Below are positions 1 to 64,000 of a DNA stretch of 64,000 nt, one piece after another. Under the pieces are notes generated by a model. That model did no database searches. It was not told the origin of the DNA and was given only the letters and a program-made list of their open reading frames with translations. The first letter of the stretch is position 1. Every line of letters starts with the position of its first letter. Origin of the DNA: Oopsacas minuta (Eukaryota > Animalia > Porifera); NCBI GenBank assembly GCA_024704765.1, contig JAKMXF010000343.1, positions 973,095-1,037,094 on the forward strand, in the 5' to 3' direction. The position numbers and the translations under genes are program-made.

Positions 1-1306
1 GGAAATGCAATCGATGAATGACAGCATTTAGGCTAGATGGATTGATAAAAACATCCCTCTACTCATAACCATCCCACTGATCTTTCTTCTGTCGAAGCAG
101 CACGGCAATTGAAGAGATAAAGTCTAGGGCCATATTGATAGATGAGACAACTTCTTCAGTAATCAACAAGTGTACAGAATCTATATCAATTCCCGCAGCA
201 GTCAAACTACCTTCAAAGGAATCCCTGTCTAAAATAGTACGAAGGAAAAGGAAAGCAACAGAATTAGATATTTTTGATTCTGTTCATACAACTAGGGGAC
301 ATAACTTTCTAATATTGAATAATCCAGAGTTGGAACTAATCGTACTTGGGACAGAAGACAACATCGTTGTGCTAATTAGCTACAAAGATTGGTTTTGTGA
401 CGGAACATTCAATTCAGCTCCGATTGGATACCAGCTATACACAATTCACGCTTTGGTGAGTGAGAGTGCCACCATTTCATTGATTTTCTGCATCGCCAAA
501 CAGAAATATGAAGTCCCAGAAGATAATGAAAGATTTCGAAAGAGCCGCTATAAATGCTAAGGCCAACATTTTCCATATGCTGATTTTCAGGGTGTTTTTT
601 TATTTAGGACATGCGATTTGAAGACATATTCTATCTTTCGGGCTCCAACAACGATATCAAAATAAAGAAGAATTTGCCATAATTGTCAAGCAATTCCAGG
701 CATTAGCTTTTGTACCGCCAATCGACGTCCTACCCTATGAACAATTAATAGATTCTTTAAGTGATCAACTCATTGCTGACCTAAGCAATTTTCTACAATA
801 TTTTGAGAAAACCTGGATTGGAATCGAGCATCATGGGCGAAGAAGTCGTCCGCTTTTGGTATAGAATTGTGGAATGTAAGAGACAGTGTAGAGAGGTCCT
901 TACCAAAGACAAATAATTCCGTAGAGGGCTGGCATCGAGCTTTTGACCAGAGGGTAAACATGAAGCATCTAACTACTTCAAAGCTCTTCAGAAAATTGTA
1001 GTCGAACAAAGCTCCCATGAGATAACTATGGCAAAAATTAGATACGGCCATGAGTTATCAAAGCCCAAGATGAAGTATGTTCAAATAAATCAAAATTGAA
1101 AAGTTGGTTAATCAATACGTTTACATGCCTCACATTGATTTTCTTCGTGGGATTTCACTGAATCTATCATTTAATTAATTCTTTTTATTTCTTTTCATTC
1201 AACTCTTCCAATTTATTGATATTCTTAGTTATTATATTTTCGGCATGAAATTCTTTCGGCATAATGTCCTTCGGCTAGATGTCTTTCGGCAAGGCGGGCG
1301 GACACG
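1..1306 (+). mobile_element. MULE (Mutator-like) DNA transposon, degenerate, 5' end outside the window
   Basis: ORF 135-560 has DWFCDGTFNSAP..YQLYTIHA (MULE DDE core). Frameshifted downstream pieces encode YFEKTWIG and KTNNSVEGWHR. The 3' end has repeated TTCGGC subterminal motifs ending ...GGACACG at 1306, like the termini of the copy at 2132-3806. Confidence 0.85.
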
Positions 1307-2004
1307 GTATTTTAGGGTTCTACAATTAGGCATAAATGCATAAAATTAGTTTGGTGGAGTGTTTGTAATTTAATTAGCACTGTAATGTGTTTGTATTGTG
1401 CAGACTGCAATGCTATTGGTCAAGACATTCTATTATATCTACACTGATTATCATAGGATTAATCATATTTCATACTTTAGGTGAACACTTCAAAATTATC
1501 TTAGAGATTAGCTTCCGCTGGCAAATAGGGATAAACGGTAACATTTTAAAATGCCTAACAAAAATATAATAAATATTACTTCGAGCAAGGACAAATTTGA
1601 AATAGGACCAGGAAACCTGCGATATTAAATAGGATATTAAAATTTGAATATTTTCGGTATCGGATTAACTAAAACCATAACCAACTCCGGCTTTCTGGTA
1701 TGATAGATCAATTTACACATATCACAGGAAAATTCTTTCCCTGTTCTCAAGAACAATAACCTCGGATTGAGGATAAAAAAAGTACTATTTTCCATTTGAC
1801 TGGGTTCAACTACAACCAGAGACTTTGCGCTAAGCACTGTTGGTAGGCTTGATGATGGAAACAATCCTTATGATTACAACTACATGTGTGTAATCTTACA
1901 TCTACAATGTAATTTTTTCGTTAAGAAACACTACCTATAGATAAATAAATGGTGAAAAGTAATGGCTTAATGACACGGGCTGAAATCGAATCTTACCATT
2001 TGTA

Positions 2005-3898
2005 CAGTCAAAACCTGCCATCAAGACTAAATTTGTGTCTCAGGTTGCCAAATTTTAGAATCTTCAACAAGCTGGTAAATACATTGATCGAGCGTCGCTA
2101 TTTCTAAATCTGTAATTGGCGCATCTTCAGGGGTGCTAGGACACCTTGCCGAAAGATATTTTCCAGAAGTTATTCTTAAATAATTCTACACTAAAATAAT
2201 GATAAATTATTATCAGTTTAAGTTTAATGTAGAAAATTGAAAAAGATAAAAATATAATAGAAATGAGATATTAGTAGGTTAAATTACGCGCTACACCACG
2301 AAGATATTCTAGATGTGGTATATATATATTCGTTTACCAACTTCTCTAAATGTATATTAAGTTGAACGTACTTCTTCTTAGATTTCGTCAGTTCATGTCC
2401 ACATCTAACTTTTTCTAGTGCAATTTCATTATCACTCTGTTCCATAATAATTTTGCGAATTAGTTTAGAGAGAGTTAGATGCGTTGTGTGGATTCTTATA
2501 TCGAATGTTCTATGCCTGCCCTCCACAGAATTATTCGTCCGTGATAGAACTCGTTCCATTCTATCTCTAACATTCCATAGTTCTATGGAAAATAACGGAC
2601 GTCTTCTTCGTCCATGATGTTCTAACCCAATCCATGTCTTCTCAAAGTAGTGAATGAAATCACTTAAGTCATCTACTAGATCATTAGATATGGAATCAAT
2701 AAGTTCTCCATAACATGCAATGACATCTATTTCCGGTACAAATGCTAATGACCGAAATTGCTTCATAACCACGGCGAATTCTTCATCACATTGGTAGCGA
2801 AGTTGAAATCCTAGGGCCTGAATCTGTCGCCAAATCGCTCGCCCAAAATGAAAATAACATCACTGAAGTACTGCAGTTGGAAAATTCTGTGTATATGCAT
2901 TTAAAGCGGCTCTTTCAAAATCGATCATTATCGTATCAGGTTGTAGTGAGGGATCACGCTCCTTCAGAGCAGAGAAAATTTGATTGTATAACACTATGTT
3001 GTACTTTTAGCTACACAAAAATTAGAGGAATTGTCACTGTCTCAGTTAATAACGCATGGACAATGTACAATTGGTATTCAAGTGGTGCGAAATCAAACGT
3101 ACAATCGCAAAACTAATTTGGGTATCGAGCTAGCAATCTGATGTTTTCTTCTGTTGCGAGGATAATTAGATCGATCTCTGGATTGTTGGAGATTAAAAAT
3201 TGTTGGGCCCTTGTTGTATGTATAGATTCGTAAAAATCTATATCTGAAAGTTTCTTCTTGCGTCGTACAATTTTAGACAAGCATTCTTTAGTGGGAAGTT
3301 TTACTGCTACAACAATTGAGATTGAGCTTGTTGCATTCTAGATTACCGAAGAAGTAACTTCTTCAGTTAGTGTAGATCGTAATTTGAACGTTTCTTTAGT
3401 TTAACTGCCTCAACAAATGCGAAATCGGGTTGATGATTGTGGTTTAGAGGTGACTTTTCACAAATCCGTTTATCCTATAAGTTATCATACGACTATTGCA
3501 TAAACCTCTCTTCTCACAACGCCAATAAGTTGAATGATCAGGATCTTTATCTTTGATATATATGTAAGCATTGTATATCAGCTTCTTTCCTCCGAAAATT
3601 GTTGACGTCAATTCCATTTTATCGATGATAGTAAGTATTCGATATTGCCAGTATTTATAGCTATTATACTGGTAGAATGTGTATAAACACCTACCATTCA
3701 TTAAATTATTTATAGTATGAATAAAATTAGTTCCATATGATTAATTTGTTATCTTTCGGCAAGATGTCATTCGGTAAAATGTCTTTCGGCAAGGTGTCCG
3801 TACACGTCTTCAGGTTTGTTGTAGAGATCTAAATTTATGCACAAGTAGCTCTTCCAAGTTTATATCAAATTCCATGAATAATATTACAGGATATACTG
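2005..3898. mobile_element. Possible pogo/Tigger-type MITE interrupted by the MULE copy
   Basis: TA|CAGTCAAAACCTG at 2003-2017 and CAGGATATACTG|TA at 3887-3900 form weak inverted ends flanked by TA. Confidence 0.3.
2132..3806 (-). mobile_element. Full-length degenerate MULE transposon (FLYWCH plus MULE transposase pseudogene)
   Basis: TIR core GGACACCTTGCCGAAAGA (2139) / TCTTTCGGCAAGGTGTCC (ends 3799). 8-bp direct repeat TCTTCAGG at 2124-2131 and 3807-3814. ORF 3444-3701 has a FLYWCH-like YWRCEKRGLC. ORF 2284-2772 has YFEKTWIG and RTNNSVEG.H. Confidence 0.88.
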
Positions 3899-5178
3899 TA
3901 AAGGCCCAACGTCCCCAGGTTTACGTCTAGATTTATGTAAACAACTTAAAAATTACTGAACGATTAATTTCTGACCAGTGGAGATTCCATTTACAAAGAT
4001 AATGATCGGATAATCTGAAAGTTTGGGATCAGGTTTCACTACCGATAGATCTTAAATCAGTGTTGCATTGACGATGTTATTTTGATATAGTTATACATAC
4101 GAATTATATACTAACTAACTATTTCTATTGTCAGACACAATTCCTCAGATTCCTCTAATCTATATTATTAAATTTCAATTATTGATTGTTTGTTCGTTGT
4201 CAAGAAAAGGATCTACGGTATGCAATTTTTTTAATCTTATGTAAATTTATTGTTGTGTTTATGACTATAAAGTAAACAAATTATCCAATTTCAAAATGTA
4301 CGTAGATATTTGCTCTAAACGGCTGCAATAGGGGTTGATCATACCAAATAATTTATGAATTACATTGTTCTAAATATATCTCTATTATAATACTGAAAGG
4401 GCCGTCAATTTGGAGAATCATCGATTCCTCGAGGCACAATGTCCGAGTTCATTGCAAAAGGGACGAGCCAAAGGATCGAGTATTAGAAAGAGTAACTGTT
4501 TCAATATTTTAAAGTAGTAATCTCTGAACCTTGAGATATTCTTCTCTCCTTCCTGTTTGAACGAATTTCAAGAGAAGTTAGGTGAATTTGTGACATCATG
4601 ACATTGTCAAATTTCGAAATATGGACAGGAATTCAGAAAAACGAAGTTGCAAAGTTTTGTATCCGAATCCAATAAGTTAATAACCCAGCGCCCGTAATCG
4701 GTTATGGTAGAGAAATTTTGAATAATGCTGTGTCATAAAGTGGTAATTTTGGTTCGATTTGGGCGGCAATCTGGGATGTTGCCATAGCAAAAAAAATAGG
4801 CTACGGCAGGCTACGGCGAATCCGGGGTCTCTTTCAAATGAGAGAGCACTATCCTCTCAGTTTTGTAAAATTACTTCTCAAATGAAATTATAAAAGTAGC
4901 TCCTATTCAATTGGAATTTATTCAAAAGTTCATGGTTGTATAAAATTTGAATATTTCAAATTCAAGTTGACTCGAAAATTGTGAAATTGTATTAATTTTT
5001 GGAATTCATCCTAAACTAAATGAAAATTTTCAATAAACCAAATTCTGAATTTGTCCTGAAGAAATTCAGATATCGCAATTTGTCTAAACTAAGATTCTCA
5101 ATTTGCCCATAATCTATCGTATCATTCTATCCAGTTCAAACAACTGTTTTATTGTTTGGTGCACTGGATTTGTTAATC

Positions 5179-5246
5179 CAGGGCGTAGCTAGAGTTAATG
5201 ATTCCCTATGTTGTCCTGAGTAGGTCTGGACCTAGCTACGCCACTG
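5179..5246. repeat. Tiny hAT-like foldback/MITE remnant
   Basis: CAGGGCGTAGCTAG ... CTAGCTACGCCACTG inverted ends. No TSD is visible. Confidence 0.45.
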
Positions 5247-5266
5247 ATTTAGGAAATCTTATAATA

Positions 5267-5433
5267 CAGTGAAAACGCGTTAATACGAATTTCCGGTTAA
5301 GACGAACAGATTTTTACTCAATTTTAGTCCGTACAATGGATATTCAATTGTTTTTACTCTTGTTAATCGTACTCCGGATAAGGAGTACAAATCTTAACCA
5401 TCCCTTGGTGTACTTATAAACGAGGTTCTACTG
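5267..5433. mobile_element. pogo/Tigger-like MITE
   Basis: TA|CAGTGAAAACGCGTTAATA ... TATAAACGAGGTTCTACTG|TA: imperfect TIRs with TA flanks. Confidence 0.55.
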
Positions 5434-5435
5434 TA

Positions 5436-6739
5436 CCGAGTGTTCAATAAGTTCGAGTAAACTATACTTAGCACTTTCAGTAGAGCTAATATAACGTAAC
5501 CACATACATACCTAGTGAATCCATACTTCCTAACCAAATTTCAGGATTATAAGTACTATACTCGATTTTTTGTAGCCAATTTTATAGTCTTCACTTTCAA
5601 TATTTTAATATTATGGAAAATTTGAATAAGAGAGATTTCCGTGCCATCATTTTCTACAATTTCAAACGTGGATTAAACGTTGCGGATTGCAGTTGTGAGA
5701 TGTTTTCTATCTTTGGGGATCAAAATCCAACCCAATCCAACATCTACAAGTGGTATCGTCAATTCAGTTTAGGCCACACATCCCTTGACGATGAGTCACG
5801 TTCAGGACGTCCAATTACGGCGGTCACCGAAGAGAATATCGAAAAAGTATCGAAGCTAGTAACTGAGGATAGGAAAATCACTGTCAGACAGTTAGCTTTC
5901 GAGGTTTCGGTCTCATCGGGGACAATAGAAACCATCTTACACCAACACCTTGGGCTAAAGAGGGTTTGTTATAAGTTGGTCTCCCATTTATTAAATTTTG
6001 AGCAAAAAGATCGTTGACTAGAATTTTGTCGTTTTATGCTGCTAAAGTATTCCAAAAAAGATTCGCGACGCTGGTCAGAAGTCATAACTGGTGGCGAGAC
6101 ATGGATCTATTATTACGACATTCAATCAAAGCAGCAGAACTCAAAATGGATCTTTGAAGACGAGCAACCGGACACAATTCCTAAGCAAACCAGGGCGGTC
6201 GGCAAGCGAATGTTTGCTGTTTTCTTCTCTACAAGAGGGATAATAGAATATGTGATGCTTCCTGAGAAGCACACTGTTACTGCAACTTGGTACACTGAAA
6301 ATTGTCTTCCGCAAGTGTTCCAAGTTGTCGAGAGGTTGTGTCCAAAGATTGATCTTCGCGGAATGAAATTCCACCATGACAATGCTCCAGCTCACACTGC
6401 ACGAAAAACTAAGGACGATATCAAACAATCGGGGCTAGAATTGATCGATCATCCACCCTATAGCCCAGATCTAGCCCCCTGTGACTTATGGTTGTTTCCT
6501 ACTATAAAACGCGATCTAAAAGGTAGACGTTTTGATTCGGAAACAGAGCTGAGCGCCACATTTTTGGATGCAATTGACCTCATACCAGAAAGTTGCTCCT
6601 CAAGACTATTTGGCATGTGGTTAGAACGGTGTCAAAGGTGCATTGATGCTAATGGGGAGTATTTCGAACATTTGAAATAGTATTTTTATATCTATCTGTA
6701 CTGTAAGCATACTTTTACTTGAACTTATTGAACACTCGG
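5436..6739 (+). mobile_element. Full-length mariner (DD34D) transposon, 1304 bp
   Basis: TIR CCGAGTGTTCAATAAGTTC at both ends. TA TSDs at 5434-35 and 6740-41. Confidence 0.95.
5613..6680 (+). pseudogene. mariner transposase pseudogene
   Basis: ORFs 5613-6017 and 6036-6680 are in frame across one TGA. Motifs: ITGGETW (first catalytic D appears mutated to G), FHHDNAPAH, HPPYSPDLAPCD. 34 residues lie between the 2nd and 3rd D. Confidence 0.92.
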
Positions 6740-6959
6740 TACATCCAATAGATTATCAGATGCGCAGTCCGAATAATATCTTGGTTTCACGAACCAAAAA
6801 TCCAAATGTAACAGGAATCTCAGTTATGGCAACTGAGACGGACTAATTGTAATTTGCCATAGGTACCAACTGAAAGAATATTTTCGTAAGTAGAACTACC
6901 ATTACAATTTGATTTTTCTTTAAAATATCAAATAGGTACATTCTTGTTCCAATAAATGT

Positions 6960-8340
6960 ATTAACCGATGGAGGCCGAAGTGTTAAAATGCAGAGACGAA
7001 GTCTCTGCTATGTTTTCCGAAGAAATTTAAATTTAAATCGACAAAAGGCCGATTATTCCATAAGAACGGCTTAATTGGGACTTGTTTTGGTTGAATTCAA
7101 TTGAAAATTTCCAAAAATATTTTCAATGTGTTAGAATTTATTAGAAATTTATTGTTGAGATTTGTCACTGAAACTGGGCTTAATGATGAAAATGAGTTTT
7201 CAAAGACGGTAAAATACCGCGACGCCGGTATTTTACCAGTTTTGATACTAGTTACTGTCAATATTAAATTTGAATCTAATTCACCAAATTTTAGCACCTA
7301 AACAGGATTTTCCATCAAAATTTAACGATTCTATTTATTGAAGTTTCTAAATTGCAATTTGGGTGAATTTAATCAATTTTTTTGATTTTTTCTAAAATAT
7401 ATTTATAAGTATGAGTTACTGGATTATTTTCATTTGGGAAGCAATTTCGAAAAAACTGAATGGGCTAAGGTCCCTCACATTTCTGAAGCACTTAGAACCA
7501 TTGCAACCTCGCAAAATTCTGCCTCCAAACAACTGTGATCACTATTTTATGTCAAAGTATTTTAAAAAATTACTCTCTACTATATCCGATCACGGCCGAA
7601 CTGTTACGTTCGTGATGAAAAGGAGCACTAAAATTTTACACTTCGCTGTAACCCATTCCCGTACCAAAAACAGATTTTTTCACCTTATTGACGTAACGAA
7701 ATCACACATTCTCCCGGAAGTATTCATTAATGAAGATAATAATCAACACATCCAATTTCATCCAACTATTTCTAGTTCGAAATGACATTATCTCTTTGGC
7801 TCCATCCCAATATTTTGGAAAAACTCCTATTTTTGAAGCTCTGATGAATGAAGCCTAGTGTCTCTTCGAGTTCAGAATTAATACCAAGTGATCTAAGGAT
7901 GTTTTTTCATTAAATGTACAATTTTGTAATTACTAATTTGTCACGTTATTGAGTTATATAAGATACCATGGAGTACACATGTTTTGTCAACATCCAATCA
8001 TAACTCGATTGTCGCTAAAGTTATGGTCAAATCAGTCAACTCAATATGTACTACATGCCACACTTCCCATACCCTTGTAATGCATTTTAATACCTTACTT
8101 TATCTTGGAGCCCCTATTACTTAATCTTGATAACCATATATGGACATATTTACGATTGCGTCACTCCGGTTCTAGAAATCGTATGAAAATATATTACAAG
8201 GTTATGGGAAGTCAAGTATGTAGAACATATTGGCTTGACTGGTTACACCATAACTTTACCGACTATCGAGTTATATGCGAATAGTGGCCAAACATGAGTC
8301 ATCTATGGTATCTAAAATATCTCTAAACATCCTTTGATCA
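6960..8340 (+). repeat. Unclassified interspersed repeat with a terminal triloop hairpin and internal inverted repeats (copy 1)
   Basis: Hairpin GCAGAGAC-GAA-GTCTCTGC at 6990-7008. Inverted arms of about 130 bp at about 7960-8085 and 8200-8330. Alignable by eye to 23560-24390. Confidence 0.55.
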
Positions 8341-10868
8341 CTTGATAATTATCCTGGAGTTGAAATACTAGTGATCGTTTGTCAGATCTACACAAATGAG
8401 GCATTTTACGACCCTTTTAAACCAAACATGTGACGTCGTTTCGAAATGAGAATAGTTGAATAACATTGCTTGTGTTGATTATTATCTATCAAAAGTACAT
8501 AAATTCGAACTAAAATGTACCAATTTTCCCATGCTCTTGTAATACATTTTGGTATGATATCTACAAGGATTATTGCATAGTCATCAATAAATCCATGTAA
8601 GTTATATTCAGGACTGCGTCATTATCGTAGGAGAAATCAAATTAACACGATAAGGGAATGAGAGATTGGTCATATATACTATAAATTGGCAATAGTGAGT
8701 TTGTTATATCATTGAGGGTTTTCGACTTATAACTGGATATTGACCAATTATTACCATCCATGGTCACTAGTGTAACTCAAAGATCTGCCAACTTTTTATT
8801 GACAAATGTTTATATGTTTGTAAAGCATTTTACATCATTTCTTACATTAACTTTGAAATCAAAGATGCGATATTTAAAGTTCTACAGCATCATAGATTGG
8901 GCCATTTTCTCCAAATATTACTTACTAAGTAAAGAAATAGGCACATTTCAAATTTTTTTGCTTTTTGGTTTGGACACATGGTATTCTACATATCAGTAAT
9001 ACATTTACTTTGCATGAATGTACGGTTTGGGCGATAAGAAACCATTCTGTGTACTAACAGAATGTTCATCGTACACTACTATATCCCTAGTAAAAGTTTG
9101 AGGTTGATGGTAGGCCTTATATAGAGAAGGCTATGATATGCCAAATTACGAAGTCCCCAATAATATACGCTTATTAGGTAGGTACTGAACTATGAAAAAT
9201 ATGCTACATAATACTTTTCGTATTTTCCTCGATTTCTAGTTGTATTTACCTTAAATACCAGAGCAACAATGCCCAAATATATATTCTTAATTAAAATCTT
9301 GTTAACTTAGATACTGATTGATATTAATCTCGTAGCATAGAAACTTGAAACCAGAAGTTTCTTGCTACTCTAGGTTATTTTTGGTGAGTATATATTGTTC
9401 CACGATATATACTTCACAGACATTTTCTATTAGTGAACCATATGAATATTCTCACATTTTCATCAATCTGAAAGATTCAATCAATTTCTGTTTTTCTATA
9501 AATAAAGAATAGGCTTCTCCTTTAGGTGATCCTTCTGAAATACAGGGTGGCTCCAAAGTTCTGATACAATCCATTTTGTCTATAGTGTTTTTCAGCATGA
9601 CCTACATCATTGATTTTCTATATAAAAATAATACAGGGTGTGGCATAAGTTTTGCCACAATATTATACGGTTGCCACAAATATTTCTTCCAACATTTAAG
9701 TCATATTTTGTCCCTTAGATACATTGTATTATGTGTTTAGGGTGATGTATTAAAGTGATATTTCTTCTGTGTCTATAATCTTAACATAATTGTAATGGAC
9801 CAGGATCGATCAAGAATCATTCTATTATTTGAGGAAGGGAAAGTCCATCAGAAATATTCAAAATACTAAAATTTCCCAATAGTAGAAGGAAATTGATATA
9901 TAGAACTATTAAGCGATATACAGATACTGGAGGGATAAATGACAACTCAGGTCTGGTCGTTCACGCTCTGTTACTACTCAAAGGCTTAAAAAGGTATTGA
10001 GGGAGCGGATACGCACAAATCCCCGCCGTTCAATGAGAAAAATGGCCTCTGAACTTAAGGTCTCGCGTAGATCTATCGGGCGAGTGGTTAAAAGAGACTT
10101 AGAGATGCGTTCTTTCAAGCTAAGGAGAGTGCACCATCTTTCGACCTCAGAAAGGGAAAAGAGTCACGAGGAGCAAGGGACACTAAACCGGCACGCAATA
10201 ATCCATCGTCTTGAATCTTTTGTATTTACTGATGGAAAATTATTCACCATAGAGGAAATACATAACACTCAGAACGATCGTATCATCTCATCCTCACCTG
10301 AAAACATTCCTGAAGAACTTCGATACGTTAGTCGGGTACAAAAACCTCTCCTAGTCATGGTATAGGCGGGAATTTCTGCAATAGCCCGACACCGCTCATT
10401 TTTGTACCCGCAGGTGTGTAAATCAACACTCGGACCTACCGAGAGCTTATAATAATGCCTGTTGTAAAAGAACTGAGCCATACGATGTTTTCTGGAAAAC
10501 TTTTGTGTTTCAACAGGACGGTGCTCCAGCTCATACTTCTAATGCTACACAAGCATGGCTTCGGAGCAATAATCCCAATTTTATTCGGAAGGAGGAATGG
10601 ACACCCTACAGTCCTGATTTTAACCCAATGGAATAATCCATCTGGCCAATCTTGGAATATTCTATCTGGTCAATCTTGGAAACAAATGCCTGTTCAAAGT
10701 CTCACGCTAATGTAGAGTCATTGAAAATGACATCGTGTCGAGAGTGGGAGAGGATACCTCAAGAAACCCTACTTGCTGCTGTTGAGCTTTTCCCAAGAGA
10801 CTACACGCTGTTATTAAAGCAAAAGGTGGCGATATTGAAAATAATTAATATTATTGATAATTAATGTA

Positions 10869-12181
10869 CAGGGTTGGGCATAAGTTCTGCCACATTTTTA
10901 AATAACTATATTTTCCGATTGATATATTGTATTATGTTGAAATTCGGTATGTACTACTAAATATAGTATATAGATTCGCAGATACGTTAATTATTCGATG
11001 TATCCTCCTTTTCTTTCAATTACAGCCTTTAGTCTCTTAGGGAAGGCCTCTACAGCGGCACGGAGTATTTCTTGGGGTATTCTCTCCCATTCTCGACACA
11101 AAGACTTTTTCAGAGAGTCTATATTGGTGTGAGACTTCAAACATGCCCTCGTTTCCAAAATGGACCAGATAGAATAATCCATTGGATTTAAATCGGGGCT
11201 GTATGGTGGCCATTCTTCCTTTTGAATAAAATCTGGATTATTGCTTCGAAGCCAGGCCTGAGTGGCATTCGATGTGTGGGCTGGAGCACCATCTTGTTGG
11301 AACACGAAAGGTTTCCCAGAAAACATAGTTTTAGAGAGATCTTGTATTACAGGTTCTAAAATAAGCTCACGGTAGGTTCGGGTGTCGATTTTTACGCCAG
11401 CAGGCACGAATATGAGTGGTGTCCGGCCAATTGATGATATTCCCGCCCAAACCATGACTGAAAGTGGGTTTTGTATACGGCTGACATATCGAAGTTCTTC
11501 TGGGATAGAAGAAATTGAGGATGAGATAATGCGATCATTTTGAGGGTTCGTTGCTTCCTCAATGGTGAATAATTTCTCATCTGAGAACAGGAATGAATTG
11601 AGACCATGGATCGCGTGCCTCTTAAGAAGTCCCTTGCTTCTTGATGCTCTTTTTGCCTTCACTAGGGTCGTGATGTGATGGACTCTCTTTCTCTTGAAAG
11701 AGCGCATATGCAAGTCATTTTTAACAACTCGTCCGATTGATCTACGTGAAACTCTTAGTTCTTTGGCCATTTTGCTCATTGACCGGCGGGGATTTCGGCG
11801 AATTCGTTGACGTACTACTTTTTTAAGCCTTTGTGTCGTTACAGACCGTGGACGGCCAGATCTTGGTTTATCAATAATCCCGCCAGTCACTTCATATCGC
11901 TCAATAGTTCGAGTAATGAACTTCCTTCTGCTATTAGGGAATTTCAGAAGATTGAAGATTTCTGAAGGATTTTTTCCTGCTTGAAATAATTCAATGATTT
12001 TCGACCTCTCTTGCTCCATGACCAATTATCGCTTCAAAAGGCTAAGATAATATAAAATTTCAGGGAAAGAGTGAAAAATATATATTATAACAAAGTTTGA
12101 GCTAAATGACAGATACAAATAACTAATGGAATAATTTTTGGCTGGATTATAATATTGTGGCAGAACTTATGCCCAACCCTG
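10869..12181 (-). mobile_element. Intact maT/DD37D element B, 1313 bp
   Basis: Perfect 26-bp TIR CAGGGTTGGGCATAAGTTCTGCCACA. TA TSDs at 10867-68 and 12182-83. Uninterrupted ORF. Confidence 0.97.
10991..12019 (-). CDS. Tc1/mariner DD37D (maT) transposase, 342 aa from the first ATG
   Basis: N-terminal HTH and RSGRP, then LFSDEKLF / FQQDGAPAH / PYSPDLNPMDY with 37 residues between the 2nd and 3rd D. The track start at 12025 is a TTG. Confidence 0.95.
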   Translation of the reverse strand: MEQERSKIIELFQAGKNPSEIFNLLKFPNSRRKFITRTIERYEVTGGIIDKPRSGRPRSVTTQRLKKVVRQRIRRNPRRSMSKMAKELRVSRRSIGRVVKNDLHMRSFKRKRVHHITTLVKAKRASRSKGLLKRHAIHGLNSFLFSDEKLFTIEEATNPQNDRIISSSISSIPEELRYVSRIQNPLSVMVWAGISSIGRTPLIFVPAGVKIDTRTYRELILEPVIQDLSKTMFSGKPFVFQQDGAPAHTSNATQAWLRSNNPDFIQKEEWPPYSPDLNPMDYSIWSILETRACLKSHTNIDSLKKSLCREWERIPQEILRAAVEAFPKRLKAVIERKGGYIE

Positions 12182-13399
12182 TATTGAGTATTAACTCGAA
12201 AAGTATCAGGATGATACTGTGCGCATTAGAAGTTATATCGAAATTTAACCTTGTGGCAGAACTTATGCCCCACCCTGTACATACTATTAGGAAGAGATTG
12301 CCCAGTCATGTATTCAATATAACCACGCTTTTGAGAAATGACAGCCCTGAGTCTGTTCGGGTATCCTTCTACTGCTGTAGGCAGAGTTTCTTGGGGGTAT
12401 CTTCTCCCATTCTTGACACAACGAAATCTTTAGAGAGCCAACTGTGTTGTATGACACAGAACAAGTCTTGTTTTCGAAGATAGACCAAACAGAATAGTCC
12501 ATGGGATTTAAATCGGGACTGTATGATGGCCATTCATCCTTGTATATAAAATTGGGAATATTGTGCACCAACCAATCTTGGGTCGTATTAGCCGTATGGG
12601 CGGAGCACTATCTTGTTGGAAGACAAATGGATGTCCAGAAAACATGGTCTGGCTCAGACCTTTTACCACAGGCTCTAATACAAGCTTATGGTATGTTTTG
12701 AGATTGATTTTCACACCAGGGGGGAATGAAATCAATGGTGTCTGGCCAACAGCAGAGACCCCAGCCCAAATCATCACCGACAGCGGTTTCTTCATCCGAC
12801 ACATATCTGAGCCTATCAGGAATCGCTGAGACTGAGGTCGAGATGACTCTGTCGTTTTACTATTTGTAGCCTCTTCAATTGTGAAAATTTTCTCATCTGA
12901 GAAAAGGGTATTTTCGAGAAGCCCAATACCGTGTAGAGCAAGTAGGCTCTTGTTCCGGGACACTCTCTTTCCTTTTACCGACCCAGATAATAATTGTACA
13001 TTTTGCGTTTAAAAGAGCGCATTCCTAGGTCCCTTTTGACAACAGTTTGTATTGCTCGGCGAGATATATTGAGCTCCAGGGCCATTTCCTCATCGAATTG
13101 TGTGGGTTCCGCCGAATCCGTTCTCGGACAATTTTCTTGAGAGCTGGAGTCTTACAGAGCATGGACGACCAGATCTCGGCTTGTCTACAGTGTCCCCAGT
13201 TTCCTTATATCGATTTATTGTCCTGTAGATAAATGCCCTACGTCCTTCTGCAATATTCAGCAGTTTCAAAATTTCTGAGGGACTTTTCCCCGCCACATGT
13301 AAACTCAATAATTGCTGACCTCTCAGATTCCATGGTCAATCACAATATTTTTTCGAAATATTATACACTAAATTGAAATGATATTCGTTAGGAAGCGTT

Positions 13400-14880
13400 A
13401 GGATACCTTTGTAAGCTGATGGTACCAATGAAGCACAATGGAAAAACATGGTTTTTTGTAAGAAAAGAATATCTTGGTCATAATGCCAATACTTGTATTG
13501 CCATTTCCTTCAGGTTGATCGCATAATAAGTTTGTTACTTCATTAATATGGTTGCAAATTAATGATCTATAGTCTCAAACTAATTGATCTTCTGACTACT
13601 TAGATTTACCAGCAGCAATCCTGTATATAACATTCAAGAACCGATATAAGATTCTAAGATGAGAATACAATGGAGCAGCTGGGAGCACATCAAAGATGCT
13701 TGCAGGTTCGTGGGCAATTCCACTTCTCTGAACAGATTTATGACTTAAAACTTCTTTTCCCTCTGAAGTTAATTGACGAATTGTTTCTTTAATTTCGGCG
13801 ATTAAGCAATCCAATGGAAAACCGCATACTACTTTTGCTGATTGTTAACATCGCTACCGTCTGATTTGCAAGCAATACATGGCGTACCACCCTTTCCTGA
13901 AATCTCTGACAATAATTTCCATCGAACGTTGAGGCTATAATCGACATATTGACTTGACCATTTGTGGAATCAAAACCATTTTGGTGAAGTGAACCGATTT
14001 CAGGGTTGATTAAGTTTCACAAGTCTGTTACTAAGTCAATATTCTCTTTTGGACCAATTAATGCAACTCGTTGATTGGAAAAGGCTGAATTTCGGAATTC
14101 GATTTCACAGAGAACCGTTCCAAATCGATCCGAAAACTTAAGCGGAAACACCATGAAAATTATGTGATGTGAATGGTCAATATTCAGGTTAGAAAGGAGG
14201 TTAGTGGAAGAATGGTTTCCGGAACCATCTAGCACATGCTTTATTTGGAAATGTAAAGGATAAAAGTGTGGTACTGGTATGTAGAGTTGGCACATTTCCA
14301 TTATTCGATGAAAGAGATATATATGATATATAAACTCCTATAGGGTTTGAAATTATTTGGATACCAATGAAATGTTGGTACAATAGAATTTCTGAACTAG
14401 CGAATTTGTTCCCAAGTAGACAGATTTAAACCATCAGATTTAAGATAATGCCTGTCCATTTGTTTCTTCCTTGTTTATGATGATAAGCTATGAAAGTAGA
14501 CTTTCGGGGAAACTTCCTTATTACATTTTCTAATACTTCTCCAGAATAGATTTGTCAAGCAGTGTTTGCGATATTTTTCAACCCGATTTTTTCGATTACT
14601 ACAATATACGAGTGCAATTCAATATACCGAATAACTGAAGTATTTTCAAGTGATGCTAAATGGCGGATAGAACTCAATAACCCAATCTGATCCAACCTGA
14701 TTTTCTTCGATTTGATTTGAAGCTCATCTAGCAGCTTTCTCCTCTCAATATCTGGTTCGATTTTTAATTCGAAATCAATACAAGAATGAGTTTGCTTACT
14801 GGTAACCTGAGGCTCCATCATACGCCATAGAATATTACCACCCCACCACTCGCCGTCTAGTTTATCTACTGACCTCATAC
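13400..14880 (-). pseudogene. Degenerate Transib/RAG1-like transposase relic
   Basis: Fragments align in order to the intact 57.9-60.0 kb protein: RRKLLDELQIKSKKIRL, LDGSGNH, NSAFSNQRVALIGPKEN, FDG(K)IMSEISGKGGTPCIAC (needs one frameshift), QRSGIAHEPAS...PLYSHLRILYRFLNVIYRIAAG, GNGNTSIGIMTKIFF. Confidence 0.8.
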
Positions 14881-16389
14881 TTTTCTTGACGCTCTTAGAA
14901 ATTGTGTATAGTATACAGAAGGTTTCAATTCTTCCCCAAGATTGAGGACTGTTATTATTTCTTGGACTGTTTGCGTGATATCAAAGTCATTTTTTTCCAA
15001 TATGAAGGCAAGGTCAAGACGGTTTTAAAGAAAAATAATTGATCAACCATTACAATATGAAAAGATTACATGTGTAATATATTATCTATTCAGACATGTA
15101 AATATTATGTTATTATATAATGAGACTTTAACCATATATAATGATGTAGTGACTTCTTACCCATAGCAACGCCAAATGCGTGAATAGAATATAATTGGAT
15201 TTTTTGTAGTTGCGCTCAATGAAGCAGCATTTGAAATTTCATAATGATGTTTACAAAGGTTGCAAAGACTACACATGATTATTTTAGGGTAGTAATCAGT
15301 GGTCATTGATTTTACGGTTACGTTAAAGGACATAATTTTTTTGTAAAAAGATATTTTTGTCACCTTTATCTGTACCAAATTATAAATCTGATATTCATAA
15401 TAACCGAAAAAATGAGTGGTGCATATAATTTATATGTTCCTTTTTGCTCCGAATTCTTAAATTATCAAGAATAATTATTATATTTTGTAAATATTTGAAA
15501 TAATGTTGTTTTATCACGCTATTTTCAGAATAATTTCCTACTACAATTAATACCTACATTACATGTGACATAACTAGAGAATTATTTAACGCAATGAAAT
15601 GAAACTTGATAATTTGTTTATTCAATAAATGTACATAATATTTTACCAGTCATATAAACTAATCAATTGTAAGAAATTTTCCTAATACACCCTAGTAACC
15701 AACTGTCTGTATATTAACTGGCCTTGTCACATATCCTTGGTCCATATTTCTGAACCAGTGCCATTGCCTAATATTCCATAGGTCATGGGGCAACCATTTC
15801 AATGCTGGCCACTCCATAGTGGTCTGCACAGTAATAATAAAATGAGTAGTGATTCCAATACTGGACCACTACATACTATTCGGCGTAGTAAGAATCCATT
15901 TTTTGCCATGAAATACGTATATACTGAACTAAGCAGTGGATCCAACCAAATGTATTTATTCGAAAATTTCTAGAAAGTATTATAAGTCGGAAAGCAGTGG
16001 TGGGGAATTCTTTGTCCGAGGTTGTGGGTTACTACAAACTATCTCAAAGGAAATTGCATGGGCGTGACTAGTATTGAGGCAGAGGAGGCAATTCCCTGCC
16101 CTCGTTTCAGGGCATCTCCATATCTTTCAATTATAATCGCCAACTAATCGAGGGACATATTCATCCCTTCCGCCTCTCTCTAGGATCTCTAGTTATGCCC
16201 CAGAATAGAAAACAGAATCATGTCTGTGAGGAACTACTTGCTATTATATAGATTTCGCTACAAAATGAAGAAAATTCATAATACCAACGTGAAAAAGAAT
16301 TCGAGTGTACACCCAGATTTGACTACGCCATAATAAAAAAGGGGGTGTGGGCATGATTCATTTTTACACACCTTGACCATGAGCCAGGT

Positions 16390-18340
16390 TGCGGCAATGA
16401 ATGCGTAAACCACCGGATTCATTTTAAATATCTTTGTTTTGGACAACTACAATTTCATCATTAGATAGTGATATTGTGAAAACAAGTATCTAAGAATAAA
16501 TAACTGATAACACAACAAGTAAATTTGGATAATGTCCATAGCTATCAACGCAGTTTCTAGAGGTAAAAGCTTCAGTAACACGCTATTGATACTTTCTAAT
16601 TTGAATGCTGTCATTGCGCGCTTTGCGAGTTTTGATTCAAGATTCAAATGGTGGGAATCAATGCTATAAGCCTGGCAAATTGATCGATTTCTGCTGCTTC
16701 TAGATAGTTTCCTGAAATTGGGTTGAAGGCTTGAATTGCTTTCATAAGGACTCTACTATTGGAATTAAATGGATGGTTTAATTCTACTAACTGTCTATCA
16801 ATGATTGGTAGATATATACTGTTCCTGAATTGTTCTTCCGTAGAAAGGATGGATCGAATACCTACGGAAGATGAAATTTCACAATTTTCCAAAGATCCAG
16901 GTAGTTTTCTTTGTCTAGGTTGCGAAGGAAATAGAAGTCAATGGCATTTAAGTTTGCAACATCCTGAGCATAAGAAATAATTCTTTCCCACTCTTCAATA
17001 GAGCCTAATTCTTCTAAAATCAAAGTTGTGGTGGAGACTAATATGTAGCTGTGGAGAAATCTATATGATTACTATGAAGACATTCAGACAATATATTCGT
17101 ATTGGAAAAAAATCTTATCCAATAATATAAGTGATCAAAATTTAAAGGTTTTTATTTGTAATAGAAGTCCATTAGCTTCAATTACTTTTGAACGATCATT
17201 TCCATGCCAAATTACTTCAAAAATAGCTATTAGTACATCAAAAGTATAACATATTAAGTTCAATTAACAGTAGCGACAGATAACTTTGCCAAATTGCGAG
17301 TTGTTTGCCCGGATGAAATAATTTCTGTTTATTTAGATAAATTGGGTGTGCATTAGATGTTGAAACGAATATGTACAGAGCTTCTATTAAACTGAAAAAA
17401 TCCCTAGCATGTTGTACACTCTTAATGCAATCAACTAAGGCTACAATCAGTGAATGTGCGTAGCAGTGAACATATATTGCCTTTGGTGCAAACGCTTTGA
17501 TGCGTGCTTGGACCTCTCTGCACCTCTCGCTCATGACAAAAGCACCGTAGTAGGCTTGAGAAGCCATATTTAACTGATTCAATGCGTTTTATTTCAACGT
17601 GGTTAAGATATGATGAGGTAAACTTTCTGCATCAAGCGATGAAATTTCAACTTAGGTTAAGAATCTTTCAATTATGATAGAATTAGCATTAACACATCTA
17701 ACACAGATAGAGAGCTGTTCTTTTTTGCTGGCATATTTTGATTCATCAGCTATTAAAGAGTATAACTCAGCAATACGGATGTCAGTACATATAATATCTC
17801 GAACCATATTGCCCATAACATTCAGGATTTCATTTTTTATTTTGCCTGTAAATATTTGACATTTTTCTGGCCCATTTTCATTCTCTTTTTTACTAGAGTA
17901 TCATGATTAGCAACAACACCGAGGATTTCAAGAAAATTTCCTTTGTTATTAGACTCAAATGATTCATCATGACCCCGAAGGGAAATCTCGGTTCGACTAC
18001 ATAATAAGAAAACTTCAGCAACAGTTTTCAAATAATGTGTTATCAAGGTTGACTCGTTCTCTTCTACTAGTTTCTAGACGATGATAAACTGGTGTTCCAA
18101 ACTGTCCATTTAATTTCCAATCTGTCCAGGATTGCATAGCATCAATGTGAGATTTAGCAGCAGCGTGACAAGAAAATAATTCCATCCTTTCCTACTGAAT
18201 GTTTCCAATCATTAAAACCAAGTTTTGTAAAAAGAATGTTTAGAATATTTTCTGCCCCTTGGAAAATGACGGCAAGGAAAACAATATACCGAATCTTTCG
18301 TAATAGAGTACTCTAGCCATTCATAAATGAGCAACCAGCC
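16390..18340 (-). pseudogene. hAT transposase relic, ZMYM1-like (TTF zinc finger, DUF4371 region, hAT C-terminus)
   Basis: WLEYSITKDSVYCFPCRHF near 18.25-18.33 kb, LRGHDES..NKGNFLEIL, AIYVHCYAHSL, IYLPIIDRQLVELN. Multiple stops and frameshifts. Confidence 0.8.
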
Positions 18341-19094
18341 AGGATTAAATATACTTTTTTTCCTCCAATAGAAGTCGATGGGAATATAGTTAGGAACCTA
18401 TCGGGCTGAGTAGGTTTTTCCTTCGGTCCTTTAGAAATATTCCTAGGAATACGGATATCACTAACGCTGGATATGGGAGTAACAGCATTTCCATCCCGAG
18501 GAAGTGTGATATGTACAAGATAATCGGAAGAGTGTACAGCAATATTCTCATTTGTGTCTCCTAAAACAGCGAAATTAGCAACTTCAATTCCAGCTGTTTC
18601 CTAGAAACTAGTCGGAGAATAAGACTGAGTTGCATCAGTAAGATTAAATAACGAAGAAATTGTAACGTGAGAATAATTATTAGTCACAAGACATTGCCGT
18701 TTCGGTTGAAAATCAAAGAGAGTTAATTTGAACCCAGATTTGGGATTAGAGATTGTACTAAATTGTGAAAGAGATGTTAAAAAGAAAACAGGAGCATTAA
18801 ATAATTAAAGAAAATACTTATCGTGCTGTAATCACCATTGCGATGATAAATATCAATAGCAATTGTTAGAAAGCCAATTACCCCGAGAAGCTAGAACACT
18901 CTGAATTGCATTCTAAGTACGTGTATTCAAAATTACAACTTTAAAGATTATTATACAATATGGGTTGATAAAAATTAAACTAACTCATTGCGTATAATGA
19001 CGCTAAATATTAACATAAGGTGACGCGGTCTGCTTTTTGTTATCAATATCGAGTTAAGAATAATCTAGTATAAAAATTACGCCTATATCACATC

Positions 19095-19197
19095 TTAGCA
19101 ACTCAGGGACAATTTTCATTTACCGGGGCCTGTACCTGGGCTCAATCCTCATTTCCCCAGGACAGGCCCGGGTAGCCCGTGTGTAAGTCCACCACTG
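19095..19197 (-). repeat. hAT-like terminus with GGGCC/GGCCC subterminal repeats, possibly the 5' end of the ZMYM1-like element
   Basis: Reverse strand reads CAGTGGTGGACTTACAC.... No matching TSD was found with the candidate left end at 16057. Confidence 0.35.
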
Positions 19198-20130
19198 ATT
19201 TGCTCGTTAAGAGATGTAGTAGGATGTTAAATTCCATAAACATAAGTTATAACAGTAGAACAGTCTTTCTCAAACTATATCTTTAAAGAAAAAAGAATAG
19301 TAGAAAAAGACGATGGAAAATGACAGTAAATCCCACATTCTTTACAAACCTAGTATTAAAATAAAGAGAGAACAGATACAAAAGGGTTTCGACTGTATGA
19401 AAATGAGGACGTTGACGGACAGATGGTCTTTAGTTTCAACTGTTAGACTAAATTCATACAATATACATTTGGAATTTTGATTTCTATCGTGAACTACACA
19501 ATAAAAAGACTGGAAACTAAATTAGTTTCGGACCAGGGATAAATAAGAGTATTGTAGTTGGGTCGAAGTCAATAACTTATGATATTAGAAAATATACTTA
19601 AGCTATCATCAGGTTTCACAAATATGATGCGATGAAACACGCATTCGACATAAAAAACAATTTTCAATTCGAAAAGACATCAGGTTCGCCTAATAGGCTG
19701 ATATGTTGGAAAATTCTACACTATAAAACACAAATAGCCAACTTTATCATGACAAGTTTTGATATTTTGTACAAATGAATATTAGGAATATTTCATAATT
19801 GAACTTTGAAATCAAAGACCAATATTTTTCGTTATATTGGTAGACTTTAAGGTAATAACTAGCAAGACTCTATCAACCATTTAGTGATGGGTAATGAAAA
19901 AGAGAATCACAATAATATAAAAACTGTATAGTATACCTATTATTAAGAATATGCTAGGACATAATGGCTAAGACTCGATGTCATCACATAAACTCAGTAA
20001 TGTGTATTAAACTATATTATAACTAAATGAACTAGTAGTAATGCTATAAGAATAGGTAAATATCTAGAAATACATTAGAGGCAATGTTGCTCGAATTACA
20101 AAAGCTAAAGAAGGAACATTTAGGGAGAAT

Positions 20131-22788
20131 TCAAGTTAAATATATTTTGTGCCAATCGTTATTTCCAAAATTTGCATTGCATTTAGGGCATTTTCTTTGT
20201 CTAGTTTCATAACGTGTTTTAATACACTCACCACAAAAAACATGAAAGCATTTAGTGAGGATGTGATCCTTCTTACGTTGACTACAACATGGACATGTCA
20301 GCTCCGCCTTATATGTCTTGACTTCCTCCATCAATATTTCATCTGTAACTGCGTGGTATTGTTGGTGTTTCTTCTGTTTATCAACTTTCTTACTTTGAAT
20401 TGTAAGTTCCTCTTTCATGCGTCTACACCTTTGAAATTCATCATCATATTCGACTGTCTTAGAGAGAAGAATCTTTTCAACTTCTTTCATCTGGCGAAGT
20501 GCCTCGTCAAGTTTGAATTTAGTATCTTGAAGGTACTGGGTACTTTCTAGAGATTTCTTTTTATAATTATCGACGAGTTGATCTTTTAATTCTAATTCTT
20601 TTTCCAACCCGTTTACTGCAAGCTCAAACTTCCTATCTCTGTCGATTAGTTGCTGGTTTAAATCGCGAGATGATTGTAATTCTCTTTCTAGAGACTTGGC
20701 TTCTTTTTGAATCATTTCTCTCTCTTCAAATATTCGTTTTTGAACTTGATTAGCTTTTATCCTTTCGGACATCAGCTTGAAATTAGCGTCATCCTTTTCT
20801 TTGATTTGTTTAAGTAATTTGGAAACCCTCTCTTGCTCATCTTCGTATGCCTGTCCAGTTACTTCCATTTCTTTCATAAATAACTCTTGTTCTTGTTTCC
20901 TACCCTGTAATTGTTGTCGAAGGTAAGAAATTTCTTCTTTTAGAGTATGTGTTCTAATATGCAATCGCTGATCATAATCTTCCCTCTTTTTAGATAGTTC
21001 CTTATTTTTGTCATCTATTTGATGCTTCAATTCAAATATTTCACTGGCAGGTCCGAATTTCCGTATATCCTTTACTTCTCCCTCTTCTTCTTCCAAATCT
21101 CTTAGTTTATTCCCAAGTTCTCGGACTGAGTCTTTCAATTCACTAATTTCCTTTACATTACACGAGCTAAGGAAATCAAATTCTTCCCTTTCATTGGTTT
21201 TTTCTTCCTGGAGGCGATCTGCTAGGTTTTGTGACTCAGCGGATTGTTTTCGGTACCTATTCAAATCTTGTTTTACTTGGTGCAAGTTATTTCTTAATGA
21301 AGTGATAGTGGCATCCAACTCTCTGTTCGAGACAAGAGCTTGTTCACAACTGGAAGTCCTACCCTCATAATCTAATCTGAGGGAATCGCAATCACGACGA
21401 GAGAGAGCAATTTCTTGCTCTAACCTTGAGATACCATCTAAAGCTTCCATTTTGATTCGAGCCTGTTTAGTTAATAATTCATTCAACAGTGTGCTGTTTT
21501 GCTGTTTACAAGTAAGAAGCACTTTTCTATGCTCTTCACATTGATTCTTTAAGTGAATATTTGCAGAACAAACTAAAGTGTATTGTGTTTGCAGAGATTT
21601 AAAAGTTGGGGATTGTTTAATTTCCCAATCCTGTAATTTTTTTCCCTCGAGTTTCTTCCGCTCTAATTCTGCTTTGGTCTCTGTAAGCATTTTTACTAAC
21701 TCGTCCGTTTCGCGCAACCGAGAATCAGCTAGATAGCGAAAATCTTCCTGATCCTCTTTTTTTGCGGAAGTTTCATCTGTAGTAGTAGAGTGGGAGGTTG
21801 GAGTAGACGTTGAGTCTTTTCGCAGTGAAATACTATAGTCCAAGTCAATATCCCGTTCTTGGGTATGTTTAGAAAGTAATATTCCAAGGCGGTGTTCAAG
21901 TTTGCAAATCTTACTTATTGCCCGGTCTAACTCGAACCTATAATTTTCAGAAAATTCTCTGGTTTCTAAGAGCTGGTCGGTTAGATTATTGTGTTGATGC
22001 TCAAGATTCAAACTCTTTTCCTCCGCATAACTAGCATCATTGTACAATGACTGGATTTGAGTTAGAAGTCGATTGTTTTCCTGTTGAAGTTTAATAAGTT
22101 CTTCCCCCAAAATAGAATCAAAATTCATCAATCGGGAACTCTCACTCAATTGACGAAATATAGCTTGAGAGTGTTCTCTTTGTCGGTTAAAAGTTGAAAC
22201 GAGTTTCTCAACAAGTTCACGGGAAATTCGTGATATGTGACATAAACCCTCTTCTATATTTTCATAAGAATGACCAACGTTGGAGCGAAAATAATTGGAT
22301 TCTTGATTGGAAATAGAGAAGATATTTGCGGTAATGTATGATTCATTATCATACTCAGAAGTTATATCCTCTTGAGAAGTAGAGTTTACAAGTGGTAGAG
22401 GATTTGACACTGTAAATTTATAAAGAATGGAATTTAAATCGCTATTTAGTGTTTGCCATACTGATTTGATGTAATTATAGTTATGATCATACTTCTCCCT
22501 ATTATCAATTATCCGAAGACGATCTCGCTGAAATTCTTCCTCGCGGTAGGAATATTCTCGAATCCGTTGCATTAACATTTGATTTTGTACTAAGAGTGTT
22601 TTCTTGTCCAAATCTGCCTCAGATGTAACATTACTGATACCAAATGTTGTAGATAAATGCAATTTTTTAATCGGAGGAATACATCCTGTACTACTCGTAG
22701 GTGTATGTGAATCCTGAGGACTTGTGAGAGAACGAGAATCAACAGGATGACAACGCTTTATCCCAGCCAAGAGGTCATTTGATGCCAT
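20131..22788 (-). CDS. BRE1: E3 ubiquitin ligase BRE1 (RNF20/RNF40 orthologue; H2B monoubiquitination), 885 aa, single ORF
   Basis: Long coiled coil and a C-terminal C3HC4 RING: LTCPCCSQRKKDHILTKCFHVFCGECIKTRYETRQRKCPKCNANFG, diagnostic of animal Bre1. The first ATG is at 22788 (MASNDLL); the track start at 22851 is a GTG. Confidence 0.95.
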   Translation of the reverse strand: MASNDLLAGIKRCHPVDSRSLTSPQDSHTPTSSTGCIPPIKKLHLSTTFGISNVTSEADLDKKTLLVQNQMLMQRIREYSYREEEFQRDRLRIIDNREKYDHNYNYIKSVWQTLNSDLNSILYKFTVSNPLPLVNSTSQEDITSEYDNESYITANIFSISNQESNYFRSNVGHSYENIEEGLCHISRISRELVEKLVSTFNRQREHSQAIFRQLSESSRLMNFDSILGEELIKLQQENNRLLTQIQSLYNDASYAEEKSLNLEHQHNNLTDQLLETREFSENYRFELDRAISKICKLEHRLGILLSKHTQERDIDLDYSISLRKDSTSTPTSHSTTTDETSAKKEDQEDFRYLADSRLRETDELVKMLTETKAELERKKLEGKKLQDWEIKQSPTFKSLQTQYTLVCSANIHLKNQCEEHRKVLLTCKQQNSTLLNELLTKQARIKMEALDGISRLEQEIALSRRDCDSLRLDYEGRTSSCEQALVSNRELDATITSLRNNLHQVKQDLNRYRKQSAESQNLADRLQEEKTNEREEFDFLSSCNVKEISELKDSVRELGNKLRDLEEEEGEVKDIRKFGPASEIFELKHQIDDKNKELSKKREDYDQRLHIRTHTLKEEISYLRQQLQGRKQEQELFMKEMEVTGQAYEDEQERVSKLLKQIKEKDDANFKLMSERIKANQVQKRIFEEREMIQKEAKSLERELQSSRDLNQQLIDRDRKFELAVNGLEKELELKDQLVDNYKKKSLESTQYLQDTKFKLDEALRQMKEVEKILLSKTVEYDDEFQRCRRMKEELTIQSKKVDKQKKHQQYHAVTDEILMEEVKTYKAELTCPCCSQRKKDHILTKCFHVFCGECIKTRYETRQRKCPKCNANFGNNDWHKIYLT

Positions 22789-23559
22789 TATAATTGTAAG
22801 GTGTAAAAACAACTGAAAGAAAATAGAGAAGGATATGGTAAATAAATACACGAATTATAATACAGAGAGGCAAAATAGCCATTTATGGTACACATGTATA
22901 GTAGAACCTCCCGAGATCTCGACCTCCAAGATCCGATCACTTCTTTAATCCGGGTACCATTTTCTAAGAATTTAACCATTACAATTTTCCATATAATAGA
23001 GCTATAGATATACCCCAACGAATAACTCTTCATATGCTGATCATCACACCGTTTTACTGTTTATTGCAAAATATAGACAAGAATAATAGTTTCTATGATA
23101 AATATGACCCTAACATAACATAGAGTAGAGATTTTGCATAATTTACTATGATAAATCAAAAATATAAAATTGGGTAACACAAGTTATTGCTAGAAATGCT
23201 GGTCACATGGGGTGTATGGCTATACTTCATGTTTAACATTTCACAATAACCACAACCTTTAAAACATCCGGTTTCGAAAAATCTTATGTATCTCGATATT
23301 ATATATTATATACAGATTGGATCCACCCTAAAGCATAGCTACTAAATTTAAGGCCCAACAGTAAAAGTACCAGGGACGTAGTATTAGCTGAAAGCATTTA
23401 TAGACATGGTTTCTTCATTGCAAAAATGTGTCTAGTAAGCATTGATTTGGTAAATTATATCATTCATTGATGTCTTGTAGAACGACAAGTATTACATTTA
23501 TCAACTCAAAGTGAATAACTGAAATGATCTATAGATACTTTTATACAAAATGTCAAAGA

Positions 23560-24390
23560 TTTTTATTCAAAATTTGCTCATTGTTGAGTTACGGTGGAGA
23601 CCATGGATGACAATTTTTAATGATATTCAATTATAACTCAAGAATAGTTAATGTTACGGTAAAATAATATTAACCAATTTATACCATATACCCAACTTCC
23701 CATACCCTTGTAAATACCAACTACCAAATGTATATGTAATTATCGCAAGGTTAAACGAACCTGTAGTTATCAAATGACATCATTTGATAATGAGCAAAGT
23801 AACATGATTACGGCCGGAAAATGTGTGCATGTATGACGTCTAAAACGTGAAAACATCTCGAAAAATTACTGGATGAACGAAGTGGTAAATCATACAGGAG
23901 TGTTGATATGGTTATCTCGAATGTTTAAAAAATCATGGTGCTAAAATGTTTCCAATCTGATTTTCACATTCGGAAAAATGCTACAAATGATTGAAAATTC
24001 GAGCTTTTGTGAATTGAGGAGCTAAATTTTCCTGAAAAGTGACAAATTTAATGATGAGTAAGTAATTTAATTAATTAACCATTCAAATTTCAAAAAGTGG
24101 GAAAATAATGGTGGAACTCCGGTATTTATCAAACTATTATAAAATTGATTCTGTAAATCAGTAAGCTTTCAATGACAAATATCAACATAAATTAAGATAA
24201 AATTTTAACATAATGAAAATAAGTTTTGACAAACTCTCAGCAAAATTATGAAAAACGTTCCAATTAGAGGGGTTTAGGGAAAAATCGGCCTATGGTTGAT
24301 ATCATATTCAATCCCTTTGGAAAATATAGCAGAAAGTCAGAGACTTAGTCTCTGCTTTCTCTTTTAAACCCTCAATTAAATGTGGCCAAT
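23560..24390 (-). repeat. Copy 2 of the unclassified hairpin-bearing repeat (inverted relative to 6960-7800)
   Basis: Hairpin CAGAGAC-TTA-GTCTCTG at 24338-24354. The reverse complement of its flank matches 7009-7070 (CTAT.TTTTCC.AAG...AGGCCGATT.TTCC). 23570-23715 resembles 7935-8080. Confidence 0.55.
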
Positions 24391-24842
24391 CGAATAACGT
24401 CGGTTAGAGTTACGTAAAATAGATAAATTCCACAGAGTATCACATGGGAGGATTTAAGTGACCATTACCCAGAGATACTCCACGGGAGCGAGTTACTCTT
24501 GGGAACAATCAAGAGATTGTGTAAAATTAGCCGCAGCACGGCCATGGCAGCACTTAAGGTAGCCCATACAATTGAAGGATTTTAAGTGAGTTCAGCTTTC
24601 GCTAAGTAGGCGGTTAATAGACAGGCGCAGCGGAAACTATGAATATAAGGAGTGGCAATACTTTTCTGGATCAGGGATAAGTAAGAAGTGTATTCGAGTG
24701 CTTGGAATAAGCAGAAACTCGTATTATTAGGAAATTTATATTATGGCTAACATCAAATTTCACAAATATGACTTAAAGAATCAAACACTCCCTATCTAGA
24801 AATATTTCCAGGTCGAAAAGGCGTCATGTGTTCGTCTAATAG

Positions 24843-24999
24843 CATGGGCGAAGAGCCGTGGGGCCTGGGGCCCAAAATTTCCAGCAGGTCCTCCAAAAAT
24901 TATAGAATTCATTGATCATACTAAGGGAGAGTGGGAACCTGGATAGATTTTGGCGACTAAGCCCCCCTCCTAAAAAGTCCTGTTGCTGATACGCCTATG
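24843..24999. mobile_element. hAT-type MITE
   Basis: Ends CATGGGCG... / ...CGCCTATG. 8-bp flanks TCTAATAG (24835-42) and CATAATAG (27916-23), the latter displaced by the next insertion. Confidence 0.6.
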
Positions 25000-25001
25000 C
25001 A

Positions 25002-27911
25002 CAGACTTGCCAACCCTCCAGGGATCCCTGGATTACCCCGGGATTTGACCTCTGATCCAGGGATTCGAAAGTTTGTATCGGCCGGGTAAATTGTGAATTT
25101 TCAGCTACGATGTTAATAACTATGAGTGTTACATAACAATCAATAAGTTATTCTTCAGAACTAGATTATATGGAACCTAAAAAAGATCCAGAGATTTCCC
25201 TGGATCATCCAGATATTTCCCTGAATCTTTAGTTAGAGAGTTACAAGCTCCTTCTCAGACGTATGGGTTCTTGTTGAGTTATATAATATCTCCGATATGT
25301 CTATGCATATAATCTATACGAATTATCTTCGAACAACTCCATAATGGTGACTTCCAAACTGGTTTATAAGTGAGAAGTAAAATGATCCAGGGATTTCCCT
25401 GGATGATTTGTCAGGGAGTTCCAAGCTCCTCCTCAGACGTACTGGTAATGGTACTGGTTCTTTTTGGATTTATAATATTTGCGATATGTTTTGTTTTCTG
25501 ATTTCAGTTTTTAATATGGGGCATGGTTTCATTCAGAAATTTGACTTGATTACAGTTTATTATTCTCCTGATAATCATTGAGCCTATATTTTATTCTATT
25601 TTAGCTTTTTTTCAATTTACTATATCTATATGACTGCAAAGAGACCAAAGATATTATGTAGATACAAGGAAGAGTGGGCCAGCGTTAGAATGAAACCAAG
25701 CAAGAAGGGCGTTGGTTTTCCGTTTTGTACGATTTGCCAAGTTGATATTTGTATTTCTGGTGGTGGGAAACATGAAGTAGATCGTCACCTAAAGACAGCT
25801 AAACATAAAAGTTTGCTAGGTCAAGTAGATGAACAACCTTCTATTTCTACTGCACTAGTGGCTGCGGCATCTTTGAACCCCTTGAACAAACAAGTTATGT
25901 CAGCAGAAATATATTTCTCCTTATTTATCGCAGAACATAATTTGCCCTTCCTCGTCGCAGACCACTTCACTCATTTGACTAAAGTTATGTTTCCTGATAG
26001 CCACATTGCTCAATTTTATTCATGTGCCCGAACAAAAACAACAGCCATTATCACTCACGCTTTGGCTCCATCTCTTAGAAATATGGTCAATGATAAATAC
26101 CGCTCTGAACCATTTTCAATCCTTTGTGATGGCGGCAACGATATGACAGATCATAAATATTTTACTGTCCTGGTGAGATATTGGTGCAATAGAAACAACC
26201 AAGCTATGACACGATTTCTGGCAATGCCAATTTGTAATTTTGCAACAGCTCAAAATCTATTTGATGCTCTAAGCACTGTTTTCGAAGAACGTAATCTTCC
26301 TTGGGAAAATGTGATCGGATTTGCGTCAGATACCGCAAACGTTATGGTTGGAGCGCGTAACTCAGTACTCAGTTGAATACGTGAAAAGCAACCACGCGTG
26401 TTCAGTCTCGGGTGCTTGTGCCACTTGGCTCACTTGTGTGGTGCTGCTGCACTACAGTCTCTCCCTATATCTGTGGATGTTTTACTTATTGATGTTTTTT
26501 ACCACTTCAAATATAGTGCTAAGAGATGGGAAGAATTTTCTGTGATCCAAGCTGAGTTTGAGGAAATCAAACCAGTGAGAGTTTTGAAGCACTGCACAAC
26601 CAGGTGGTTGAGCCTACTTAGGTGCCTCAAACGCTTGCTTGAACAGTGGCCAGCCTTGAGAGCATATTTTGACAGGCAGATGGATATAGAACCGAAAAAC
26701 AACGGTGTTAAAAGAGTCGCTGACTCTTTAAATAGTGTGAAGGTAAAATTAATTTGTACATTTGCACACTTCGCCCTTCAGCCACTCAACAAATTTACTA
26801 TAATATTTCAAACTCATGCTAGCCGCATCGGTGCCATAAAAGAAGATACACTATTACTTCTTCGTGGTTATTTAGCTGATTTTATACCACCTGAAATAAT
26901 TATCGCTACAACTGATATTCTAACCATTGACTATCGTAACAAAGTGAACCAGTTACCTAGAAATAGTCTAGTGGTTGGGAATGACACTTTAGATCTTATT
27001 TCAGAGTTTGAAGATGAAATACATGGCACCTTAATAGGTGACAGGTTCTACGATAGTGTTCGCTTGTTTTATGAGACTGTTGTCTCAAAAATGCTCGCTT
27101 AGTTCCCTCACAGGAACGATACATTAAGCGGTTTAGCGTTTCTTAACCCTACACATTGTTGTATCCAATCCATTACACGCCTCTGTAAACAATTCATGGC
27201 TACTACTTCTGAGGAAATTGACCAAATAATTCAAGAGTTTGTTGCTTATAAGATTACACCAGATAATCAGCTTCCATCATATAACCCAACAGATATAGCT
27301 GCTATTGACCATTTCTGGTCAGCAATGAGCAGGTTAGAAGTGGTTACTTCAGTAGATCTTTCTGATTCCCCTCTTGCTACTCTAACTTATCAAAACTTTC
27401 AAAGATACTTCTCACTCTACCGCATTCAAATGCTGATCCAGAACGTTTATTCAGCATGGTTAAAAAAATTGAAACTGATTCCCGTTCTTTATTGAGCCCA
27501 TCCACAACATGTGATCTGCTCAATATAAAGATGAATCACGATACAGCTTGTTACTTAAGTCAGGATCTTATTCCTGAAGAATTGATAGAGATTGCCAAGA
27601 AAGCTACCCAGAAAAGCCTCGAAAAGGGGAATTGAATAATTTAGATATCATTTATAACTATATTTTTATAGACTATTGTTACTTCTTGAAAAGTAAACTA
27701 CTTTCGAATTTTGTATGTAGCTTTTCACCCAATCGAGGGCCGAAAGCCACAGTGTAGACCCTGTTATTACTTATAGGTATTAATAAATATTAGAATTATT
27801 CTAAATGGGAGAATATAAAGTGTATTTTATATATTCAATTATTGGGCCCGTAAATCCAGGGATTTTAAGATTTCAATCCAGGGAATTATCAACGAAGGGT
27901 TGGTAAGTCTG
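25002..27911 (+). mobile_element. hAT transposon with a 6-bp TSD, 2910 bp
   Basis: TIR CAGACTTGCCAACC / GGTTGGTAAGTCTG. TATGCA at 24996-25001 and 27912-27917. CCAGGGAT subterminal repeats at both ends. Confidence 0.88.
25630..27637 (+). pseudogene. hAT transposase pseudogene (two in-frame stops plus a 3' frameshift)
   Basis: BED-like FCTICQ...RHLKTAKH, FSILCDGGND, GFASDTANVMVG, GCLCHLAHL (CxxH), TTRWLS. ORFs 25630, 26398 and 27196 share a frame. Confidence 0.9.
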
Positions 27912-27999
27912 TATGCATAATAGGTTAATGTGCTGGAATAATGATCAAACTTTGAAACTCTGTAAACGCTAGCTAAGTAAATAGTAAATTCATATCCAA

Positions 28000-28341
28000 T
28001 AAATCAAATATATAACAGGCTCATCCTAGCAGTCGTTAAAATAATACAGAAACACTAACAGGGGTTGCAAAAATTATAGCAATGATATAGGTGACTTTTG
28101 GGAATACACAAAACCAACACTAGTGTGAAGAAGTAGGTGGTATTAGCAGAAGTGTAATATTAACTAAATAGCAAGTTACAAAATCTAAATCACATATCTA
28201 CCTCACAACAATATACAGAATGATTATCTATATTCGTAGACCTATTGTTACTAATGTACTACTGTTCTAACTACTAGCCGCCCACTTCTTTGGTATTCTG
28301 TGATAAATTCAGTCACCACATGATATTTCACCTTCCCCTTC
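28000..28341 (-). repeat. Putative Gypsy polypurine tract and start of 3' LTR
   Basis: The minus strand reads GAAGGGGAAGG (28341-28331) followed directly by TG.... It continues the Gypsy 3' region at 38133 once the hAT insertion is removed. The distal LTR end is not defined and no 5' LTR was found. Confidence 0.5.
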
Positions 28342-28365
28342 AAATTTCCTTTCAATCCTTTCAAT

Positions 28366-30556
28366 CAGGGTTGACAGGTTTTGTCCATGTGGGAAAACCA
28401 TAGTTGTAAAAACCGGTAAAAACCGTCCTGTCCAAAACCTCCTGACTGGATAAAACTGGTCAACACCTAATTGTGATACTAGTGCATGTTACTTGTATAT
28501 TTTATATGCTGAATAAATACTTGTTGATAATAAGAATAATATAACAATACATTGATGTTTAATTAACCTATATTCGTTACCACTCTAATTCTTGGCATCC
28601 TCTCAATTCTCTATAACAAGCTACTAACTTGCTCGCTTTATCGATTCCCAATCTGTTCCGTAGTTCAGTTTGAATTAAATAAAAAATCGAGAAAATGAGC
28701 TACTAAGTTTTCGATTTTTTGATGGCCTTCCATCAAGTTACTGGATCTAAGGCATCTGTACATTCAAATATAGATGCGGGAAATAGTGCTTCTTTTGCCT
28801 GAAACTGATAAAGTTGCGGCAAAAGAGAAGCATTTAGTTGAATAAGCAAACCTCTCGCTTCTTCCTGTTGTTCACATGAAACCCTCTGCGCCATGTACTT
28901 CGGATTGATCATGTTGGCTAGGAAGTGAGTAGGTGTGGTTGCTTGTTTGAATCATTTCTGAATTTGCTTACGTGACTTTTCAGCTCGTCTAACTGGATTA
29001 ATTTCATTCACTCTTCGCAAGAATCTGCAAGGTTAGACTTTTCCCCTTGTAACTTGTCCAATGATGTTGCAATCGGTTTGAGTTGGTCATAAAGATTTTT
29101 AGCCTCACGATAAAGGCCAACGTTGTTGATTAGATTTGCAATAGACAAGTCGATAACATCTTCATGTTGTGCCAGAATGTTCAAAAGGAAAGGCCTATTT
29201 GTCAGGTATGTCTTGATGCACTCCAATTGACTATTCCACCATGTCACGACTGGTAATTAAGGTTAAAGGGATCTCTTTTGTGCAGATAGGAGGGCTCCAG
29301 GATTGTGATGGTTGCGAAAATATTTATTTATCTCTATAATATGAGAAATAATTTGCGAAGGGGTGATATCCTTCCCCAACAGGTTCAATAAATGCGATGC
29401 ACAGTCGTATACTGAAAGTGAGCTATCAAGCAATTTCAACTTTGAGCGCATTGACTGCGTTTTTTGTTCATTGTCAGCAACGACAGCAACAACTTTACAC
29501 CCAAATTTATCAGTTGCTTCTTTGGACGCTTCAATAGCTAAAGAAGTACAATAAGTAGCAGTTTTCTTGTATGATCCAGTGTCAACAGAATTCAGAAAAT
29601 AAAATCTTTCTCTTGAATGTACACAATGGGCAATTACAGGGGAGTTGTGTATGTCACTCCATCCATCCTGTACTAGAGTAACATCCTTGCCTTCCAGAGC
29701 TGAAGCAGTTATGGTGGTTACTTCATTAAATGTCTTGTCAAGAAGACCTCCAGCTAGACTTTTCCTTGTAGGTGTATAACCAGGTCTAAGCATAGAAATT
29801 GTCTTTTTGAATACGTCATTCTCAGCGAGGTTAAACTGAAGACTACAAGCATAAAATATTTGATTGTCGAGAATTTCTTTCGGTAAGAGTTGGTCTTTAT
29901 TGCGAAATCATTCAACTTGGGTTGAATGATCATATGACATACACGTTTTTCTGGTGGTATTTTTGTGTCACTACTGTTAAAAGGCACTGATATTTCAGGA
30001 AGGTCGTCTTTAGGAAAATTATCTTGGAGTTGGCTTTGAGAGCATTTTTCAAGATGAGTTCTAAGCCTCCCAGCCTTTGCACTGATCATAGCACTACATT
30101 TTATACACTTCGCTCGTATTCTTCCACCATCTTCAACTTTGATGAAAAATTTCCATACTGAATCAATGGGCCTTCCTCTTTGTGCCATTTCAAACTGGTC
30201 AATTTAAGTAAGTAAGATATACAATCTGCACGATAGTAGTCAATTTCTATAATATCACAAATGCTTTGGATAATTATACCCGTTTAGAAAGTATATATGC
30301 ACGAATACTTTATTAGTATATTAATTGGTTGAAACCACACATTTTATGATCACTTTACTGTTTCATTGTAAGCCAGTGTCAATAATATATTCCCAAAGCA
30401 AAATAAGATATGAACAAGTAATATAGGCATTCTTATTATTAAAGGGTATAGAATTGACCAGTATTGCCCGATTTTGACCAGTTTTGGCCGGTAAAAACCG
30501 GGTTTTTCCCACTGTCCGTCCAAAACCAGTTTCGGACAGGGCAAAACCGAACCCTG
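28366..30556 (-). mobile_element. hAT (BED plus DUF659-type) element, chimeric: 3' end of copy E2 joined to the 5' half of copy E1
   Basis: Termini CAGGGTTG... (28366) and ...GAACCCTG (30556). BED finger VWKFF..RAKCIKC...RTHLEKC, VTLVQDGWSD, CASHLLNL, TWWNS. Its own flanks do not form a TSD. Confidence 0.88.
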
Positions 30557-31718
30557 ATTTGAAGTACTGGTACATGCCAGTTCCGAGTGCTTGTAATGTG
30601 TTAAAATCTTTGCCTTGAAGGTAGATTTTAAGCTTCGGGAATGGCCAAAAATCACACGGAACTAGGTCTGGCGAGTACGGTGGATGGGGAAGTAATTCTA
30701 ACCCTTCTACATCCAAGAGATTTTTGCTAAGCTTAGCTGTATGGGAACTGGGGTATCAATTAAAATCTTCATTCCTCGAGTTCCAGTTTTCGGGCGGTAC
30801 TTTTCTATATTTTTATCAAATTTGGAAGCACTTGCTCTGTAAAGAAAGTAGCAGTAACAGCCTTGCCATTCTCACAAGGTAATTGCAAGACAATTCCATG
30901 ACTACTGAAGAAGATGGTATACATAATCTTAGGTTTTCTGAAGTCTGGCCTAGGAATTTTCGCCGGTTGTTCGTTGCCCCTCACCCATGATCGCTTCTTA
31001 TACTTGCTATATGGTGTTGACTAGCACACCCACGTCTCATCACCAGTAATAATCTCTGTTAGGCGTCTAGAATCGTAGTTCTCATAAGTTTCCAAGAGTT
31101 TCTTGGCAATATTCAGTCGTACCAACCTTTGATTCTCACTGAGATTATGCTGGACCCATTTCCGACAAATCGATCAGTAGCCAAGCTCAGTCGTCAGAAT
31201 TGTATGAATAGCTCCCGATGAAATCTTCATACTTTGTTCTAACTGATTGACTGTAATGCACTTGTCTTCCATGACCATACTTTCAATGAGTGCGATATTC
31301 TCTGAAGTGGTGGCGGATACCGGTCTTCCAGATCGAGGCAAATCTGTGACATCAGCATCACCAGATCTAAAAAGGGCAGCCCATCGCTCTACCTTAGATC
31401 TGGAAGGGCAATCCACGCACAATATCCCCTGTAACTCGCTGAAGATCTGTACGGGCTGGATCTTGAGTATTATGCGAAACTCTTTGTGAGCTCGCCATTT
31501 GAGGTTGAAATTATCATCCTTTGAAGCCATAAATTCAACAGTGGGTCTAAATTGACTACACATAACTATCTCAAAATTCATAATTTGTTTTCAATACGCT
31601 TGAAACTTTCAGTATATGGAGTTTAACTATATGGGCTTATAATATATGAAAGTTAGATATATTACTTGACTAATTCCTAAGATATATCATGACCCGCAAG
31701 ACTTATTGAACGCCCTGA
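30557..31718 (-). mobile_element. 5' part of mariner element M (inverted)
   Basis: TIR CCCGCAAGACTTATTGAACGCCCTG(A)|TA ending 31718. HTH/PRSGRP ORF 31174-31581. HPPYSPDLVPCDFW ORF cut at ...QYFKS by the hAT terminus. Confidence 0.88.
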
Positions 31719-31720
31719 TA

Positions 31721-31833
31721 TAAGCGATAATTCAGTATGTACCTAGTTAAGTACATACTTAAGTACATACTTCACTCTTAGTGAATACGACTTAAGTACG
31801 TACTTAGCTAAGTATGCTTAGTGAATACGGCGG
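31721..31833 (-). mobile_element. Displaced, inverted left end of the PIF/Harbinger element
   Basis: TAAGTA(C/T) subterminal repeats and ...GCTTAGTGAATACGGC, the same sequence and orientation as the Harbinger right end at 37470-37488. Confidence 0.8.
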
Positions 31834-33351
31834 CAACTCTCACCAGAAAGAAATTCTCGACAATCAAATATTTTATGCTTGTAGTCTTCAGTTTAACCTC
31901 GCTGAGAATGACGTATTCAAAAAGACAATTTCTATGCTTAGACCTGGTTATACACCTACAAGGAAAAGTCTAGCTGGAGGTCTTCTTGACAAGACATTTA
32001 ATGAAGTAACCACCATAACTGCTTCAGCTCTGGAAGGCAAGGATGTTACTCTAGTACAGGATGGATGGAGTGACATACACAACTCCCCTGTAATTGCCCA
32101 TTGTGTACATTCAAGAGAAAGATTTTATTTTCTGAATTCTGTTGACACTGGATCATACAAGAAAACTGCTACTTATTGTACTTCTTTAGCTATTGAAGCG
32201 TCCAAAGAAGCAACTGATAAATTTGGGTGTAAAGTTGTTGCTGTCGTTGCTGACAATGAACAAAAAACGCAGTCAATGCGCTCAAAGTTGAAATTGCTTG
32301 ATAGCTCACTTTCAGTATACGACTGTGCATCGCATTTATTGAACCTGTTGGGGAAGGATATCACCCCTTCGCAAATTATTTCTCATATTATAGAGATAAA
32401 TAAATATTTTCGCAACCATCACAATCCTGGAGCCCTCCTATCTGCACAAAAGAGATCCCTTTAACCTTAATTACCAGTCGTGACATGGTGGAATAGTCAA
32501 TTGGAGTGCATCAAGACATACCTGACAAATAGGCCTTTCCTTTTGAACATTCTGGCACAACATGAAGATGTTATCGACTTGTCTATTGCAAATCTAATCA
32601 ACAACGTTGGCCTTTATCGTGAGGCTAAAAATCTTTATGACCAACTCAAACCGATTGCAACATCATTGGACAAGTTACAAGGGGAAAAGTCTAACCTTGC
32701 AGATTCTTGCGAAGAGTGAATGAAATTAATCCAGTTAGACGAGCTGAAAAGTCACGTAAGCAAATTCAGAAATGATTCAAACAAGCAACCACACCTACTC
32801 ACTTCCTAGCCAACATGATCAATCCGAAGTACATGGCGCAGAGGGTTTCATGTGAACAACAGGAAGAAGCGAGAGGTTTGCTTATTCAACTAAATGCTTC
32901 TCTTTTGCCGCAACTTTATCAGTTTCAGGCAAAAGAAGCACTATTTCCCGCATCTATATTTGAATGTACAGATGCCTTAGATCCAGTAACTTGATGGAAG
33001 GCCATCAAAAAATCGAAAACTTAGTAGCTCATTTTCTCGATTTTTTATTTAATTCAAACTGAACTACGGAACAGATTGGGAATCGATAAAGCGAGCAAGT
33101 TAGTAGCTTGTTATAGAGAATTGAGAGGATGCCAAGAATTAGAGTGGTAACGAATATAGGTTAATTAAACATCAATGTATTGTTATATTATTCTTATTAT
33201 CAACAAGTATTTATTCAGCATATAAAATATACAAGTAACATGCACTAGTATCACAATTAGGTGTTGACCAGTTTTATCCAGTCAGGAGGTTTTGGACAAG
33301 ACGGTTTTACCACTATGGTTTTTACCACATGGACCAACCCTGCCAACCCTG
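31834..33351 (+). mobile_element. 3' half of the hAT DUF659-type element; inverted duplicate of 28366-29890
   Basis: ORF translations are identical to those of 29008-29793. Ends ...GCCAACCCTG at 33351. Confidence 0.92.
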
Positions 33352-34875
33352 CTTCAATTCCATCCCTGAAGAAGAGTACAGAAATGTGTTCTACAAGTGG
33401 TGGAAAGGTTAAACTTTGTGTATTTGCAGGAGGGGATTACCTTGAATAAATAATCTACAGCGTGTAACAAAAGTGTTGTCTCCTTTCTTTTTTGTCATTG
33501 ATTGAGTACATAAAACTGAACCTTGACTATTGCATCTGACTTACTCTTTCTAGCTATTACCATAATAGTTTTTGACTATTTCTATCGCAGTTTGATTAAT
33601 ATTCCTTTTTATCTCTTTTTTTTTAACTTGGATTTCGTAAAATCATTTTCTCTGTTCGAAATGGATGTCCGCGACCACGGATTAGAGGTTCGTTCTCAAG
33701 CAGTAGGTATGTTAAGGAGTGGTCTTTCACAGCAAAGCGTAGCTCTCGAACTAGACGTTTCAGTGAGATCTGTCAAGAGGTGGTGGAGTGCGTATAAAAA
33801 AGGAATGAGCCTGGAAACCAAGACCCGTTCTGGCAGACCGCCGATTTTGAATCGGGTCAATAAAATCATTATCTCCAAAACTTTGACTAAAAGAATGCAA
33901 TCAACTCGCAAGATCGCAAAGAGATTGAATTCAAGTAACGGCCCTGTCTCTCACATGACAATTTATCGCTATTTGACCAATTCAATTTGTGCATCAGCGT
34001 TCAAGAGGCAAAAGACCCCCTGTTTAGCGGCAAAAAACATCCAGAACAGACTGAATTTTGCCAAGAAACATCAAAATTGGAGCGTGGATGTTTGGAAGAA
34101 AGTTCTTTGGTCTGATGAGTCTCTCTTTGAACTGTATGCAACACCCAATCGGCATAATGATCGTGTTTGGGCTAAAACAACCAAAGATGTTCCTCGCATT
34201 TTGTCGGTGAAATTTCCTCAAAAATTCATGTCTGGGGACTTATGTCGCATCAAGCACTATCTGAGCTCCATATAATTCCACAAGGACAGATTGTAAACTC
34301 GCTATATTACAGGGATGAAATATAAGCCAAGACTTGTAGAAATGCCATCAACCGTACAGAAAATATGGGACTTATTTCAGAGCGGCCAATGTTGGGAAAC
34401 ATGTCTGATTTCATCTTTATGCAAGATGGTGCACCTGCCCACACGGCCAAAATGACTCAGAAGTGGTGCCGAGATAGTCTAAACGGGTTTGGGAGAAAGG
34501 TGACTGGCCAGGGAATTCACCGGACCTGAACCCAATTGAAAACCTTTGGGCAATATTGAAAGAGAGAGTTAATGAGAAGGGTCAGATGACAAATCGAAAT
34601 CAGTTAATTGAAACCGTAAAATTAGCATGGCAAGCCATTACTCTCGATATTTTGGAAAATTTAATAGCCAGCATGCCAAACAGAGTTAAAGTTGTTTTGG
34701 AAATGGGAGGTGATTATATAAACAAATGAAAGTTGATATCGTGTAGTTACTTCTCATAGATGCTTCTGGCAATCTAAGGGGACAACACTTTTGTTACCCC
34801 CTGTAGTGAATTAGTGTGTATAATGATTGTATCATAATCTATGATAGCACCCGCAAGACTTATTGAACGCCCTGG
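33352..34875 (+). mobile_element. 3' part of mariner M (C-terminal codons plus 3' TIR), interrupted by a DD37E element
   Basis: 33352 onward encodes FNSIPEEEYRNVFYKW...KLCVFAGGDYLE*. TIR CCCGCAAGACTTATTGAACGCCCTGG|TA ends at 34875. Confidence 0.85.
33458..34803 (+). mobile_element. Tc1-like DD37E transposon, full length, frameshifted
   Basis: TIR CAG(C/G)G(T/G)GTAACAAAAGTGTTGTC with TA on both sides. ATG at 33661. LWSDES, MQDGAPAH, WPGNSPDLNPIE; 37 residues from D to E after restoring a 1-bp deletion. Confidence 0.92.
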
Positions 34876-35234
34876 TATTCATGAATTTGTGATTTTCTGA
34901 TAGATTGCTTTACAGAATTATTTTCAATCATTCAGGAATATATTTTCAAAACTTTTCATGTTTTATGGATGATCTCATGATAATATTGTGGTGTACGTTC
35001 ATGAAATATTCCACAAATAATGTTGCAAGGAATGCCTCGAACGCTTATGATATAACATATGTGTTACAAAGGAATGCATTTCTTTGTACGTAATGTTAAA
35101 TAATATCGTTCAGAATTATACATTCCAAGTTACACTAATGACTGTTTTGTTAAATAAATATTCAAGTAATTTAATATAAACTAATGGTACAGTTGACTCC
35201 ATTATTTCTCGCATAAGAAGAATCCTCTTCCTCA

Positions 35235-36220
35235 ATGGCACGTCAACGAGTTTTCAGGGATCTCAATGATCCCCTAGATTGTTATGATGATTTTGAACTT
35301 GTTCGACATTTCCGCTTCTCCAGAGTTTCAATATCTAAAATTACAGAGTTGATAGCTAACTATTTGAATTTCACCGAGTGTTCTTATGCTGCTTCCCCTC
35401 ACTTGCAAATTTGTGTGGCACTTCGATTTTTCGCATCTGGAACGTTTCAGATAATACTGGAGATGGGATAAACGTACGCCAAGCTTCTGCCTCTCGTTAT
35501 ATCCGAGAGGTTTCTCTGGGTTTGCAAGCTATATACCATCAGTTTGTAGTTTGTCTGCTGGTCTCAAGAGGGTAGAAGTCAAAAACAAGTTTTATGAGAT
35601 TGCTCACTTTCCAGGCGTAGTAGGATTAGTTTACAGAACACAAACGAATCAAATGACCCTTGGAAAATGAAGCAGATTGTATAAATCGGCATTTTTGCCA
35701 CTTAATTAACGTCCAAACTATTTGTTAACCAAATGGAATGTTTAGTGATGTATTAGCACGTTTTCTTGGGTCTGTTCACGATTCACGGATTTGGAAGATT
35801 TCAGGAGTTGGGATGCATGTTGAAAATACCTTTTCAATAAGGGAGCATATATTAGGAGATAGTGGTTGCATGATGAGGCCATATTTACTCACTCCTTATC
35901 GCCAACCAATATCCACTCCCCAATTTAACTACAACTATGCACATAAGAAGACAAGGGTTATTGTTGAACAGATATTTGGGCGATGGAAACGAAGATTCCA
36001 CTGTCTTCATGGAGAATTCAGGATGAGTCCAGATAAAATAGTTCCATCATAGTTGCTTGTCCAATATTGCATAACATAGCAATACAGTGGAAACAACCTC
36101 TCTTAGAGGGTGAAGTCTCCGATGATTCCTATCCAGATGATGTTCTTGACTTTGAAGAAACTGTTGGGCATTGGCACCAAAGCATTACAGGGATCAATTT
36201 TCTATTCATAATTTCAGCAA
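35235..36220 (+). pseudogene. Harbinger (HARBI1-like) transposase pseudogene
   Basis: ICVALRFFASGTFQ, FPGVVG, GSVHDSRIW, ILGDSG, LLTPY, TRVIVEQIFGRWKRRF. Frameshifted. Confidence 0.9.
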
Positions 36221-36449
36221 CTAAATTCACATAGTAGTATATATGTTGTGATGTAGATATGTAAACATTTTGCACAGTTAGTGATTATAAGGCAACATGG
36301 AAATTGTAGTTTTGAAACATCTAAGTAGGATATTGGTCTTTGAAGTTGGGATATTTACTTGTGAGATGCATCAAGTATCGCACTTGAATTGGGAGCTAGT
36401 TGTTGCATTGTGAAAACTATAAATTGGTGGAGGTTATTGATATTCTAAA

Positions 36450-37177
36450 GCAAGAGTATAGACAAAGGTCGCAAAGTAGATTTGACAAATGAGGAGGAGT
36501 ATACACCCATTGAGGCAATCTAAGATACCGGAGATATATTGAGAGGTACTGTTCGTCAGTGCGCGGAGATAAAAAAAGATGAGGCTTTGGAACAACGCTA
36601 TGAGGAAATCAATTCCATCCATGGTAACAACCGAGATGTGAAAGATGTCAGGAAGAAGTGGAACAATCTAAAAGGTTTCGCAAAAGCTTGTGTTGATTCC
36701 AATTGAAGGGAAGCGAGGAGGACAGGAGGAGGGGCCAAATGAAGCTGGTGAAGTGGAGGATGAAGACATCCGGATCCTTAGTTCCGATAGGGAATTATCG
36801 ACATCTGTGACGGAGAGAGTATCACAGATGTTCTCAAGTACGCCAGCGTTCACTGGAATATGTGGCAGTGTTGATATGTTTGAAGCCCCAACAGCATTGC
36901 CTTCACACACCGAGATTAGCGAAAGCATGAAGTAACGCCAGTGTTTGAGGGGCCAGAAGTTATTGTAGTTAACAGTCGTCCAGAGGGAAGGCGTAGGCGT
37001 AAGAGGAGCATCGAACAGTCAACAAAGGTCTCTGATTTACTTCCTCTGCAACGAGAAGTGCTCCTTAAACAGATGGAAGTATTCTCGGGTCAACTACAGC
37101 TGATTGAAGAGCAGAGGGAGTATTCCCGTTATAAAAAGCAGAGACTTTTAGAAAAAGATCAACAGCAGCAGCTTTAG
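36450..37177 (+). pseudogene. Harbinger-associated Myb/SANT-like DNA-binding protein pseudogene
   Basis: Segments TNEEE... and RDVKDVRKKWNNLK (trihelix Myb/SANT-like), then an acidic linker and a C-terminal coiled coil (LQREVLLKQMEV). Confidence 0.7.
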
Positions 37178-37488
37178 ATATATGATTTAGTCATATTGTT
37201 GCATCATAGAAAACCTAATTTTATAGTGAATGTATGAATTAATCAAAGAAAACGAGTGAACGAAGTGATTACATCAATGTTATCGATAAATATAATATGT
37301 TTGGAAACTTACAATAGAGCTTGAATAACTTAAGCAGTATCGGTAGGTTACTTAACTTTGTACTTAAGTACATACTTAAGTATGAGCTTAAATCTTAGTG
37401 AATATCAATCTTAATGAATACGGTTTAAGTATGCATTTAGTATTTAAGTACAAAGTACATATTTAAGTATGCTTAGTGAATACGGCCC

Positions 37489-38132
37489 CTGGTCTTTATT
37501 GTGAAATCATTCAACTTGGATTAAATGATCTTATGACATATACGTTTTTCTGGTGGTATAGCTGAGTCACTACAGTTAAAAGGTACTAATATTTCAGGAA
37601 GGTAGCCTTTAATAAGTTTATATTGGAGTTCGCTTTGTGAGTATTTTTCAAGGTGAGTTCTAAGCCTCCCAGCCTTTGCGCTAATCATAGCACCACATTT
37701 TATACACTTCGCTCGTATTATTCCACCATCTTCAACTTTGATGAAAAATTTCCATACTGAATCAATGGGCCTTCCTCTTTGTGCCATTTCAAACTGGTCA
37801 ATTTAAGTAAGTAAGATATACAATCTGCACGATAGTAGTCAATTTCTATAATATCACGAATTCTTTCGAAAATTATACCCGTTTAGAAAGTATATATGTA
37901 CGAATACTTTATTAGTATATTAATTGGTTGAAACCACACATTTTATGATCACTTTACTGTTTCATTGTAAGTCAGTGTTAATAGTATATTACTAAATCAA
38001 ATATGATATCAACAAGTTATATATGTATTCTTATTATTGAAGGGTATAGAATTGACCAGTATTGCCCAGTTTTGAGCAGTTTTGGCCGGTAAAAACCAGG
38101 TTTTCCCACTGTCCGTCCAAAACCCAACCCTG
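37489..38132 (-). mobile_element. 5' half of hAT copy E2 (BED finger plus 5' TIR)
   Basis: ORF 37521-37787 MAQRGRPIDSVWKFF is paralogous to 29754-30188. Terminus ...CCCAACCCTG at 38132, followed by CTTCCAAT. Confidence 0.88.
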
Positions 38133-41100
38133 CTTCCAATTCTTCACTGGTTACTCTGTTATACCAGTATTCCTCAAAATCTCCACATCGATTTGGATCA
38201 CTTCGTATCCTGTTTGACCTACTGGGACCTTCCTCTATTATCATTTCCCCATCCAATTCTACCTCCGTTCCCACTTGATCCAGCTTTCCAGATGAGTGCT
38301 CTTCATTAAAAGAGTTCGGTAAGGTTAGTTCTCCTATCGATTCTCCGTTACGTTGTGATAGTTTGCATCAGCTAGTATGGACGATATTTGTTATTTCTGA
38401 TCCAGGATCGGTCAAACTAAGGTTAACTCCTATTTTCTCTACAACTACCCAAAGTCCCAAATAAAGTGGTGCAAGTGTGCTACTTCTTGTTTCATCCCTT
38501 ACCAAGACCAAACCACCAGGCCTGATATCAGTTGATCTAGTTTTCTTATCGTATATAACCTTCATTCTACCATTTGCATGTTCAATTTTCGTGAAACCTT
38601 CTGATGCAGTTCGATCTCCCTTCGAGTGTTAGATTCTAGATAAGAAGCAGGATCTTCATAGGAAGTATACTCAGTTTGAGGGAGAATTACACCGACTTGG
38701 CTCCCAACGGCGGATTCTTGAGGCAAGGGGCCAATTGCAGCCAGTTTTCAACATTGGATTAACTGAGATTAATTAGTACACAAGAAAGAATATAATTTTT
38801 TGGAAATTCTACAAGGATGAAGGCGTATTAGCTAGCATGGAATCACACGCTTCTGCATCATCTACCTTACCAACACTTTAGTTAAATTGATAGCTTTCAC
38901 AATTTCTCTATTCAAGGAAATTGTCATCAAATCACTTGCTCTAGTCTATCAAAACTAGATCTAGCCCAACTTAATATTCTATTCATAGCAGTGAAGCTTC
39001 TCTCGACTGTTGCAGTGCTGACAGGGATGGTTTTGGAGATCATGATTATCTTCTTTAATTGAGGGTAGATGTCTAATTTTAATGGATAGCCTCATGTGTG
39101 CTGTGAAGTATTCTATAATGAAATCAAAAACTAGCTGTGTTAAAGTCAATTTTTCCACCCCAGAATTATTTAAAGAATCCGCACTGTTGGCTCCTCAGTT
39201 TTTCTCCAAACATTACCTCATGAGGTATGCAGTCAGTATTCGCATTAATCTGCCAATTACAGATAAAGGATACTTCCGGAGTCAACTTAGGCCAGTCCGT
39301 TTGCGAAATCTTTTCTCTTCAAGGCAACAGAGCATGCACTGTTTGAAGGACTCAATCGTACTTTCAGCTCCTCCGTCTCCTTCCGGGTGGTAGCACTAGA
39401 AAGTAGCTTTTGAATGGCATATTTCTCACACAATTCTCTTACTAACGTACCATCGACGTTCGGACACTGATCAGAAAGAAGAGCCAAAGGGTACCCGTGC
39501 CTGTGGAACCAACCATATTTCCAGCCTCTAAAACAGTTAATGTCTCCTGATTTCTCATTGGAATAGCCTCCATATATTCGGAGAATAGACCCACGATCCA
39601 TACATATCGATAGCCTTAAAAGCCAGTACAGGGTGTAACAAATGTATTGTCGTTTTCTAAACTGAACATAACTAATCTCAAAATAGCACAAATATTACCG
39701 TTTTATTTCTCTATATAGCTCCTTGCCTTTCTAAAACTTGTGTAACTCGCCAGACATACAAGATACAATGTTTTGCAAAACATCACCCGATATATTACTC
39801 TATGCCTTTTTCAAATTTTTTATTAGTCCGTTAACGGTAGTTGCTTGCTCCGGCTCATCTACCTTATCTTCCATGATAGCCCACAAATTCTCGATTGGAT
39901 TGAGGTCGGGCGAGTTTCCGGGCCACTCAGCTTTATGCCAAAATGCAGGAAGATTATGTTCACACCATTCCTGTGTCAGTTTAGCAGTGTGAGCAGGTGC
40001 CCCGTCTGCATGAAAATAATCCCAGACATCTCTGAGGTTATAGACCGCTTTAAAACTGACCCATTTTTGGCTGTCCTGTGAATGGCATCTTTGCATGTTC
40101 CAGCTAAAATCTTTGTACGGTAGTAATCTCCATTTACAGTTTCTCCTTGAGGTATAATATGCAGCTCAGATAGGGCTTGGTGGGACATCATCCCCCACAC
40201 CTGTATTTTGGCTGGAAATTTTACCTTCATACAAGGTTGGATTGAAGCCGCATCCTTGCTCCAAACACGATCATTCTGTCTGTTTGGTATTTGAAAGAAT
40301 TTAAAGGGAGATTCATCAGACCATAAAACTCTATTCCAATCACCAACTGTCCAATCCTTATGAGTTACCGCAAATTTCATCCGATTTTCCTTCATTTTTT
40401 TGGTCAAACGAGGCTTTCTCGGTCTTTTATAAGGTTTCACTCCCAAAGACTTACGTAAATACCGATGGACAGACATGTGGAAAACATTACTACCACTCCT
40501 CGTTAACCTCAAAGCGAGCTTACGCGTTGATTGCCTTCTCTTTCCTAAAGATTTCTTTAACACAATTTTGGCAACTCGATTAATTTTCGGTGGATAGCTG
40601 GTAAAACATCGTTCCTCCTCACTAATTTGGTAAATATTCCGTTCAAAATGCTCACTTTCGTTATTCAAGCTAACGTCATAAGTAGTAGCGCTCCTGCTTA
40701 AATTGTCAGCTTCCAAATACTTCCGCCATTTGCGATTTGCAGCCACAATGGTCATGCCTCCCGCTCCCCGGCACTATAACGTTTTCGAGACTCACTCAGC
40801 TGACACGAAAAGAAGGAATAGGGCGAATCCTGCCATCCTAGTCTCTTTATGCTAAAACTTCACATATTGCAGAACCTGATGGATCCATTTAGACAACAAA
40901 TTTATGATTCCAATCAGGATCGGGTTACTGACAAGCGATGTGCATAGTTCTTGATAATTTTCCTCGCATTTCCTATCACACGTCCATTCCGTCCCCTTTT
41001 TAGTAAACATATACAGCAGACTAGCTATCTAGGGAAGGAATTCGTGATAGGAATTAACCAACCCTAAGAAACATCACAATCGCTTAAATTTGTTGGCCTT

Positions 41101-42900
41101 GCTTGTTGTTCAATTTTCCCCAATCTCGATGGCAAAGGTCGGATTCCGCCTTCACACAACAAATACCCAAGGAAGGCGATTTTCCTATAACCAAAGTGCC
41201 ATTTATCACGTCTTAGTTGAAGGTTTGCCTAACAGTAACAATCTAGAGTCCGTTTGAGATCGTCAAGATGATGATTGAACGTATGGGAATGAGTCAGCGT
41301 GTCATCTATATAAGGTAACAAGGAAGGGACTTCCTTCAATGCTTGATTGATTAAACGTTAGTAGGTCGAGGGAGCATTACATAAGCCAAATGGCATGACT
41401 AGGAACTCGTATTGCCTCCTGGAAATTACAAACGCTGTTTCCTCTCTGTTATTTTCATTTATTGGCATGCTCCAGCAAGTTATGGCCCGTCCAAGGTTGA
41501 GTAAAATTGGCTGTTCCGTATCCTATCAAAAATGTCTCGTATATCCTGTAATGGGTAAGAATCCTTTTTGCTACTGTCATTGAGAGCGCAAAATCAATAA
41601 CAAACCGCTTAGCACCGTCTTTCTCCTGAACTAAATAACTTTACTCGCCCAAGGAGTGTTTGAAGGACGGATTATACCATTCTTGAGCATATGGTCCACT
41701 TGCTTTTCAATTTCCTGCTGAGTCCATGGATCCACTCTATTATACCTCTCTTTAACTGACCTTGCCCTCCCTGTTTCTATGAAATGTTCAGTCAAATGTG
41801 TGATTTGGGCCTTTTGGGATCGACTGCAAAGACATCTGCGTATTCAATTAACATATTCAGGTACTCTGGTGCTGTATGGAATCCAATTCTGGGGAAATAT
41901 CCCAAGCATGACTGAGTGTTCCTGTTAACTCCTCGGTGGCAAAATTATTCACAACTTTCACGCGTGACAGAATCTCTCAACCATGTAACGAGGCTTCGGT
42001 GGGCACCCAATGATTGCCGAGACGGATCCTATTGTTAACCCAATCAAATTCTGTTGAACCAAATTGTGACAAGAAATCTCTCCCCAGAATTGTGGTGGAT
42101 TCCTTAGAGTTCAAACCAAGAATTCGTGATTAGTGGATTCCCACATCCGAAGTCAATCGTCAGTTGTCCCACTGTCTATACCTTAGTTTTCCCACACCAT
42201 GAATGCGACTTGGACGAGCAGCTACGTCCAGCCCCATGGATGATAGAGTTCCTTTATCAATGATCCTGGGTTGTGCACCCGAGTCAAGCATCGCGACGAC
42301 TGGAAAGTCGTTCAGTTTAATTCGTACCACTACCGCGGATTCACTATGAATAGGAGGCGATTCTTCTGAGTCAACAAGAATTACCTTATTTCTAGACCTG
42401 CAATCACGTCTATCATGACCTTTCTTGTCACATTGTTGACAACATTGCTCAGCACAATACCGAGCAAAATGTCCTTCGAGCCCACCAATGAAACATCCTG
42501 TTTTCCGGTGTGTAAATACTGTAGGATGTCGACCACCTCGCGGTTGTTGTCCACCCACTTTCTCCTTGTCTGATAACTGACCGCATTTACTACCTCATAG
42601 GAATTCTCGGAATGCCGTTTGAGAGACTTCCCGTGGTCGGCGAATTCGTGATGGGATTCACTTGGTAAACTTTCGGACTCCGTTTCTTTCCTTTATTCAT
42701 TTCGTCTTTGTTTTCTACTTGTAATATACGTGTCAAATTTCGGTCTCCTTTGTCCAGAACAATCCACTTTGCACTCAGTGTCCGTCTTACATAATCAGTA
42801 AATGCACGAGCTTGCCCCAAATCAATTTCTATTCTCATGTTATCTTATACACTACGTTCTTCCAATCGTTAAATCAATCTGCAGAAAATTGTGAAGTGTG
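38133..42900 (-). mobile_element. Degenerate Ty3/Gypsy LTR retrotransposon (gag, PR, RT, RH, INT)
   Basis: Zinc knuckles CQQCDKKGHDRRDC, protease MLDSGA, RT YIDD (about 41.3 kb), RNase H IVAANRKWRKYL and ADNLSR, integrase HGYP..LLSDQ and C-terminal LAPLYLG. Domain order is that of Gypsy. Confidence 0.85.
39629..40600 (-). mobile_element. 5'-truncated DD37E Tc1-like element inserted in the Gypsy integrase
   Basis: 3' TIR TA|CAGGGTGTAACAAATGTATTGTC at 39629 resembles the 33458 TIR. LWSDES, DGAPAH...WPGNSPDLNPIE with 37-residue spacing. Confidence 0.85.
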
Positions 42901-43604
42901 AGTTGTACTAGGAAATATCTTACAACAGAAATAATAATGTTTAGCATTTGCCGGAAAATACACAAGCCATTCTCGTTTATAGTATTCAGTGTTTGTTATG
43001 TTTTATGAGAAAATATTCTTTGTTGAATACGAATTGATTAGGGCATACACGTCTTAACTAAAGGCGAATCTATATTCTGGCAATTCAGGGGTCCTTGATT
43101 AACCAATTTCTATATCTAAATTCGAGAGTTCTCTCCACAAGCCAGGGTCGCTAGATATGTTAAGGGATTCGAAAATGGAAATTTCAAGAGGAACCTGATC
43201 TTCTTAGGTCATCGTTGATAAGTCTGATTGTAGGATAGCATTTAGTTATCACCCTGGCTAATAACATTAGTACTTGTATGTGAATTGTTGATTTCTTCAC
43301 AATATGAAATACGGAGAAGGATCGTTAGGAAATACTCTATCTTGAGATTCATCCCAAGTAATGATTGAGGTGGAAGATTTGAATAGAGTATTCAAGTAGG
43401 AGTTTTAGATATATTATCTCTATATAGCTCATCCCGAAAAATAATTTCCCCGCGTTTTGTCCCACCAGATTCATAGGATCGATATTTCATCATTTTAAAA
43501 CACATTTAGTACGTAACTTAAAATGGCTAAACTCAAAAAGTGAAGTAAAAATGTCATAATAAGCATAAAGTAATATAAATTGCTAACGTAAACAAATATA
43601 TATA

Positions 43605-44060
43605 CGAGCCGCTTCGCTTGCTCGCGCTGCGCGGCTTACGAACACTTTGTGTTCAAATGAGTCTTTGCACTTCGTGCCCCCAAATTTTGAATATGAATTG
43701 CAAAATTGAATAATAAATTAATATTTCAACAATTTGTTCACTTTATATAAATAAAATTAACAAAGAATTTACATGAGAGAAATTTAAAAATGCGAAATTC
43801 GGATTCAGAATCCCATCTATAGAAGTTAAGAGCAAGTTTCTACGTAATAGTTTGAAAATGTAAATTTTATGGAATCGATTTGATCATATCCTGGGTCCTG
43901 AATCATATTTTACAATTCGAATTAATGAATAATTGTGCTCAACGCTTGCTATGTCGCTGCTTAACACCTTAGTGCCACAGGTTAGATAAAGGATTATACA
44001 GATAAATTTCTTAATGCTTTTAGTGGGCTACGCGACGGGAAAAACTTGGCACTACGTGCC
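43605..44060. repeat. Cluster of GC-rich triloop hairpins of unknown element
   Basis: AGCCGC...GCGGCT stem with internal arms, GAACAC-TTT-GTGTTC, GCAC-TTC-GTGC and GGCAC-TAC-GTGCC in AT-rich DNA. Confidence 0.45.
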
Positions 44061-44499
44061 TCGGATTTATAATATAACAGAAATTTTAAGATATTATTAT
44101 CCATGGTACATCAAAATTACATGGAATGGCCAACTGTGGTGACACTGGAGAAGTTATGTCGCTTTTGGCCATTTATCTCACACTTTATGTTTTCGTCTAT
44201 TAAGAAATTCATAATTCTTTTGCACAATCGTGATGATGTAACAGTCCCGTGATAAGTTAACTTTGGTCAAGATCATGACGTAATGATATTTGTCACATTT
44301 AGGAGTACCTGTGATCCAAATTTCTAACTTCTATCCTGTGTGTTGGCTGAGCAGTGGTAAATATTGTGATTTTTCGAGAATCCAAAAGTTAACGAGGACG
44401 TCATAATTTCGTCAAAGGTGTAAATTTCGTCCAAGACTCCGAGCCAAGCCCAAATAACCATGTATTCCATCCATCAGCCCTGAGGATCATCAGTCTCTT

Positions 44500-46060
44500 T
44501 ATTGAATTCTGGACATCCAAACATATATAAGTATACATGTTAAAGTCCTAATTGAGTATGCGTATTCATAAACAAAATCTGATTTACAAAAGTAAGTAGA
44601 AGGGATAGGCAACAGATTTTAACGATACTTTTGGTTAGAGTAGGATAGGAATTCTCCTTTGAGCACCGAAAATAACTCAATACCTCTCTTTCAAAAGATC
44701 TCTGGCAGATACATCATGAACTAGATTTATGAATTAATCCAGTGCCCCGATCATTTGGTCTGAGATTGCTTGGAGAGGTATAACAAAAGGATTAATCAAT
44801 AATATCAAATCTGTAGAGTCCCTCCGCTTAGGATAATAATGAGAAAATACTTCGTATAATGTTGTAAGGTGTTCGTAGATTATATATTTGACCATTATCC
44901 AATTCTTATCTAAGTTTTCGAAATGTTCGGAAAATCTTTAAAACATACATATATTTCCTGAGTCATTCTTTCCAATTTTGTAGATTTATTGGAAAAGCTT
45001 GAATTTATTACTCAAATCAAATGTATACTTTTCTTTCTACTGAAGGAGATTCAACGTTGTGATGCCTTCGAATATATCCACGAGATAGATATGAAACACA
45101 ACGCTTCTTGGATCATTGATTTTCTGCCAAAATTCATGCTCGCCATGTTGATCAAGGAATATTTTGATCCCGAGAAGCAACTCTGGTTTAACAAGCTTTT
45201 GGAAAGTGCTTGAATTTAACTGTTTAACAACTTGCACTCAAAATATTGTTTGAAATCTCAGAAATACGTCTATGAACAGTGTCGTTAGATATAGGAATTG
45301 ATCATAACTTCCTAGCATGCTCATCGCCCAAATAAGTTGGACCATATCATTTCGAACAATGGAAGATGAGATCCTCTCCAATCGTATGAGGTCCCTTGCT
45401 CTATCAATTCGTAACTAAACAGCATATGAAGCTTCAATACAAGCAAAATATCGCTGGTGATAAGCACCTGTTGTGTCCAGTCTTGACCGTTTAAAACATC
45501 TTCCTTTCTTTTAATGAAGGATCCTTTTCTAAATACTCAAGATGACGAGTTTCCAAGTGTCGTTGTAATTTACTCGATTTCATTGATTCTCTTGATAGCA
45601 TGTCACAACATATGACACATTGGGGCTTCCAATTCCTGAATTTCGAACCACAGTAAACCCATGCTCAATATAGCTGTCAATAAACTTCGCTTTTTGGGTT
45701 CTGTGACGAAGAAATTGGCAGCCAATTCAAATAAACAAAACGTGTCCACTTCAAAAGTGTATTTGACCGACTATCAGTATAGCTAGAGAAAAAAAATTGT
45801 TATTATTCGAAAGTATAGCGTTGGTGGATTACGAAAATGTCATCAGAATTGTAAATATGTGTGATGACCTAACATTGAAGTTTTGAAATTTTTCCATTCG
45901 AGGCTACTAAAATGTGTGATTTGGCCGGCTTCTCATTATTATTTTGATACAAATTTTCTTCTACATACTATTGAGGGCCGGGGGATTATGTGTTGACAAT
46001 ATCTTTTGAAAATATTCCTTACTTTTTGAAATATAAAATTTGAAAAATTCAACGAATAAG
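44500..46060 (-). pseudogene. Internally deleted Buster/ZBED5-like hAT relic
   Basis: PQCVICCDMLSRESMKSSKLQRHLETRH, YLVDIFE..TLNL, PSTYFCKSDF on the minus strand. Confidence 0.75.
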
Positions 46061-46319
46061 TTAGACTGGCAGACATGGCCTGTGTAGCTAATCTGCATAT
46101 ACAACATGGGGAAAATGAAGTATTTGAATTAATGTTATGTAACCAGATTCAACTGAATCATCAACTGAATGAGAAACGGAGAAGTAAGGCAGAATAATAG
46201 CTAAATTAGGCATCTACAAACAAACTTAAAAAACATGTACTTTTAAAACAAAAAAAATTGGGAAAAACATAACAAAGACTAAGGAAGTTCGTTCAAAAAT
46301 TTCTAAATTATTGTCTCCT

Positions 46320-46400
46320 GAAATTTTGGAGGGGCTTCAGGGGGCTCTCGAAAAATCGGGGGGGCTTGAACCCCCCAATTTTGCCCTGGCGCCGGCCCTG
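46320..46400. repeat. hAT-like terminus fragment
   Basis: GGGGGCT repeats ending ...GGCGCCGGCCCTG. No partner end was found. Confidence 0.35.
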
Positions 46401-46437
46401 GTCACGACTCCCTTGAATTTACCCATCTCTAGGTTAC

Positions 46438-46880
46438 AATTCGATTCTGAAATTATATATGCATACTTTCAGTGATATGGACGTGTATGAAAATTAAATT
46501 TCATTAAAAATATTTACATCTCGTGGAGCTAGAGGAACTCTAATTTTAAGTCGGGAGTGAGAGTGGTAGATGAGTAATCATATTCTACAAGAAGTAGGGT
46601 CAGTTCAAACTCAAGTTCTTACCCTAAATCCGAATGAATTTCAATTATTTTTATGTTAATCGATATTTGAGATAAAGACGTTTACAACAATATCGATATT
46701 TTCGTGAAACATTAAAAATTATCATCAGCAACAGCCTGCAAAAATCGATAAATTCTCATGGTTTTTGTATATTACGACTTCTAACTTTGAGATCAATTCT
46801 TGAGTTATTTCTCATCACAACCCCTTCAAAATATGTAGATACTTTCTTTCGTATCTTGTAGTTCAATTTCCTTGAAAACA
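46438..46880 (+). repeat. Inverted repeat arm R (about 445 bp)
   Basis: Highly similar to the reverse complement of 50283-50727. Confidence 0.85.
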
Positions 46881-47524
46881 CAGGGGCCCGCTATTACTTT
46901 TTCTATGATTTTTATATTTATTTTTCTTTTGTGTTTTCTCAATTTTCCTCAGTTCCTTTATTATAATTATTGTGTTTTAGGATGGGTACTTATTGCATAG
47001 ACTATACTCGTAAGACTATACAAGAGTTGTTGAGTTCATTAGTACGTATAGGAAATCATATCATACTTGTTATAGTTCCCATCGCAACTTGTTTTAAAAA
47101 ATCCTTAAATTTAGGGACTTCTTTGTAATTTACCTATAGACAAGAAGAGCTGATATACATTACTTGTTGTGTAATATCTTAGATGATTAATATCATAGTA
47201 AAGTACTCTCATATTATAGAATTTGTTCCTCAAGATGGTCCAAAGAGATAAATTTAGAGGTAGTATATTGATATTTGTAAATTACTTTAGTGATAAATGG
47301 CTATTTTACCATTTATCACAAAAGCAATTTACAATTATCAGTATAAATTCTGCAATGAGTGATTCCAATTTATTCTGTATGAAACTTCCTCTTCGTGTCT
47401 GAAATTATTCTACAATTAGAAACATATATGCCCTGTATGATTCTCACTATTGTCTAACCACCTGAATATACATACATATATTACACTTACTACTTGTAAT
47501 TTAGTATAGGGGAACCAGGAACTA

Positions 47525-48832
47525 CAGGGTGGCTGATAAGTTTTGATACAAAATTCAATTACAATATAACCTTGATCGTAATGTATTTACAGTATTTTTT
47601 GACTATCTAAGACTTCCATATAACCTTCTTAATGCATTCAAATTCAATTTAGCCTACATTTTCCCAAAGATTTATACTATTGACCATGAGTCATGAGAGG
47701 TCAGTAATTGTTGAATTATACAAGGCGGGAAAAAGCCCTCCTGAGATTTAAAAAATGTTAAATTTTGCTAAAGGCGGAGAGCATTCATCTACAGGACAAT
47801 AAAACGTTACAATGAAACTGGGGACACGAACGACAAACCAAGATCTGGTCGTCCTTGTTCTGTGAGAACCGCAGCCCTCAAGAAGAGGGTGAGAGAACTA
47901 ATTCGGAGAAATCCACGGTTATCCATGAGAAAAATGGCCAAGGAGTTGAAAGTTACACATCAAACTGTCCAAAAAGTGGTGCATCGTGACTTGAAATGCG
48001 TTGTTTTAAAAGAAAGAAAGTACACTTCCTCTCAGAGTTAGTCAAAACAAAACGATTGTTGAGAAGCAAGGCGTTACTTGCAAGACACGCTACCTGCAGA
48101 CTCGAAAATATCATCTTTACAGATGAAAAGATTTTCACTATAGCTGAGGCTACGGATGTTGAAAATTATCGTGTGATCTCTACAGCTATCTCAGAGATCC
48201 CTGATAAGTTTGGGTACATCAGTCGGAAAATGAAACTTCTCTCAGTGATGATTGGGGCTGGTGTCCCTGCTGTTGGCCACACGCCATTGATTTTTCGTAC
48301 CTGCTGGGGTGAAAATCAACGCGAAAACTTATAAGGACTTGATCCTAGAGCCTGTTGTAAAGATCTGAGCCAAACAATGTTTTTCCGGACAGCCATTTGT
48401 TTTCCAACAAGATGGTGCTCCTGCTCATACGGTGATTACCACACAGGACTGGTGAGAGGGCAAAATCCCCGGTTTTATCCGAAAGGAAGATTGGTCCATA
48501 TAGTCCTGATTTAAATCCAATGGACTATTCTCTTTGGTCCATCTTGGAGAATAGGACTTGTTCGGTTTCACACAGCACTTTAAAGTCCCTGAAAAAGTCT
48601 TTGTGTCGCGAATGGGAGAAAATATCCCAGGAAACCCTGCGTGCCCCAGTGGAAAGTTTCCTTACCAGACTAAAGGCTGTAATTTCCAAAGAAGGAGGAT
48701 ATATAGAATAACTATTTTAGTAACTGAATCATAACAGTAGTAAATAGTCGTATATGCAATATTAACATTATATTCCAAGTTGTAAAATACAATGGAGAAA
48801 ATCCTTTGTATCAGAACTTAGTAGCCACCCTG
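47525..48832 (+). mobile_element. Full-length degenerate maT/DD37D element, 1308 bp
   Basis: TIRs CAGGGTGGCTGATAAGTTTTGATACAAA / TTTGTATCAGAACTTAGTAGCCACCCTG with TA flanks. IFTDEKIF, QQDGAPAH, SPDLNPMDY, KEGGYIE*. Frameshifted. Confidence 0.93.
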
Positions 48833-50282
48833 TAGTGCATAAACAAAATAATCTTAGGAATTTATTTAATTGCTTTAGAAATAGTTTACTCACAGATTAA
48901 TTATCTAACAATCTTACCAGATTTATGCGCTCGCTGCAAGAAATATTACTAATGTAAGCACCCGTAGCATCTGTATGATGAGTTGAAAGAGACCCTTCAG
49001 AATACAACTTGACCACTATACGATTATTCAGATAATTCTTGTCCTCAAAATAAAATACATATGCTCTACAATTAAGGAAATACAATCTGCTCTATCCAAT
49101 ACAGTTATTTTGTCTCGGACCCCACCTAATCAGTTTTGAGGCCCTCATAAGCATATCATAATTACTAAATAATGAATTATCTCAAAATAACTGAAAATCG
49201 AAAATCCATTGAATTGGTAAACTTCAAAACATACAAATTTTTTATATCATGAAACTTAGCTAAAATACATTTGTTCAAATACTGATTGATGACATTCTTT
49301 GATTCGAATAAGTAATGCACAAACTATCCCATTAAGTGATTTCGAGATAAAATTTCCCACATTCACACCTTTTAATCTCAAAGTTTACTTCAGAGCTGAC
49401 CCCTAACAATGTATCCACAACTTGTCCACTTTCTACACGACACTTAGGATTGTGCGCCTGGGGAAGGGGAATTGGTTCCTTAACCAAAATTCAACACGAA
49501 CAAGGTATTCAGAATAAATATTTGTAAGCTGGTAATATCATTAGTATCGAATTCCTTTCTTTGTTCCAATACCCAACTAATGAAAATACTCAAAGTTTCT
49601 CCACTTAAACAGACATATTTTAACAAACATTTGATCACCTAAACTATGACCAGGTTGTGTTAGAACTAACGACAAAACTAACAGTGGACTACACTCAACA
49701 GAGTATTGCTATAAGCACATGTGATGACATGAATGAAGTGAAAACACTAATCAATACAACATGCATCAGTGGATTGCAAAATCCAGATATATTTCTAGCA
49801 TTAGACTACCCATAGAATTTTGCACCATCTACCCACAACTGACCTTCAGATGTATTGAAGAAATAAAGTAATTTTCTTCAGAATTTTCTTTATCAATACA
49901 ATTAATGAAATCAACACCTCCAAATTTGTATACAAGGTTGAATCAGAGGTAGATGATGCCCACAACAAGAAACATATCGTCTCGTAACTCAAATTCAAGT
50001 ATAAATATAGATTACAAAATGATGAAACTGTTATTGAACACTAAGCTACAGTCATACTTAGATCTCAAATACTTATCACCATATGACAATAAGCAGATTT
50101 AGGTGCTGGATAAAAATTGATACGTTAGTTCCAAAGAAAAAAATTATAAGATTGACGCAAATGTTACTAGTTACATACGTATTCACATGTATGTACAAGA
50201 ATTAAGTTTAACATTAAATCAAAATAGAAATGAACCCTTCAAAATATACTACAACCAAATGGAAAAAAAGTACTAGCGACGC

Positions 50283-50727
50283 ACTGTTGTTTAGGGAAAT
50301 TGAATTATGAGTTCCGAAAGAAGGTATCTATAAATTTTGAAGGGGTTGTGATGAGAAATAACTTCAAGAATTGATGTCAAAGTTAGAATTGGTAATATAC
50401 AAAAACCATGAGAATTTATCGATTTTACAGGCTGTTGTTGGCGATAATTTTTAGTGTTTCACGAAAATATTGATATTGTTATAGACGTCTTTGTCTCAAA
50501 TATCGATTCGCATACAAATAATTGAAATTCGTTCGGATTTAGGGTAAGAACATGAGTTTGAACTGACCCTACTTCTTGTAGAACATGATTACTCACCTAC
50601 CACTCTCACTCCCGACTTAAAATTAGAGTTCCTCTAGCTCCACGAGATGTAAATATATTTAATGAAATTCAATTTTCATACACGTCCATATCACCAAAAG
50701 TATGCATATGTAATTTCAGAATCGAAT
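50283..50727 (-). repeat. Inverted repeat arm R'
   Basis: Reverse complement of 46438-46880. Confidence 0.85.
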
Positions 50728-50879
50728 CATTGACACCAAAATTATTAATCAAAAACAGTACTACGAGTACATGTTTTTAGAATCAAAACAAATTGTTTAA
50801 AACGTTCAACTTTCCTCTTCCCCATGATACTAATTTCGTTGAAATCTGATGAGTATAAGTGAGTCAAATTAGTGACTGA

Positions 50880-51480
50880 ATTGACCCTCGTCTAATTTCT
50901 TCACTGAATTTTTCAAAATATCATATTTCCAAAATTTATATATATTTTCAAAAGAAATTTTAAACACATAATCCACCAGCCCTCAATAGTACGTGAGAGA
51001 AAATTTGTATCACAATAATAACGAGAAGGCGGTCAAATAATACATTATAGTAGACACGAATGGAAAGTTGTTTCAAACCCCAATTCTAAGTCATCACACG
51101 TGTTTTACAATTCTGGTAACATTTTCGTATTCTACCAACGCTGTACTTTCGAATAATGTAAGATGTTTTTTCTCTAGCTATACGGAAAGTCGGCCCAGTA
51201 TACGAATGAAATAAACACTTGTTTAAATTTGAATTGGCTATTAACTTCATCTTTGTGTTCTGTGGCCATAACCTTTGGCTATTTAGAATTTTTAATTGAA
51301 TGTAATTAAAATTTATACATGATATTGTGACGGTATTTACACAAGATGTACATATTGATCAAGAATTCGGGTAATTTCTAATTCTAACATAGGTAAAAAG
51401 AATCAACTCAAGCCGTATCCTTTGAAATGAGATAGACAAGTATATTTTTACACTATTGAATTCAAGGTATGAAGAACAAA
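50880..51480 (+). repeat. Diverged inverted copy of the 5' region of the Buster relic
   Basis: The reverse complement of 50880-51240 aligns with 45720-46060 (GCCAATTCAAAT..., GTATAGCTAGAGAAAAAA, GATACAAATTTTCT, TACTATTGAGGGC). Confidence 0.6.
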
Positions 51481-51686
51481 CTTGAATCAGAACTTGATTA
51501 TTATTTTGATTAAACATCCAGGTGTACTTTCAAAGATGAATTGTATCAAGCGACATTAACAACTGCTTTTTCATGATCTCATGGCATATTGTGTATGTAT
51601 ATTTAGAATTAAGCATAATACACCATACATTAATTTATCGAATCAATTGATGCATAATTACATATAATAGTAGAATGAATCTAGAT

Positions 51687-51750
51687 CAGTGTTTCATTAA
51701 CTGGGGTCACGCAACAACTTCTAGGGGTTCGCAAATGTACTTCTAGAAAC
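51687..51750 (+). repeat. Orphan Buster/Charlie-type left TIR
   Basis: CAGTGTTTCATTAACTGGGGTCACG preceded by ATCTAGAT (NNNTANNN target). No right end was found. Confidence 0.4.
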
Positions 51751-51779
51751 TCTATTTGTATTCAGTGAATTGGTTGTCC

Positions 51780-53833
51780 AGAATAGTTGACTAGTTGATC
51801 TTATGGTTAGTTGGGAATAGGTTTACTTGAAAAGTTGAGAGTAAGGGTAGTAGACCAGTTTATTGAGGTTGTTTTTAAAATGTCTGTGTAAATGTTACTA
51901 TCTGTTCTCGCATATGGTAGAGTACCTGCGACACCTCGAATTGCACTAGCAAGTCTTGGCCCGCAGCTGTCTTAAAATTGTCATGTTACGTACGATCTAC
52001 CCCTTCCTGTGTGCTAGTAGACATCAGTAAGGACAACTCTCTTTCAGGGACATGGTCAGGGTGTTAGTGTAGGTGAATGCTGTTCTGATTGCCATAAGTT
52101 CAGTCCTTTTCTGAAAAGCCTCCATCCGTGGAAACGTTCCGTAACGATGCCAAGACTGGTGAGACTAATGCTAGCACTGTCAACTGCCCTTGCTTTCTGA
52201 GTGCTCTCCAGCCTCCTTGACGGAAATTCTCAGTATTTCGCGATTTCTTGCAGTACTCATTGCGCGCACAGAAGTATTGTACTCGAGTCTGGCTGTACGC
52301 ATCTAGTCAGTCCAAGCAGTCAGCATTCAATGGATACGGTTTACAATGGCTGCAACTCACAGTGCAGTTGCTATCATCTATTACACAGACTGAACAGAGA
52401 GGGAGGTCAGTGAAGTAGGCGTCAGATGCATAGGGAATAGGATACGCTGGTGGTAGAGGTGAGTGGGATGGATCAGAGGGGATCGGCTCGGACTGGCCTG
52501 AGATAATGTGAATATAAAGTGTAACTTGTGTTCAGATCAGCAGGGGTGCAGTAAGGTTGTAGGAATCGTCATCAAGATCGTCGGCAAACACATATGAAGT
52601 AGGCCTTAGGGTCGTCAGGAGATCGTCAGCGGCCGTATCAGTGTCGTCTGCTGATGTGTCCTACTGCTCCTGGGGGAGGGAGTGAAAGATAGGTAGGTAC
52701 TGATATCGTGGGGAGAGCAAGTCTGTGGTAGAGCAGTATCAGCGAGTGTGGCGCTCACTGCAATATCTATTTCATCAGTATGTTCTTGTAGGGAAAGAGA
52801 GGTTAATAAAATAGGCTGGATGGTGGTGGTGTATGCGGAGTATGAGCATACTCGGTAATCTGTCTGATGGCTAGCGCCTGTTCCAGCTGGTCCTCATTAT
52901 CAAGGGTGTGAAGTACCTCGCATGGCAGTAGCATATCCACATTGAGATCAGGTGGCGTTCTCCCAGTATACAGAGAAGGGTGGCGCCTTAATACCGGAGC
53001 GGTATGCGTTATTCTTACTATACTGAACAAATTGTAACACACTTGCCTATTCATTCGTCACTCTACCCGAACCCATTAGACGGGCGTTTAATTGCTTCAT
53101 TAAATCACCATTAGCTCGTTCCACACTTCCCTGCATGTGAGTTTAAGAGTCTGTGCATGGAAGTGAATAGATGCTTGTTAACGAACTCTCTGACATTTTT
53201 CGTGTGCAAGATGTGTGGAAGGACATGCACACAGAAGATCTGCACTAGATGTTCAACCACCTCTACCGCTCGTTTGAACTTGAGAGCTCTCAGGAAGACA
53301 AACTTGCCGAAGCAGCCCTGATAGTTGACGATGTGCTGATAGTCCTTGTTTTGGCATGTCTGCAAATCCACAAAGTCAGCCTGTCCAAGCAGCCCAACAT
53401 TCTCGGGTATGATGGGTCTGTGGATGACTTTCAGTGTAGATTTCCTACCTCTGTTGTCTTGGCAAATGGCGCAGAGGCGTACGAAGAGGACAATTAAGGC
53501 ACTAAGCACGTGATAGTTGTCGCGAATGAAATATTCGTACATCTTGTCACGTCTCCCATGACTGAGCTCGTGATGTGCGGCCACTAACGTATCCCATAGG
53601 TCTTCCTTAGCCACTTCATGTAACGTCCCTTATTCGCACCTGGTCAAGTACCCTTATAATCAACTGGTCAACTAACCATATAATCAACTGGTCAACTAAC
53701 CTTATAATCAACTGTTTACTAAGCTTATAATCAACTGGTCAACTAACCATATAATTAACTGTCCACAAACCTTATAATCAACTGGTCAACTACCCTTACA
53801 TATATATTTGTATAGGTTAATTACTTGTTAACA
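51780..53833 (-). mobile_element. Ginger2/KRBA2-like integrase-type DNA transposon relic
   Basis: ORF 53111-53614 has an H-H-C-C integrase finger, GQADFVD, YQGCFGKFVFLRALK and a degenerate ILxSDNGREF; QGSVERAN follows after a frameshift. Terminus ...TGTTAACA at 53833. Subterminal repeats are present in inverted form at 51785-51870. Confidence 0.72.
53653..53794 (+). repeat. Subterminal minisatellite, 6 x 23-24 bp (CTTATAATCAACTGGTCAACTAAC)
   Basis: Six contiguous units, read directly. Confidence 0.9.
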
Positions 53834-55097
53834 GTGTAAATGTATTATACAAGTCCTTTTAGTCAACACAAAATCATAATATGTTAGAAAATCTTAGAAA
53901 ATAACGTGTAGATTCAAAAATATCAAACATTTTTCAATTCATTTACTTATAAAACGGAAAATAAGGGTGGCTCTAGCCCCTGGCACCCCTTGGATCCGTC
54001 ATTGGTACAGGTATGGAAGTCAATTGACAGTACAAAGGTTCTTACTAGTTATAGATTGCCGTCTTCGGGCTTCATCCCTAGATCCCACTGGGAGTTGAAC
54101 CCCCAAATGGATGGTTATCCCCTCAAGAAATTCTTGGCTCCTCCACTGGCCAGCAACCTTCGGATACCCACCGTTTCGAGGCTTGTCCATCTGGGTGCTC
54201 TTATTAGTCAGGGTGAACAAGGTTAATAATGGCCCTAATATCAATTTCAAATCACAAATTAGTAGCCATTTATTGTTCAAATGAATAAGTCACGGTACGA
54301 TGCCAGTGTATTCAAATTATGATGAGGGTTCCATCAATAAATTGTCCTTGGACCCGACATTTCCCTAAATTCGGCAAAGGGAGACAGGGACGCCCACATG
54401 TTAAAGAATGATGTACGCACAATACCTAATTGAATCACAAACGTTGGCCACAGGACAGAGAATACATCACTCTATATGGCTACATTTATCTCAGTGTCAG
54501 TGAAGATTAAGTTACGATAGAAACATTTGACAAAATTGCATAATGAAGATGACGATTCATATCCCATATAAGTATGCTATCATACATGGCTACAAACCAC
54601 AGACTTAAACTAAATTAATCTCTTATTCAAAAGCAACAATATTTTTAATTTGAAAAGAGGAATCATATCTCTCTAATATGTCGTTCCAGGTATTTGAACA
54701 TCTTTATGGACCTGCTTAATCTTTTGCAAAAAAAGATTTGTTATTTAAAAATTAGACTAAATATTTATTCTATAACATGCAATATAATATACTGTAGAAC
54801 TCGGATAAGAATTACTAGTCTCAAATAACCGAAATTTCTGCTATCTAATCCGTTAGAAATAATTCGGTAATTACGTACTCGGATAATTGGAGAAGATGTA
54901 CTAAAATTCTTCCCAAAGAAATAATGTATTGAATCCTGAGCACCACATTAGCTAAGGAACTGAGGAACTATGATACCTATTTTTCGTGACATCGAAGTTG
55001 CTGCTCAGCCTCGAATAAATGGAGATTTATTAGGTCAAAGAGAAAGCAGAATATGTTGTAGTAACAATCTATTCATCCATCAAATGTTCCTATAGAG

Positions 55098-57333
55098 CAG
55101 TGGTTGCCAACCTGAGGTACGCGAGTCATTTTGTTAAGTGTACGCGAACTGCTTAATCGAGGTATTATCGATTATTGGTAACTATAATTTGTAGATTCAA
55201 GTTGACGAATAATAATAATGTTGGCGTAAAAACTTCCTGTGATACAATGTCTACTTACGTATGTATTCATTAGTTTAGTGTTTTATACAAACATCATATT
55301 TCAGTGATGAATATAAATAGATAGTCTATACTTTGTTATTACATACATTCTTGCTCATAAATTCTTATTACGTACATTCTTATTCTTCAATATCGTACCC
55401 TTATTCTTAATGACACCTAGAAAGAAAGACGAATGTATTCCGACGAATATATTAAACGTGGTTTTACTTCAAACAATATCAATAACATTGAGTGTCCACA
55501 GTGCGTTATCTGCTTTAAAACACTTTCTGCTGACAGCGTGAAACCAAGCCTTTTGAATAGACATTTAGAAACATGTCATCCTGAACTTAAAGGGAAGATC
55601 CCTCGTACTTTCGACGAAAAGAAAGTGGTGTAAAGAAAGTTTAGATACCCCTGGGAAGTTTAATCAGCTTTCAGTTTCAGCTTCAGGAATTGAAGTGTCT
55701 TACGTTATTTCCTTGAAAATAGCTCAACAAAAGAAACCACAAACAATTGGAAATTTTTGGTCCTTCCTTGTCTCAAAGAAGTAGTTAGTTTAATGTTAGG
55801 TAAAGATAACGTTAAGAAATTAGCACCATTATCCATTTCCAATAACACCGTTCACTGTCGTATCGTAGATATGTCAGAAGATGTCAAGTTACAAGTTGTA
55901 TCCGAGATGAAAACAGCACCGTTGGGTTTATTCAGCATCCAGTTAGATGAGTTGACAGATGTAGCTTCTTGTGCTGAGTTAATTTGCTTCACCAGATATA
56001 TTGATGATGGCGATTTCAAAGATGACTTTAAATTTTGTCTACCATTAGAAACAACACCAAGAGGGAATTGACGTATTTGAAAAAGTTAAAGAATTCATTA
56101 TTGATAACTGTTCGATCTGGCAGAACCTATGTGGTGTGCGTACTGATGGAGCTCCAGCAATGTTAGGACGTTATTCAGGATTTCAAGCCAGAGTTAGAAC
56201 TCAAGTTTCAGATGTTTTGTCACTTCATTGCATGATACATAGATATGCTCTTGCTGCTAAAACACTCTCACCTTTGCTTTTGGATGTTATGTCTGGGGTT
56301 GTCAAAGTGGTAAAATACATTAAGCGTAGTTCTTTGAATACACGTCTATTTCGAGAGTTTGTAAAGATCTCGATGCGAGTTCAGAAATCCTTCTATTTCA
56401 CACGAAAGTGCACTGGCTATCCAGAGGTAATGTTGTTAAGCGAGTGTTTGAAGTACGAGCCTAAATTCAAGAGTTTTTTCGCAAAAGAATCAACAAGACT
56501 TAATGTTGCATTTTAACATTGACGAGCTGAGCCTAAACTTGCCTACCTCGTTGATATTTGTTCTCAACTGAATAGACTAAATTTATCCATGCAAGGAAGA
56601 GAAAACACAATACTTGACTTTGTGGGTAAGGTCAATGCATTTATAATGAAATTAGATCTGTGGAGTGGTAATTTAGCAAAGGAAAATTGGACCAGTTTCA
56701 TACTTTGAATGCGCTCACTACTGAGAATAAGGCAGTTTTAGATGTTGAAACGAAAGAGGTAATCTTGGAGCACTTGAGAGCACTACTTAAAGAATTTTTA
56801 TCACTTTTGAAGATGTGAATAACAGAGACTTCAAATTTGTCAGAAATCCTTTCAAAGTTGATATTAATTCAATCCCAGAAGCCGAACTGAAAGAATTCAT
56901 TGAAATGATAATGATAGCAATGCAAAAGAATTGTTCACTGAAGTTCATCAAATTAGTTTTTGGCGTAAGATGGTCAATGCGTACCCCAAAGTATCTAAAC
57001 TGCCAATTAGACTGCTAATCCCATTTCCTTCCACGTACTTGTGTGAATCCGGTTTTTCGACACTATTTCAAATAAAAATCAAACACAGGAATCGATTTTC
57101 TGTTCAGGACGGCATGCGATGTGCAACTGCAAATACCTCGCCAGACATTAAGAAGCTAGCTGCATTGAAGCAATCACAATCATCTCATTGAGAAACATAA
57201 TGTATTATAATATAATTCTTTCTAGTAAAATAAACATTAATATAATAAATTCAGCTATACTTTTTCACAGGGGTACACGGGAATTCTCCTATCGCGAAGG
57301 GGTACGTGAGTTAGGAAAGGTTGGGAACCACTG
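55098..57333 (+). mobile_element. Full-length degenerate Buster-group hAT transposon, 2236 bp
   Basis: TIR CAGTGGTT(G/C)CCAACCT. Perfect 8-bp TSD CTATAGAG (55090-97, 57334-41). Frameshifted ZBED5/8-like transposase: PQCVICFKTLS, FSIQLDELTD, TDGAPAMLG, HCMIHRYAL, PFPSTYLCESGFS. Confidence 0.95.
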
Positions 57334-57592
57334 CTATAGAGAGAGAAATAAGGCTTAATGGTATTTGGATAATATATATCAAATACTAGTTGTAGCTGTG
57401 GTCTGCAATTCGGGGTTAATTTCCCCATCGAGGGTAATTTCAGGTTTACTGGCGGTAACGAGAGCTATCTGGAATAACTTAGTATTTTTATAACTTTGTG
57501 CCTAGAAACCAGTACAACCAATCATATTGATTGTATAAAATATTAATAATGATTATGTGATAGTGCTCGGTGGCAATAAGAGCCACATAATG

Positions 57593-57628
57593 CACAGTGT
57601 GGCAAAATGGCCATAATGGGGAAATAGG
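57593..57628 (+). repeat. Transib/RAG1-like TIR at the 3' end of the transposase (long form)
   Basis: CACAGTG-TGGCAAAATGGCCATA-ATGGGGAAATAGG. Confidence 0.9.
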
Positions 57629-57898
57629 TAAATGAATCTGTATTATCGCCACAATTATACTTACATATACTAAATCGACACTGTAGATTTCAAAAATACC
57701 AATGATTATTTAGTAGCACGACTATAAACCTAGTTATGACGTAATTACTGACATTTTCTAATTTTTAACACTTGTGGTTCATTAGTGAGGATATTATGAA
57801 AGTTGACAATACATGCATGTCATGGTCTCTATTCTGCTATTTGATAACGTACAATTTAAAGACCCTTAATTATGTATGACTATTGGATATACTTATTA

Positions 57899-60031
57899 TC
57901 ATAAATCATCTGATAGTATACTATTATATAATATCTCTTGGAGGCTATTTGCAACGTCTCTTTTCTTCTTTGCGTGCATCAAACGATTCTGTACTAAGAT
58001 GGGGTCACTACAACATAACAACCTGACTAAAATATCTCTAACATTATCAGTGAAAGAAGTTTTTCTTGCAAGATTCTCCCGATACCGCCTTACAAATTTA
58101 TTGCAGGATTCTAAACATTCCTCAGAGAGATTCTGTAATCCCTTACCATTATTATAAGCACCTATTAACTGAAACGAATGGGCAAGTAACTTGTGCAAAG
58201 ATGGAGTGATGCTTGCCCATGGGTACTCAATTAGAATAAATTCGTACGTTTCTTTGCACAATTCTTGCATTTTGTCACAGTTAATCAAGTCACCACTGTT
58301 GAGGAGTCTTAACAAAACAGATAGATTTGTCTGGATCTTCTCTAATGATATTTTATCTGAAGGATTAATGGAAGAAGTGGCCCACGTCAAAAAGTCTCTC
58401 TTATTTAAAAAGCAGTCTCGCGCAATGTTACCAGTGGTTGAAGTGCCGCCCTGGCTTGAAGGGATATCGACACTGAAATTACATCTTTCCTGGAGTATAG
58501 CTCGAACCCGTTTCATGGAAAAATTTACTTTCGAGTTTGATGGCGCCCATACCTTGTGTCCTGCATCAAGATGGTATATCAACAGCATGAACCACCTGAA
58601 TACACAAAGGTAAGCATGCAAAGGAGATGCAGCTATAATATCGATGTTAGAAGTTGGTTGATGCGTAATACCAACACGTTGATTTGATGGGAGTTTCAAG
58701 TAATCTTCTTCATCAACCTCTTCAAAAAGTTGCCGAGCGTCGCTAATTAGTCTGTTAATAGGGAAACCAGAATGGGCCCATTCTAAACTTTTAATTTGGC
58801 TATCCGTTGCAGTACACAGATGACAAGAAGCCCCACCAGCTCCATCCAGCAATCCTGCCATCTTGGTATCAAAAAGGGAACGGACTATCTCGACCTGTGC
58901 ATGGCCTCCAATAAGAGATAACCCATCCTGTATGATATGGTCTGTTTGAGGATTGACTATTGTATTCATGATAAGCTTTACACTAGAATAATCTTCTTTC
59001 AGAGCTATCAGTGCTACTGGCCTAAAGCAGAACGGAGAGTTGGGTGAGCTGTTATAGAACACGTCATTTCCAAGTGTGTCTGTAATTGATATTACTTTGA
59101 ATCCGAACAAAATGAAAGTTTTTGTGCTTAATGCAGAATTGTTGCTTTGTTGGTTATAGGTTTGATGACAACCGGAGCCATCCAATCCATCAGATATCTT
59201 AATTTTGAGTGGGTAGTGTGAATCAGGAACTGGGTCTAATGTTGAAAGCAAGCGTTGAATGGTCAGACTAAGGATGGAATGATAAGAGACGCAAGTCCCA
59301 ATTGACAATGCTTCGGGGTCTCTGACTATTTCCATTTCATTTATTAGGCTTATTTCCCTACGATATTGCGAGACAAGTTTATAGGAAGGAAGCTTAACAT
59401 CACCTTTGAGAATTCTTTTCAGATTCGTGTATTTACTCGCCCCAATTTCTAATCTGTCCAATATATAAGCACATTTAGAGATTTGTACTTTGTTCAATAC
59501 ACCGCTAAAAGATCCCTTATCAATTATTTCTCTGCACATGTCTGAAGTATCACGGTCATAGGATTTATTTGAGACTAATTCTAAAGCTAGAGCGAGTAGT
59601 TGTTTAGGCTCAATCTTTTCTCTCTCTGCTAAAAAGTCCACATGCTCTAAAAGAACACCAAGTCTCGATCTGGAAGTCTTCATGTGACATTCGAGAATAT
59701 GCTTCCGGGATTCAGTTACAATCTGTTCTGAAAAGTTTCGATTTTCAGAATCAGTGACTAAAGAAAATTCAGGATCAAGCGATATTCTCTTTCTTGGATT
59801 GGATATTGTTAGATGAGTAGAGTGGAAAATCATATTATCCCATGTTTCAAGATCCTTCCTGCGGTAAGCCTCTCTGGATGTTAGAAGTGATTTAAATTTT
59901 AAATGAAGAGTAGCAGTTTCTTCTTCGGATAAATGGTTGTTCTCAATAAGTTTCCTAACAGAGACTGTAACACTTCTTCCATTCGAAATATACAAACTAT
60001 ATGCCTCATTGTTGGTGATTAGTACAGACAT
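57899..60031 (-). CDS. RAG1-like/Transib DDE transposase, 710 aa from the first ATG
   Basis: SDGLDGSG (D284), FDTKM (D388), CHLC plus HKLLAH zinc ligands, PLHAY, GTSTTGNIAR, SEECLESCNK (E641), RLLCCSDP, and an NBD-like segment near residues 109-170. The track start at 60040 is a TTG. Confidence 0.93.
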   Translation of the reverse strand: MSVLITNNEAYSLYISNGRSVTVSVRKLIENNHLSEEETATLHLKFKSLLTSREAYRRKDLETWDNMIFHSTHLTISNPRKRISLDPEFSLVTDSENRNFSEQIVTESRKHILECHMKTSRSRLGVLLEHVDFLAEREKIEPKQLLALALELVSNKSYDRDTSDMCREIIDKGSFSGVLNKVQISKCAYILDRLEIGASKYTNLKRILKGDVKLPSYKLVSQYRREISLINEMEIVRDPEALSIGTCVSYHSILSLTIQRLLSTLDPVPDSHYPLKIKISDGLDGSGCHQTYNQQSNNSALSTKTFILFGFKVISITDTLGNDVFYNSSPNSPFCFRPVALIALKEDYSSVKLIMNTIVNPQTDHIIQDGLSLIGGHAQVEIVRSLFDTKMAGLLDGAGGASCHLCTATDSQIKSLEWAHSGFPINRLISDARQLFEEVDEEDYLKLPSNQRVGITHQPTSNIDIIAASPLHAYLCVFRWFMLLIYHLDAGHKVWAPSNSKVNFSMKRVRAILQERCNFSVDIPSSQGGTSTTGNIARDCFLNKRDFLTWATSSINPSDKISLEKIQTNLSVLLRLLNSGDLINCDKMQELCKETYEFILIEYPWASITPSLHKLLAHSFQLIGAYNNGKGLQNLSEECLESCNKFVRRYRENLARKTSFTDNVRDILVRLLCCSDPILVQNRLMHAKKKRDVANSLQEILYNSILSDDL

Positions 60032-60677
60032 GATCCGCAAAAGGGCTACTTTAACATAGAAACATTATGATATATGATTGTAGAGTATTGGAATAACTAA
60101 TAACCAGCAAAATATAGAATTTTACTGAAAAAATTTAAAACGTATGAAAAATATATTTTTCGGATTTTTGTCCGGTCCGGACAATGAATGACGTGATAAA
60201 TTTTTGGGCAGCTTTTGGCAAGCCTGGAAAGTGATTAAATAGTTGACTAAATATAGTAACATTACTTATATATTAATAACGTTTTGTCAAATTTTGTCAA
60301 ACAAGAGATGCTACACTTCAATCAATGAGAAAAAATTCCAAATTATAACTTTGGGAGGGCCAAACTAGACACCCGGAAAAAAGTACAAATGAATATCTAG
60401 ACTAACCTATCAATGATTAAATTGTTGTTACAATATAGATTTATTATCAGAAGATGTTTTTCACTCTTATATTTAATATTTACATCAAATATGATTACAT
60501 ACATTAGGGCATAGGAATTTGAGGTTTGAAAATATATATTTCTATTATTAGAAACACATAACAAAGTTGTGCGTAGTTAGGATTCCTAACTGCTTCTAAT
60601 GCTGCCAATGATATTTTCGTACTAATTGAACAATGGAGAATTCGAAAAATGCATTGAAATATGTTTTTTAAAATATG

Positions 60678-60704
60678 CCTATTTCCCCATATTGCCACAC
60701 TGTG
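60678..60704 (-). repeat. Transib/RAG1-like TIR at the 5' end of the transposase (short form)
   Basis: The minus strand reads CACAGTG-TGGCAAT-ATGGGGAAATAGG. Confidence 0.9.
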
Positions 60705-60921
60705 TAATGCCTGTGAACACCAATTTGTCACAGTGTGTATTTTAGTAAACCATAAATGAAAGTCATGAAACTTTGACAATATTGCTAATAGGCGAATCGC
60801 TAATGCACGAACACCAGAGTAGTTCCTGAGGTCGGAGCTACGGTGATGTTGTGAGCTCTGAATTAGGGTATTCATCAAGGGTAATTGCCAACCACTGAGT
60901 TATAATATTGATGTTGTAGGG

Positions 60922-61377
60922 CAGGCATGTACAACCCCGGCCCGCAAAGACATTTCATCCGGCCCGCATAGGACAAAACTTATAGAATATATAATCGCCC
61001 ATATCCTTATTTTATTAACCCATAATTGATATTTTCAATTTCTATATTAGATATTTTGGATATTTAATCAATTTCCTGAATACCCATAATACATGACTGA
61101 TATGACTGCTAAGCGAAGAAAAATTGACTTTGAATGTCATGCATTCAATGATAAATGGACTGAAGAATATTTTTTTATTTTTCAAGAAGACAGACCCATT
61201 TGTCTTATTTGTTCTCAATCAGTAGCTGTAATCAAGGAACACAACATTAAGCGCACTATATGCTTAAACATGCTGATAAATATATAGTTATTACTGTGAA
61301 TAAAAATTAACAGCCGGCCCACAACATAGTTTGAATACCGTATTATGCCCACTTCTCGAAAAGGTTGTACATGCCTG
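60922..61377 (+). mobile_element. Internally deleted Buster-group (GTF2IRD2/EPM2AIP1-like) hAT derivative, 456 bp
   Basis: 15-bp TIR CAGGCATGTACAACC. Perfect 8-bp TSD TTGTAGGG (60914-21, 61378-85). GGCCCGC subterminal motifs. Residual N-terminus KRRKID.ECHAFNDKWTEEYFF...PICLICSQ. Confidence 0.92.
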
Positions 61378-64000
61378 TTGTAGGGTATTAGAGAATTTAG
61401 TGTGTCGCGTACACACGGTCCACTTGCAGTGTATCAGAAAACTGAAATGCCTGTGGGTCATTAAAATGTATTCGATCGACAGGGATAGTATCATAATGCT
61501 TTAGTAATCCTTGACGAGGCAGTAATATTAAATTCTACCTACTCCTAGTGTCTGCGTACATCCTGATTATTGGTAAGTGTATTTGGAGGAAGCGATTAGC
61601 TAGCTATATATATATAATAATTGATTGCAACAGGTTTTTAATCAAATTAGTTAATGCTATTGCATCTAATCGATGATTATGTGTATTTAGCTCACGAGTG
61701 TGAAGTTGGTTGAATATTCGACCAGCAGTACTTAAACCATTAATTTGGCTAACATCCCATGGCCATAATGTAAATATTTTGGACCATTCGAAAGAAGAGA
61801 TACGGACGTTTCTGATAATAAATGTATATTCAAACACAAATTTAATGAAACATTCTAATCCATTCTAACTATTGTAACACATAGAGATTACTGCAATATC
61901 AACTGTTGATGTAATACGAAATGATTTATGTATCTAAATATACTTGATTTATTGGTAAAGAGATATTCAGTGCAATAAATACGAAAACATTCTTCAAAAT
62001 TACAGAATACATCAAATTATAAGATTATATGATCCTTGCATAGTCTTGAATTGTAGCGTTATGAGGTGATGTAGTTAGTTGTTGTGTACCTCTCAAGTAG
62101 GCTTCAGAAGTGTTGAAGCTATAAGGACTCACATATATATTCTAGGTTAGATAATTTATCTTCACTTTTCTGTTATCAATGTCTATTTCTATCTTTCTTA
62201 CCTGTTCCTTTCCTTGTTCAATGCTCGTATGGCGTAACATTATGCTTCAGAGATACCCTGTGTTGCAGAGCAAAAAGGAGCGGGCTCCTATTTAATTGCA
62301 AACAATTTACAAATTTCATCGTTATTCTGTTGACATGGGGTTTTGGTATTATTACGAAAACTGTATAATAGCTAAGCTATATATAAGGAATCAAATATAG
62401 AAATACATATATGAGGGGTAGGACACCAGGAGTTGGCCTGAATATACTTAATTAATATATTTAAGTAGTACAGGGCCTCATATACACCGGGTTTTAATTA
62501 GAGATTATACAGGTTGGTGGTTTATTGTTACCTTACAAGCGAGACACAAGTGTATCTACACTCACTATGCCCTCCAAGGATATCAAATATACGTACAATA
62601 GAACACAACCAACTCATGTCATATCAAACTTCAAAATGCGTTCCTTCACATAAGAGCTAAAGTTATTAGAAGAATTGCAAGTTTTGTGAACATCATATAT
62701 GGACATTGGCACCCAGTTTTAGCAAACAAAATCAAATCTGGGAGATTACCATACGAAATTGCTGCTACCTATATACGAATTTCACATGAATAAGTCTTTA
62801 CCTCAAGCCTGGGGAGTCCAGAGACTCCAAACCCCCAAGGTACCCAAACTTGGCGCCTATGTAAATAGAAGTAGACTCCACTTAATAAGATCACATTGGT
62901 ACCAGGCCATTTTGACCCGATTAAGAGGTATGAAGGTGTTAGTCCGATTAACCTGGAGCTATTTAACACGATTTGCATGGTACTGTTTCTGGCCAAGTGA
63001 CCCGATTAAACGGTTGCTCTATTAAGCGGAGTCTACTGTAGGTCCAGACGATGTTCTTATAATCAAAAATACATTTACTGCTTATATCAAAGTAATAATT
63101 TCCAACAAAGCCTTCAGTTTATTAAATTATCCACAAAATAAAATCCGGTATAAGAGAAGGAACACACATTGGCCGATCCAAGTTGAATATGACGGGAGTT
63201 TAGCGTAGGTTCGATTTTACCAAAACAAAATATAAGAACGCGTAAATTATACAATGTAGTAGTAATTGGGCTATATACCCTTTAACATACAATCTGATAA
63301 TTTAGAATTTCTATTATTAGACCTCTATTGTTGTACCTATACTATAATCTTGTATAAAATTTCTAAAACAGATTATAGTGATTACTTGTATGTACAATAT
63401 ATATTGATCCATTAGCATTAGCGGGAAGCAAATTCAATACATTATCAAATGAAGGACCTTTGTCGGAGAATACATTCCAACCATTTCCAGTCTCTTTCAT
63501 AAACACCCATATATTAATCTTAAATAGAAGCGTTGCTGTAAATACTTTTAAATCTCTATCCCATACTCCATTGCCTTTGATGTTTGTTTATATATATATA
63601 ATCTATTGTGTTCCATTGAGCATTCGGGTATTTGTTAGAAATAAATTTTCCGGAATTTTCTTTTAGCGAAATTGACATACTGTCTACAATGCATTTACGT
63701 ATTATATGAGAAGTATCTGGCGAACTTGACACAGAATATGCTAAGGAAGAAAATAAGCAGTTCCCATCTCCAGGAATATACTGAGTCCTAAAAGTATATA
63801 ATAATTCAACCGCCTGTTCATTAGATATTAATATTGTTTATTCCTAGACTTAGCCTGATATTAAGTAACGTATAACAAATATCAAACTTACCTGTGTGTG
63901 AGAGGGGATTACAACATGGAAGATCATAATTTAAAGTGCATAATTCTATTTAGATCCAAATCTGTTATAATTTAGCATTATTAACTGAGAGGACAACATT

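Follow-up and report, generated by a model that had tools for sequence, protein, structure and literature searches.

The 3112-bp element at positions 57593–60704 of the window (the whole 64,000-nucleotide stretch analysed here, from contig JAKMXF010000343.1 of the assembly GCA_024704765.1 of the glass sponge Oopsacas minuta) is very likely, with a probability of about 0.9, an autonomous DNA transposon of the Transib superfamily, belonging to a recently amplified family of this sponge that may still be mobile. It is accepted that Transib elements are related to RAG1, one half of the V(D)J recombinase. The element fits the superfamily on every feature tested, comprising a single RAG1-core-like DDE gene, a 5-bp target-site duplication, CAC..TG heptamer ends, and the DDE and C2H2 ligands. 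An initial annotation, made from the letters of the DNA, had described an intact RAG1-like transposon and had attached particular interest to a non-bilaterian host, which the glass sponge indeed is.

Both tips of the element carry the same perfect 13-bp core of the terminal inverted repeat (TIR), CACAGTGTGGCAA, in which the heptamer CACAGTG comes first. Relative to the gene, the 3' end is located at positions 57593–57605 (plus strand) and the 5' end at positions 60692–60704 (minus strand), each being the exact reverse complement of the other. The target-site duplication TAATG directly abuts these tips, with its left copy at 57588–57592 and its identical right copy at 60705–60709; thus, the heptamer-led core and the perfect duplication named in the initial annotation are both borne out to the base. 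The core is followed by a second conserved box, ATGGGGAAATAGG, an identical 13-mer at both ends, which is, however, placed asymmetrically. At the 5' end, it spans positions 60678–60690 (minus strand) and starts at element position 15, with 14 bases before it, while at the 3' end, it spans positions 57616–57628 (plus strand) and starts at element position 24, with 23 bases before it, i.e., the box lies 9 bp nearer the tip at the 5' end. The 14/23 layout recurs, together with a GGNAATAGG box, in two other sponge families with approximately 40% protein identity.

The sequence CACAGTGTG is found three times in the window as opposed to 0.28 expected occurrences, which is not chance. The third copy (60729–60737) lies 24 bp past the right end of the element; a partner end was sought downstream of it and none was found, and this copy is treated as chance or as a remnant.

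The search for further copies that had been proposed in the initial annotation yielded seven other full-length ones in the same assembly, situated at different loci, sharing the same exact end bases and being 99.74–99.90% identical to the window copy. Six of them have their own perfect 5-bp duplication, differing from locus to locus (AAGTA, CTTTA, GGCCG, ATTAG, CTTGG, and TGTGG), while the seventh, L008, is without a matching one (AATCA versus AATTG). Given this degree of identity together with the individual duplications, the element must have moved very recently; the family is amplified at no fewer than eight near-identical loci. A domesticated gene, considered as a candidate explanation, was rejected because the family has several copies, with TIRs and duplications of their own.

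A rival reading is a recent burst that has since ended, with the family now silent and its genes intact through youth only. In the sample in which the element is present, the contigs contain neither an empty-site allele nor a joint skipping the element across 57592/60710, as would be expected of such a family; however, a missing empty-site contig says little because unitigs stop at repeat borders, and the absence of rare alleles is not demonstrable from Logan contigs. Two run searches yielded no run identifiable as RNA, the runs returned being of unstated type and kept as contigs, which is likewise compatible with silence. Against silence speaks the small distance of the copies from their consensus, amounting to 1–7 private changes per copy (0.03–0.2%; mean pairwise difference, 0.2%), as do at least six different intact full-length 710-aa open reading frames (ORFs) and the presence of one identical protein, which is the family consensus protein, at five loci, including the window locus. 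This protein is within one residue (R160C) of KAI6648100.1 (LOD99_11909), which is annotated in O. minuta. Overall, a family that has fallen silent seems rather unlikely to us, and the copies point to an element that is young and probably still mobile. In this respect, the initial annotation, according to which the element was young, possibly active and RAG2-independent, holds for youth, probable mobility, and a single gene without RAG2. The emphasis on RAG2, however, has to be dropped, because its absence defines the Transib superfamily, whose members are not known to carry RAG2.

The transposase gene is located on the minus strand at positions 57899–60031 and encodes 710 amino acids plus a stop codon in the uninterrupted ORF that had been predicted initially. 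It leaves 306 bp and 673 bp of the element outside the ORF, and the ORF list contains no further ORF of at least 150 aa within the element, in line with the earlier statement that there is no room for a RAG2-like (RAG2L) gene. Likewise, the full set of DDE and zinc ligands announced for this protein could be located; in an alignment of 33 sequences, their columns show no or almost no variation. Of the catalytic residues, D284 (codon 59180–59182; GLDGSG motif) occupies an invariant column and aligns with DGMGD of RAG1 as well as with the corresponding motifs of HzTransib and RAG1L; D388 (58868–58870; FDTK motif) is nearly invariant and aligns with YDEK of RAG1 and MIDGK of HzTransib, the biochemically and structurally characterised Transib; and E641 (58109–58111; LSEECLESCNK motif) is invariant and aligns with SEGNESGNK of RAG1. 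The ZnC2 zinc ligands C403-x2-C406 (58814–58825) are nearly invariant and align with CTLC of RAG1 and RAG1L and with CYLC of HzTransib, whereas the ZnH2 ligands H613-x4-H618 (58178–58195; SLHKLLAH), invariant or nearly so, align with LHKTLAH of RAG1. All of these codons lie on the minus strand; those of the three catalytic residues and of the ZnH2 ligands were checked individually.

The ZnC2 segment, corresponding to the alpha11-12 region, comprises residues 417–466 (58634–58783, minus strand). At approximately 50 residues, it is considerably longer than its counterpart of about 13 residues in HzTransib, and HMM alignments run through this segment in BbRAG1L and RAG1 but are split for HzTransib. 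All close relatives have it, with a length of 49–63 residues in every protein of the 33-sequence alignment except one, the truncated sponge protein P0021, where it measures 35; in the AlphaFold model (mean pLDDT 88 over the 710-aa protein), it is predicted to form short helices at residues 429–438, 441–444, and 449–452. Further upstream, an approximate NBD-like region is suggested by profile and Foldseek comparisons at residues ~78–170 (59521–59800, minus strand), where a basic arm, NPRKR, falls within disordered sequence (pLDDT below 50 at residues 74–106). Positions 88–167 of the family profile match the isolated nonamer-binding domain of RAG1 (3gna) weakly (E 0.0017), full RAG1 chains are matched by the profile from about position 83, and the Foldseek alignment spans some 650 columns to RAG1 chains with NBD versus some 575 to those without it.

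According to model and sequence, the N-terminus consists of a helical domain poor in cysteine and, after it, a basic linker that is disordered. The 710-aa protein is devoid of an N-terminal zinc, RING or ZDD region of the RAG1/RAG1L type, since its first 245 residues contain only three, scattered cysteines. At the opposite terminus, the tail of the window protein shows no Cys/His knuckle corresponding to the Cx2Cx3GHx4C motif of CTT1 (CTT*). Degenerate versions of this motif are found in the sister sponge proteins P0002 and P0004, and an exact or near-exact one in about half of the non-sponge relatives; the O. minuta family of the window has lost the CCGHC C-terminal zinc knuckle.

A Pfam scan of the ORF returned no family even at an E-value of 1, for which reason the family assignment rests on PDB, profile, and fold comparisons together with PF26100 (RAG1_RNase_H), a precomputed label found in database tables only. 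Among solved structures, HzTransib of Helicoverpa zea (PDB 6PQN and related entries) is the best match both in sequence and in fold. In a phmmer search of the PDB, it was hit at 1.2e-26 and BbRAG1L at 3.2e-4, with no match to vertebrate RAG1. A profile of 33 relatives ranked HzTransib first (2e-80; 274 bits), followed by BbRAG1L (9e-59; 203 bits) and RAG1 (~1e-39; 139 bits). The AlphaFold model superimposes on the hairpin-forming complex of HzTransib with a TM score of 0.84 versus 0.69–0.77 for the RAG1 core. Word-indexed protein searches retrieved sponge-type proteins only, whether started from the single sequence or from the 33-sequence profile, and an exhaustive search found 2274 relatives; one of ten full-length relatives that were looked up derives from a Tara ocean metagenome. 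In a tree of relatives, the sponge families form one group (SH-aLRT 100).

The putative placement of the element inside the Transib clan rests on these score differences and on domain content, and it has to be weighed against a solitary RAG1L, i.e., a RAGL transposon of the RAG1L-plus-RAG2L type from which RAG2L has been removed, which would belong to the RAG1L clan and genuinely stand between Transib and RAGL. In favour of this, one could invoke the ZnC2 segment, kept as in RAG1 and RAG1L and missing from HzTransib, the retained NBD-like region, and the occurrence in relatives of the Cx2Cx3GHx4C tail, which defines the CTT* of RAG1L (PMC7204232); furthermore, RAG2L loss as a possible origin of Transib has been raised by Martin et al. 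2020. However, HzTransib scores clearly above BbRAG1L and RAG1, identity in the fold alignments is 20–22% to HzTransib versus 16–18% to RAG1 and RAG1L, and the RAG1-type N-terminal zinc/RING region, whose absence along with low identity tells Transib from RAG1L (PMC7204232), is not present in the sponge protein. Moreover, the very same traits, namely NBD-like region, ZnC2 segment, and asymmetric two-box ends, have already been published for Subgroup I Transibs, such as MleTransib_2823 of the ctenophore Mnemiopsis leidyi and HvuTransib-9, which Tao et al. 2022 (PMC9435367) placed in the Transib clan and termed intermediates. We therefore do not follow the initial annotation in regarding the element as a candidate intermediate between Transib and RAGL, the protein being far nearer to HzTransib, and the idea of an intermediate is, in view of the published Subgroup I traits, not new; a solitary RAG1L is improbable.

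That the element is no transposon at all but an assembly artefact or a segmental duplication has nothing but the high identity of the copies in its favour and is excluded for practical purposes. In every copy, the heptamers mark the exact limit of similarity; the flanking sequences are unrelated, and the copies have separate 5-bp duplications. Independent unitigs reach both junctions, where read contigs of public runs, with a depth on the element ~100–400 times that of the flanks, branch into many different flanking sequences precisely at 57592/57593 and 60704/60705, contradicting the earlier concern that ORF or duplication might be artefactual.

As a Transib, the sponge element resembles Subgroup I. 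Common to both are the single gene, the 5-bp duplication, the CACAGTG-led 12–13 bp core, the second box that sits ~9 bp farther from the tip at one end than at the other, and an alpha11-12-like ZnC2 segment combined with an NBD-like region. The two-box architecture with a 9-bp offset is the same in MleTransib_2823, and AanRAGL of Aureococcus also has two-box ends with a 9-bp offset, the spacers being 4/13 (PMC9435367). The motifs GGTSTTGN and DY..R.G....P are common to the sponge family and the ctenophore protein in the supplement of PMC9435367, a likeness at the level of motifs only. The differences concern the host phylum, with Porifera not being represented in PMC9435367 or its supplements, and the Cx2Cx3GHx4C CTT1 knuckle, which is missing in the window family and degenerate in the sister sponge families.

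HzTransib shares with the sponge protein the DDE and zinc ligands, a similar C-terminal SDP helix, and, as predicted for the sponge protein, independence of RAG2, yet its solved chain is shorter (497 aa), lacking a ZnC2 segment of roughly 40 residues (417–466 here) and having no counterpart to most of the first 170 residues of the sponge protein. With the RAGL transposons (amphioxus ProtoRAG/BbRAG1L-2L and AanRAGL), the element has in common the RSS-like heptamer ends, the 5-bp duplication, the RAG1-core fold, the NBD-like region, and the ZnC2 alpha11-12 region. In contrast to them, it neither contains a RAG2L gene (kelch with or without PHD) nor offers room for one, its protein is without the N-terminal zinc domain of RAG1L, and sequence similarity is much weaker. 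Compared with vertebrate RAG1 and its 12/23 signals, the heptamer CACAGTG is identical, the catalytic and zinc residues are the same, and the signals likewise consist of two boxes with a spacing difference of one turn. This difference is, however, 9 bp rather than 11 bp in the sponge, where the inner box is ATGGGGAAATAGG as opposed to the nonamer ACAAAAACC, and the sponge element is mobile and should not need RAG2, at a protein identity of 16–18%.

By homology to HzTransib and RAG, the sponge element would follow a nick-hairpin cut-and-paste chemistry. A transposase dimer, if it works as in the mechanisms solved for HzTransib and RAG, would bind one short-spaced and one long-spaced end, with the heptamer held by the catalytic core and the inner box presumably contacted by the N-terminal NBD-like arm. 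Nicking would take place at the heptamer border and hairpins would form on the flanking DNA; excision of the blunt-ended element would then be followed by insertion with a 5-bp stagger. For none of these steps should a RAG2-like partner be necessary.

What the element adds to the knowledge of Transibs is a new family in a new phylum, although the element type itself is already known; within the literature searched, the documented range of Transib now includes sponges. RAG2-less RAG1-like transposons, heptamers identical to those of the RSS, and 5-bp duplications had been published before, as had two-box ends with unequal spacing and, in Transibs, ancestral segments resembling RAG1, and the overall picture is unchanged. 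The sponge lineage keeps ancestral traits of the RAG1-like kind known from Subgroup I Transibs. Biochemical work on more Transib transposases, notably on those with ancestral traits, has been called for (10.1101/2023.08.20.553239); the sponge family, whose consensus gene is intact, whose exact ends show a conserved spacing asymmetry of one turn, and whose fresh insertions are many, is a convenient test case. Somewhat more tentatively, at a little under even odds, it might be the first documented, currently mobile Subgroup I-type Transib in Porifera, having neither RAG2 nor the CCGHC tail which RAG1L needs for full activity, and keeping the ZnC2 segment (the equivalent of the RAG2 contact), the NBD-like arm, and the 14/23 ends. 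If true, this family would provide a compact natural model for a pre-RAG2 ancestor that reads asymmetric signals.

The Transib element occupies window positions 57593–60704 (3112 bp). The left tip has the sequence CACAGTGTGGCAA, which recurs exactly, in reverse complement, at the right tip, and both tips are directly flanked by the 5-mer TAATG. The transposase is encoded on the minus strand (57899–60031) by a single open reading frame (ORF) of 710 amino acids from the ATG, so that 673 bp of the element precede the ORF and 306 bp follow it; no further ORF of at least 150 amino acids fits inside the element. In all of these details (tips, TAATG pair, 710-aa ORF and remainder), the initial annotation had described the element accurately. 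A second inverted box, ATGGGGAAATAGG, is found at the gene's 5′ end (60678–60690), starting at element position 15, and at the 3′ end (57616–57628), starting at element position 24; hence, the two ends differ by a 9-bp insertion between core and box.

A third exact CACAGTGTG lies at 60729–60737 (plus strand), 24 bp past the right end, with 0.28 such 9-mers expected per whole window; no partner end is found within the remaining 3.3 kb of the window, and the motif may be a chance occurrence or what remains of an older Transib-type end. An 86-aa ORF (56931–57191, plus strand) some 400 bp away from the left end has a hAT C-terminal dimerisation domain (PF05699, E 1.4e-5); annotated in the assembly as a FAM200/ZBED5/GTF2IRD2-like product, it is a hAT transposase remnant.

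Assembly GCA_024704765.1, from the hexactinellid sponge Oopsacas minuta, encodes the exact window protein (P0028), with the window copy on JAKMXF010000343.1; the annotated protein KAI6648100.1 (LOD99_11909) differs from P0028 in a single residue (R160C), and the 90%-identity cluster of the window protein comprises 33 members. Eight loci were compared, namely the window itself and seven full-length copies elsewhere in the genome. The seven are 99.74–99.90% identical to the window copy across the full 3112 bp, with similarity ending at the heptamers, and six of them possess their own perfect 5-bp duplication (AAGTA, CTTTA, GGCCG, ATTAG, CTTGG and TGTGG), the sole copy with mismatched flanking 5-mers being that at locus L008. 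The copies deviate from the consensus at 1–7 positions each, in a star-like pattern, with a mean pairwise difference of 0.2%. Since both changes of the window copy are outside the ORF, it encodes the consensus protein; an identical protein is encoded at four more loci. In contigs from public runs of the same organism, for which the kind of run is unrecorded, summed depth is ~8,000–26,000 on the element versus 7–250 on the flanks, and loose ends of low agreement coincide precisely with the two tips, the pattern that many insertion sites would produce; none of the contigs seen represents an empty site.

Two read contigs (X1 and X2, depth ~135–143) join position 58608 back to 57592 via six extra letters, AGGTAA, and may represent a rearranged or internally deleted derivative of the element at some place in the genome. 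Runs of two other organisms (B and C, both 2024) contain contigs that are 95–99% identical to parts of the ORF, within 58050–59370, and to parts of the flanks (57288–57431 and 61021–61174), B and C having their variant bases in common; these could derive from close relatives or other populations of the sponge with a sister subfamily, or the flanks could be other repeats. At one insertion (L007:1817–1835), the target beside the 5′ tip is CACTGTGG, which together with the element's CACAGTG makes a head-to-head heptamer palindrome. Two further copies adjoin other transposase genes, THAP9/P-element-like and Tc3-type HTH (L006:4897–7133 and L008:245–1134), which fits the reported share of 15% DNA transposons in the O. 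minuta genome (PMC10280926).

In a search of the single window protein against solved structures, the Helicoverpa zea Transib (HzTransib) was hit with an E-value of 1.2e-26 and amphioxus RAG1L with one of 3.2e-4, while vertebrate RAG1 gave no match at E up to 1. A family profile built from 33 full-length relatives scored HzTransib at 2e-80 (274 bits), BbRAG1L at 9e-59 (203 bits) and RAG1 at ~1e-39 (139 bits); the isolated RAG1 nonamer-binding domain (NBD) matched profile positions 88–167 weakly (E 0.0017). The AlphaFold model (mean pLDDT 88.4, pTM 0.73) is disordered only at residues 74–106; its TM-score is 0.84 to the hairpin-forming complex of HzTransib and 0.69–0.77 to RAG1 cores, with ~650 columns aligned where the RAG1 chain includes the NBD. 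D284, D388 and E641 as well as the zinc ligands C403, C406, H613 and H618 occupy alignment columns that vary little or not at all and that correspond to the RAG1 and Transib motifs. With three scattered cysteines among its first 245 residues, the protein has no RING/ZDD domain. Ahead of the disordered basic linker, residues 1–73 (59813–60031, minus strand) are modelled with confidence (pLDDT above 80) as a helical N-terminal domain free of Cys; this domain is conserved in some relatives (e.g., P0072 and P0048, alignable from residue 6) and is covered by neither the HzTransib nor the RAG1 core chains. An exhaustive search counted 2274 relatives, and in a language-model and structure look-up the nearest clusters were from arthropods, cnidarians and Mucoromycota, with chordate RAG1 ranking behind them.

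In the literature, Transibs are distinguished from RAG1L by low identity to RAG1/RAG1L and by the lack of both an N-terminal non-core region and RAG2L (PMC7204232); judged by these criteria, the window protein belongs to the Transib transposases, not to RAG1L. Tao et al. (2022) divide Transibs in two: Subgroup II comprises HzTransib and most classical families, while Subgroup I retains the RAG2-binding alpha11-12 equivalent of ZnC2, a CTT1/CTT* tail and asymmetric TIRs (PMC9435367). The segment after the CxxC (residues 417–466) measures 49–63 residues in the window protein and in all but one of 32 aligned relatives, the exception being a truncated sponge protein (P0021) with 35; it is alignable through RAG1L and RAG1, whereas in HzTransib it is cut to ~13 residues. 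The Cx2Cx3GHx4C motif defining CTT* (PMC7204232) is exact or near-exact in about half of the non-sponge relatives, degenerate in the sister sponge families P0002 and P0004, and absent from the window family. A tree of the 33 proteins unites the eight sponge-type sequences in a single group (SH-aLRT 100), with the window family sister to P0002 plus P0004. Judged by these features, the lineage looks like a Subgroup I-type Transib with the knuckle secondarily lost; given that the defining tail is missing and that this placement is feature-based, we do not file it as confirmed Subgroup I. The proposal of an intermediate between Transib and RAG1L-RAG2L elements is not supported: by the above criteria the element is a Transib, and its RAG1-like ZnC2 segment and asymmetric ends are traits already published for Subgroup I, which Tao et al. 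themselves called intermediate between Transib and RAG1L (PMC9435367).

The 14/23 layout with the GGNAATAGG box is present again in two other sponge families, L009 (O. minuta) and L011 (an ENA assembly, with a perfect GGTAT duplication), which share only ~40% protein identity with the window family. The ctenophore MleTransib_2823 (PMC9435367 supplement) has the same layout, with a CACAGTG-led 12-bp core and, at one end, a second box placed ~9–10 bp deeper; the encoded protein carries the same motifs plus a CCGHC tail. The two boxes of AanRAGL, with 4/13 spacers, are likewise offset by 9 bp (PMC9435367).

The ends, the duplication, the intact transposase gene and a number of fresh insertions are observed; the steps of transposition are inferred from HzTransib and RAG structures. 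A dimer would pair one short-spaced with one long-spaced end, the heptamer being held by the core domains and the inner box by an NBD-like arm, whose basic NPRKR residues lie in the disordered linker. Nicking at the heptamer border would be followed by hairpins on the flanking DNA, and the released element would be integrated with a stagger of 5 bp. The element encodes no RAG2-like factor and, as in characterised Transibs, would need none.

RAG1-like transposons that lack RAG2 and combine RSS-type heptamers with 5-bp duplications go back to Kapitonov and Jurka 2005 (PMC1131882); PMC8355894 treats the asymmetric ends of Transibs, and Tao et al. 2022 (PMC9435367) the Transibs of ancestral type. 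Full-text literature searches retrieved only incidental mentions of Transib together with sponge or Porifera and no paper describing sponge Transibs; Transibs go unmentioned in the O. minuta genome paper, and neither Tao et al. nor Martin et al. list any from sponges. Judged from these papers, the window element is a clean new instance of an already known Transib type, and its value is that of a convenient test case rather than of a new principle.
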